NCBI GenBank assembly: GCA_044892505.1
Contig: CM097883.1
Coordinates: 158,596,001-158,660,000 of the forward strand
Direction: 5' to 3'
Source: Schmidtea nova
Lineage: Eukaryota
DNA length: 64,000 nt
Part shown: piece by piece, positions 1 to 64,000 of the stretch
Layout: each line of letters opens with the position of its first letter
Position numbering within the stretch: the first letter of the stretch is position 1
Position numbers and translations under genes: made by a program
The notes under the pieces: model-generated
What the model saw: the letters and a program-made list of their open reading frames with translations, nothing else
Database searches by the model: none
Told to the model about the DNA's origin: nothing

Positions 1-901
1 GAGTTGCCTTTCACTAACCCATTCTTCTTCGATAGTCCGGGACTAGATACAGAAGTATCCTCGAGAGGATACCGCTGTGATTCTCGTCATCCCAGTAGGG
101 AAAAGCCAGCCCACCCCCTTAGATACCAGTCTAGGAGTCTAGGAATGGTTACGACTTCTCCCCGTGCAAGAATGCTATCAACAAGACTGTCGATATCTGT
201 CTCGGTGAGCACATTGGCCCACCAAAAATGCATTAGTTTAAATTGTCAGATCTTTCACTCCGGTTGCCCAGTAGACCCTTTAATCCAGACTAATACACCA
301 CCGCATACGTCTTTTGTCCCATACTTCAATATGGTTACCTGAAGCACCCCATGGAGGCCCGTAATTGCGATTTCTCTTCATGCACTAACAGAACTATACC
401 GTCCTTAAATGTGCCAAGAGCGGTATCACTGCAAATACCCGGCCAACAAGACGTCGGCAGATGTCGGATACATTAGAGACACATTTTGGCAAAAATTTGA
501 TTGTTAGTCCCCAGCCAATTCCTGTAGCTAAAGAACACACTAAAATATCCGGGATCCCGTGAGAAGATAGCCTCCAAGGAGACGCACAAGATATTAAAAG
601 GGATATAATAGTTCACACCACGCGAGCTGAAAGCCTTTGCGGTTTAACAATACAATCAGATTAACTGATCCGAACCCTATTCTAGATTGATGCTAGTCAA
701 ATCGCAGTAAACTGCAACCCTCCATCACTGCATCTCTAGAACCAATAATTTTATTTCAGGTCCAGATAGAATTAGAACGTACTAGGTACGGAGCTAATTT
801 GCCGACTTCAATATTTTTCAGACCTCAATCTGGATGACCAGAATGATTATATCGATCGATAATAATAGTAAATGATTAAGGTTGTCTCAGAACTTGGTCT
901 A

Positions 902-1145
902 GATAAGATGTCGGTCAGATCATAGCCTAGTACGAGAGCCTGCAAAGGAATTAAACCTCGTCCAAGTAAGATGTCGGTCGAACCTAGTTGAGAATAAAAC
1001 CCGTTCATATTAGTTATTATTATGATAAGATGTCGGTCAGATCATAGCCTAGTACGAGAGCCTGCAAAGGAATTAAACCTCGTCCAAGTAAGATGTCGGT
1101 CGAACCTAGTTGAGAATAAAACCCGTTCATATTAGTTATTATTAT
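902..1145. repeat. Near-perfect 122-bp tandem duplication
   Basis: GATAAGATGTCGGTCAGATCATAGCC...CATATTAGTTATTAT begins at 902 and again at 1024; each unit also contains TAAGATGTCGGTC twice. Confidence 0.9.
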
Positions 1146-1262
1146 AAACTGATGAGGAACATAAAATGTATCAAGTTGATACCCTTCCATCAGTTTGGAT
1201 CGCCATACATTAACTATTAACATTTTGCAATGTGTCTAGATAAACCAGTTAATGAATGACTC

Positions 1263-1321
1263 GGGAATTAGTACAGTTCACCGAAGCAAACCGTTGCAGC
1301 TGGACCGCGTGCAGGTTTCCC
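1263..1321 (-). ncRNA. HDV-like self-cleaving ribozyme core
   Basis: Minus strand: P2 GGGAA / P3 ACC / L3 TGCACGC / P3' GGT / P1' CCAGCT / P1.1 GC / P4 ACGGTTTGC-TTCG-GTGAACTGT / J4/2 ACTAA (candidate catalytic C at 1271) / P2' TTCCC. Confidence 0.8.
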
Positions 1322-1381
1322 TATTAAACAACTTTGACAAAACAACCGTATTCCTACAACTCAGGCGCCCCGAAGGGTCTG

Positions 1382-1480
1382 AAGAGAGTCATAGTTACTC
1401 CCGCCGTTAACCAGAGCTTAGTTGAATTTCTTCACATTGACATTCATAGCACTGGGCAGAAATCACGTCGCGTCAAAGCC
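1382..1480 (-). rRNA. 28S: 28S (LSU) rRNA fragment, ~100 nt, divergent, just upstream of the R2 site
   Basis: Reverse complement GTGATTTCTGCCCAGTGCTATGAATGTCAATGTGAAGAAATTCAACTAAGCTCTGGTTAACGGCGGGAGTAACTATGACTCTCTT matches the conserved eukaryotic LSU segment with several substitutions. Confidence 0.92.
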
Positions 1481-2269
1481 GTTGGTTAGTAANNNNNNNN
1501 NNNNNNNNNNNNNNNNNNNNNNNNNNNNNNNNNNNNNNNNNNNNNNNNNNNNNNNNNNNNNNNNNNNNNNNNNNNNNNNNNNNNNNNNNNNNNNNNNNNN
1601 NNNNNNNNNNNNNNNNNNNNNNNNNNNNNNNNNNNNNNNNNNNNNNNNNNNNNNNNNNNNNNNNNNNNNNNNNNNNNNNNNNNNNNNNNNNNNNNNNNNN
1701 NNNNNNNNNNNNNNNNNNNNNNNNNNNNNNNNNNNNNNNNNNNNNNNNNNNNNNNNNNNNNNNNNNNNNNNNTGGTTGATGTATAGAAGTAGTTGGTTGA
1801 TGTATAGAACTAGTTGGTTAGTAAGGTATTGGTTGCTGGTTAGTTAGTTAGTTAGTTACTTGGTTAGTTAGTTACTTGGTTAGTTAGTTAGTTGGTTACT
1901 TGGTTAATGTGAAGAGATTGTTGGTTGATGTATAGAACTAGTTGGTTAGTAATGAATTGATTGCTGGTTAGTATGTATAGTTAGTTACTTGGTTGGTGAT
2001 TTGTGAATAAAGTTAGTAAGTAAGGAATTGTACTATTTGTTAACTAAGGGTATTGGTTTATTTGATATATAGGCAATAGGAAGTGATTGACACATGGAAC
2101 AATTTCCTAGTTGGTTGATGTATAGAACTAGTTGGTAACTTGTAAGTAACTAGTCGATTGTTGATTTGTGGATAGAGTCAGTTGGCATTTGATCAGTTAC
2201 TAGTCAGTGGTTGATTTGTGTGTGTAATGAGATTATTAGTTAGTTGATCGGTTTATTGCTGGTACTTAG
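1481..2269. repeat. Degenerate TTAG/TTGG-rich minisatellite spanning an N gap
   Basis: Repeated TAGTTGGTTGATGTATAGAAC, TTAGTTAGTTAG and TTACTTGG units; strongly G/T-biased plus strand. Confidence 0.8.
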
Positions 2270-3004
2270 NNNNNNNNNNNNNNNNNNNNNNNNNNNNNNN
2301 NNNNNNNNNNNNNNNNNNNNNNNNNNNNNNNNNNNNNNNNNNNNNNNNNNNNNNNNNNNNNNNNNNNNNNNNNNNNNNNNNNNNNNNNNNNNNNNNNNNN
2401 NNNNNNNNNNNNNNNNNNNNNAATTATTACGTTTATTTTTAAAAATTTATGTCATTAATTGATATTTTTTAACTTAGTATACAAAATTGTAAAAACTCTT
2501 GTTTAATAACTATTTTTATTCTAAATAAATTCAATATTTACATGTGTTTTATTTACTACATTTGATCATTTCCTTAAAAAAAACATCATATTGAAAAAAC
2601 AATTAGATTTGTATTTATTAGTTAAAAATTTTACTTGTGAAAAATATTTACTTGCGAAAAAATGTTTACTTTGTATTTATTAATTAAAAAATTTACATTG
2701 ATTTATTGTTAATAAATTTTACTTTAAAAAATTTCAAAAATAATTAATTATTCACACATTTTTCAAATATTACCTTAAAAAGTTCCTTTAAAAGCAATTC
2801 TTTTTTAAATTATGACATTAAAACTCACGTCTTTCTTAATTTACTTTTTTATTCTTAATTTACTTATAATTCTATTTATCATTAAATTCATAATTATTTT
2901 TAAAATTCTATCTTTAATTTATTTACTTTGATATTTTTCATAAATCCAGTACAAATTATTTTTTTTTTTTTTTAAATTCTAAGTTTAATTTACTTATTAT
3001 TTCC

Positions 3005-4115
3005 ATGCTTTTATTTAATGTATCATTTACTTGATAAATTCAATACAAAATAATGAGTGAATTATTTACTGAGTTTTGAAATTCGTATAGAATTTATTTA
3101 CTTTTTTATTTAATGTACCATTTTACTTGATAAATTCAATACAAAATAATGAGTGAATTATTTATTGAGTTTTGAAATTCGTATAGAATTTATTTACTTT
3201 TTTATTTAATTATCATAAATTTATTTAGATTTAATTATTTAGTTTAAAAATTTTTATTTTAAATATTTCCACGTTTTTATGTATTTTACCCTTTTTTACT
3301 GAGACTGTAATTTTACGTATAAAATTTTGATTTTTTCATGATTTTAATTTTTTGACCATTATTGTTTGCCTTTCAATTCTCAGTAGAATGGTATAAAAAT
3401 TATTGAATTCTGAGCATTTTTGATTTTTGGAATTTCCCCGAGTTGACCATTTTTACGTGTAAAAATTGGGTCGGAAAAGTCAAATTTTCATGTTTTTACT
3501 TTTTGAACCTTTTTTGTTCGCCATTCGATTCTCAGTAGATTGGTATAAAAATTATTGAATTCTGACCACTTTTTAATTTTTTGATTTTCGCCGACCAAAA
3601 TATTATTTTCAAAAATACCAGACTAAAAATCATATTCAAAATTACCAGAGTCTATTTTTGCCTGAAGAAAAATCTGGGAATTGAAAATCCTATTCAAAAT
3701 AATTTCAATGTATTTTACTAGTTTAAAAAAAAATTTACACGTGTTTTTTATTTACCATTAAAATTACAGTTCAAAATTATCAGAGTCTATTTTTGCCCTA
3801 GAAAATATCTGGGAGTTGAAAATCATATACAAAATACTTTAATGTTAATTTACTTGTTTAAAAAATTTACACGTGTTTTTATTTACCATAAAAGATTTAG
3901 TTCAAAATTACCAGAGTCTATTTTTGCCCTAGAAAAATATGGGAGTTGAAAATCCTATTCAAAATAACCAGACCAAAATCCTATACAAAAATACCAGTCC
4001 AAAATTTCGTGTATAAAAATTCCCTGTACAAAAAATCCAGAGTCCCTTTTTGACATAGAAAATCTCGGAGTAGAAATTCCTATACAAAATTACCAGAGTA
4101 AAAATCCTTTACAAA
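3005..4115. repeat. Tandem repeat region (two ~95-bp units at ~3010/3105; ~130-bp units at ~3640/3775/3905)
   Basis: CTTGATAAATTCAATACAAAATAATGAGTGAATT occurs twice; CCAGAGTCTATTTTTGCC...GTTGAAAATC occurs at least three times. Confidence 0.8.
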
Positions 4116-4248
4116 NNNNNNNNNNNNNNNNNNNNNNNNNNNNNNNNNNNNNNNNNNNNNNNNNNNNNNNNNNNNNNNNNNNNNNNNNNNNNNNNNNNNN
4201 NNNNNNNNNNNNNNNNNNNNNNNNNNNNNNNNNNNNNNNNNNNNNNNN

Positions 4249-5180
4249 TACAAATAAATTATTAAAAAATAAAATAATAAAAATTAATACAAATAAATTA
4301 ATAAAAATTAAATTAATACAAATAAATTAATACAAATAAATTATTAGAAAATAAATTAATAAAAGTAAATTAATACAAATAAATTATTAAAAAATTAATT
4401 AATAAAAATTAATACAAATAAATTAATAAAAATAAATTAATACAAATAAATTAATACAAATAAATTAATACAAATTAATACAAATAAATTAATAAAAATT
4501 AAATTAATACAAATAAATTAATACAAATAAATTATTAGAAAATAAATTAATAAAAATAAATTAATAAAAAATTAAATTAATACAAATAAATTAATACAAT
4601 TAAATTAATACAAATAAATTAATNNNNNNNNNNNNNNNNNNNNNNNNNNNNNNNNNNNNNNNNNNNNNNNNNNNNNNNNNNNNNNNNNNNNNNNNNNNNN
4701 NNNNNNNNNNNNNNNNNNNNNNNNNNNNNNNNNNNNNNNNNNNNNNNNNNNNNNNNNNNNNNNNNAATAAATTAATACAAATAAATTATTAAAAAATAAA
4801 TTAATAAAAATTAATACAAATAAATTATTTAAAAATAAATTAATAAAAAAAATTATTAAAAATAAATTATTAAAAATAAATTATTAAAAATAATTAATAA
4901 AAATTAATAAAAATAATTAAAAAATATTAAAAATAAATTATTAAAAATAAATAAAAATAAATTAAAAATAAATTAAAAATAAATAAAAATAAATAAAAAT
5001 AAAATAAAAATAAAATAAAGACTTCATTTAAACAAAATAATAAATTAAATTGACTTCATTTAAACAAAAAATTAAAATTAAAAAATTCACTTCATTTAAA
5101 CAAAATAAAAAATAAAAAATTCACTTAATTTAAACAAAATAAAAAATTTTAAAAATTCACTTCATTTAAACAAAAAAATT
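4249..5180. repeat. A/T satellite (AATACAAATAAATT-type) grading into ACTTCATTTAAACAAAA repeats
   Basis: Direct reading; almost no G on the plus strand; interrupted by an N gap. Confidence 0.9.
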
Positions 5181-5246
5181 TTTTGGGGGGGGTAAAAAAA
5201 TTTTTAGAGGGGGAGGGGGGTCTGTTCCTGTTCTTGGGCGCTCCCC

Positions 5247-6400
5247 CTACTCTACTGGTTTGGTGCACGGAGAGATTACTCCTAATCGCTGTAACCTTAT
5301 TAGTTTATCGTTAACCTTATTTTCTAAAGCTAATGGTATTGGCCTAGCCTTACAGAACATGGGCTTCGCATCGTCGATTAAATCCATAGAAGCTTTTATA
5401 CCTTTGATTGCTGGTAACACTTGAGATTCTGTTGTCTTCGTGATTTGACACTGTAAGATTCCGTGTCGTGTCTGCTGCAGTATATCCATTCCTATTAGCC
5501 CGAAGTCCTTCATAGATTGAATGACTGTGATTGTTACCGGAAGCACTTGCTTTTCCCATTCCACAGTTGTCAGAAACGAGCCGTAGCATTGCATGATATG
5601 CCCATTGTAGGCTTCAAGCTTTCTTCTTGTCTTGTCAAGCTTCGGTCTTCCCATGTCTTCCCACATCTTGGATGATATGATTGATACAGATGCGCCGGTA
5701 TTTTTTTGCATTTTCACTATCGTTGTATCTAGGAGGACAGGGTTAATGTCACTTGTAATATTATTTGAAGTGAACTAGTTGATGTATTGCGTGTCACTTT
5801 CATCGGCTGACGATGTCTGATCTGCGAATGTTCCGTGTATTGACTTTGTCGAAGATCTGCAAGCTTTCGCAAAATGATTCATTCTGTCGCAATTCGTATA
5901 CTTCTTTCCATATGCCGGGCATTTCTTTGGCTCGTGTATTCGGTCACAGTAATGACACCTTTGATTTCCTTTCTCTTCGAATTTCCTTGATGTTCCAAGG
6001 TTTGATCTCCTCTTTTTAGTGAAATTGATTTCATCGGTCGTAGAGGTAATTGTAGGTTTTGTTTCATGCTGGAGGGATATGAATGTCGATATCTCCTCAT
6101 ATGTTTGCATTTGTGCGAGGATCTCGTTGCATGTTGGAATCGCAACACTCATTTGCAACAAAATCTTTTCCTTAGCATTGATGTCAGATATTCCCGATAT
6201 CAATGCCATGAGGAGCATATCCTCGTTGGGGTCAGTTGAGTCTTTCAATTTCTTGAAGTCACAATATATAGCAGCCTTCTTAAGTCTGATATAGAAATCT
6301 GCTAATTTCTCTTTCGGTTCCTGTCTTAGCTGATAAAATCTTGCTCTCTCAGCTATTACAACTTTGCAATTCTTCCAATCTTGACGCCATTGTTATAATG
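5247..6400 (-). mobile_element. Ty3/Gypsy LTR retrotransposon remnant (gag zinc knuckles, protease, start of RT)
   Basis: CHYCDRIHEPKKCPAYGKK...NHFAKACRS gag knuckle; NTGASVSII (decayed DTGAS protease); KPMFCKARPIPLAL pol start; LTR end ...TAACA followed by PBS-like TGGCGTCAA at 6381-6393. Confidence 0.85.
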
Positions 6401-6479
6401 CACGCACAAGACTTTTCAAGATTCAAATTATATTTATTATAAAATGATTAGATATTAAAACAAAATATTAAAACGATGA

Positions 6480-6838
6480 TTAACACGATTATTGTTAATC
6501 ATCATTGACAATATTATGATAAATACAAAAATTGAATCTAATAATATTTTCTGTTAGATCTTGGATCCTTGAAAAGCAATTTATTATAAAATGCATTTTA
6601 GTCATATATTTCGCTGCAATTGAAGTCGAAATTAACGATACACTGTAAGATACTACCTACTGTTTCTGGGAAAAATCGATTTCATTCGTCTGTCCACTAA
6701 ATTTACATTAGTGAAAATATCCGTTCCCCATTTGCATTATGTGCAGGAATACTAAATATATATTCTCATATTTTGAAAAAAAAATTTAAACCGGGACGAT
6801 TGAGTATCCCGAAAACCGGGACTTCAGACAGCCCTAGT
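6480..6838 (-). mobile_element. hAT (Blackjack-like) deletion derivative
   Basis: TAGGGCTGTC terminus near 6835; internal FSIPAHNANGERIFSLM resembles the hAT dimerisation domain. Other end not located. Confidence 0.5.
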
Positions 6839-7479
6839 TATTTCTAATATAGACAAAACTTTTTTTGGCTTTTATCGGTTCCCATTTTAAATTTACCCCA
6901 GTGACTTTGCATTTATAAACCATTTGATTCATTTTAATACTAATACTCATCAGATATTGTCACAAACTCTAATTGAGTCTATACCGATTAGGTAACACAA
7001 AAATATTAGTTATTCATGCCTTTACGTTAAGTTTGTAAGATATTAAATGTTTTGATACAGTACTACAACATTTGTGATTCTTAGGTATGATTGCAAAGTC
7101 ACTAGGTTTTTCCAGGTGGGCTCGAGCTTATTAAATGGTACTTAAAGAAACTCAGTTATGATTTTCTTTAAATTGGTTTTTTATTCCATTTGCTTTATCT
7201 TCCATTGTCAAAATTAAGATTCTTTGAGAAATCGTACTAAGTGACAAATAATAACTAACATCATCACCGGATTTCTTAAAAGGGAGTTCATCGTAAATTC
7301 AACCTGGTTTGAAATCAACAAAAAATGTAAAGAATAATTGACAAAACTCCAAATCGTAGTCCCAAAATAAAATCATAGTATTAACTCAAAGCATATGTCC
7401 ATGTAATGCAATAATTATGGAAATAACAATATAACAACAACGTAAAACATAATTCTATACAAATGTGTCAAACAACATT

Positions 7480-8270
7480 TGATTGGTCGCTAAATGTTAT
7501 AGTTGTCAACCACCAATAAAATGTAATTCTCAAACTGGTGTAACTTGTGACTAAAGCGCCACAGATAAACGCACTTAACTCTAGAATAGACCGCGACTAG
7601 TTCCATATTGATATCGCAATTTACGCTTTTGCGCACACCCACAAATGAATGTCTTCGCCAAAGTTCAACAAAATACTCTGATTGGACGAAAACATCATGT
7701 TGATGGAATCCGTTGTTGATTTGCCAAACGTTATGCATCAATTACGACTATACTTCCTGGCAGAACATGCTCCATAATGATACGTTCGAAAGGCTGGGCT
7801 ACAACCTCCAACCAGCAACGACTAGATTCACATTTTAAAATGTCAACTACCCATGAACCACATCATTTGAAGACCACTACGGTACTTTCTATGGAAGAAA
7901 TAACTTTCGTTAACCTCCATGCAAACTGTTGATATCTAAACCTCTTAGTTGAAATTGGCGATGTGCAATCGGCTGCAATACTACAAGAAGTTTTTGTAGT
8001 TAACCAGAGTGTCCTAATTGTCGATCTCTTCGAATAACACGACATTTCTGTATTTCACTTCATAAACCCATTAGTACATGATAATTAAAATTCTTTGTGT
8101 ATTGGCAATGAATGATCCAATGTGTATACTGTATCGTGTTGCGCAAGACATCATCTCTATAAGTAACCGTCTGCTGATTCTACACACCATACTAAAGCCA
8201 TAGGACAATGACAATAACCACATTAATTAATTCTTCGTATCAGACGGTGCGCCGCTAATCACGCTAACTA
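7480..8270 (-). mobile_element. Merlin (IS1595/ISXO2-like) transposase pseudogene
   Basis: Frameshifted pieces EVNESYFFHRKYRSG, RIIMEHVLPGSIVVID and KRKLRYQYGTSRGLF match Merlin DDE motifs; many stops. Confidence 0.75.
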
Positions 8271-8329
8271 ATCCATGTCGTCATGCATGTTGTCGAACAG
8301 TTGTTTTGATGTTACTTTGATGTCTTACT

Positions 8330-8913
8330 TAGAGCAGGATTTACTCTTGAGGGGCCAAGGCAAAATATCCTATGGGGCCCTTTTATATTTTTTTAAACAA
8401 AAAGGTTAATTTGTTTCCTGCTGTTAGATAATTAAAATACTAATCTAATTCCGAAAATAATGTTACATTTATTCATAGAGAAAAGATATGAACATGAAGT
8501 ACTATTCATAAATAAAAAAACATTAATTTAGAAATATTTTCTTCTACATTTTTTCTCTACAAAATCTTCAACAATGAAATCCAAATCCATTTCCCGGAGA
8601 AGTTCAGATTCTATAGCCAATAATGATAAGGCATTAAGTCAGTCTTGTCCAGTGCAGCTTCTTATATGATTTTTAACACGCGATGGTGATGTTGAAAATG
8701 ATCTTGTGCTTTCGTGAAATTTTTACTTTAGAAATATATTATATTAAATATAATATAATTAAATACTTCTTTACTTATATTACAAAAATATAATAAACTG
8801 CAAATAATAAAAAGATGGAATAAGTTTGTATAATAATAATAAAAAATTTGGGGTCCCCGCCAGTCGGGGCCCTAGGCTTCAACCTTGTCAGCCTTAGGGT
8901 AAATCTAGGCCTG
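8330..8913 (-). mobile_element. Non-autonomous hAT element keeping the C-terminal dimerisation domain
   Basis: Imperfect TIRs TAGAGCAGGATTTAC / CAGGCCTAGATTTAC; internal RSFSTSPSRVKNHIRS..LNALSLLAIESELL; degenerate flanks GTCTTACT / GTCGAACC. Confidence 0.7.
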
Positions 8914-9227
8914 GTCGAACCATGACATCAGTAGTAATACGAACTGGCGATTGTGGTTTGCCAGGCATTATTATTAGTATTCTTTATGAAAAAAATATAA
9001 TAATTATAAATTATAAATTTTATGGTATTATCACTCAGTGGGGTGCGCTGCATGAAATTAGCATCACAAAGACATGTACGTTGAGTTAATATTACACTTT
9101 TAAATTGGGACCGCCATGCGAAGTTTAGCCGCATTAATTTCTGTAAAATAATGAATTTAATTGAGTGATGTTTTTGGGTTTTACGATTCTTGTTTTCAAT
9201 TCTAATAAAAAAACAAAAACAATTTAC

Positions 9228-9406
9228 TTCTCCAATGTCATTAATTGTTTGGAACCAAACATGACCGTCCTGATATTTCCTAAACCATGAAGCTGTCTTA
9301 AAGATTTGGGAAATTGGTTTGATACAAGTCTGCTGTGTTGCTATTCGGCAATATACAGGCACTGCGTCACTAATTCGTCCCCCGTTCGGATCAATCCAAT
9401 ATTCAC
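9228..9406 (-). CDS. Collagen COLFI exon ([10 protein letters not shown]...[12 protein letters not shown])
   Basis: Phase-1 acceptor at 9407, donor at 9227; conserved YWIDPN motif. Confidence 0.9.
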
Positions 9407-12400
9407 CTATTAAAATTCAGATATTAAATAAATTATTTTAAATTATAAAAAAAATTTTTAAAAATTGATTTCAGTAAAAACATTTCAATTGCATAGAACA
9501 AAAAGATTAATAAAAATCCAGGTTGATGCACTGAAGGTATAAATGACTGATAGTTTGGGCATACAATATTAAGGTTGGGGTGAATCAACTTGCATGGTTG
9601 TGATTTAAGTGGTTTTAAACTTGTAAAATATGGTCATGGGAAGAAAAGCATAAAATGAGTAAGGATTCAAAATTCAAGAAAGAAGGGATAATTTTTCTGG
9701 TAGCTGCTAGTTCAATTGGTGAAAGGTTAAAGCCTCTGGTAATTGGGAAAAGTGTAATTAAATAATTCTGAGAAATACTGATCTCAAAAGATTAAAAACA
9801 CATTATGTTGTCAAAATTCCAGCATGGGTGACAACAAGGATATTTAAACAAACACTCTCACCCTCTTAAGAGTGTTTTAAAAGTTTCAAGAATGATTTTT
9901 GCGATGCTCTGCATATCGGTTGTGCACCCCATCCCAGAAATGCTAAAATAATTTAATTAGGGATGAAAATTTATTTATGAAAAGCATATTTATTCGCATA
10001 AAGAACATTTTATAACACTTTCCAGATTTCTGTGTGCTGGGTAAAGAGAATTGCCACAAATATCTCAGTTAACCCATAATTTGAGATCTTAGAATCATGA
10101 GCATAGAATGCATTTCCCTTGATTTATTTTTGATTCGACTTTGTTTTTTGGAGTAAACACCATATTTATTTGTTAGGTATTTTTCTCTGCGTGATTTATT
10201 GCCATAGACACTTTTGAACTCAGGATGACGGCTAATGTATAAAAGACTTGCAATGGCTGTCTTCCTGTTGCTCTTTTTGTCGAATAATATCGGACAATTT
10301 GGTCCAAAAATTCCACACCTCCTTTAATTTTGTTGAAATACATGATAACTTCAGGATTTCCGTTTGTCTTATTTATTTTTGGAGATTTGTGTTGCATTGA
10401 CATGATAACCATACTTCTGTTCCTTTTGAAATTGTACTTTCCAATCGCGTGGTCTCTTTGGAAAAGAAATTCTTTGAAGCCCTCTGTACCTTTCTGAATT
10501 TGAAATTCAATAAGTAAAAACGCTTTGTTCCTTCTTACAGTTCCGACTATTGTAAGTTGCTGAGTCAGTAAAAAGTAAGTTTATGATAGGCATGTAAAGA
10601 AATTATCTGTTGCAATTTTCGGCCACATTTTAACAAAGGAGCAGCTAAATATTTGACAATATTTTTTCCTTGATTGTGTTCAATTATACCTTGGCATTTA
10701 TAAAAGGCATTATATTTTTGGCATTATAAAAGTAGACATTTGCAGAGTCACATGAAGCCCTAATTTTTATTCCATATCTAACTGGCTTGGAAGGTATGAA
10801 CATGCAAAAGCTGCATCGGCCACGAAATGTTATTAATTGCTCATCAATTCTCAAGATTTGTCTAGGAGTGTAGACGTGTTGGTAAATGTGAGTGAATTTA
10901 TCAAATACATTGCGGTTTGGTGCTATTTTGTCTTCTCTATTTCGTGTTGATACTTCATCGAAACTAGTTCTCTTAAAATCTTTCGAATACTGTCTGATGA
11001 TAAGTTTCGGAAGATAATTGAGACACCATAATCTTTCGTGAAAAATACTTCTGATTTTGCATTTTTTCTTTCATTAATCCAATTAGGAGCATAATACCAA
11101 AATACTGTCTTAGTTTATTTCTTCTCAAAAGTTTCATTGAAATATCTTTAAATTGGATATACCAATTTGTTGATTCATCAAATCTTTGAGTATATTATTT
11201 GAAAAAGTAGTTTGAAGGAATCAATTGGAGTATCAACCTTTTTCAAAACTGCATTTTTTAGTTCAGGAATATTTTTTATGATATTGTGATCCTCTAGCCA
11301 TCTTTGTACTGAAAAAAGAGTTCTAGAATATGTTTCTTCCTCTCTTGATTAACAGCAATAACTTCAATTTCACTATCAGTTGAAAAGTTTTCATTCGAAG
11401 ACTCATTATTAGGATAAGAATATATAGCTGCATTAAAAATTGAATCGTCTAGAAAAATGTTGGGTAAATATATTATATATATGAGAGATCATGTTTGGTT
11501 ACCATAACAGAGTTACCACAGCAACCAAGTAGCATCATATATGAAAAAATATGATTACAGAGTTAATATGATTAAAGAGTTAAATAAATAATTTATTTAT
11601 CAATGACCATAATATTGAATTTATAATTTGATTGAATAAATTTTTTAAATTTTAATTGTTAATTCAAATTGATGTAAAAAGTAGAGAGAATTTAATGCGA
11701 GGTTTTTAAATATAATATTTTATTAGAAAATTGCAAATATTCATTTTTAAGTTTGATTATAGACAATATCACATCACAAAACAATAAAATTTATCACACA
11801 ATCATAAATTGCAACTTGAATTATTATACAAAACAATATAAAAATCGTGGAAACAAATAGCGAATATAATCAAGTTCAAGTATGATGCTCGCAAATATAA
11901 ATATGTAATAACAATAAAATTTCTATAATTTACAGTACATCAGGTATATTGATTTGTTTTACTTACCTTTTCTAAAAGAACAGACTTGGGTACGGAAAGA
12001 ACACTAACGTGAAAACCATTGTTAGCATAATAACAATAAAGACATTTATGACTAGTGCCTGTCAATGGTCATTCTAAATAAGATGAATTGGGCTACTCAT
12101 GCGCCGTCAAAATACAAATTTCCCTAAACTGAAAACAACAACTTTGCTCTGCATCCTTTCTAATTTTTGCACACAGAGCGAGTACCCCACTAGCCTGGTC
12201 CATGTTTCTTAAGTTTGCTTTATGGATTTTAATTAATTTTAATTGACGTGTACTCGAATTTTTGAGAATCAATATTTTGTATATACTAATTTACATAAGT
12301 CAAACAATATTGATGTTTAACTTTCAGAAATTTCAGGAAGAACCTTTAAAAGAATCTTTAAAATATTAATGAGAAGTTTAAATAATAGATTTCTATCATA

Positions 12401-15400
12401 TTAATAAAACATTTGCACAAAAAAAATTACCATCTGAAAGATCAGGATTATGTTCACTTAAATGTTTGCATGTTCGAGCTGGTACCTCTTTTGTACCTCT
12501 AGGGGTAATTATAGCATTATTTCCAAATGAATGAGCGACAGTAGGGTCATCAGAAAACGTGAGACCCTTGGTGGGAGATCTTAAGCCCATAGGCATAGAA
12601 CTACCAGGAGGTCCTGGAGGGCCAGGCGGACCCATTGGACCCTGGGGACCAGGTCGGCCAAATTCACCATCATTTCCAGGCGGTCCAAATGGTCCCAATA
12701 ACCCTGGATCTCCTCGATCTCCTCTTTTTCCTGTGATGCCTTGAGGGCCTCTTTCTCCGATTAAACCCATAGGACCAGGCGGTCCATCTTCCCCTGGATA
12801 CCCAGAGGGACCTTGTGGACCTTTTAATCCATTAGGACCGGTAAAACCTTTTACTCCACGAACACCTTTTTGACCCATTATTCCGACGGGACCAGCTCTC
12901 CCTACTCTACCTACATCCAATAAATTAATTAGTTAAAATTAATAAAAATATCGACCTGGCTTTCCATTATTTCCATTGTTACCCCTTGCTCCAGGTATTC
13001 CAATTTGACCTCGTTGTCCTTCTAAACCTGGACTTCCTGGTATACCTTTCTCTCCAACTGAACCGACAGGTCCTCTTTTTCCTCTTGGTCCAGCTGAACC
13101 AACAAAACCTGTATTGCCTCTATTTCCTCTCTTTCCCTGAGGTCCAGGTGGGCCAGCAATTCCAGGATTTCCTGGTGATCCAATTGGACCAGGTGGTCCT
13201 ACATTACCTTGCGGACCTCCAAGTCCTTCTTTACCAGTAGGACCTGGATCTCCCATTTCCCCATGTTCCCCAATTTCACCCGGTGGACCAATTGGACCCA
13301 TTTTACCATCTGGTCCCATTGGACCAGGTGGACCATTTGGACCAGGAAACCCAGGAAATCCATCTGCGCCTGAACTACCTGCTCTTCCATTTTCTCCGGT
13401 TGGTCCATCTTTACCACGAGCCCCAATAGCACCTCTTTGACCAGCAGGACCTTTCCGCCCTGTCAAACCATTTTTCCCAGGTTTTCCGGCTCTTCCTTGC
13501 TTGCCTTGTTTTCCCGAAGGCCCAATTGGACCAGTTGGTCCTTGTAATCCTTGTTTACCAGATGACCCTCTCGGACCTTCAGCCCCGGGTTCTCCAGGTT
13601 TCCCTGGTAATCCTTGGGGTCCTTGTTCCCCCGTTTCACCAGAAGGTCCTCTCGGTCCTTTATAAAAATATTCTTTGATACTTATTTTAAATAAATGTTT
13701 TACCTTCGGGTCCAACTTGTCCAGGTGGACCATCTGTACCAGGAGTTCCTGGCTCTCCAGATTTTCCATCTTTACCGGCATCTCCAGCAGGACCAGGTAA
13801 ACCTCTATCTCCAGTATCACCACGACCACCATCCATTCCAATAGGTCCAGGTGGTCCTGGATCTCCATTTGGGCCGGGTAAACCGTCATCACCTGGTGTT
13901 CCCCTTTCTCCCCTAGGTCCTGATACACCACCAACGCTTCTACCAGCAAGAGGCTTTTCAACTTCTGGCTGACCTTCTGGTCCCTTTTCTCCAGGTTCAC
14001 CAGAAGATCCCTATACTAGACTTTAGAAATTTAAGTTCATATATTATACTAACGATCGGTCCCGGTCTCCCACGTTTTCCGGAAACACCAACAGGTCCCA
14101 ACTTTCCTGGAGAACCGGATGGTCCTGCTTCTCCAGATGGACCAGGAGGACCATTCATACCCTTAAAAATTAAATTCAATTTTTAAGTATAATAAATAAG
14201 TAAATCAATGAATTTTTCAATTTATTTTAAAGAAATTGACATATTTATGTATAAATATAATTTTGGAATAAAATTGAGCAATACATTATTTCGCAAATAA
14301 TTATATAACGTCTTAATTGTATTTTTTCACCATGTTTCAAGCACATATTAAAAGATTGGAAACTTTATTCTTCTTTCATAGAAAAAGCTTCGGCACACGG
14401 AAATTGCAAAATTTTCAAAACTTCAATTGAATTTATTCAAATATTTACGATCAAATATGTGATAATTAGCCAGAACAAAGATTATAGATTTCATCGATAA
14501 AATTTTTAGGATAGCATCCTTGAATCAAGTATTAGTAGAGTTAATTTTGAAGTTCTCCCCTTAATTTAATTTATTGTTTGTAAAAGAATTATTGATTGTT
14601 TTAAAATTGTACAGTAAATAAAGATTTTTTGAATTTATTAATTGAGTTCTAGAGCTTATTTTTATTCAATTACACACGTTAGACCACGTTATGAGTAGTA
14701 ACATTTGACAATATGTTTGTAAAAGATATAGGTCACGAAACCGAAGGATCATTATATTTATTTACAAGAAGAGGCAAGATGGATATCTGAAATTATTTAG
14801 AAAATATCAAATCTTTTCTAAATATGCTTGAAATGGAAGAAAAGTGTGAAGTTAGACCATTCAAAAAATATTTCTATTTCATCTAAAAATTGGAGTTATT
14901 TTTGAATAATCTAAAAATATTTAATATACGAAATTGGTTAAGTAATAAGAAATAAATTTCTATTTGAATTTTCTGCACTATTGTATATAACGTGAATATA
15001 TTAATTGTTATTAACGCGAGTTGATGATATGTACACGAAAAGGAACACAAATGTGCTAATCATAAAGCTATGTATTCAAAAATGTTTGATTAAAATTCAG
15101 TCTAGTATACGGTGACCAGATTTTTTGATAGTGAATGTGGTACAGAGGGGTGGTTTTTCCAAAAATAAAAAAAAAATTTGCCGCATTTTAGTTTGGTGTC
15201 ATTTTCTTTATAACATTTGGTGATATATGGAAATTCCTTTGCTAATTCAACAGTAAAAGTACATTTTCTTCTCTTTACATTTACGTTTGATGACATGATT
15301 ATCGCTTATCCTTCAAGAATTTTTTTTTAATGAAAATAAAATATTTATTAATTATTACTTTTAACTTACAATTTAATTAAATTGACAATTTATTGTTGAA

Positions 15401-18400
15401 ATAAATAATAATAAAGCTGATATTTAAAAAATCGCATCCGAATTTTTAATTACATTTTTTTTCACGTTAAAACACAGCCACACAGCCTACTTATCAAGTG
15501 CATTTAAATTAAAATATTAAACTGTCAAAGATGTCATAGTGATGTGAATTGACAAACAGGGTTTTGTAAGAAATTTATTTGTCGTTCCTTCCGGCGATAT
15601 AAATTAAAATCGATATATTTGTTATTAATATATCGACTCCTAAAACAACCCAGTAAACTTAAAACTTTTACAAAAAATGATTGATAATTTTTTAAATCGA
15701 TATATTAATGAAATGACTTAAATGTGGTACAAAATGTGGTGCAGTTGACAATGTTGGACGCCTGTTCAAAATGTTGTACTGTACCACACAATGTGGTACG
15801 TATGGTCACCGTAGTCTAGTACGATATTATTTAAAAATATCGATATCAGAGAAAAATTTTAAGTCTACTATGAAATGACTTATAATGAAATTGATTTCGT
15901 TTATCATTAATTTTATAACTAATTTAAAGACAATTAAAAAAATAAGTATTACTCAATAATAATAAATTATATTAATAGGTTAAAAATGCATGTAATTTAA
16001 ATTTTAAATCAATATATAATTAAAAATAAGTGTTTAATAAGAAAAAGCAACAATATATTAACATCATTCTGAAAATGTGACGGGGACATAATAAGTATAG
16101 TTTATTTTGAAGGCCTCGGTAATAAAAAACAGTTTTTATTGAATCTAGAAATTTCTGCTATAAGTAGATCGAATACAATGAGTTTATATATTTTATTCCT
16201 TTTAAAGTAAGCTTAGAACACAATTTTCAATTTTGTGTTTTAGAAACTTTTCACTGTATTTCAAAAATGTGGAATTTGTTTTAATTTCGCGAATATTTCA
16301 CGGGTAGCAACTAATAATATTTGAATAGATAAGTGATGCACAAAATTTAATGAGCCATCGTTTCTAGAATTTTTAGCAAAATGAGTTACGCTTTTTATTG
16401 ATAACTAAGATAATATTGATTTAAAAAGTAATAATTTTAACTTTCAAATTCAAAGATAAACTTAATATTCTAATATAATTATGTTTAAAACTTTTGACCT
16501 TTTCCGAGGATTAAGTCTCAATCTAGACTTATTTCACTTTTCATTTTCGAGTGCTAAGGCTCAAAAGATATTAAAATGCTTCTTTTTATTTGGGAGCGAT
16601 ATTGTTGCTTAAACGGCTCGTTAGAGACTAGAATCTTACGTCCGCCTTATGGATACGTGTTCATATGCTTCTTATTGCCCTTCCTAAAAATTTTCATACC
16701 AGTAGATGACCTGCTGTGGACGTGGGAGGGCTGCGCACTTCATGGTAGCAGGTAGAAATTTTGAACTAATTTTGATTACGGAATAAATATGTATGTATAT
16801 ATATGTGTGTGTGTAATGTACCAAATATTGTTATTATTATTTTTGATTGTTATTTTTTAGCTAATTTTGTTGTTATTCTTTTCGTAATAGGTGTACTCGC
16901 GGACATGGTCCCCCTTTTTATGGTATATTTCCGTTTATAAATAAAAATTGGAAATTATTATAATAAAAAAAAATAAAAATTTAAAAAATAAGGAAATCAA
17001 TATTGGATATAAAAATTAACTATAGAGAAATATTGAATAATTAACAGGAAAAACAACCGAAAACTATCCGAAATTAAAGAAGTTAAGAAAGAATTTTATG
17101 AATTTTATGCACAATCTCAATATACGTGAGTAGAGGTTCATTTTGTGTTTTTTTACAGTTGTTTAGAATAAAAGTTCTTGTAAAAATCTTTCTATTTGTC
17201 ATTGGTAAATACTATAATTAAATACACAAGCACACACGCAGATAAACCCAACAAACACCCCAGCTGTCCCGATACACTTTTACTGGTGACTCGGCTGGGC
17301 TCAACAGTTTCTTTTGCACACACATAATTACAACATAATACTATATAATAGAATAGTATCATAATAATATGTATATTTCTTTATAAATAATGATATATAA
17401 GCCTAATATTATTTTTTGTTATTTTCTTGCTTGGATATGCATTTATTTTCTTGTGATGCTATAATAATATCTTGTTATTTTATTTTATCCAATGTATTTT
17501 ATATGGCGAATTGGCTGTGTTTCTTATTTGAATTCAGTTACCCCGTATTTATTTATTTTGAATTTTATTTTAAAATAAAAATTAATATTTGTTTAAAACA
17601 ATATAATTGTTGGTGTTTGTAAAATTAAAGGCACAAAAACTAAATGTAAATCAATGAACATCAAAATGCAGAAAGTAGTAATTAAAGCAGCGCTTCTCAA
17701 CCTTTCTGTTATTGCGACCCAGTTTACCAACGTAAATATTCTCGCGCCCCCCCCCCCCCTTTTTGATCTATCGAAAATTATAGTGTCACAATGGAAACGG
17801 TCCGATATTCGTACATTTAATTTTATTGGTAAAATGCGACTTTGCTATAAATGCACAGTAATGTATACGTCTATCTCTACCCTTTATACCATTGCCTACT
17901 AAAAGATAGGCCTAACACAAGTAGTGGGAGGTTTTGGTATTGTCCCGTCTGCTAATTCCGAATGCATATGAGTTTTAGGAGGTTGTCATTGTAAGTGTGA
18001 GCATTATGTGGGCAACTATCGCCGTCTGGCGGTTAGAATCATAAACGTTTGACAGATGTTACCGCGCCGCCGCAATACATGATCGGTCGTCTCGCGCTCA
18101 CGAATGTGGCTGTGTAGAATGGGTATACATATCTGGTATTAATCCTTCATTTCAAAAACTTTGCATTGAGAAACAGGCTCAAGAAAGTCATTAATTAATA
18201 ACAATAACATATTTAACTGGTATTTGTTTCATACTAATAAACTAATAAATATAATAAATTATTTATTTATAATATGTAATTANNNNNNNNNNNNNNNNNN
18301 NNNNNNNNNNNNNNNNNNNNNNNNNNNNNNNNNNNNNNNNNNNNNNNNNNNNNNNNNNNNNNNNNNNNNNNNNNNNNNNNNNNNNNNNNNNNNNNNNNNN

Positions 18401-21400
18401 NNNNNNNNNNNNNNNNNNNNNNNNNNNNNNNNNNNNNNNNNNNNNNNNNNNNNNNNNNNNNTTATTTGACCTTCAACAAAGTTTTAATTTTGGTTTTAAA
18501 TATACTCGCGCGCCCCCAATGGTGGCGCGCCCCACAGGTTGAGAATCGCTGAATTAAAGTGAAAAATAAGTTGAAATTTTTGAAAAAGTAAATATAAATA
18601 TTTTTTCGGGAGAGACTGGTATAGGCGTATGCCAAGTGATGAGACAAAATCAAATATAATAATAAAATCAAAAGGGGTATCCCTGGAAATAAATAAATAA
18701 TCAAATGGAAAACCCGAGCGTTGTGAGAAACCCTGGTTGTCAATAAATTAATTTAAGTACACCAAAAATATTAATTGCATTGAAACCCCGAGAAAAAAAG
18801 AAAAAACGAAATGCATTGGGAACTTGAATCGTGAATAAATTCATTCAATTACACCAAACAAATTAGTTGTGAAACCGAGTTGTAATGATAACCCAAAATT
18901 TTAATAAATTTATTTATTTAGATAAAGTGTCGGAAAATAGGAAACCCGCAGAATTGCAATTGGAATTGATGACCATGAGATGCGCCTGCCAACAACTGAA
19001 TTTAAGTAATTGAAAATCCAATTAGAAAAAGACTATAAAAGGAGTTGATAAACTATTTACCTCACTAGTTGGTAAAAGAGATATTCAAAAATTCAAAATA
19101 AAGTTACAAGAAATTGACAGTGTGATAGTATCAGTGAATTAAATCAAATCTGCGAACGAGGAAAGGCATTTCTCATTTGGATATTTTACTTATCTCAGCG
19201 AAAGTGCAGACAAAAGAGCGTTATTGACAAGGTGAAAATTGTGTGCTAGATTAAATAAAAGTTATTATGTTGGGTTAACTTTAAATAAGAGCACGAGGAG
19301 CCAGAATTTAAAACCGACGAAATTAAAAACACCCAACATAATGTAAATAAGTGATGCACATAATTTGGGTCACGTGCCAAATACGTTTTTTCTACTACCT
19401 CTTGTTAGCGTTCGAAATTTTATATCTTTTTAAAGTGAATGAGCTGGTCAAAAATGTTGATTTCTCAAAATTTAGAATAGGAAAGATGTTTAATTAAATT
19501 TGAAGAAAATTTAAAAATTCTTTTGAATAAATACTAACATGAAAATATAAAATGCTGGTTTCTTAGTAGTAGCATTAATTAAATATTAAATAAATAATAA
19601 AACAAAGTGTTAAGGTTGTATTATTAGCCTTATTATTATTATTGCTATTCTTGTTGTTATTGTCGCTGGTATTATCGTGGGTGTCCTTTCGGTCACAGGA
19701 TGACCCCCTCCCCTTTTTTAAAATTTTTTTGTCATTTCGGTTGGTTGTCAGAATGACAATCATAATGAAGGTGTTAATAATAATTTAAAATTTAAATAAA
19801 AGATTTTAAAAATCGATCAAAAAAACAATTTCTATAGAAATTGCCAAGAAAAATAATAACTAAAGAAATAATTACAGAAAATATTAATAAGGCTGAATAT
19901 TAAAAAAGGAAAAACGAAAACATTTGTGATCGAAAAGCTAACATCAGAGTATTAACAAGAAACTATTAAAACTGGGAAAAGAATTAAAATTAACTAAAGA
20001 GAAAAGTTCGGAAATTAAAAGAAATTTTGGAAAGATTAAGAGACTAACAAGTTTTATCTGAATATAACCTTGTGTTCTGCAGATACGTGAGTAGCGATTA
20101 TTTTTATACTTTTTTTGTTAGTTTAATAAATATTGGTTACAAAGTGTTTACTTTGTTTGTTACATTATAAATCTAAATACACAAGCACGCATGAACACAT
20201 ACCGACACATACATAGCATTCACCCCAGCTGTCCCGATACGCTTTTATAAGTGACTCGGCTGGTTTCAAAAATTCTCTAATACATACCTACATTACGCAA
20301 AGTAAGTCTTTGTCGTAAAATTTATTAGGTAAAATCTTTTGATTATAAAATAATCCTTATCAATATTTGACTGATTCCAGCTAGATTTAGTAAGTCAAAG
20401 GTTTGAGTCCCATTCAGGCTTTTTGAAAGTATAAAATGTTGGTTTCTTGGTAGCAGCATTAATTTAAAGAAAAGATGGAAACATTATAAAAACAAATATA
20501 CTTCATACGTAGTTCTTAAGAAAAACTACTATTGACAACATCCATCTACCATAAATACTCAAGCAGAATAAAAACAGCAAGATAAACACAACCATAAAAG
20601 AACATACTTTATCAAGTTTAATCAAAAACCTGTATGGAGAAGCTCACTAAGAAAAAAGGAACAAGAAAATGTGATGCAAGCATGTACGCTTAGTAATCCA
20701 AGAGACTTAATATACAAAGTACAGAGACACGTGATAATCACTGCGGAAACACATCATTCTCAGAGATTCCTAAGGGTTATTTTATAATTTCAATTTCAAC
20801 TTTAATATCATTATAATTAATATAATTATACTCATCATTATTGATAAACACTTAAATAAACATGGTAAAGATTTAATTAATGAAAAAAAGTCACTCATAT
20901 AAACTTCACACTGTATATTTTAATTGTCGATCGAAGGGAATATCCAATATTAGAGATTACAAAAAAGACTGTAAGAGAAAAATTGATGTCTGATTTTAAA
21001 GTCTTATCAAAAAATCCTAATAATCATTATGAACGCATTATATGTGAAGCGTTGTCAAAGATAGTTTTGAATTCAAAACTTAATTTGCAGAATGTTGTGA
21101 ACACGTGTATTTTGAATGTTTTTAAATATGTTTGGATGACAGATGGATTTATTGTTGCATTAATTGAATCGAATAATAAAATAAATTTTGTTAAAATTAA
21201 ATAAATAATTTTAAAAATTTTGTTAATAATTCAAAATTTTAAATGTTGATATGGGCACAAAAACAACCAAACGTATTAACTGTTGCATGTTCGAAAAGAT
21301 GAAAAAGTGAAATTTGTCTAATTATGTTATGTTAATTTTGTGTATTGTGATAATTTAATCATATGCAATAAAACAGCTAGTATAAATTTATGACTTACAA

Positions 21401-24400
21401 ATGTTCCTGGTGGACCCATTATACCATCTAATCCTTTTGGGCCTCTTAATCCAATTTTACCCATAAGTCCAGTTTCTCCAACTGGGCCACTAGATCCCTT
21501 GATTCCAGGAGGACCTACTTCACCAGGAGGACCAGGTTTCCCGTCTTTACCAGACTTTCCATCTTTACCATTGGTTCCAGGTAAACCCTCAAAACCAGGA
21601 GGGCCAGGAGGACCGTCGGGACCTATTGGACCTGGTTGGCCAATTTTACCCGAATTTCCTGGAAAACCTATTGGACCTGGACTACCGGAAGGACCTTCTG
21701 ATCCGTCTTCTCCCGGTGGTCCTTGTTCTCCTAAGTCTCCGCTATCTCCTGCTACACCAGTAATTCCAGTTCTACCTTTACTTCCTTTGTCTCCAGGACT
21801 GCCAACAGGGCCCTGTTTCTCATTAATAATGCTTATTTAGTAAAAAATCTTACTAAAGGGCCTCTAATACCACCCGGTCCCATTACACCCATTACACCAG
21901 TATTTCCAGGTAATCCTCTGGTACCCGGTGAGCCCATATTTCCTTTTGGACCAACTGCACCTTTTGCACCTGGGTGACCATTGGTTCCAAAAACTCCATT
22001 TTCTCCTCTAGGTCCTGGAGCACCATTTAGACCAGGTTTACCCATTGAACCTGGAGCACCTCTAGATCCAGCCTCCCCTTGACTTCCTGGATTACCGTGT
22101 AAACCATCTTTCCCAGGAATTCCATCAGTTCCAGGATTTCCGGGACTTCCATCGAGACCTGATTCACCTCTTGAACCCTGAAAGTATTATTAATAGAAAC
22201 CATGCTATATTTTGAATTTAGACATTTATAATAGAATAGATACAAAAAACTCTATCAAAGATTGTCTGAAACAAATAATGTGTAGCATTGCTGAAAATAT
22301 GTAATAACGCCACAAAACAAATAAAAGATTAAAGAACCAAAAATATTTTATTTATATGTAAATTATACATACATTGGAGCAATATGTAATTAATAAATTA
22401 AAACTCAACATTAAAATTTTATTAAAATAAGTATAATTTTCAAAACTAATTTAATTATTTTGATTAAACATTTTTTAAAGTCAAGTATAACATACAATTT
22501 TTATATTAAATAATTAATAAATAACAAAATAAGCCCTTGCTAAAAAAAATTTTTTGTAAAGTGAAAATTTTTGATAATAAAATAATCCTTATCAATCTCT
22601 AATTCAAAATATAACTAAAATCTTTAACGTGTTTTGGATGTAAACAAATTTACATCTAATAAAAAATGAGATAATTCACGAGAAATAAATAGCAAAACAC
22701 GTTGAAGATTCCAGTTATATTTTGAATTAGAGATTGATAGAGTTATTTTATAATAGAAAATTTTCACTTATTAAATTTTTTTTGCAGCAAAGACTTTATA
22801 TTGTTATTTATTAATTATTTAATATATAATTAACCCTCTAATGCCATAATTATTTTTCGAGATGGTAAAAACAAGTTAAATAAAACAAGTTAACTACTAT
22901 AACGGACCGTTATACAAATTAAAAAAAAAACTAATGCATAGCCTACTATTCGACTACAATGTGGCAAGAAAAGTTTATGGATAACGGTTTAGATGTTCAT
23001 GCTATCATAGTTTTGGGAAGGCCCGCCTAGAGGCGGATTTAGGTATTAGAGGGTTAATGCTGCTAAATTATTTAAAAAAATAATTTAAAAAAATTAATCC
23101 AATTATTTATTTTTTATATTTAAGAAAACATTATCTTGTCTACATATTTATGCATTTTATTTTCATTTATAAAATTATTTAACCGAGATTTTATTCAAAT
23201 CTAACAATATTGAATCTAATTTAATTCTGTGTAAGTAACATATTTGAATAACTCCCACAAAATTGATGGGGATTCATAGACAATGTGATAACTTGTCAAA
23301 ATAAAACAATCTAATTTCGTACAGATTTTTCAATTTCTTGTGGCTTGATAATTTAATTTATAAAATAGTGATGCAGAAATAGTTAATAAAAGAAGCGTAA
23401 AACTTTGGAAAATTTTGGAAGACAAATTCTTTTTCAAAAAACGATTATAATCACTTGTTAGTGTGCTAAATAAAGAGATAGTGAGGGCAACATAGTTAAT
23501 AGCTGTTGTTTAGCCAAAACAATTTTGCAAAAGGGTGCTATTTATGTGAAGGAGCGAAAATGCAGATTTTAAAGATGTATTCTAATAAAGTATAACTAGA
23601 CATCAATTTTTAATAATGTGTATATCATATTCTTTTGTATAAGAGATTTTGATCATAAGACTTATAATTTGTTATGCAAAGTATGTGGAATCAGAATTAT
23701 CTACCACAAACCCAATAAAAACAATGTTTACTTTATTGCCAGCTGGTCCTACTATTCCCCGTTCTCCTCTAGGGCCTTCATCACCAGTTTCCCCTGGCCT
23801 TCCTTGATCTCCTTTTTGGCCTTTCGGACCAGAAGGTCCCTGCTTACCCTCTAGACCAATCGGGCCTTCCTCTCCTTGAGATCCTTTCGGCCCTGATACA
23901 CCTGGATTTCCTGAAGCTCCTCTTTGCCCTCTTTGGCCAACCCTTCCAACAGGGCCTTGCGGACCAACAACACCAGCCTCTCCTCTCACGCCGGGTCTCC
24001 CGTCAACTCCTGGATACCCCTGAATGCAATTCATAAAGGTTTCTATGAAAATAATTCCAATTAAACTGGAGGTCCCAAAGAGCCAGGCGGACCAGTTTTT
24101 CCTGCTAGACCTGAATTTCCAGAATCTCCTTTGGCACCTTTGATTCCACCTTCTCCTCTGACGCCTTTATTTCCGATTTCTCCTGGTATTCCAGACTGGC
24201 CCGGAGGTCCAATCGCACCTTGTGGTCCTGGTGATCCTGGGACGCCATCAGTGCCTTGCTTTCCTCTTTCGCCAGTCGGACCTTGTATACCAGCAGGACC
24301 AACTCGACCAGCAGGCCCTCGCAAACCTTGTGGACCTTGCAAACCTGGTTCTCCATTTGATCCCTTTAATTCGTTTCACTATCTACCAAATTATGTATAA

Positions 24401-24764
24401 CGTTTTACTTTCAATCCAGGTAACCCAATGTCCCCTTTATCGCCTGTTAAACCTCGATTACCTTGTGGTCCAGTTCCTCCTTCTGGACCAATAGAACCTC
24501 CTAATCCTGGCTCACCACGTGGACCAATAGGGCCAACGACACCATGACTACCCGGAGTACCATCTTTTCCTGGAATACCTGATGATCCTGGTTTTCCCGA
24601 TTTTCCTCTTGCACCATCTCTTCCCGGAGGCCCAATGGGCCCCAGTGCTCCTGGATCTCCAGGGGGTCCAGGTTTTCCCATAGGACCAGGATCACCTCTA
24701 GGTCCTTGGCTTCCTTTAGCTTGATTTGGAGATGTTGCTTGCCTTCTTAATCTATTTAACTTCT
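9228..24764 (-). CDS. Fibrillar collagen alpha chain (10 visible exons; 5' signal exon and 3' COLFI exon(s) not found)
   Basis: GT-AG exons: 24764-24409, 24363-24067, 24019-23732, 22177-21854, 21812-21399, 14161-14054, 14010-13704, 13657-12956, 12910-12431, 9406-9228. The spliced frame gives 340 triplets, then COLFI motifs [18 protein letters not shown] and HVWF. Confidence 0.93.
9640..9850 (+). mobile_element. Tigger/pogo DDE transposase fragment
   Basis: [20 protein letters not shown]...AWVT resembles the TIGD-type [12 protein letters not shown]...AWMT motif. Confidence 0.6.
10140..11430 (-). mobile_element. piggyBac (PGBD4-like) transposase pseudogene in a collagen intron
   Basis: [28 protein letters not shown] and [23 protein letters not shown] are diagnostic piggyBac motifs; disrupted. 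Confidence 0.85.
12431..14161 (-). CDS. Collagen exons 6-9 (C-terminal helix, telopeptide, start of COLFI)
   Basis: Introns of 43, 46 and 45 nt at 14011-14053, 13658-13703 and 12911-12955. Confidence 0.93.
15108..15813 (-). mobile_element. Non-autonomous hAT (Blackjack-like) element with perfect 8-bp TSD
   Basis: TIRs TACGGTGACCA at both ends; TSD GTCTAGTA at 15100-15107 and 15814-15821; internal KRRKCTF...KC N-terminal remnant. Confidence 0.88.
17688..18551. mobile_element. hAT/Charlie-type MITE with perfect 8-bp TSD (spans an N gap)
   Basis: TIRs CAGCGCTTCTCAACC / GGTTGAGAATCGCTG; TSD AATTAAAG on both sides. Confidence 0.88.
20470..21120 (+). mobile_element. Penelope-like element remnant (RT thumb plus GIY-YIG C-terminus)
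   Basis: [28 protein letters not shown] resembles the PLE endonuclease end; upstream HPSTI-like motif. Confidence 0.55.
21399..22177 (-). CDS. Collagen exons 4-5 (36 + 46 triplets)
   Basis: Uninterrupted Gly-X-Y; 41-nt intron 21813-21853. Confidence 0.93.
22495..22830. repeat. Palindromic foldback MITE-like sequence (~130-bp imperfect arms)
   Basis: TATCAATCTCTAATTCAAAATATAACT...CGTGTTTTG pairs with CAAAACACG...AGTTATATTTTGAATTAGAGATTGATA. Confidence 0.7.
22834..23053. mobile_element. piggyBac-family MITE
   Basis: TTAA|CCCTCTAATGCC ... GGTATTAGAGGG|TTAA. Confidence 0.8.
23732..24764 (-). CDS. Collagen exons 1-3 visible (furin site RLRR, N-telopeptide, 99 triplets)
   Basis: Introns of 45 nt (24364-24408) and 47 nt (24020-24066); first exon begins after a probable phase-1 acceptor TTTTTAG. 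Confidence 0.9.
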
Positions 24765-25089
24765 CTAAAAACATTCATTCTTTAAAAATCTTTTGATTAA
24801 ATTCATTATTATATAAATATAACCAAATTTCTTAAATCTTTGCAAAATCAATGTAAAAGTTTTGTACAATTTTAAAAATAAATTTCTTTTTATCAATTGT
24901 TGATATTATCTAAATCAATAATTTTCATATTAATAATTGATTTAAATAAAAGGAGATCAAAAGTGAAAGCAAAAGTAATTATGATTTTTAATATTTGTAA
25001 AATTTTATAATTTTTCGTACTTTAAAAGTTTGAAATTTTAACTTAAATGATTGTATTTAATTCAAATAGAGATATAGAGGATTATAATT

Positions 25090-25300
25090 AAACTAGGCTT
25101 TATACCGTGCTAGCATGGATAAATAGTATGAATACTTTAAGCCTTGTCACTGTATGTATGTGTCTGTAACGCTGATAATAAATAAACTTAATAAATTTAT
25201 TTTAATAAATTTTAATAAATTTCAATTTTAATCTACTTACTATAGTAGGTAGACTGTCTAATGTAGTCAGCGTTACAGACACATACAGTGAGAAGGTTTT
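25090..25300. mobile_element. Small inverted-repeat element (possibly Helentron/HINE-like)
   Basis: CACTGTATG..TGTCTGTAACGCTGA is inverted as TCAGCGTTACAGACACATACAGTG about 90 bp away. Confidence 0.4.
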
Positions 25301-26124
25301 TATATATATGTATGAGATAAATAATTATTTAATCTTTTAATATTGTAAATAAAAATACAGTTTTTGTGAATTTTTGAAAAATTTGAAAATATTTATGTAT
25401 GAAGACTAGATTCTGATAGTCATGGTGAAATATCAAATGCTTCTGAACGAGTTCTAAAATCTATCATAAAGAAGAAAATACGAAAATAATATTGGAAGAG
25501 AAGCGGACACAAAGAACCGAAAAAAGCCGCAAATAAACTAATAATATGTTGCAAGATAGAAGATGAAGAAATAAAAGCACTATTAGACACCGGTGCAAAT
25601 TTAAATGTCTTAAGTTAAAGGTTGGCAGAGTTGATATTGGAAAGAATTCTAAAGGTTCACCTGACACAATCAAAAGTAAAAGTGGTTTATGCTAATCGTA
25701 GTAAAGGGCAGAGTGAAGATCAACTAGAGCTGAAATTAAATCTGAGAACACGAACCACAGTTCACAAATTTGAGGTAATGAAAGGAATGTTTCACATCTA
25801 CATTGTTAAAATTGTATTAAACAACTGGGATAGAGTATGCTCCTCTTATAAGATTATATTGAAGAAGATGAAAAAAAAACCCATTTTTTTCAAAACCAAA
25901 ATCACCAACAACTTTAACTTCTAAAGGCACCTCCGAGACGTTCAGGAGCGGTGATTGAAAGTATGAACGCATAATGAATCAATGAAAGCGAGTTCGAAAA
26001 TGATGAAAATAGCAAAAGCATAGAGATGAATGTTCATAACTGTTTATTTACAAGTAATAAAAAGAATATGAAGGAAAGAAGCTGTTTATTGCAGATAGAT
26101 TATCTACATGTAATAATGAATATA

Positions 26125-28110
26125 CACCAAAACCTCGATTTGCGTCGTCCCAATTTGCGTTGTTTTGAAGTTGCGTCGTTCATAAATTTTTGTAATTTCA
26201 AAGTTGCGTCGTTAAACTTTCTATTTGCGTTTCTTAAATTTAAAACGGGGATTCCCAATTTTTTCAGTCATATCTAACAAAATTAGAATGTTTCTTTAAT
26301 AGAAAGAATAAACAATAAAACCACACCTACAATTGTTTCTGGGACCATGGAGCGAGTCATAATGCAATATATTTCTAGGAATAAATAAAAATGGAGGATG
26401 GGCTACACAAATATTATCAAACATAAACAATTTAATAGAGAATTCAGAGATTTTCTTTAACCGAAAATATTATTTAGATTTGTGTTTTTTTATTCTGTCT
26501 AGTCTGTAGTGAGTATAGTTTTGTTTCATTATTTCAAAAATTCGTTAAATACTCACTCGTTCTAAGAACTCGCAATAATTCAAAATTTTATGTAAAAATA
26601 TAGAGTTTTGAATAATTATTCCTGCAGTAAGGTTAATAAAATTTAGTTAAAAGAAGTTAAAATAAGCCAAAAGCGAAAACAAATTAGTTTGAAACAAAAA
26701 TTAGAAGTGTTAAAGCGATTTAAATCTGGAGAAAAAGCCGTTGACATTGGAAGAAATCTTGGTTTAGCTCCTACTACAGTAAGCACAATTTGTAATCGAG
26801 ATGCTGATCAAATAAGAGAGTTTGCTAAATGCTACACCATTACAATCTAAACAAATTACCAAAACAAGAAGTTCTACTATGGTAAAAATGGAGTCTCTTC
26901 TTAGCATTTGGATAGAAGACCTAAGTCAGCGAAGAATGTCACTGAGCAAAATGTTGATTCAAAACAAAGCTTTTAGTATTTTTAACGATGTTCAAAAAAA
27001 TTCTCCATCATCTAGCAGTGAAAATTTAGATAAATGTGAAGCCAGTCAAGGTTGGTTCGAACGTTTTAAAACTAGAAGGTGTTATATCCAACTTTAAATG
27101 TTGTTATTTACGACGAACGTTTAGCAACTTATTGTAGCAACTGATGGAGATGATAATACCACCATGAAGCAATTCTGGAAAAATTATAACATCATGATGG
27201 CTATCAAAAATATCAACTAATCATGGATGGAAATAAAAACAATTTGCATGAATGGTGTTTTGCGAGAAATATGGCCAGAATGTGTTTGTAAACCTACAAA
27301 GGAAGTTAATGCTCTACCATCTATTCGTAGAGAACTTGCTGAATTAGCTAGAGAAGCAAACTTTGAAGGTATGGAAGAGAATGATATTGATGAGTTACTG
27401 GTATCACACGATGAAGGGTTTACTAATGAAGATTTGATTGCTGTAAGATCTTTTGAGCATGCTTTGCTGTTGGGCATGCTTTGGAGGATGATACGGATAC
27501 ACGTGATGTTATTCCAGAATCAAAAAATTTAACGACTGGTCATATTTCAGAAGCGATGCAACACATTTCACAAGCAATGGACATATTTTCAGATAATGAT
27601 CCCGACGAAAATCGAAGTTTAAAAGTGGCAAAATCTGTAGCTGACGCTATCAATTGTTATAAAGAACTTTATTTGGAAAACAGGCAAATAAAATTCAGCA
27701 AACTTTGGATAATTTTTTAACAAAATCAGCACGACAAAAAAAATCAGTCAACAGAAACGGTTATCGAGTTAGAATCTTCAAGTTCGGAATAAAAAAATAA
27801 ATTATCTAAACTATAACTGAAAATTATAATTATTTTGGTGTTTATTGAATTTTTTTAATTTTATTTATTATTTTTTATGTTTTCTTATTAAGTTTTATAT
27901 GTTTTTAACTTATTTTGAATTAAAAGATTTTGTTGCATTAAATATGTGTGTATGTATTTTTTATTAGAAACAAGATTCTGAATTTTTTCTATAAATATTT
28001 CAGTCTGGAACCAATTAAGGGAAAACATGAAGAAACCCTTAAGAAAAATTATTTCGATTTGCGTCGTTTTTCTTTGGTCCCTATTACCGACGCAAATCGA
28101 GGTTTTGGTG
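26125..28110 (+). mobile_element. Tigger-like (pogo superfamily) DNA transposon, internally deleted
   Basis: Perfect 23-bp TIRs CACCAAAACCTCGATTTGCGTCG with TA TSDs; CENP-B-type HTH (KRKQISLKQKLEVLKRFKSGEK...ASQGWFERFK) and TIGD1-like C-terminus. Confidence 0.92.
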
Positions 28111-28199
28111 TATTCTTATTAAGATTATTGCACAAGAAAAGTGGGTAATTAGTCAACAAGTGTTTGTACTGTTAATATTAGATGGGAGGAAGTATTTCT

Positions 28200-28480
28200 T
28201 GGTGCTACAGATTCACGAAAAGACGTCGCCTTTCAATTCGTATTTTGACATTATTTCTCAGTCCAGCCAGCTGAATGTCAGGATAAAATTCAAATATTTC
28301 AAGATTAATAAAGTTAAAGTTACACAAGACATCAATCACTGCCATATTACTAATATAGATAAAGTACCTCTTACATTCGTCATACCAATGAATCATACAG
28401 TTGTTCCACTTATAGTAATTTTTAAAAGAAAAACTACAGAAAGAAAATTTTCCAGAAAGTATTATCATATTAGATCGGAA
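28200..28480 (+). mobile_element. pogo/POGK-like transposase fragment
   Basis: ITNIDKVPLTFVIPMNHTV resembles the pogo NMDEVPLTFD.P...TV motif. Confidence 0.55.
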
Positions 28481-31400
28481 TAACATAAATACATCATAAC
28501 ACAGTGTGGAAAGCCTACCTAGAAATTCTTTATATGAAAGTTAAATTTTAGAAAGTGAATGATCATTACAACACAAATGCGTTATCATTCACCACAAGTG
28601 CAAAGTGTAGACTAAAACATAAAGAACCAATAAGCAAAAAATTGTGACAGTATACCAAGATGAGAGGTTGACTAGTAATACAACAATCCGAAAGAATGAT
28701 ATGTCATTTACGTCAAAACAGTTTATTTGATGTGGAATAAATTATGAAATGGATAAACGAGGATTAAACTAGAAGGAATACTGAACTATGGAAATATGTA
28801 AACAAAATGGAATTGAAAGAAAAAAAACAAGTATTGTCAAAATAATTCTGGAACATGAAAGTAGAATTAAGCAATTGGGTATTTGTTAAAGTTAAGTAGA
28901 AGAGATATTTGGAAATTCAATATTATAATTCATATGAAATTATAAAGAAGATTAACCAATAGACAATGAAACTTAAAATAAAAATTATGGGAAAATTACC
29001 CAACACAATTATAATCATTCCACGTAAATCGGATGACATTTTGACAGATAAGAAATGATTGCAGGACTATCATAAAATTTAAAAAGCAAAAGAAGTCAGC
29101 TATAATAAACGGAAATAGTGAAAAAATAACTAGAGAATAAAAAAGTAGAAACGATAAGATAAAATAGAAACAAAAAGCCGGCCTATTTCAAAGATTTCGA
29201 TGATATATCAAAATAAAGGTAAAAGAAAGTTTAAAAATTGGTGGGGAATATGAGATAAAGAATAATTTTGTGTTTTAATGTTGTAAATATAAATATATAT
29301 TTTGTGAATATTTGAATTTGATTGAGTTCAATATTTTGTAGAATAGATTTCAGATTATTATTTTGTTTTCAATGGCACAAAATAACAATTATCTGTACAC
29401 TTGGTTTAAATATATTAAATAGATCTCAAATAGTGATAGACACTTTCTATGTCATTGACGAAAAATAAAAATATTTTGGATAAGATTTTATAAATTTAAT
29501 ACAAGAAAAAATGTAAAAAAACTAGTAACAATTATCTATTTCGAAGGATATATCAGTACTTAAAAACCTTAAGTTAAGAATTAGTTATACAATTTTTATA
29601 CAAAATTATTGTTTTTTATTTTATCAACATATATATTTACCATTGTATGTACGTCCGTAACTTTGCATTATATTATTTTTAAGATAAATTATATATTTAT
29701 ATACTATGGATATAAATAAGTAATAATTTTAAAAAGTGCGACCTTCATTTAACGGTCTTTATAGTCAATTGTGTCAGTCTATCATATGGTATTTACGGGT
29801 AACAACTCGTTTAAGGATGAAATACATTATGCAAAGTAAACTGTTTCATAAATATACCAAAAATAAATACTGAAAGATTTTCAGCCACAAAATAACATAC
29901 AAATGCACCGAAAACTAATTGTAAATCAATAAAAATAGCAAAATACAAAAAGTAACAAAATTAAGTCCAAAATTAATTTAAATATTAAAAATCAATATTT
30001 TGCGGGGTGAAAGATATGGGTGGATGCCGAATGATGAGACAAATTCAAATATAATAATATAAAATCAATGGAGGGGTTCTCAGAAATATATATTAAGAAA
30101 ATACATACTAATTAAAAATTTAATTAATTAATGCGAAATCCGAGCCAATGGAAAACTAAACTCTGTGGAAACTCGAGTCATCGATATCCTAGGAAATAAT
30201 TCTTAAAGAACGGTATGTAAAAGCGTGTTTTAAAATATTTAATGAATTTCTTGAAAAGACCAAGTTTCAAATGCAAAAAGAACAATACTTTCTTTTTGAA
30301 TAATCGGTTGATTTTCAACACTATGTTGTCCTACAATACAGGGTTGGTGTCTGTCTGTTCTACTCGATATGGATGTATATTTTACTACTTTGAGCACGAA
30401 AGAGACAAAATACATATGGATTTGCAATGTTACCAGCTGCATTGAATCCCAAATAATATTCACAAAATCTTCCATTTCTCTTCATTCTATTTCAAATATC
30501 CCGTGAGAGATATGTAACATTTTTTAGTGTTTCTCTATTGTGCTACAAGAATAAGAGATATTGAACTATCTGTTTTCAAAAGTGCAGCTTTTAAACCAGT
30601 AATGAAACCATCTAAAAATATCAAGAAGTATCTCGCTACAGTTGCCTCATGAGGCATTTATTAGTCCGAATGTGTCATTACAATAACAGCAATTATTATC
30701 TTCTTTTAAAATTCCGTGAATTCGACGCATCTGTTTTCACATGGAGGTAAGTCACTTCTTCTAAAACATCAACTGCTCCAAGTATTTTGCGAAATTTTTC
30801 ACTTCCGGTTTTGCTTATATACCGTTTTTTGACATGATCAGCAAAACTGGTCTATTTCGCCATGTTGATTTGAGAGTATATTCGTCTACTTTTGTTGGTG
30901 TAAAACGGCTCGTTTTTTGTCTCGGCTATTTCCTCAGATATTTTAGTATTGTTATCTAATACTTCTTCTGAAAAAAGGTAGAGGGCTTTGTCACTAGTTT
31001 AGCTTCATTATGTGTAACTAGTGCTCTGCTGGAGTCTAAACATGGATAAACTGACTTTATTCGTCCACAACCCATTGACGATAAACATAAATATGAATCA
31101 CTCTTGCCATAAACGCAGAACACCATTATCCCACTCTTATAATATACTAATAATATACACATGTATGTATATCTTGTGTTATATTCAAAACAAAGTAAAT
31201 ATTCTAAGCTATGGCCAACTCCGAATTTACAACAAATGAATATTTCTGTGCCTTTATGTTGAGAAAATGACCACAAATATAACAAAACTGATCTTTAGCA
31301 TGCTTGCAAACGCGTCCAGACATCTTTCAGATAGTGAGATAATTTCTAGTGTCGAAATATAATTTTAATAAATATAAGTATTTTGCGAAATTCTTCACTT

Positions 31401-34400
31401 TCGGTTTTGCTTAAATACAGTTTTTGATCAAGGGAAATCGTTTCAAGACATAGGTATAGAAAATTTAACGTGGAATCATGATAAAGTTTTAATTTAATAT
31501 TCGATGCGATTTCTAAAAACTTATAACATTAAAATAAATTACTCAACCCTCTTTATAATTCTATAAATTGAAAAATAAAACTATAATTTAGATGCAATTT
31601 ATATGATTTTAAAAGATAAGACCATAAAAATTGGGCTGAGTTATAAGAGTAAATTGAATTTATGATTAATTCAACCTTCACAAGAACTATTGTTCAAACT
31701 CTTAAAGAAAGAATTTTTGAAAAGCACATTTATGTTGAGTATACCTAAATAGTAAATTAAATATCATCACAAATTAAATCAAATTATTGGGCGGAATTGG
31801 ACAGGATAAATGATGTGACATTTTGAAATTCGGAGAATGAAGAAGGAAGAGTAAATATGGAGAAATGAGAATATGGCAGCAAAATAAAAAAAATCGAACA
31901 ATTAGTCAGAAAATATCATTCCTAATTAAGAAGTACGAAAAGGATAAAGGAATTTTGAAATTGAAAGACAAAAACAAGAAGAAAATTTTTATCTTAAGAG
32001 TCTGTCAGAGATATCAGGATTGCAGGAGAAAAAGTCGGAATAACAAAAATGTAACCATGGCAAGTTTCGTCAGCTGTCAGTGACAATGCGGGAGCTAGGA
32101 GAAAATATGAAGTATGCTGGAACCAAAAACGGGAAAAGCAAAATGTATCTCGAGAGCCAGAAAATAAAAAAGCCAGTTATAAAAGGGAAAGCCACAGTAG
32201 TTTAATTAGAGAATTTAGATTGAGAAATTCAAATTCGAAAATTTAGATTGGAAGAAAAATTAAAGGCTTGGAAAAATTACATAAATTACATTGGATAAGT
32301 TATATAATTTGAATATTTATATTGAAAAGAAAAAGAGAACGAAGTAAACGAGAATTAGAAAAGAGTCGAAGTATATTAAATAAAGTAGTTAGTCAAAACA
32401 TGAAAAGAACCAAAAACAATTGCCAATTATTGAATCTAAATCAGTAGTCAGTGATTGTTGTATTCTAGGCATTATACATTAGGGCTATTCCTCACTAAGT
32501 GTTGTAATAAGCTCAACACCTATTTTGGTGTTGAATTGATCTTGTCATTGTAAATTGTGTAATCAACTGTGATAATCAATAAATGTTTATGTTGTCTGAA
32601 AATTGTTGTTTTGTGGATCAAATAAAAGACGCTTTAAAGTCAGAGAATTAATTAGTAAATTTCGATTTCACCAACAACCCAATAACCAAACATTTACCAA
32701 AAATAGAATATGGTTACTTCTGATAAAAAGTAAAACATCGATTTTACTATAAAAATGAAATTCGAATTATATTTAGTTTTAATAAAAGAAGATACGAATG
32801 ATAAAAGAGTATTGCATATATTTTGAACTTGTGAAAGTCATTAAATAATTAAACGACCGAAAGTATCGAGGAAAGGTAGGTAATGTTAGAGCTTTTAAAA
32901 AACATAGAATGGCAAAATTCTTTTAAACGAAATGCGGTGTAAAATATAAAGGAATTAAATCAAATTAAATTAAGTGATAAATTAATTTTTTTGAATTAAC
33001 AAGCTATTTAATAAATTACAATTTACCTTATTTCCCCGCATATATCCCACGGATAGGTATAACCAGCACTCTCACGTAACGCGTGAATTTTAACTAAATC
33101 AGTAAAAAAAGAATTGATATGCTTCGTACCATTGATATATCAATGTTTGATAAAGCCCGCAACCTCATGTGGGGTCTGTAAGATTTGGTAAAGCCCGCGG
33201 GACATATGTGGGAATATACGGAAATAAACGATTGTATGAATACATTCTGATGATTTAAAGTTTGTCTAATGCAAAATTGTTAAAATTAAATTTTCGATAA
33301 AAGAATCTTTAAAATAAATAAATTTTAGAATAAAACTTTTAATAGGGACGTTATGAGCACAAAAGGCAATGTCGGAACTATGGTGACTTTGATGGTAAAT
33401 TTCATTAGGCCTCCAGAAAATAATGAAATAAATGCAGATGTCCAAAATTATATTCAAGAACCCGATAGATTTTGAAGTCATCGTAATTTTAGAAGAATAA
33501 AGAATCAACAAATGAAAAAAAAGTTTTGCTGATGAATTAAAGGAAATTTAAGATATCGACGATTTAAGCTAAGAAAATGAAACTGCAACTGACTTTCTAA
33601 ATAAATAGATAAATTATCAAATCTCATTCACATTCATAAACTTAGCGAGAAAGAACTCCGGAAACCTTTAATTGGTTAGAAAATAATAAGTTAAAATTAG
33701 AATTAAAATTTGTTGAAGAATTAGATTAAATAAACATGAAAAGTATATAAGATAAAAACTACAACTAATTGTAGAATAGCAGCAATTAAAAACGTCAAAA
33801 ATGCCTTTATCGTTAGAATGACCAAATTTATAAAATAAAATTTTAAACTTCGAATAATTATGAAAGGAAATATAAACCTTCCGATGATCATCAAATGGAA
33901 ACAAGTCAAACAAAATAAAAGTACAATTCAATCCAATATTTTTATCCAACCAATCAACGAAGACTTGAAGCATTTTCATTTCAGAAAGATTATCGATTAA
34001 AATTCAAATGAGATGGGTATTCCAAACTAAAAAAATTTACAAACGTTAATTATCGTGTTAATTAATGCCTTGCGCAGAGATCGAACAATGGGCGACAGTG
34101 ACTAGAACCAGATGCAGCTGTTCAAGGAGATATTTTAAGTGATATCATCAATAAGGAATGTATGGTTGAAACAAGGGATGATTGTTATGTTTTGAATGAC
34201 GAAAACTAAAAATGTTTTATATTAATTATAAATTGTTTGACTGATTCAAATATATGTAGCGATTGTGTATTGACAAATGGATGATAGATGATTTAGGATG
34301 CAATAAGGATTTTAATTTTTACGATTCTGTTTGCATTCTTAGCAATAATGACTATTATTAAATGTGATCAATTAAATGATTATGGTAGGTAGCATTGAAA

Positions 34401-35162
34401 TTGAGAACATTTTGATCTATGGTCTAAAAAATGGAAATAAAAGGTTTTAATAATGATTTTAAAAGAAATGGTTAATATAAATTTTATGAAAAAATATTTA
34501 TGATATCAATGTTAAAATGTTGACAATAAGATCTTATTAATATTAACTTTGTTTAAAATCACTAATTGTAAAAATGATATATATTATAGAAAATTTAAAA
34601 AGAAAATTCAGAAATGCATTTAGAATGAGCATTAAAACATATAGATAGGAACTGACCTTCTGGGCTGGCATTTATCGAGATGCATAGAACAAACAATACA
34701 GAGAGAATGAGAGAACTCCACATTTCTCAAATTGTGATTTATCCGAACAGGAATGTTTAAAATTCCAAAATTTATCACCGTCAATAGAAAGTTATCGTTT
34801 GGACAATTTTTGAATTTCAATATCGAATTTTATCAAAATTGCTGAGAAAATTCGATTGGAATAAATGAATTTTATTGGAATAGAGACAATTTTACAACTT
34901 CGATTTCAATTCGACACATACAGTTTCTTTTCTTTACACGACGTCCGCAGAAACAAGCGGGCAATGTGTGCCGTGTAAATGTTATGGGCGAGACGGTGAT
35001 ATTTAGCAAGGCGATTTTCTCGCCTGTACATTCTTGATTCCATTCAGCTTATAATTCTAACCTTTAATCATTATTGATCGATGAAAATGCATTAGAAAAT
35101 ATATCAAATCAATCAAAAACAAATCCATTTATTTAAATCAAATAATTATTTTGTAATAATCA

Positions 35163-35326
35163 TTATTCCACTGGCAACGATTTGTGAGTGAAGCTTAATT
35201 TGCCCTGAGAAAAGTCTTGAACACAGTGGCCCTTGCCCCGTAAAATCCATTTCGATGTCAAGAGACCATCGACCCCAACGGGACCTCTGGCATGAATTCT
35301 CGACGTACTTATTCCGACCTCAGCTC
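35163..35326 (-). CDS. ALDH18A1: P5CS terminal exon
   Basis: [30 protein letters not shown]...LPVE*. Confidence 0.95.
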
Positions 35327-38300
35327 CTGGAATGTATCAATAATTTATTCGCATTTATTAGCTTAGAAAATTTCCAATTACAATGTTTTCTTTTATTTTT
35401 GTTAAATGTCTTAAGCTAGCTTTTGGGAAACAGAGAGTTCGAGAGCACTTACTTTTTTAGTTCTTTGCCAGGTAAGAATACAATAAATTTTGCCTTTGCA
35501 ATTTATGTTGTAGGATTTATTTTCCCCGACAAAAATGTTTGATCCTTGAAAAATTACTTCAATAAATATCAAAATGTCTCCAATGTTTTTTAAACAAGCT
35601 GTACTTGAATATTTTTCCTTCCACAAAGTACAAAAATTTCATTTCCCAATTTTATGGCCATTGAAATTATGAATGTAATCATCAAGGAACTAAATATAAT
35701 TTTTTCCCATTTTTTTCAGTCAATGAATCAATAAAAATCTACTATTCGACACAAATTTTTGGCACTACCTTTTTCAAGTGTTGATTCAAGTCTTAAAAAA
35801 GAAGTGATAAACATTTAGTTCCTAGACAAAAGGATCAAAACAAAAAGATCTAATTTTAATAAGGTCAATCCAAAAAAGGATAAAAATAAAAATGGCTTAA
35901 AAAGTAATGAAATAAAAATAATGAACCTGATAAAAACCTTTTTATAATAATACTTATTTAAAAATCAACTTTATTCTTCATATAAATAGGCATAATTTCA
36001 AGGGATCTCCCAATATTCAAAAGATACAATTTTATCCTTCCCTCTTATCAGACAAGTTCATTAAGACGTTCATTAATAATTTAATATTTTTTTTGAATTG
36101 GAAATTTTATTCAACAGAGTAATTAAAATTTCATTATCTCTGATATATTTTAATAAATTCCAAAACTAATCGTATTGTTGCATTTGGTGTTGTGTCATCC
36201 ACCTGAACCTTTTTGTAATGCTAATTTAATTTTTTTCCAATTTACTAATATTTTTATATATTAAGCTAATTTTGTTTTGACTATTGTCTGTGAATCGAAA
36301 ATCTGTGTTTAACAGGAGAAAATTTTTTTTGATCTATTGTCTGAAAAAAAATCAAATCGAAAAAAGTAAAGAATCAGATAGTTTAACAAACATATCGTTG
36401 ATGCTATCTCACAAGGATCAGTTCATAAAATCATTGTAAATAAAAGTCAGTGAATATTGCTCCTTTTTAAATACTATTTAATGACAGGTATTGTGTCATT
36501 CTGACCATTCTGTTTATCTTAATCTCGTGTTTGAGTAGATACTAGGGAGGGGGTTGTTGCTATGAAATAAAATACAGATTTTTCGATTTAATTAGAAACC
36601 TGATTCGTGAACACAATAATCTAACCTAGTCCAAATCGGTATCCATCGGCAAATCGTGTACTAGCGTTGTGAAACACGCAAGCGCTATCAACATTTTGAA
36701 GGAAAGTAGAAGCTGTTAATTCTAAAAATAATGAAAAATAATTAAAAATGCCTCAAATCTGATGATTTCAATTTATTGTTAATATATTTAAGAAGTTATT
36801 TTAATTTTTTAATTCAATAATTTTCATATTAATATTTATAAGACTAGATCAAAATTAATATATAAATTACTGAATTATTAAAAGAGATCAAAGGTGAAAT
36901 TTATGTTATTTTAATTTTGTTGAAATTTACGATAACCGTGATACACTATTAACACTAAAATTAAATAATTAAAAATTATTGAATATCTTCAAATACAAAA
37001 ACTTTGGAAAATATCAAAAAAATTAATACATTTAGTGTAGGGGTTGCTACTTTCGTCGCCGACACCGCTAAAACAAAAGTCAAATAGATAAAATAAAACA
37101 TTATTTATATTGTTTCTTCTTGTGCTTTTTCGACCAAACATTTCTGTGCTTATTTTAATCTGCTTCTTTATTCGTGCTTTATTCGTCCCTTTTTAAAACA
37201 ACTGCTTTTTAATTATAAATAAAATTTTAAATAAATAATATATATAATAGAAAAACGCTAACTAAGTAAATTCAACATAAACGAGATATATTTCGATTGT
37301 AAAACAATCTTCTTCAGGCAGCAATCAGGATAATCAATAATCAAATAGAAAATATGCAATATCTAAACAAAATTATTGATAATAATCATCTTCATACTAT
37401 ATCAAAATTTAATTTAATTTTTTTATTACATAAAATTTTAAAAATTAATTAATAAGCAAACATTACATTTTTCATAATTCAACATACATTTTTTTTAAAA
37501 ATTAAAATTTTAAAGTTCAACATACAATTTACAAATTAAAAAATGAAAATGTTCACAAAAACAAACATAATTATACCACAAACACAATTCGCAACATTCA
37601 ACATTCAGTTACTTAAACACACTCAAAATATCCGTGGAACGGGCAACTTGATCATTTATTTTTGGATTTAAATATCTAATCAACAATGCCTAACAAGTTA
37701 CTCGTTCCCAATAACTACTTAAACCTTTTGAAATAGGATGTTCCTCTCTTCTTGATTTGTGATGACTAAATGGCTCTTCTGATAGTCTTCTTTGTGATAG
37801 TTTAGGTCTAGTATCTTGAGTATTCTGTTGAATTCTCCTCTTCCCTCCCTCAGTTACGCTATCATATGTTCTTTGACCAATTTTTATAATAAATTCAGTT
37901 TTATTGCTTCCATTCTTGTTACTCTCAAAATTCTTAGCCAATGATCTCGTTTCTTCAATTTTTGTTTCTGGTTTCGTCAATAATATCTCCCTCAGTCTTG
38001 CATCGCGTGCTTTATTTGCGATGAGATCTTGAACAATATTTTCTTCTTATCGACTGTATGCTCGAATTTATATTTTTTAATAGTCGATAACAGCTATGGA
38101 ACTCTTTTGAGGTTAGAATTTTAAGGTGCGTCTTGACTGAAAAATCAGTCAGTTTATATAATAATTTTAAGACACTTAATCTTTCAATAACTTTTGCCAT
38201 TGTTCTACTTCAGTTGATTTTAAAATGAAACTGTTTTCATAACAGAATTATTTTTAATCTTAGAATTGAAAATATTATTTTATTTAGCTGACCTTTTATA

Positions 38301-41300
38301 GGTTATAAATATAATTTATTTAAACAAAATGTAAAAATTTATTTATTATTTATTTATTTTTATTTTTATTATTTATTTCTTCGAATTAAAATATTAAAAC
38401 ATTGTTAAATATATAAAAAAAGAATCATAGTCATTTTCTAAATACCATTTTCCAAATAACTTTAAAATAAAATTGAATTAACATAAAAATATTTTCAAAA
38501 TCACATAAAATGTTTTTCAAAAACATAGTTTTCTAAAATAAGATGCAGTTCAAATCACTTATAAGTCTCTTGAGAACCAGTAGGTTCAAAGATGATGGAT
38601 GACTTCTGTTGGCTGTTAAATATTGACTCGTCTATCTAGAAACTCTTGAATGTGATTTTTGTAATAACCTTCTAACTAATGAACAAATATCGATTTCATT
38701 TTTGAAATACACTACATCAGTATGTTTTAATCAAATAAAAAACTTTGATGCCGGGTACTGTAGTTGCTTTTCTCAAGAATAAAGAAAAGTTAAGCTTTTA
38801 ATACTTTTTAAGTGTTGCCAATCTCTTGAGAATTATTTGAAATTCTAAGGCTTTTGAGGTTCTGACGAAGCATTTAAGAAATCAAATGTGAAGTCTTCAG
38901 TTTCTTACTTCTTTTTAAAAAAATACGTTTTATTTTATTTTTATTAATTCAAAGAAAAAAACTTATCTTATTCAAAAGATACAACATAATTAAGTGTAAA
39001 ACTTATTGAGTCACATATTACAATGACTGTGGTCAAGTCGACCCCAAATGCACAAACCGAAGGTTAATAAAAGTGATTATGGGAATTTAAATTTTCAAAT
39101 ACTTAAAATAAATGCAAAAAAGAGCTACTTTACTTTTATTTTACTATTTATCAAAAACATGTGTATAAAATAAAATAATACACTAATGAAATGTTAAACG
39201 AATAGCATAACCTTTCTTGGAGTGTTTCAAATATTTCAGACCTTGTAACTGCGACGAAAGGAAATCATTTGGGAATCGCTCGTGTAAATATTAGCACTAA
39301 TTATAAAAGTAAAAAATTCGAACTGATAAGCAAATGACACTATCTTCTAACATGGGATGCGATGGGTCAAAACTGGTAGAATAATGGCGGTATCATTGGG
39401 TAGATCACAGTTATAGTATAAAGTTTTAATGGATGGAATTGTAATTGACAGGTAATTTAGTTAGTAATTTGTGTGTAAATTTCTTAGTGAAAACATACCT
39501 GTTTAGGGTTTTTGTGCTTATTTTTCAGTAAACATTTTGTCGTTTTTTAGTGGTATTTGGCAACAGTTGATAACAAATACTGGTTTTTGGAGTAAATCGA
39601 TGAGGTTAATGAAATAAATTGTACTCACTTGCAAATGCATTGATTCAATAATGACCATAAGTTGTAACATTTCTCAGAATTTTCTAAAATATTTCAGATA
39701 ATTATAATGCAAGGTTACAGTTAAGAAGGATGCATGGTGGGTGTATACGATAAATGATTGTGACCTGTATGAGACATGTGTGAATTATTCATGATATGCC
39801 TTTGTTGAGCTGCATGCATATGTGAGTCACTTCATGTTTGTTGTACTCGTATTGCATGCAAATTGTTTTACTAATATCCCAAAATTTTAAAATTAACCAG
39901 TGAAATATTTTTAATAAAAACTTTAATAAAAAAGACAAATTGACTGATTTATTAATTATCCACAATACATGTGAAATGATATTTCCCCAACTCCTTCCTC
40001 AAAATGATAAATCTTCCATCGATCAATGCAGATTTTACATTTTACATAAGATCGATCCCAGTTGACATCCATATTCGAAATGGTATAATCTCTGGAGTCC
40101 AATATATTCTTTTAATTGATAAAGCTCTTGGGTATTAAAATTTTCATCAGTTTTTCTAAAAATCAAATTTAAAATGAAAATAATTAAAATTTATCATTGG
40201 ATGTTAAATTTGACATTAAATGAATAACAAATGATATTTATTTATGAATATTTAATTACTAGATATAATTTTAAAAATATTGAATAAATGTGCCCAAAAC
40301 AATACAGATGGGTTTTTAATCACCAAGATTCTGTTACTAGAGTTCTGGTACTCATTAAATTTGTTAGTCAGACAAACGAATTACATTTGTTGAAGTAAAT
40401 TACAGTAAATATTGTCTTATTTGATATGTGTTAAAATGATAGTTTACTGGGTAACATGAGCATTTCTAGCAATGTAGCATTTTCATCATGGTTATTATCA
40501 AATATAGTGAAATTCATGTGATCATACATTGGTTTGAAGATAAGCTCAAAACCATCACAAAATGGGTTATGTTACCAAATATTCTGCTATCAAGGTTTAT
40601 GATATCATTTTATAGTAAAAGATTATCAATTTTCCTTTAGAAAAACTATATTTCTTATTAAAAATATGTTCAAATGAAAGCCTTTGGGATTACCTGTCAA
40701 TTACAATTCCATCCATTAAAACCTTTTACTATAACTGTGATCTACCCAATGATACCGCCATTATTCTACCAGTTTTGACCCATCGCATTCCATGTAATAA
40801 TATAACACCATTTACCTATCAGCTTTGTCCCATCACATCCCAAGATAGCGTCATTCGCCTATCCATTTCACCCATCGCATCTCATGTAATAATTTAGTAC
40901 CATTTACCTATCAGCTTTGACCCATCTGGTTCCAAAAATCCGATAAAATTAATCCCAATGTTTGATAAAAACACACGTGTATGTTAATTTGTATATAAAA
41001 TATTAAATATAGTACAATTACGATCCCATCCATTAAAATTCAACAACCGTTAATATGTCGATATCATCTTTGACCCATCGAATTCCATGTAATAAGATGA
41101 AGTTGGATAAATGTAAGTTTATTTTTTATTTATAAATATATTTTTAATTTAGATAATTTAGGTATGATGAAATGTTTAATATATGGAGAAACAGATGTAA
41201 GATTTAGTTATGTAAGCATTTTTATTTTAAATAATTTAAATTAAATTAAGATTAATTATAATTAATTATGTATAATATTAAGTATAATATTTTAAATTTT

Positions 41301-44300
41301 TTACATTTTTAAGAAAATTAATAATCCAACAATTTTAATTAGTCAATTTAATAATAATTAATCTTAGTAGTAATTTTAAATTGACTTTTTTTATTAAATT
41401 TATGCACTAATAGGAATTAAACAAATTTTAGTTTTGATAATTTAATTTAGTATTTTAGTAAATTTTGTTATTATTTTTAAATAAACGCATTTCAATGGAA
41501 ACAATAAATTAAAACAAATTTAATTAGTAAATTTTATAATAAATAAACTTAGTAATAATTTTAAATTAACTTTTTATAACAATTTTAAATTATCGCATTT
41601 TAAGAAAAATAAATAATTTAAACAAGATTAATTTAACTTTAAGTAATTATTTTAGGAAACATTTTGTATTTCAATGTAAACTAATAATTTAAATAATGTT
41701 TAGTTAAATTAGTAATAGTTTTTTTTTAAATAAATGTATTTCAATGCAAACAATTAATTAAAACAAATTTGATATTTATTAATAATTTTACTTTAGATAA
41801 TTATTTCAACGGTCCAGGAGGAATCTCTAGAAATGGTAATTTATTTGAAAATTTAATTCTTTAATTTTAGACAATATCAGGGACTTTGGCAAAAAGAAGA
41901 TAAAAATTTTAATTGTGTTTTATTTAAAATTATATTAGGGTGGGTGGGTTCCGTTTTCACCCTTTATTTATTAATGCATGCCAGTCGTTGTGGTGGGCGA
42001 CCGTAATCCAACCAAATTGGAGGCCTCTGCAATGTTTGCTTATTTTTGACTTAACATTAATTAATTTCGGTCATAGTGTCTATGACGATATCTTGCCGGC
42101 ACATTCATGGCGTATGAAACACTACGTTGTGGGTGATGTTTTGGTAGCTGGCTACCCTTGCTTATCTGAGACGTGATCGCTATAGGTAGCGAACTATTGA
42201 TGCCCAGGTCCTATTGACCCTACTTTGGGGGAGGCACAGACGACCCTTGTGGACGCGATTACTTACCCAGCGTGTCTTTTAGGCACAGGCATTTAATCAC
42301 CGCTCTTTAGGACTGGCAATATTAAAGCACCTGTTCTTTATCTTGTCTCTTCTTTTCTTGATATAGATTAATAATCATAATAGTAATAATAATATTAGTA
42401 NNNNNNNNNNNNNNNNNNNNNNNNNNNNNNNNNNNNNNNNNNNNNNNNNNNNNNNNNNNNNNNNNNNNNNNNNNNNNNNNNNNNNNNNNNNNNNNNNNNN
42501 NNNNNNNNNNNNNNNNNNNNNNNNNNNNNNNNNNNNNNNNNNNNNNNNNNNNNNNNNNNNNNNNNNNNNNNNNNNNNNNNNNNNNNNNNNNNNNNNNNNN
42601 NNNNNNNNNNNNNNNNNNNNNNNNNNNNNNNNNNNNNNNTAATTGTAATAAAAAAAAATAATTATAAAAAAATAATATTAAATAAAATAATAATACTTAT
42701 AAAATATTATTAGTAATAAAAATAATATTAAATAAAATAATAAAATAAATACAATAAAAAAAATTATTTAAAACTTTTGAAAATTGCGCTAAAAATTTAC
42801 TTTGATTAAACAAAATGACGCTTAAATTCAAAAAAATTGCGACAAAAAATTTAAACTAAAATTCAAAAAAAATGCGGTAAAATTCAAAAATTGCTCCAAA
42901 AAAAATAATTAATTTACTTTATTTAAACAAAACGGCAGTAAAATTCAAAAATTGCGCCAAACAAATTTGTATTAATTTACTTTATTTAAACAAAACGGTG
43001 GTAAAATTCAAAAATGGCGTCAAAAAATAAAACAAAAAATGACCTTGACCTTTGATCTCGATTACGTAATAATGATGTCATAACTCGTGTGTTATGTAGA
43101 CACACCGATAAATATTGCGCAATAACGTGTGTTCTGTGTAAAACCCGAGAGTTACGTAATCATGTGTGCTATGTAAAGTCCGAGCGATTACGTAATATAC
43201 ACGTATGGGGGGTATTGGCGCAGACCTGACACTTCCTCCTACTATTGTGACACTTATCGAACTTCACACTTATCAAATCTGAGACTCATCGAGAATGTAT
43301 TGTAATTGTAAATGCATAATTTTTAATAAAGTCATCGAAAACATCATATCATAAATCTAACCATTTTCCGTAACTATGGTATCTGTATGTTGACTTCCGA
43401 AAATACGAATATGATCAATCGCATCGTTTACATTATCCACAACTTCCATTGTACAACTTAGAGTACCATATTCTTTTTTCATCTGTGTCGCAAGCTGAGG
43501 GTTGTAAAATTTCAAGGACTTTGCCAATTTGGGCCCCGAATATATTTGAACCTTATTAGAACAATGAATTATGGAATTATCATGTTCATATTGGTATAAA
43601 ATTGAATATGAGTGCTTTAATATTAGTATTTAAATATTTATTAAAAAGTTATAAAATATTATTTTTAAGGTATTAAAACTTTTTTTATCTAAAATTCTTA
43701 AAAATGTAATAAATATAATAAAACATTTCATAATGTGAAAATATTAGTTTTCTAAAATTTACAAAAAAGTTTCAATTTTAAAATAGTAATGTTTTATAAA
43801 TTTAATTTTAAAATATTCTTAAATTTCACTCTTTTTCCATGCTTTATATAAGGTTGCTTTCTATATATATGTGTGCCACAAAATTACAAATCAATTTTTT
43901 AGTGCTTTTCTCTCAACCGATTCACTTCAAATTTTGCACACTTGCTCACTTCCGGTGACAATACATGGAAATGAAAACAAATTTGAAAACAAATTTTTTT
44001 TTAAAAATTTTTTTTGAGGACACACGAAAAATGTAATATAATTTTCCCTTCTACAAAATATAACAAAAAAAAATTTCTCAGCCAAGTGGAGTTCTGCTCG
44101 CATAAAGCATGGATTTGAAAAAAGAATTTTTTTTTGATTTACTAGTTATTAAAAGTTTTAAAACATGCAATATTTTTTACTAAGGTTTTTCGATTTTCAC
44201 TAATAACATTTCTAATACACTTCACTTAAATTATCTTCGATCACGAATGGCAAATTTAATATAATTCACATTTACGTATAAATGGAAAGACGATATTAAT

Positions 44301-47300
44301 CATTTACAACTGCAACTAAAATCTATTTTCTAAACTCTACTCTAAAAACAAACAATACATTAAATCAGCGTTTCCCAACCCTTTTACGATTATCGCCCAT
44401 TTCCAATTGCTAAAAATTCAAATCGCCCACTAGTGGGGGATATCGCCCAGGTTGGGGAGCACTGGGGTAGACTAGATGTAACTACATGTAAGGTGATGTG
44501 TGTGCGTCATATATTGTTATACTATAAAGATTGACAAATTGAGGGAAGACGTATATATAGATGTAGGTTATTTATAGGACTTGTTTGTGTTCATTTGTGC
44601 TATATAGATACATAGATTGTATCTAGATTCTAGAATTTAGAAATAATAAAATTTTAAAGCAAACAGTGCAAAAAAGTTGACATATGCAAAAACAACATGA
44701 CGAAAACATCACCCACCTAAAATTTCAAATCACTCACTTGTGGTCGATATCGCCCAGGTTGGGAAACACTGCATTTAATAATTGTCATCACTGGACGGAT
44801 ATGTATTGTACCTACCAAGTTCTTGTTCTCCTAGTGAAATGAGTAAGGTTATCTATAAGATTTTAATTAATTAATTATTTTCTATTATTGTAACAACTAT
44901 CGGTTAAATATTATTCTTTTCCTATTCAACAATTTATTTGCTACCTGCTCATATATTTTACCCCAAAAATATTGATATTTTTCAACTTCTTAAATAAATA
45001 ATAAATTTTAATTGCTTTGTAAACGATTATTTGTACATTTCAAATTGATTTTTATTCAATAATATAATCCCAACACAATTTTCGATCAATGATAAAAATT
45101 AAAAAAATTAATTTGATAAATTATTTCACTTAATAGAAATCTTTACTTGGTTTTGACCTAACATGTCGTATAATTTTTCGAAAAATTCTGTTCCAATTAA
45201 TTTTTTATGAATCAAAAGTGTCTCCATTGCATTGCAGGCGGCTGGATAGTCACATTTTNNNNNNNNNNNNNNNNNNNNNNNNNNNNNNNNNNNNNNNNNN
45301 NNNNNNNNNNNNNNNNNNNNNNNNNNNNNNNNNNNNNNNNNNNNNNNNNNNNNNNNNNNNNNNNNNNNNNNNNNNNNNNNNNNNNNNNNNNNNNNNNNNN
45401 NNNNNNNNNNNNNNNNNNNNNNTTATAATTAAAATATTTGATTAATTTCGAAAACGGCGGGAAACTTCAAAAGTTGTTAATAAATAAATAAGTATTATAT
45501 TGGACAGAAAGATAGCTTTTTTAGGTAGAGTTAAAGAAGTTGTTACGAATTACAAAAAATATAAACGTTGGAATTTTTCTTATATAAGAAGTTTTAAAAA
45601 TTAAAAAAGTCAACGATTTTAAGCTAAAGTAGACAATTTTTAATCTAACATGAATAACATCAGTAAAACAACATAAGATTAAAAGATTTTTGTTTATTTG
45701 AATAAAAAAACAAACTATAGAGAATAACCAATCAGTCATGGTAACAGTAACAAATTTGGGAAATTATTTTCCAGATAGTCAATTAATTAAATTATTAATT
45801 AAGATTAATTACTCTTTCACGTGTATGATCACGTGACAGACTTAATAACGTAAGAAAGAAGGATAAAGAAGTCAATGTGAAAATGTTTGAAATAATAAAA
45901 ATGTTATAATATTAATAAGATAAAATTTATTATAATTTATATTTCACGTAAAATCTATGAATGAGTCCACAACAAATTGAGCCAGGTGAAATTCCCATTA
46001 AAATCAATCAATTTGTGAACTTTGTCGCGAAACGATAAAGTGAGTAACCGTGCTGCATTGTGCCACGCACGCGCTATGTGCTCAGCAATCTGTTATTCTC
46101 CCGCACATTCAACTATACTTTCGGGTCAACTACGTTAATACAGGTAAAGGTGAAATATAAATTTTATCACAAAACTTAATTGATTTTTAAGTGGCAATAC
46201 TTTCAATTGAACGCTAGGTTAATGTGCAAAACTTCTTACTCAGTAATAATTACCTATTCTCAGTGCCGTCTCTAGATTAGCGTGCTCGTCAACAAACACA
46301 TGGCATATTCCTTCAGAGTGTCCCAGCACCGGAATCGATTTACTCATGCGTTTAATTTTTTGAATCATTTGACTGGAACCTCTCGGAATAACAAGATCAA
46401 TGTATTTATGTAGTTGCAACAAACTCTGTACGTCCTCTCGTTTGCTCACCAAATTCACAGCGTCTGAGTTAAGACCCTGAGATTCCAAAGCCTGTTTAAC
46501 TATCTTAAATAAGCACTTATTGCTATTGTATGCTTCCGATCCACCTTTCAACAAAACACCGTTGCCACTGGCGATTGCTAAAGATGCAACCTGTAACAGA
46601 CAAAACGTAGATGGCATTAAAGCATGCAAATAACGCTACCTGTGGCAAGCAGTCAGGGCGAGATTCAAATATCACCAACAGTACCCCAATGGGAATTGTA
46701 ATTTCTTCTAAAATCAAATCCTGGGCTAATTCAGTTTTCCGAAGAACTCGATTTAGTAGATTATCACAGGAATCAGCAATTTGATTTAATCCGATTGCCA
46801 GGGTTTGCAGTTTAGAAGAAGTTAGTTTCAATCTTGACAGTAAATTTTCATCGAGACCTAAAAATGAAGCAAGATTTTAAATGGGAAATTTCTTGACTTT
46901 TTCTAAAAATTTGAAATTTATCTCGACAAGAAAAAAAATGCTTTTTGAAACATTAATATGTTTGTTATTTGAATAGAACAAAAAAAAAGTTCGTGCGATT
47001 TTTGATAGTAAAATATATTTGATATTGAAACATTAGAGACCAATAATACCCTTTTTTCATCGAAGTAATCACCATTACACTCAACGATCTTTAGCCAATG
47101 TGGCACCAATCTTTGCATGACGGTATTGTTGAAATCTGCGGATTTGGAATCAAAAAATTGACGGACCGCATTTATTTCATCAACTTCAGTTTTGAACTGC
47201 CTGACCTTATACAGTTGTCAAGAGATAATGAAAGGTGGTAATCAGTTAGCGAAATGTCGAAAGAATAATGAGGGTTTGTTGACGTTTCTGGATGAGTGCT

Positions 47301-50300
47301 GTTTGTACTTGCGCTGCTCACAAAAACATCAATAATAATTTTACCCGTTTCCAAACATACATAATGAATAATCCCAGCTGCTGCCCAACAAACACACAAT
47401 AAAATCTTCTTTTTTGTAAGGAAGACTTTGGAGTGTATTAAATGTGTCAGTTGGTAACAACTAATGATACAGACTCTTAGAATTGGAGTAGTATAAAAAA
47501 AATGTGCATTTTTATTGCGTGAAAGTTTGCCTAAATAATGGTAAGACGACTTGATTTGTTGTCCTTTGGTAATTCAAGTGAAACCCATTTGATTAACTTC
47601 AACGTCATTCATATTTGGTGAATGGTTTATTCATATGAATGGTTTAGTCGTTCACATTGAACCTTTCTGCAAGCTCTAAGTACGCTGTTTTGGAATTTGC
47701 CTTCTTTAATATCCTTGTTATTAATTATCTTCGGTCTTTGTCAAGTTGAGATCTCCCGCAAAAAAAATTCTTGAATCCTTCCTGTGCTGTCCAATCACTT
47801 ACAGTATTATCTCCTAATACTGTACTTATTTTCCCGCTGCCTCAGTAGCTTTGATGTCGAGTTTGTACTTATAGAGCAAACAACCTTTAATCAAAGTATT
47901 CGTTGAAAATATTAAATTATTTTAAAAAACTCAATGAAACTATTTTTATCAAATTAAAATGTATCAAATAAGAGGGATTAGTACTAAATTAGATAACATT
48001 ATAAACACATGGTATCGATAATAATAACCTAAAAATATTCATGGCAATCTGTACTTAAAACTGCACGAACATTTTTAGTTACCTAATAAAATAGTTTGAA
48101 TGATAGCAAAGAAAATATCTTTGACTAATGAAGTTGGGCAAATATTGATTTAAAGCCTGAAAAGAAATGAAGAGAAAGGAAATTGAAAATTGATCAATGG
48201 CGAAGAAAAAAGACTTTAACATATACTTTAATATGATAAATTATTTTTACATTTTATAATCTTTTTCTAAGAAAATTGATTGCAAATAATTCTAGTTTAA
48301 TTCATTTATGCAAATTCAATTATATATATCGTTGAAGCATGTGCCTATTTACGTGTATAAATATAAATATATTATTAATGAGCAAACTGAAATAATTAAA
48401 TAAGTATTTAGCGAAGTTTTAATAGTGAAATTTACATTTACAAAAAACAAATTTTCCACAACCTAAACTCGAAAAATCAAACAATTTTTTAGCAAATAAT
48501 CCAATAACATCAATAATATTTTAGATAATTTTTTTAAGTAAAATATTATATAATATTGATAAATAATTTAATAGTTATATTTATTACTAATATAGTTAAA
48601 CTTAACCTCCATGACTCTGAGTTGGGTACATTTGAAATCCTAAATCTTTGTTATTTCAACTATTTTCGGTGTTGTGCATCAGTGGTTACAGCGTAATTTT
48701 TATCTGATAGTGGAAACATTCAAGTTCATTTCAACAAATCATCAATATATAATGAAATAAATAGAATTTTATTTTATCGATTATAAAAATTAAGGGTTAA
48801 TTTGTATCTCATATCTATTTTGTACCTATTATCCATTAACTTTAAAAAAAACAATTAAATTGTAAAGGTTTGTGATACCCGTGCAAAATACTAATAACAG
48901 ACTAGTTTTGAGTTTTTAGCCTTCGTCAGTGCTATTCAGATAGGGTGAAGATTGCTCTTCACGTAAGGTGATTGATCGTGTACATCCTTTTTCTAAGGAA
49001 GTTAAAGAGATAGCTGATTCCATTTCAAGTTAAAAATCAAGAGCGATATATGATAATTTTTCTTTGATATCTACTTACAAATTCTGTCTCAGCTGTAGTT
49101 ATAAAACTATGCCCCATCTCCGTTATCATTTTCATTAAATAATCAGTTAAGTCTCCTCCTGCTAAATCAATTTTACCAATAGCATGAGGTAAGTCATATC
49201 CTTTGTAAATAAGAAATGCATGGATTACACCATTTCCGTAATTTAAAACCTTATTAATTGTTCTTCCAAAAGCATAAAAAAGACAACACAGCTTGAGTTA
49301 AAAGATAGATAATTAAAGCATTAAACGTTTCAAACATGAATGGAGTCCTCTTTTCTATTATGATATTTGGATTGTTTGAATCTTCAATCAACGACAATGT
49401 GTATCAATCGGGAATAAAAAACAATTCAATGTAGAAATAATAAGGACAAATCTTTTCCATTTCAGTCGGTAACGATACCGTGTTTGATTGGGTATTTCAA
49501 CATAAGAATAAATCTTTTCAATTGAGTTTCATCAATGGGATAATTATATTTCTGTCCCATACTAACTATAACACCTTGATGAAGAGGTCGACCAACAATA
49601 GAAGATACACAGCCCATAGAGCATCATATCCAGTAAAACTAACTTTACATATGCCGGATCCGTTGTTAATAAGGAAAGTGGAAACATCTTCATCTGCCAT
49701 TTTTAAATAAAAAAAAGATAATAAGCCCAAACGTTTGTTAATTTTCAAATTCCATTTCAGTCTAATCAAACTCAAATAATTTTGAAACACGCTCATACAG
49801 AACAATAAAAACGCAAATTGAATCAAATAAACAAGAACTTAATTAAACAATTAAGTTTAAAAATTATAAAAATTCAAAATCCAAAATATTTTATTCTTAA
49901 ACTAAAACCTCATTTTTAGGATTGACCACAAGGTAAATATCAAACAAAATTGGAACAATTTGTTAAATTCTTTTCCTTGTATTTTTTCTTTGTTTTATAC
50001 TTTAAAAAATTGATTTATAGTCTAAAAATAAAGAATTTTGTAATAGAAACGAAAAAAATCAAAGAAAAAAAGAAATTTTAATGATAAAATGTATTTATTT
50101 AACATTCAAATACTTGTTTTGGTATGAAAACATTTGAAACCTGTCCCTTTGTAAAGTGCTATATCTCAAGAAACGCATTTTCTTTTTATAAGTGAGGCAG
50201 ATACCGGCATTGTCTACGAAGTTGTTCTTTTTCTGAGTTTGTAACTTTTCTTATTTTATGTATTATCATATCTCGTCGATAAAACCCCTTTATGTTCCTA

Positions 50301-53300
50301 CAGTATTTATAATATCGAAAATGTGATACGTGTTTCTGTCTATCTTTGTACAAATGTATAACTAAGCATTGATGACGGTGAAAAAATAAAGATCTCTTGT
50401 AAAATGACAATTTTTCAACCAATTCATCGTCCCCAGGTATCACAATTGACAATTACTGTTTATTATTCAACTTGTCCAATTCTTTTCCAATTTTCAAAAG
50501 TACCAAGTATAACACTGGCGCGAAAAAAACACTATTAAAACTTTGTGGTCCCGTTATGGGAGGACGATATTAAGAACTATTAAGATTAACCAAATAACAC
50601 TATTCATGATCTTCCAAAAAAACCGGCGGCGACAAAACGATTTCGGTCTCACATCTGGACGTAAAAGATACCAGGCAGTTAACGAATTCTCAAGAAGGTC
50701 TTCAAAGGATGAATACTCAGATTATTAAAAACTGTATTCTGGATATAATACATTTTCAAGTTTCTTCTAAGAATTTATACAAGTGTAAAAGCAGAAATAC
50801 CCATAAAACCGACATATGTTCAGATAAATATTAAAACTAAAGAAATATCTCCTAGATGTGATAATGATGCAAGTTCAATTCTTGATTTTTGATTTTCAGA
50901 TATCTTAGTCCCCGAAATTAAGATTACGATATCAACAGTTACCAAGCCATTTAAATAAAAACTTTAGTATTTCAATTGTCACATTAAAGAACCCAATCCA
51001 TCTGCAACACAAAACAAATAAATGAACATCCTTGATATTATATAATCCCAGATAAAGAAGCAATAATACCACTGTATTTGGCCAAACGAAAGTCTTCATC
51101 ATTCGCAATTAAAATGTCATTTTGTTGTTCTATCAGAAGATCGGCGAGTTTCCTTATTGCGTTAGCTCTTTGGCTTGATGTCGATTGAAACAGTTCTAAA
51201 CTCGCTTTTCGCGCTATAGAATAGAAATCCGGCTATATCAAATGAAAAATAGAAATAAGTCGTACCTAATTCAGCTTGCAATTCCACTTGATTATCTTCC
51301 TGTGGAGTTAAGGTAAAAAATGTTCCCACTTTTTTTCCATGTACAATTTCTAATAAAGCATTTTCATAAGTTCCTTTGCATATTACTACCGAAATTCCCT
51401 AAATATATACACTTTGAAATATATTGAAATTCCTGTATAATTTCGATTACTTGAGTTAATGCCCATTCTGCGGCTTTAAATTTACTTTCCATTCCCCCTG
51501 TTCCCACTCTCGATTTACCTCCAAATTCTAACGCCGGACTTACCATAGTGGTACAGTAAGTATCTATTAACACAGACCCTTCTTCATTTGGGGGCCTTGA
51601 ATACACTCCATCTACATCCGACATAATGACGAGCAAGTCACAATTCATTTCTGCAGCTACTCGGGCAGCCAACGAATCATTGTCTTTAATGCTGATTACC
51701 TGGACACTCAATTAATTAGTCAAGTATAAGAAATTAGAATTTATTAAAATTATTTGATAAAAAAATTTCAGTTGTGAATTTTATTCAAATTTTATGAATT
51801 TCCTTAAAAAGTCTTTCACCCAATTTTTGTAGTATAAAACGTACATAATAGGGTAAATATTTTAACTTGAATTAAATTAATTTTAATAAAAAATATTATG
51901 TATATTTTTACTACTTCATAATTTTTGTTACATGTACCATACCTTGTTTATGGCGCTTTCCGAATGGGAATGATTTGCGTGCAACTTAGCAAATCAAAAA
52001 TTGCAGTGAAAATTGTCTATAATTTGCTGGTATATATCGGTTCACCAGTTTCTGATAACCATATTAAATAAGGAAGCTGTAAAGGAAAAAATGTTTATAA
52101 TTTATTTTATATTTGTTACCAGAATATGTTTGAGCCGTCAACAATTTATTTATTATAACACAACTGAAAATCTCAGAAGAGTATCTAAATGATTAATGAT
52201 ATGAGCAATCATAACACACACACACACACAACATACAAATATATTTATGTAATAATTTAATAAATTATGGTAGTCAGGTCAAATTACCTTAGAGCCCTAA
52301 CTCATATTATATAATATTTTTTTTAATAATCATGTCATATATTGGACATTAAAATATTTCACACCCCTCTGTTATGAAAATTCTTTTATCCATTCTAAAT
52401 TCGGAATTAATATTTTCCCGTTATCTAATTCTATTGTATAGCCTTGATAATGTCTTTTTTTCGATTATCGTCCAAGGTCCTTCATATCCGTCTTCGTCTT
52501 TATTCGCAATTTCTTTCTTAATGAGAATTCTGCCAATTTCAAATGTTATATTTCGTCTTCTTCTAAGATTAAAGTCTTTTTTTATCACTATTCAAAATTT
52601 TTACTTTTTATGACATTATTTTTCTGTCTCATTATACTCTGTCTGGCATTATTCCATTTATAATTAATCTTTCCATATAAAATTTTTTGGAGACTTGTAC
52701 AGTGATATTTATCCTATATTCGATCTCAGACAAACACTCAATTAAGTCATTTGATGTGTTGTCTTGTCAAAATGTGCAATGTATCTTTGATTGTGCAAAA
52801 TTGTATGTGTATTTTCCCGTTTCCTGAATGATGATAAGGGTTTAAAAACTTAATTTTGATTTTAAATTTGTCCATCAATTCTTAAATATTTTAGATTCAA
52901 AATCTTTACCTCTGTCACAGAACAATATATTTGGGTAACAAAACTAAAAATGCACTTTAATTTAAATTTTTCAACAATAATTTTTCATTTTGTTCTACAA
53001 CCGCATTTATAGATATATTTTTTTACTAAACTGATAATTATTGCAAAGACAGCTGTTCTTACTCATTGATCTTTTTTACAAAGGCCACACAAATCGTAAA
53101 ACGTATTTTCAAACAGAGATATATTTGGGGTTTTTTCTAGCATTTCTGTTGAACGTGTTGTCCAAGCCTTTCTTTTCAGATAATTTTCACATTTTTGAAC
53201 AATTGGTTTTAGGAATTTGTTCTTATCAACCATATCATAGTTCCTGCTGACACATTCTTTTATCTTCTTAAATTCTGCATGGCATAATAATTTATGAGTT

Positions 53301-56300
53301 TCTATTATGAAGTTATCTTTCAAATCAAATGGAATCCAAATTCTTTTCAAAAACTTTCTCTAGTTTTTGTAATATCCATTGAATTTTTCTATCATAATGA
53401 AAAAGGTTTTTGTATTATAGCTTAAATTTTTGTTTTCAACTTTCCCGCCTTATGATCTCTAGGGATCATCTGACATTGCACACATGGATGGTATTCAATT
53501 TTTGATAATGTATCTTCATTTCCATGAGTTTCACCTTTACGATATTTAAGAATTATTTCATGACTACTTAACTGATTTATCCGTGTTTGAAACTGAGGTG
53601 TCAGTTTTTAACATGAAAGTTATTGCTTTGAGGTCAGTTCGTAATTTAATTTTTTCCGCATAGATAATGTTTAAAATGTCGAGCAGAGTAAAATATTGAT
53701 AAAAATTCTTTACTTGTAATGCAGTAAAACTTACATCAATATCCAAAATAAAAATTTTGGTAAAATCAGGAAAAGCTAGTATTTAAGTTTTAAAAATTGG
53801 TTCTTTTAATCCGCAAAATGCAGTATCACATTCATCAAACCATGTGATTTTTTTCTATAAAAAAATTTTTTTCTACATAATAATTCTACATAATTTCTCT
53901 AACACTCGTATATCTTGTGTAATTTTTGATAATTTTTCGATGAAAGTTTGTTCGTCCTAGAAAACTTTTCAACAATTTTAGGCATTTTGGCCTTTGGAAA
54001 TTTTCTATGATTTCTAATTTGTTTCTATAAGTTGAAAATTTTATTTGTTAATAATATGGCTATTATTTGTTTGGCTTCTTAAATTAAGAAAATCCATAAT
54101 TTCAAAAAACTATATTTTAAACGCAATACAAATTTCAATATTATTCAAACAATTTCCTTTTTTAAATTAAAATATTTTAGCAAGCATGAATAACAATTGA
54201 ATAGGGAATATTCATATAAAAGCATTCAAAAAGTATTTTATATTTTTAATTTCCAATCATTCTTAAATATGAAATTTATAGTCAAGTCAATTAATAATTT
54301 CAAATTTAAATATTTAAATTCAATTTATTTATTTTATAATTTAATTTTATTATAGTTTTTAAATCTATTTAAATCTGAAATTTAAATACTATTTCTATTT
54401 AATAATTCTCACGATGTCCTAACAATTTAATTTCATGTTAGATGAATTCACATTGATCTGAATTAATTTTTAACCACGATTCTCTTATTTTTCCAAACAC
54501 TTTCTTTAATCTTTTATAATATTCATTCAATGTCGCAGAAAAATTATTATGTCATACAAGTAAACGATTGCTTCTTTGTAATTCATTTCACGCAGTACTT
54601 TATTCATAAGTTTTCGAAACGTGGTTGGAGCAGTTTCTATACCAGAAGGCATCCGATTAAAACAATATTGTTTATTTTGCGATAAAAATCCTATTTTTCA
54701 GTTTGAACGTTCTTTTAGTCCTACTTGGTAATAAGTATTACTTAGATCAATAGTTGTGAAAAACATTGAGCCTTATAGTATAAATAATATTTCCTCCGTA
54801 CTTATGATTGGAAATATTGCTCATTACGCGATTGAATTCAATGCTCTTTAGTCTAAATTTATTCTAATTTCATCATTGTTTTTGTGACTTAGAATTTGTA
54901 ATTTCAATTAAATATTGAAATTAATAAATTCATGTATTTTAATAATAAGTAAGAATATGCAGAATCTTGGAATTAAAAAAAAATATTTAAAATTAAATTG
55001 TTGTCTTATTATTAATATATTATAAAGAATCTGACATGGCGTCACGAGCAGTTATTCAGGAAATGCTGATCAAAGAAAAATTTTCAAAATTATTGGTTTT
55101 GCACAAACGTGGGAATATTCAAGAAGCTATAGTGTAACTCATAGCAAAAGTTAAAGAAAATCAAGATCTATTTAGTCAATGTGAATATTTTACTGAAAAA
55201 GATAAATGCCAGATATTTCTCCGTTATTTCAACGATGAAATCGTCAAAGAAGTAGACTATGAGAAAAATGAAAAGGATGGGAAACGTGACAACCATTTTT
55301 ACTCAAAGGAAATCTGAAAATTATTGGCGGTAAAACATTCTGATATTTCATTAATAGCTGCAATTTTCAGGGAAACAACGCTTAAAAAAGACGAAAGCAT
55401 TGTTGATTTTGAAAGAAGAATCAGAATGCGCTTCATAAACTGGGGAAAAGATCATGAATCGTTAACGATAAAAGTTTTTATTAAAGGAGTCCAAAGCAAG
55501 TGCTTTGAAGTTTACAAAGCCAAAAATATTAGAAGAAGTTCTGGAGAGGTAAAAGAAGAAAGCGATTTAAAAATTCTACTGAGGATGAACGAGCTTATTG
55601 CAATGCAATGACAGGTTAAATTGATCGATTTGATATTAATAAATCCTTAACAGAATAAATCTTAATGTTAAAGAAAATAATTGAAAAGTTGCAGGGAGCA
55701 CAAAGAAACACCGGACAAAATTGGGGACAAACAGATCAGAGTCAATTACAAGTAGATATAAGAAAATATTTTAAATGTAATCAAATGGAGCATATAGCCA
55801 GGTTCGGGAGGTCACGGAAAATTAACACTAAAACCCAAATCAAATGTTTCAGATGTAAGTGAAATCACTTGATTAGGTACTGCAAAAATCTGAACCATTT
55901 CATAAATTTTCAAGAAGAAGAGGATAGTAAAACCAATTCAGTCCATGAAAAAATGAGCGAAAACGAAGAAAAATGCTTAAATGTTATTAATGATTGGAAC
56001 AAGAAAACAAACAAGGTTATCAGGAATTTAGAAAATAAACTAACGTTGGAAGAAAAATATGAAAATTTTATGAATAGTAATGTCTCAAAACCAAGGAAAC
56101 AACTCTTGGAAACAACTAAAGGAAACAACAATAGCAGGCCAATTTAATATCAAATAAAAGCAATGGCAAGGCAAAATACAAACCAATTGCAAAATTCTCA
56201 ATAGGAAATCATAAAATTAAAGTTTTGTTTGATACAGTAGCGGGTTTAGATGTCATTAGCGAACAATTAAGTGAGACTTTTAAAAACCAAAACGGTGCCA

Positions 56301-56445
56301 TTAAAGTATATGAGAGCAACACTAAAGTTAGCTGAGTAAACGGAAGCGAAGTAACATCTATTGGAAAAGTAAAATTAAGCGTTGCAATAGAACCGGTTTT
56401 TACAAATCATGTATCTGATATTATTCAAAATATTTTGTCACACAT

Positions 56446-56479
<34 letters not shown>

Positions 56480-59400
56480 TGGTATCAGAAGTATGAAAAA
56501 ATATGGAATAAACGTGATGATTGTATTGATATTCATACTAGTAATATTTATTAAAACATAATGAACCGAAGAAACGAAAAAATACAAAAGTATACGAATG
56601 TGATTCATCAGAAAAGATTGTACATTGATTCAGTCATGTAAAGATTGTCAGCACCACAAGTATTTAAATGGAAGAATTAAAGCACCTTTGTCGAGTATGA
56701 CAGCAGTCGAACCATTTCAGATGATAGGCATATAACGGGACCATTCAATGTGGACAAAAAAGGATATAAAATATATTAGGGATTATTTTTCGAAATATGT
56801 AAGCCTAAAACCCATAAGGATAACGGTAGCACAAAATGGAGCAAGGGAATTATTTGTACAGTGGATCTCAAAATTTGGTGTGCCAGTAAGAATTCATACT
56901 AATTTTAATTCGAGATTTTTTTCAGAATTCTGTAGATTAATGAGAATACAGGAAACCATCAATTCTCCATACTATCTACAAAATGATGGCTTGATTGAAA
57001 GATTATTTAGAACAGCGAAAGCTATATTAAATGCCTTAATGGAAAAGAAGAAATCGAATTAATGGAGTACTTTATTACCGGTCGTTTAATTCTGCATAGA
57101 ATATGCAAAACAAAGTACTTAAAAATTTAGACCATTGAAATTGGTATTTGGCCGAAAATCAAGATTACCATTAAACTGCAGAATAAACGTGAACTAAGCA
57201 GAAACAAATGAAATTGATTATTTGAAACAATTACAAGATAACCTTCAAAATATACATCGAAAAACCAATAGTGAAACGATGAAAAAAAAGAGTATGAAAA
57301 GAAAATAGATGGAACTCTGAAGTAATAATCGGTGATAGAGGGCATTTGACAGAAAGTTTATTGGTCATCTTATAGTAAAAAAGATTAAAAACAAATGGAC
57401 ATATCTATTGTATAGCATACAATTAAGAAAGACACTTTGTAATCAAATAAAATTACTGAAGAGCATTAATAAAGAAAGAAAGATGAATTCAAAAGTGAGT
57501 ATAAGCATTGTATCGTGAAAACTTAAAGAAGGACTTTCAGATACAAAGGAGAGAATTTCTATCATTCAATAAGGAAAAGTAGATGAGATAATTAGAAGAT
57601 ATCCAGCCAGAGAATCGAGAAACAAAGATAGTAAAAGAGGGGGATGTGGCACATCGAATTTATAATTTCAATTAAATATTGAAATTAATAAATTCATGTG
57701 TTTTTAAAAATTTTAATATATCACATATATTGACTCACGTAAATTTTAGAAGAAAATGTTCAGTTTCACATATGGAATTTCCAATGGGGAAACCACAGTA
57801 AATTGTAGATAGGAGCGAAAATTATCTGATTTTATTTTAAATCAGGTATGTCAAATAATGGAATATAAACATCCACTAAAAGTTGATGATTTACCATATC
57901 CAATCGAAGATATTCAAATTCTATCTGTTACAGTGACTGTCGATATCGGAATCAGCGTTAATTTATATTTATTATTTAAGAAAAGAAATTGCATATATGA
58001 ACTAGACATATTTCCAGTTTTAGGATATGTAAAATATAATCCATTATGTGTAAACGTATTTGCCAGAGGTAAAATAGTAATACTTGATAATTAAATATTT
58101 GATTGATTGAACAAATAATTAACGAAATAAAATCGATGATTGAGGATTATGAAATTCTAAACTTTTTATTAAGCATTACCTAATTGTTTGTCACGTATAC
58201 GAAATATATGTCTATGTTTTTTGATTGGTTGGTGTGTTGCAAAATTATATATATATATATAAGTCAATTATTCTTTTAAATATAAAAATGTTAAATGCAT
58301 CAGAATAAGAATCAGTTTATCTACTTATGATTTTAATTTAATTTAATTTATTTTAAAAACAATCATTCAAGTAGTTATTGATATTGTGTGGAAAGCTCTA
58401 AAGATATGGATCTTCTCGAGAAACAATATAACAGAGAATTACGGTAGACCACCGTAATTTGGAAGAGCCTGCAATAAAATTGAAACCCATTTGTTGCATT
58501 CATTGAAAATGCTGCCCGAATTATAAGCTTCTGTATTGTAAAAAAGAGCTATGTATCAGCTCGACAGATGACACAGTACGCAAAGAGATGTGGTCAAATA
58601 ATAAATATTTATTAACATATTTGGCTTTGTTATTTATTTTATACTCGTTTACTGGTTTAGATTTAATTTTAATTTTTATTGTGGTTGAAATTCAATTTGT
58701 GAGCAATTCATATGTATCATTTTGATTAGTTGCATATACGCAACCAATTTTAGTATAAATAAAAGTTTTTATTAGGATTATTGTATTTTTTTAATGCAAG
58801 GAACTAAGTTATTTAGCAGCACTGTATCTAATGAAATTGATTCAATCAAGTCAGTTAGATTAAAGAAAGGTACTTTGTCACATTAATCATGATCACAAAA
58901 TATATATTAAAGTTTTGAAATCCATGTTAAACTGAGTAAGGCTCAGTATTCCAATCTTCATGGAAATATATCTAAAGAAGATGTTCTCTCATCAATAAAG
59001 TTTTGAATCAAATCAACAAGTTATTTTGTACCAAAAACGTTTATCAATACTAGACATGCCAGATTTCATAATGCATCTGAAGAAATAGAATTCAAAGACA
59101 TGTAAAATTGGTATATTAATATTATAATTCAGTGTTATAAAGTTGATCCAAATGAAATTACATCCTCAATGTGGAGAATTAATAAAGTTTGTTTTTTAAA
59201 AATTTGTCTGTCTTTGTTTTTGTATTATTATATTTTTATTGTGTTTGTTTTTATGTTGGTAATTCAAAGTTTTAAAAATTTTAATTCGTGTGAAATACTG
59301 TTATTAGTAGTATTAGTAAACCTATGTTAACATTGATGCTACATAAATCTTATAGAGCATAAAATTCAGAATATGAAATATGTCGGATGTAGCTTAGGGA

Positions 59401-60767
59401 TTTAGGCACTCAAATGAAATTTTTTGATTAATTTCGATTTATCATAGGATCATGCTCAAATCCAAGTCGGTTGGCCTTTTTTGTATTTTTCACTTTTTAC
59501 GAAATTGGATTCAGCATATTGAATTTGAAATAAACTGGAATTTTAAATACGATTTGTAGTTATTTTATACAAATCGAATGATTTATTTCAAAATTTTCTT
59601 TGATTATATAAATTATTAATTAAAATACTTCATACATTTCGTACATCGATTTATTTTTTCATGATCCTTTTACAAATAATATGTAATCTCGGATTTATAA
59701 ATATAAGTAGATACTAATTAATACAGTAAATTTTGAAATGGAACTGTTTTTCGATTTTGCAGTGGTTTAGTTGTTGAGTGGTAGCAGAAGTGGGAGTGGG
59801 AATAGGTAGTACATCTTAGATGCAGTGAAATTTTAGAAATAAGTGTGCAGAATATGATAAAACGAGTTTTTCATTCTTGGAAGATTGTATTGATATAGAA
59901 GATTATGGAATAAAACTTCAAGGAATATCCTAACAAAAGTCATATATCCTCCCCAAAATTAACATTGTATAGAAAATAAAAAAAGTATTTAATCAAATTT
60001 ATCGACACCAACAATAATTAGCTCCGCAGTAACGGTGTTGCATTAAATGAAGCATTAATAAATGACATGATGTCATTGACTTATTACATGAGAGTTCAAA
60101 GGCAACGTTCCCTCTAAGCTGAGTGGTTGAGCAGCCGCTCACCTAAAATTATATTTCTGCCCAGCCAAATAATTTTCCGCACACATGAAATTTTTTCAAT
60201 TTTTTTTTCTTCAAATTTTCAGATTTTGCTATTGCGAATTTGTTAATTTGGTAAGGATAGACGTGAAAATTTTGAAATTAAATTGAAATTTTTTTTATTT
60301 ACATAACTTGCTTTTGGATTTTTAATTTTATTCAAAAAAAATATTTTCAAAAAATTTGTCAGTTTTTTTTTTACTAAAAAATAATTGCCCACATAAATTT
60401 TCTGCCGCCCATGTTTTGAAAAAATTAGAGGGAATGTTATTCAAATGTCAATATTGCAAAGATTTTTTTTTTGAAAGAATGAATGGAAACTAGCTGGTGG
60501 ACAGATATAAAATTGATCAAGTTCCTGAAGTTGTATAACAGCTCTATTGTGAATAATTTATTATTAAAAAGGATAAATTAATAATTTGATATGAATTAGA
60601 AAGTTAAAAATTACTCCTTGGAGATCACTGTCCAGGTCAGGAGGAGGAGCAACAGCATCATTTGTATTGATTATAGGAATAATATTTAAATGAAGCAATT
60701 CGTTCAAAGTTCCGCGAAGATTTGCTCTTGTTTGATCATTATAAAAATCTGGTTTCGTTAAAAGTAT
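35163..60767 (-). CDS. ALDH18A1: Delta-1-pyrroline-5-carboxylate synthase (bifunctional gamma-glutamyl kinase / gamma-glutamyl phosphate reductase), 5'-partial
   Basis: Exons 60767-60615, 51699-51451, 51398-51266, 51213-51070, 46857-46640, 46590-46254, (start in N gap)-45147, 43551-43362, 36721-36626, 35326-35163 (TAA). Motifs [93 protein letters not shown]. Confidence 0.96.
37285..39000 (-). mobile_element. Penelope-like element remnant with 3' minimal hammerhead-like motif
   Basis: [11 protein letters not shown] (RT thumb) near 38600, GIY-YIG-like debris at 37690-37980, and CTGAAGAAG-stem-GAAA motif at 37317-37285. Confidence 0.55.
39321..41100. repeat. Foldback-like element: ~105-bp near-perfect inverted arms about 1.2 kb apart, with ~45-50-bp subrepeats
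   Basis: 39350-39456 is the reverse complement of 40689-40795; TTTGACCCATCGCATTCCATGTAATAA-like units recur at ~40774, 40824, 40867, 40916 and 41069. Confidence 0.8.
44366..44771. mobile_element. hAT/Charlie-type MITE
   Basis: TIRs CAGCGTTTCCCAACC / GGTTGGGAAACACTG; TSD CATTAAAT / CATTTAAT; a second internal right end at ~44446-44464. Confidence 0.85.
46254..46857 (-). CDS. ALDH18A1: P5CS GPR-domain exons
   Basis: 49-nt intron 46591-46639 joins PDCLPQ to [17 protein letters not shown]. Confidence 0.95.
46970..48088 (-). mobile_element. mariner-type transposon, decayed
   Basis: [18 protein letters not shown]-terminal mariner motif; [10 protein letters not shown]; TIR-like TATTAGGTAACTAAAAATGTTCGTGC at the 48088 end with a degenerate partner near 46970. 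Confidence 0.75.
48920..49700 (-). pseudogene. act: Intronless actin pseudogene inside a P5CS intron
   Basis: [20 protein letters not shown]..., [31 protein letters not shown]; frameshifts and stops; last ~100 codons absent. Confidence 0.9.
51070..51699 (-). CDS. ALDH18A1: P5CS exons spanning the GK C-terminus and GPR N-terminus
   Basis: Two 52-nt introns (51399-51450, 51214-51265). Confidence 0.93.
52400..54780 (-). mobile_element. Decayed Gypsy pol (RT, RNase H, integrase)
   Basis: [47 protein letters not shown]; H2C2-like integrase remnant at 53063-53350. Confidence 0.75.
54883..57720 (+). mobile_element. Internally deleted Gypsy LTR element with both LTR starts
   Basis: 5' LTR TG(54883)...ACA(55036) then PBS TGGCGTCACGAG; gag knuckle, protease FDT, integrase ([10 protein letters not shown]...[11 protein letters not shown]); PPT AAAAGAGGGGGA then TG at 57645 repeating the 5' LTR sequence; RT missing. 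Confidence 0.8.
60103..60439. mobile_element. hAT-type MITE
   Basis: TIRs CAACGTTCCCTCTAA / TTAGAGGGAATGTTA; TSD TTCAAAGG / TTCAAATG. Confidence 0.8.
60615..60767 (-). CDS. ALDH18A1: First visible P5CS exon (GK domain)
   Basis: [51 protein letters not shown]. Confidence 0.93.
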
Positions 60768-61356
60768 CTAAATTATATAATGTGAAAAAATTTTCAAAAT
60801 CGAATTACGTTTAAATAATAATTATAATAATGATAAATAATAAATTTAATAATAATATTATTATTATGTAAAAGTGAGCTATTAAAAATTACAAGAGTGA
60901 TTGAGTGGGGGTTTGGTGACATTCCCAGTGAAAGAATTGTAATGTTCTGTGGTCACACCAATCCATTCAATCAAAGAGTGTTTTGGAGTCTTTATTATTA
61001 TGTCGATGTATTTGTTGTTTCATTGTATATTTTATGCACCATAATAGCTCTCGTTAGTAATGTTTGGATATTTTTTAACTGTATGTGTCCATTTGTGTCC
61101 GTTTGAATTAATAATTACTAATTCTGATTAAATAAATTAATATGTTCGTTGATAATAATATTACATACTTTGATTAGAGATGTTATAATCATTTAATGCC
61201 TTGTCTTATTTATATTTAATGTTGTGTGATTACCTATGTAAAAATTTTGTAATACTGAATATTTTGTTATTTTTATAAAAGATGTGTTTAAAAGATGTTA
61301 GCGGATACCGCACAAAAAAAATATATATATATTAGTTAACGCTTTTGAATTGTCTT

Positions 61357-62547
61357 ATGAATTTTATTTATAAAATATATTTGCCAAATTCTAATTACTT
61401 TACGGTTCAAGCCAGCAATGATAAAACGATGAGAGATATATTGAAAAACAAGTTGATATTTTACAATCTTGATATTAAAAATTTGATGCTAATCAATTCT
61501 GACAACGGGGAGTTAATTAATTGGGATTCACATTCTACCTTGATTTCTAAAGCAACATCCCAATTAAAGTTAATTTACAGAAAAGACCTCAACGAATCTA
61601 AATTTCATTTCAGCCATAAAGTTCAAAGAAAAGTATGCTTTGATAAATCATATTGTGACCAATGTCATAAATCTGTGTTTACTGGAAGATTGTGCAAATT
61701 GATCTATAAATTGTTTCGTTACCGATGCATTTCTAGTAAAAATAAAATATGTGATCCATTTCTGCACTTTGAAAATTTGAATGTTAATGTGAAAGATGAG
61801 AACAGAATACCTAAATCTCTTAGCATACCAAACTACTCGTTAAAATCTAATTCTTTGAAATCATTTCCTTCTAAAATATTTAGAAAATTTAGTCAAAATA
61901 AAGTATCCAGTGTAAATTCTTCTCATTTATCAATGACTAATTTTCGAATTTCTAAAGTGATAAAATCCTCAAATGTGATTTTTAATATTTCTGAAGGTGA
62001 AGTCAATTCACCGAACTTTAGCAACACTGATTCAAATAAAGTTATTAATTTGAAACGAAGTCACCCTGACAGTACAAGACAAAACATTGAAAAAACAGTA
62101 AAATCTTCATATGATGATTATTGTATCCTTTGCAATGACGATAATAATAAATATTCCAAAACATTCAAATTTACCTCCTTAGGATTAATAAACAATAGCA
62201 TTAAAGCGACAGGAAACTATAATATTGATAAAACCACTTACAACGTACGTTTCTTGGAGCCAAATAGATACAATGTTCTGTGTATTTTAAAAATAATTAT
62301 TTCCAAATATAGTCCGGTAGTTCAAATTCAAAATGAAAGTTCAATTCACAGTTCCAATCCCCCATACACAAATACAGTTGCCCAGCAACACAAACTTCGG
62401 CCACCGGAACACTACGAAGTATTATTGAATTTATTTGTAAAATTACTTAAAATTAAATTCGGGGAAACAAAAATAAAATTGATGAATCGGCAACCACACC
62501 AAAAAGCAGAATACCTTGGTGTGATTCCCGGTTCATCAAAAGAATGA
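61357..62547 (+). CDS. Raf-like N-terminal region: Ras-binding domain + atypical C1 domain + Ser/Asn-rich tail; no kinase domain in window
   Basis: IYLPNSNYFTV...TMRDIL...LINWD matches RBD consensus; H-x12-C-x2-C-x9-C spacing equals the Raf-1 cysteine-rich domain. The 3' part of the ORF may include in-frame intron sequence. Confidence 0.7.
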   Translation: MNFIYKIYLPNSNYFTVQASNDKTMRDILKNKLIFYNLDIKNLMLINSDNGELINWDSHSTLISKATSQLKLIYRKDLNESKFHFSHKVQRKVCFDKSYCDQCHKSVFTGRLCKLIYKLFRYRCISSKNKICDPFLHFENLNVNVKDENRIPKSLSIPNYSLKSNSLKSFPSKIFRKFSQNKVSSVNSSHLSMTNFRISKVIKSSNVIFNISEGEVNSPNFSNTDSNKVINLKRSHPDSTRQNIEKTVKSSYDDYCILCNDDNNKYSKTFKFTSLGLINNSIKATGNYNIDKTTYNVRFLEPNRYNVLCILKIIISKYSPVVQIQNESSIHSSNPPYTNTVAQQHKLRPPEHYEVLLNLFVKLLKIKFGETKIKLMNRQPHQKAEYLGVIPGSSKE

Positions 62548-64000
62548 CTGAAATTTTTTATTAAATATTTATAATGAACTACTAAGGTTATTTATTTTAC
62601 ATATTAAACATTTCTTTGATAACAACATTCTTGTAAATGCGCGCGCATATAGTTTATACCGGTTTTCATAGTTTAAAAGTAACTATGATACAAGTAGGTG
62701 TGTACATCTACTCGATACTCATAGTTACTTTGTTGAATTTATTCAATTTTTAAAAAAGGCTATCAGGTAAGTTTATTTATCAAGATATCTTTTAATGCTT
62801 CTATTTTGATCTTACAATGATATAACATCACTATAGAAACTTTGAAAGTTTATTTATATTCTTCAATTTTATTTTGATTTTATATTTATTAGCTTTTTAG
62901 AAAAATATGATTTTTTATAAAATTTTTCGGAAGTATTTTACATTAAACGTAAGTAAAATATTTTTTAACAACAGTTTATCAATGAAATTAATCATTCTCC
63001 GAATATTTCCATTATATTTGTTCTACACTTATTTTTCTTTAATTTTTAAATACTTTCTAGGAAATCATGCTTTTTTAACATGTTTTGAGAATTATTTTAA
63101 TTTAACGTGTGTTAAAAATCAATTTTAACTAAGAATTATTATAATTATTATTAAATAAAAATTTTTGAAATATTTTTCTTGGATATTTCAAGAAATAATT
63201 TAATTAAGCTTAACTTTTTATTTCAAAAATTGCCAAATTTTATTGTCAGCGTTATCTGAGACTTCAAAATTATCTAAATTGCAGTGTAAATATGCTTAAT
63301 TGTCAATAATTTGAAAATAATTAGACGGAATTATTTTTTTGTCTACTAAAAATGTTAAAACTTTGCAAAATATTTTTGGAAATATATGAAATTTTATATT
63401 AAAATAAAACTTATTATGTTATTTATCCATTTTCTCGACAACTTCTCTAGGAAATATTCCAAATATTTACCCAAAAACCATATTTTAAAAATCAATAAAT
63501 TTATTATAGGACTTTGAATCGCGTAAAAAATAGCACCCTTAAAATTTTGCAAGCAATTTTCTTTGTCTGTTGTGTTTGTGTTTATAATTTATTTTTTCTT
63601 ACAGATTGTCTACCACATAATAAATCTTTTTAACTACGTAAAATCAACAGTTAACATCAACGTAAGTTATCATTTGAAATTGGTTATTAATTTTTAATAT
63701 TATAGAAACTTTTATTGTACGAAAACAGGTTTAAAAGTTTTCTGTGATAAGGAACATCACATATACAACACACAAGCAAAGATTCATGATTTTTTCCTCT
63801 ATTTTAGTGCTATGTAAAGTGGGTTATTTCAAAACACAAATTATTAAAAAAAACACGCTTTTTACAGATCTAAATGCTTTTATAGCAATTTTTAAATGCA
63901 GTAGTCCGAAAGGTTGCTTATTTAATATAAAGTTTAAGAGGTAAAATAATTCAAATGAAATTGAAAAGCGTTTCATATTTTCAAACATAGCAAATTATAA

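Follow-up and report, generated by a model that had tools for sequence, protein, structure and literature searches.

An HDV-like ribozyme in a non-coding R2 derivative of Schmidtea nova that very probably cuts pre-rRNA 114 nt upstream of the R2 site

In Schmidtea nova a non-coding R2 derivative carries an HDV-like ribozyme whose cut in the pre-rRNA co-transcript, to judge from footprints in genomic DNA, namely the 5' ends of retrocopies, very probably falls 114 nt ahead of the R2 site. A wider reading, probable and held a little less firmly, is that R2 ribozymes here take their P1 strand 114 and 404 nt into 28S by way of element-encoded antisense strands that refold nascent pre-rRNA. With the P1 strand at -114 or -404 the retrotransposing RNA would carry 113-250 nt of rRNA; it could overwrite long target rDNA and would seed hundreds of 28S fragments genome-wide. 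One copy of the element lies in the window, the whole stretch of 64,000 nucleotides analysed. Positions with a minus sign are relative to the R2 site.

The core of the window copy, at 1321-1263 of the minus strand, is a nested double pseudoknot with all its parts where the preliminary description had placed them (Table 1), and both a check of positions and a descriptor bear that description out: the core descriptor without P1, composed with prior knowledge of the window match, has a single match in the 64 kb and none in 40 of 40 dinucleotide shuffles. The nested stems P2, P3 and P4 of an HDV-like ribozyme are all present, as are the active-site bases, U...CG in L3 (UGCACGC) and C..A in J4/2 (CUAA; the PMC6326823 descriptor has CRRA). 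The search for HDV motifs that had been proposed gave a divided answer, the custom descriptor matching the core but an Rfam scan of the locus returning LSU rRNA only, with the HDV family absent. The fold of 1255-1410 is not unusually stable (z = -0.70). The GC:GC pairing earlier noted for P1.1 is there, its two base pairs being paired in 18 of 18 cells with one copy having A-U for G-C, but the compensatory double change then read into it shrinks, against the PMC6326823 descriptor, to one inverted pair, with G-C in place of C-G and so a change of two nucleotides, a minor point since R2 ribozyme active sites are poorly conserved according to PMC3774820. Covariation in other copies had been named as a touchstone, and P3, P1.1 and P4 do covary among paralogues. 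With P2 left out of the count, old copies being out of register there in alignment A1, 5 of 14 pairs are altered on both sides in nine distinct cores (P3 A-U to G-C in two cores, P1.1 G-C to A-U in a single copy, and three P4 pairs), the basis for this being a few old paralogues of common ancestry. Across young copies the core is near-invariant. On its sequence, then, the core is a genuine, selected ribozyme at the R2 5' junction with its P1 5' strand borrowed from 28S.

Table 1. Features of the element copy in the window
Feature	Positions	Strand	Remarks
Non-coding body	1..1262	-	72 aa in the longest frame on this strand
Degenerate second HDV-like core, -404 type	303..368	-	L3 CG to TG; P1' shortened
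Internal relic of 28S -402..-377	785..809	-	head of the -404 lineage
122-nt tandem duplication in non-coding body	902..1145	-
P4 (UUCG loop), J4/2 (C1271, putatively catalytic) and P2'	1263..1295	-
P4	1294-1273	-	9 bp, UUCG loop
P1' CCAGCU and J1/4 GC (P1.1 with L3 GC)	1296..1303	-	copies' alignment, duplex energies
J1/4 GC	1297-1296	-
P2 5' strand, P3, L3 (UGCACGC) and P3'	1304..1321	-	core inspection, descriptor, covariation
L3 UGCACGC	1313-1307	-	P3 is ACC/GGT
P2	1321-1317/1267-1263	-	5-bp pairing
Element strand antisense to 28S -107..-79, predicted P1.2-like helix	1325..1357	-	energy compared with shuffles
Element start, UUCG hairpin	1358..1378	-	first ~25 nt common to the R2 family that would cut at -25
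28S segment -106..-2 relative to R2 nick, carried with element	1379..1483	-	without the -114..-107 P1 5' strand
GGCGGGA, 28S -28, P1 strand proposed earlier	1399..1405	-	28 nt upstream of R2 site

Where does P1' find its partner? GGCGGGA does lie exactly 28 nt upstream of the R2 site, as had been stated, but its proposed pairing with P1' is rejected: the P1' A that mismatches it is fixed in 30 of 30 copies found by BLAST and also in four diverged cores, another 28S sequence pairs fully, and copies start there. P1' is CCAGCC or CCAGCT (CCAGCY) in all 30, and GGCUGG at -114 is its perfect 6-bp complement. For CCAGCC this is the sole full complement within 1500 nt of upstream 28S in both rDNA types, and for CCAGCU it is the nearest of three to four over the same distance. 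Duplex energies are -8.4/-10.1 kcal/mol at -114 versus -4.1/-5.8 at -28, and in the nested-only ensemble of an rDNA copy the pairing probability is 0.00 for GGCGGGA versus 0.22-0.26 for the -114 strand. At the family level a P1 of 6-7 bp with G1-Y is present, GGCUGG(-114)/CCAGCY, in rDNA and full-length copies; in the old copies L126 and L127 P1' is mismatched against -114. GGCGGGA would be part of J1/2 and at most a minor alternative register. The minus-strand template 1440-1250 suggested earlier for transcription does not reach the -114 strand. A single C-to-A change in P1' would convert a -28 ribozyme into a -114 one, a one-substitution step that agrees with the site-shift model for R2 ribozymes in PMC3774820. 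GGCTGG at -28 in L030/L051 and L132, considered as an ancestral P1, is not favoured, L051 also having a -114 head, and the 'CCGGCC' core of L083, considered as support for -114, was dropped as a chimera starting at -401 with the motif from another R2's 3' region.

A 6-mer match alone is weak, and the 5' ends of retrocopies were therefore used as the test of -114. In 1.25 Gb of genome the exact core pattern, which may miss more diverged cores, has 33 matches: nine with at least 900 nt of upstream 28S (eight of them in rDNA units) and 24 dispersed copies, some of these non-independent through shared flanks or inverted pairs. The 5'-most 28S base falls at -102..-115 in 17 of the 24, and in 10 of those at -112..-115. 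The full tally is -115 (three copies), -114 (five), -113, -112, -111 (two), -109, -108, -107, -106, -102, -85 (four), -71, -30 and -27. None of the 24 has contiguous 28S beyond -115, and where a copy reaches -115 that extra base is T, the flanks being AT-rich. Diverged copies add two starts, at -112 and -115, and three others begin at -38, -59 and -83. The 19 flanks compared are unrelated to one another and to 28S, for which reason -114 is not another element's target site.

It was otherwise with an initial pile-up of 5' ends near -85, for the 28S junction between -88 and -87 turned out to be the target of other elements. Missing heads were therefore to be expected upstream, and the predicted split heads were found there, 0.2-10.7 kb away on the same strand, parted from their cores by antisense poly(A/T)-ended inserts (a YADD frame or ORF in 4 of the 14 analysed). 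A cut or stall at -85/-87 is rejected, the site being the target of these antisense retroelements. The four dispersed copies counted at -85 have no head within 20 kb; two have a common flank and one is near other 28S pieces. Several related antisense, 5'-truncated non-LTR families insert between -88 and -87, also inside dispersed R2 heads (L142-L161, L201), each with a poly(A) or poly(T) end that follows AATAAA; they may be LIN/R5-like. One such insert belongs to a repeat family that occurs on an rDNA contig too. There is also an array (L109-L125; G000:C2 start, C1 end), repeated many times near chromosome ends, in which 28S fragments from -87 pass at -4 into one and the same 5'-truncated piece of R2-like coding sequence.

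Native 28S keeps GGCUGG in a hairpin, -123..-87 (-18.3 kcal/mol), which a 6-bp P1 must outcompete. Just inside the element is a strand antisense to 28S -107..-79, with a duplex energy of -29.7 kcal/mol versus a shuffle mean of -16.1, reached by none of 200 shuffles; the best of ~594 28S windows is at -105/-110 for 16 of 20 distinct variants of this strand and elsewhere for four. When P1 is imposed on the fold, the helix is predicted to begin one base after P1 and to end 4-5 nt before P2. A structured J1/2 is known to activate or speed HDV-like ribozymes, and the large drz-Agam-2-1, with its P1.2 domain, likewise has one joining P1 and P2 (PMC4908430), but here the helix strands are host 28S rRNA and an element-encoded antisense copy. 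In the mechanism proposed, the element would be co-transcribed with rDNA; during transcription the antisense strand would invade the -123..-87 hairpin, free GGCUGG and pinch P1 against P2, upon which C1271 would cleave 5' of G(-114). Autonomous R2 protein acting in trans would bind the R2-derived 3' end of the RNA and reverse-transcribe it, 113-nt 28S leader included, at rDNA or off-target sites, and antisense non-LTR elements would later enter 28S between -88 and -87 in many dispersed heads, parting P1 from core.

Two further R2 lineages have their own 5' ends to compare. Family X (1072-aa ORF in L136) has a P1', UACUCCU, matching 28S -25, the site given for sea anemone B (PMC3774820), and six of its nine heads start at -23..-26, the other three, with a common flank, at -36. 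Family W has many frames of 1009-1015 aa with intact ORFs (L187 and L189 on G000:C55 and C39; L204-L233), a canonical 3' nick, a 5' junction at 28S -154 and a ~3.1 kb 5' UTR, and occurs both in rDNA and dispersed. Its head pattern has 213 matches; of the 30 taken first, which all come from C1 and include pairs, 28 begin within -405..-396 (mode -404, nine heads) and 26 end at -153..-156. The 5' UTR core, sought only after this pile-up had been seen, has a 10-bp P2, P3 GCC/GGT, L3 UUCACGG and, as P1', CUUCCU, the complement of GGGAAG at -404; the canonical CC:GG P1.1 occurs in a second subtype, together with a 7-bp P1 and P1' GCUUCCU. The first W bases past the junction are predicted to pair with 28S just 3' of P1. 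The family W ribozyme likely cuts 404 nt upstream of the R2 site. The 5' ends of the three lineages are each where their own P1' predicts: -25, -114 and -404.

Might the family instead use GGCGGGA at -28, G-A mismatch and all, as a slow ribozyme whose uncleaved transcripts supply the longer 28S leaders? The commonest R2 site is -28, a P1-mismatched R2 is on record from the horseshoe crab (PMC3774820), and two of the 24 dispersed copies, starting at -30 and -27, mean that this register may be used to a minor extent. Yet a mismatch fixed in all copies, a duplex ~4.3 kcal/mol weaker than that at -114, and so few retrocopies near -28 are poor credentials for a -28 ribozyme; uncleaved transcripts do not account for the sharp edge at -114/-115, and an antisense strand ending one base from the -114 P1 is left unexplained. 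We regard this alternative as very unlikely. Just as little credence is given to the idea that the -114 ends arise from a host rRNA nuclease, reverse-transcriptase stalling or 5' junction joining, the core being a relic. It has the lesson of -85/-87 in its favour, where a different mechanism did produce a false pile-up, but it would have to accommodate three lineages that end where their own P1' predicts, unrelated flanks at -114, a core near-invariant among young copies, and the location of -114 inside the native hairpin, when the place for a polymerase to stall would presumably be the hairpin's 3' base. Ribozyme cleavage at -114 is the reading retained.

In rDNA the host element, family A, is a non-coding insert of 0.84-0.98 kb ending at the canonical R2 nick, and its 3' 630 nt have 87% identity to the 3' end of an R2 element encoding a 1025-aa protein (best solved-structure match 8gh6, E 2e-132). 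Because it is non-coding, has its 3' junction at the canonical 28S nick and resembles at its 3' end R2 elements with ORFs, it is, as read from sequence features, a non-autonomous, SIDE-like R2 derivative. No ORF-bearing element with a -114 ribozyme was found among 18 R2-type loci (from 92 protein matches) and the earlier loci. Among the full 3' ends listed, 15 of 16 precede T, several of them a TAGCC-like sequence. Like the Drosophila R2 SIDEs (PMC3414825) the element is non-coding with a 5' ribozyme, an R2-derived 3' end and insertion at the R2 site; unlike them it is longer (0.84-1.6 kb), has mosaic bodies and a long 28S leader, and has most of its copies (24 of the 33 with the exact core) outside rDNA. 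A group I intron at this rRNA position is rejected in view of the R2-nick end with its 1-nt deletion and the dispersed retrocopies.

The window copy itself is not in rDNA. The preliminary description had its ribozyme at an R2 junction, which is right for the kind of ribozyme, an R2 5' junction one, but not for this copy, which is dispersed and has 28S -106..-2 only. That segment reads CTCTCTTCAG, like the host's uninserted 28S target (TTCAGG/TAGCC, the slash being the nick). With a start at -106 only the mismatched -28 register is left for P1, and the window has no upstream head in the 23 kb that follow. Of the earlier 'slow or dead', dead is probable: the copy is likely inactive because -114..-107 has been lost, not because of the G-A mismatch that had been blamed. 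The clipping may stem from insertion or from later rearrangement, given that the element sits between the arms of an inverted duplication (window 1790-4110 versus L031, 96-98% identity) in simple-repeat-rich DNA. Its head is that of the family; its body is a different one, found in 3 of 30 loci, which extends 178 nt beyond the window start and whose 3' ~1 kb has 91% identity to the DNA that follows an R2 ORF fragment (L077). One of the three copies with this body, the sister L021, runs as far as the canonical 28S junction. The second core in the body is likely inactive. These R2s have long 3' regions that seem to be put together from heads captured from other R2s, and L077 has two such HDV-like cores and a relic of 28S -122..-90.

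How far from the R2 site have such ribozymes been known to cut? In PMC3774820 (Eickbush, Burke and Eickbush 2013) the sites are at 0 and from -9 to -36, with planarian R2 predicted at -28, and a 2026 review has ~28 nt as typical for R2. The ribozymes considered here are alike in nested double-pseudoknot core, 28S P1 5' strand, P1 of 6-7 bp and uniform 5' junctions, but with sites at -114 and -404 their P1 strands would be omitted from the assay templates of that study, which began at -95; standard templates of that kind would score such ribozymes dead. A literature search confined to open papers, and without Repbase or Fig. S2 of PMC3774820, found no R2 cut site beyond -36, so that the known reach of R2 ribozyme cleavage would be widened from 36 nt to some 400 nt. 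Kojima et al. 2016 (PMC5035012) list the planarian R2-1_SM, R2-2_SMed and R2NS-1_SMed, alike in having several R2 lineages per genome with one widely dispersed; the portion of that paper drawn on describes no ribozyme or cut site for its families, and family W, found both at the canonical nick and dispersed, is likened rather than equated to them. The same paper has 5' junctions 110-130 bp upstream for the fish R2Gs/R2Bs, compared with -154 for family W, and long leaders may explain such upstream-shifted junctions. If the wider reading is true, rDNA overwriting may be what is seen in the -154 junction and in the mosaics of type I and type II alleles, and ribozyme cut sites can be read from DNA alone by way of off-target retrocopies. 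These elements would also be natural test cases for the bearing of leader length on R2 5' junction formation, which is open for R2-based gene insertion (PMC11331408, PMC13580325).

Two 28S/rDNA types are present, a feature that, like NeSL-type elements next to 28S, suits a planarian. Five uninserted 28S targets from both types (L033, L034, L032, L037, L039) read TTCAGG/TAGCC and not TTAAGG/TAGCC, and a literature search found the variant target 16-mer in no paper; the old element copy L075 retains TTAAGG, and R2s still insert at the nick. In G000:C10 (L068-L070) two of three inserted type-I rDNA units have type-II alleles at -44/-43, upstream of -28. These were possibly written in by the 28S leader; the allele mosaics could also be ordinary rDNA gene conversion. 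Elsewhere in G000:C10 (~109000, L040) an rDNA element copy breaks off within J4/2, where several kb of arrayed TTAGGG cap it. L039:4534-9999, antisense to 28S and located downstream of the R2 site, is a NeSL-like element that has two ORFs, with domains for Ulp1 protease and RT.

Follow-up and report, generated by a model that had tools for sequence, protein, structure and literature searches.

Structure of the Collagen Gene and Its Neighbors

The window analyzed here, a stretch of 64,000 nucleotides from Schmidtea nova, holds most of a fibrillar collagen gene on its minus strand. A six-frame scan found Gly-X-Y runs between 24714 and 12597 of this strand, and the helix that they compose amounts to 340 triplets (3060 nt) in nine exons. 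Exon 1 (34657–34723) was located because the signal peptide of the planarian collagen colF-7 led there; it contains the start codon and 22 signal-peptide-like codons, with 14 of the 22 residues matching colF-7 by eye, and closes with a phase-1 donor. Exon 2 (24409–24763) encodes a putative furin-type RLRR site, a short N-telopeptide with Lys-Gly, and triplets 1–34, with no minor helix. The helix continues through exon 3 (24067–24363, triplets 35–67), exon 4 (23732–24019, triplets 68–99), exon 5 (21854–22177, triplets 100–135), exon 6 (21399–21812, triplets 136–181), exon 7 (14054–14161, triplets 182–193), exon 8 (13704–14010, triplets 194–227, with a phase-1 donor), and exon 9 (12956–13657, triplets 228–305). 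It ends in exon 10 (12431–12910), where triplets 306–340 are followed by a C-telopeptide with Lys-Gly and the start of the C-propeptide. Exon 11 (9228–9406) carries a COLFI segment (PF01410; match at 9228–9401, E 1e-12) that corresponds to the first half of the domain; the remainder of the C-propeptide, with the second COLFI half, was not found within the 64-kb window. Five of the helix introns measure 41–47 nt, a sixth is also short, and two are long (1554 nt and 7237 nt). Two of the introns, at 13703–13658 and 12955–12911, split a Gly codon and thus depart from the phase-0 rule described for vertebrate collagen genes (PMC2852846).

Upstream of the collagen gene, 43357–52100 of the same strand holds exons of a gene in which an amino-acid kinase (PF00696) is fused to an aldehyde dehydrogenase (PF00171), and this gene likely encodes pyrroline-5-carboxylate synthase, an enzyme of proline synthesis. 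One of its introns contains degenerate minus-strand reading frames (49037–49838) that we take to be actin-like and that probably represent a pseudogene. On the plus strand, an open frame of 403 codons (61336–62547) has no Pfam match and presumably combines a Ras-binding segment with a C1-like Cys/His segment. We also take the fragment at 5170–6392 to resemble an LTR retrotransposon, and two fragments within collagen introns to be remnants of piggyBac-like (10069–11194) and pogo-like (26816–27720) transposases.

A 12-Residue Interruption in a colF-7 Orthologue

By the six-frame scan and a codon map, Gly begins 336 of the 340 triplets. The sole exceptions are triplets 199–202, that is, helix residues 595–606, which are encoded inside exon 8 at 13965–13930 of the minus strand; the four-triplet break that a preliminary description of this DNA had reported is thus borne out. 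Four misses placed at random would be adjacent with a probability of about 6e-7. Within the interruption lies a Gly-Arg-Ser-Val core that forms a Gly-X-Y-Z step (13933–13944, minus strand).

Judging from sequence comparisons, the gene is the orthologue of planarian colF-7 and is not identical to the Schmidtea mediterranea reference. The comparison used the first 400 residues of each colF chain as given in the consulted part of PMC6453901 (Supplementary Data 1), and 355 of 378 residues matched colF-7 (SMESG000045473.1, dd_Smed 840, 1294 aa) by eye and without gaps. All three published colF-7 primers map once and in order, with 3, 3, and 1 mismatches, the two forward primers in exon 5 and the reverse primer in exon 9, so that they flank the break; none of the three published colF-2 primers maps to the window. 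Both chains have an N-terminal part of 39 residues, a helix of 1020 residues, and a single 12-residue interruption that starts at helix residue 595, and all ten visible break residues of the reference are identical to those of the window. They differ in about 6% of residues and are hence distinct sequences. Because identity at ten of ten break residues is expected about half the time for chains that are 94% identical, it shows no special constraint. Collinear identity, primers, helix length, and break size all agree with colF-7, and by this match the host gene is planarian and not annelid.

Homologue searches yielded no full-length orthologue (one COLFI fragment, none of 309 candidates for a break-centered query, and two non-animal matches). 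Among ten close COLFI matches looked up, the only animal-named one belongs to Schistosoma japonicum, a hint at a flatworm origin. A profile search gave 150 proteins, mostly fragments, with 40 or more triplets in 16 of 151, and the taxa named among the ten long profile matches looked up were fish, skate, starfish, lancelet, and mussel. One fibrillar collagen fragment similar to the window's C-telopeptide (P0049) bears a bacterial name, sits on a contig of 1278 bases, and is probably animal contamination.

The break itself is already tabulated in the 2021 supplement of Chan et al. (PMC8072372, Dataset S2), a study that, in its consulted parts, describes most planarian colF chains as interrupted. 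Dataset S2 contains, for Dugesia japonica as well as for S. mediterranea, one chain that has a single 12-residue interruption, a helix of 1020 residues, and a C-propeptide of 235 residues and lacks an N-propeptide domain. The accession and attribute columns of its sheet 1 are numbered differently. We rejected the label colF-4 that sheet 1 attaches to the 12-residue row, since the attributes follow the numbering of sheet 2, under which the row is dd_840 (colF-7); with sheet 2 numbering, the N-terminal part, helix, and C-propeptide add up exactly to the protein length in five of six chains, and colF-6 is off by 2. The pharynx-enriched "colf-7" of PMC8072372 conflicts with colF-11 in PMC6453901, likely through the same numbering cause. 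As far as the consulted parts of the colF-7 literature go (PMC6453901, PMC8072372, and PMC8503668), the number and length of interruptions are given, not their position or role. All colF genes are reported to be expressed in muscle (PMC6453901), and RNAi of colf-7 (dd_840) to reduce neoblast repopulation (PMC8072372, Dataset S1), a result that concerns the whole chain and comes from a paper with inconsistent numbering.

The Interruption Is Exonic and Translated

Published mass spectra from decellularized planarian matrix bear directly on the break. Nine rows of Table S2B in PMC8503668 contain EVEKP, and the five of these that were viewed represent one peptide, which begins at colF-7 residue 613, is hydroxylated upstream, and ends in EVEKPLAGR with S to follow. 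Its Glu634 is helix residue 595, the same as in the window, and the spectra in these rows read ten of the 12 break residues, all identical to the window. Because the matrix peptides of the orthologue read through the break, we conclude that it is translated and not spliced out.

These peptides weigh heavily against the notion that the break is an artifact, whether an assembly error, a spliced-out intron of 54 nt, or the decay of a pseudogene, and we regard that notion as hardly credible. The assembly data favor the break, in that runs X1–X3 of organism A each span 12450–14200 in a single contig with 0 differences in three of three, these being contigs and not raw reads, from one study that may be the assembly's source. 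The preliminary description was wrong, however, in its claim that no GT-AG intron restores the frame: a candidate at 13973–13920 (minus strand, 54 nt, phase 1) leaves 334 perfect triplets, and this frame-restoring pair is a point in favor of an artifact, together with the lack of any listed RNA run for organism A and of the last C-propeptide exons in the window. The candidate is the shortest of the GT-AG pairs that restore the frame and clear the break. We reject it as an intron because its GC content is 50%, as against 13–29% in the nine real introns, because in-register pairs of that kind occur at 183 of the 1334 positions tested, because a spliced X5 contig reads through its donor, and because the orthologous peptides keep residues that it would delete.

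X5 belongs to a related organism, with about 90% identity, and was treated as spliced because its contigs omit three neighboring introns exactly, joining, for instance, exon 7 to exon 8. One X5 contig is continuous over 14009–13937, which takes in the donor as well as 29 of the 36 bases of the break, and two others cover 13929–13883. Coverage thus has a gap at 13936–13930, and three of the eight differences within 14009–13937 are listed, so that X5 is evidence of continuity and not of the break letters. The 43 X5 differences among those listed (40 of 88, plus 3) fall in 39 codons, 32 of them synonymous and 7 not, and none of the 39 alters a helix Gly, which speaks against pseudogene decay. The spliced X5 contig and the orthologous matrix peptides therefore agree that the break is exonic and is not spliced away.

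Sister Chains Are Interrupted at the Same Site

A check for a matching break in partner chains, likewise suggested by the preliminary description, found parts of one at helix residues 598–604 in peptides of colF-1, colF-2, and colF-5. In the rows of PMC8503668 that were looked up, colF-1 peptides (six rows) end in GSV K with I to follow, which puts Lys at helix residue 598. The colF-5 peptides (four rows) read GNV QIAGR and then S; in helix numbering, their Gln is residue 598, their Gly 601, and their Arg 602. Those of colF-2 (four rows) have R and then SVG, in which Arg is again residue 602 and the Gly that follows is residue 605, a shift of one residue. The Gly-Arg-Ser-Val core of the window is thus matched in colF-5 (AGR.S) and colF-2 (R.SVG). 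A similar word, Gly-Arg-Ser-Met/Val, occurs just before the main helix of S. mediterranea colF-1 and colF-4, after a Val-Lys-Gly-Pro motif. Targeted look-ups in Table S2B, including six proline positions, gave no break-spanning peptide for colF-3 or colF-6. The position of one colF-6 peptide, 932, lacks the expected register shift, and some position cells in the viewed part of that table are visibly wrong.

Domain matches extend the pattern. In all six chains with a short N-terminal part (colF-1, -2, -3, -5, -6, and -7), a Pfam collagen match starts at helix residues 605–613 and none spans 598–604, and in four of the six a match ends at 594–596. None of 200000 shuffles reproduced the shared start, for paralogues that are kin and not independent. 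From the edges of these matches, colF-3 and colF-6 probably share the break as well. The longest interruptions of colF-1, -2, -3, -5, -6, and -7 measure 7, 7, 10, 7, 11, and 12 residues, respectively; in three further chains of S. mediterranea there is none (Dataset S2). Compared with the window, colF-1, -2, and -5, and probably also -3 and -6, have their break at the same helix position, and colF-2 and colF-5 have the core letters in common with it, whereas the break in these five chains is 7, 10, or 11 residues long, causes a net register shift, and goes with helices of 1018–1022 residues; colF-1, -3, and -5 contain further small interruptions. The alignment of the break across chains and its shared core are not described in the consulted parts of the literature that we found, and Fig. 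S2 of PMC8072372 may draw the positions. What we add to the prior record is therefore the matching position of the break in sister chains, together with their shared core.

Origin of the Interruption

The preserved length and register of the colF-7 helix had led the preliminary description to a history in which four adjacent Gly codons of a 340-triplet chain were substituted and nothing was inserted, and three of the four Gly-free codons indeed lie one base from a Gly codon. Comparison with the paralogues makes this history improbable and the claim probably wrong, since chains with helices of 1018 and 1021 residues share a 7-residue core with a one-residue shift, and helix length is of the form 3n+1 in four of the six paralogues. 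Moreover, the shared Arg lies at 602 in colF-2 and colF-5 and at 603 in colF-7, and Gly601 of colF-5 is in the upstream register. This offset and the colF-5 Gly601 together suggest that the Gly before Arg-Ser is the old helix Gly displaced by one.

We hypothesize instead that the ancestral form was a 7-residue break consisting of one lost Gly plus a Gly-X-Y-Z step, in which a Gly-free triplet at 598 would have been followed by Gly-Arg-Ser-Val at 601–604, with the register advanced by one. Such a core shifts the register by one residue, which would explain the helix lengths of 1018 and 1021. colF-7 would then have lost Gly595 (now Glu, one base from a Gly codon) and gained two residues, one ahead of the core, which moves Arg to 603, and a Gly behind it, returning the helix to 1020 residues with zero shift. 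Its preserved register would thus be the sum of three one-residue shifts, a net result and not the outcome of four substitutions. This history is drawn from peptide fragments and lengths, and its direction is conjectural.

Comparison with Known Collagens

The gene belongs to the COLFI family by several features: a C-terminal COLFI propeptide (first domain half), a major helix of 340 triplets where the consulted part of PMC2852846 gives about 1014–1020 residues, and a Lys-Gly pair immediately preceding the helix as well as one in the C-telopeptide, in keeping with the X-K-G/A-X cross-link pattern of telopeptides (PMC5120351). It departs from the classical fibrillar collagens (types I–III, V, and XI), which have an uninterrupted helix, in its four triplets of 340 without Gly; it also lacks the minor triple helix of a classical N-propeptide, as 39 residues precede the helix and no other Gly-X-Y run occurs upstream. 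The vertebrate clade C collagens XXIV and XXVII likewise combine COLFI with conserved interruptions, namely a Gly-X-Y-Z step and two Gly substitutions in succession, but have a helix of 997 residues, a TSPN N-propeptide, and no N-telopeptide (PMC2852846). The likeness is one of defect kind. With a 1020-residue helix and no N-terminal domain, the present chain falls outside clade C. FACIT collagens have no COLFI propeptide and consist of several short helices, and this chain, with COLFI and one long helix, is not one of them. The interrupted colF chains are likened to FACITs in PMC8072372. No annelid chain appeared among the named homologue matches. Annelid and abalone fibrillar collagens have imperfections near helix residue 600 that are much shorter than 12 residues. 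A literature search on the Riftia and annelid imperfection gave no paper evidently about it among the excerpts returned.

A Candidate Three-Chain Hinge

On balance we favor the view that the translated 12-residue interruption of colF-7, co-located with the shorter breaks of its sister chains, is a flexible hinge common to all three chains of the molecule. Fibrillar chains associate at their C-terminus and fold toward the N-terminus (PMC5120351). In the model that we propose, the chains would trimerize via the C-propeptide, and the helix would zip over 138 triplets, open at the aligned breaks, and close again over 198 triplets; breaks of unequal length would loop out locally. As the breaks fall together, every trimer built from these six chains is predicted to have all its strands open at a single point. 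For collagen IV, a persistence length of about 2 nm was fitted at three-chain interruptions, as against 83–86 nm at one-chain interruptions (10.1101/2020.09.27.315929), and a 15-residue interruption in a recombinant helix is flexible and trypsin-sensitive at its center (PMC10765305). The preliminary description had placed the break at about 2.55 D periods, and the arithmetic holds for a D repeat of 234 residues. With that value, the break lies at 2.54–2.59 D and, if planarian fibrils have this repeat, would fall in their gap zone.

The main rival reading, to which the trypsin sensitivity of that recombinant helix lends some weight, is that the break is mainly a site of recognition or cutting, at which the conserved Ala-Gly-Arg-Ser-Val-Gly core would let a protease or receptor act on the fibril in remodeling and regeneration. 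Such a role is compatible with a hinge and would account for core letters that are common to colF-7, colF-5, and colF-2 beyond what plain flexibility needs. As the main function we nonetheless consider it unlikely, if not negligibly so: a single matrix peptide carries the first nine residues of the break intact, and the cut between Arg and Ser is the digestion enzyme's own and hence uninformative on cutting in the animal. Still less probable, in our judgment, is that the break is a relic without function of its own, tolerated because thin planarian fibrils accept an imperfection that partner chains share. Its length does range from 7 to 12 residues among paralogues, chains without interruption exist, and an additional Gly change is tolerated in collagen XXVII, whose helix already has conserved interruptions (PMC3242791); but position and core letters have been kept across at least four paralogues, and outside the break Gly is in place in all 336 triplets of this chain.

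A broader proposal, which we hold tentatively and rate as slightly short of even, is that six of the 11 planarian fibrillar chains have a break of conserved sequence and matched position at helix residues 598–604 and form jointed molecules, in which a gap-zone site that bends or is cut in all three chains, arising from an imperfection perhaps shared with annelids and mollusks, is used in remodeling. The loss of one Gly from a vertebrate fibrillar collagen causes disease (PMC10765305), and here abundant COLFI collagens of planarians carry a break of 7–12 residues at one shared site. If that break is a hinge, the planarian fibril would be built from jointed rods and would offer a natural model of how a helix refolds past a long defect, in an animal that is open to RNAi.
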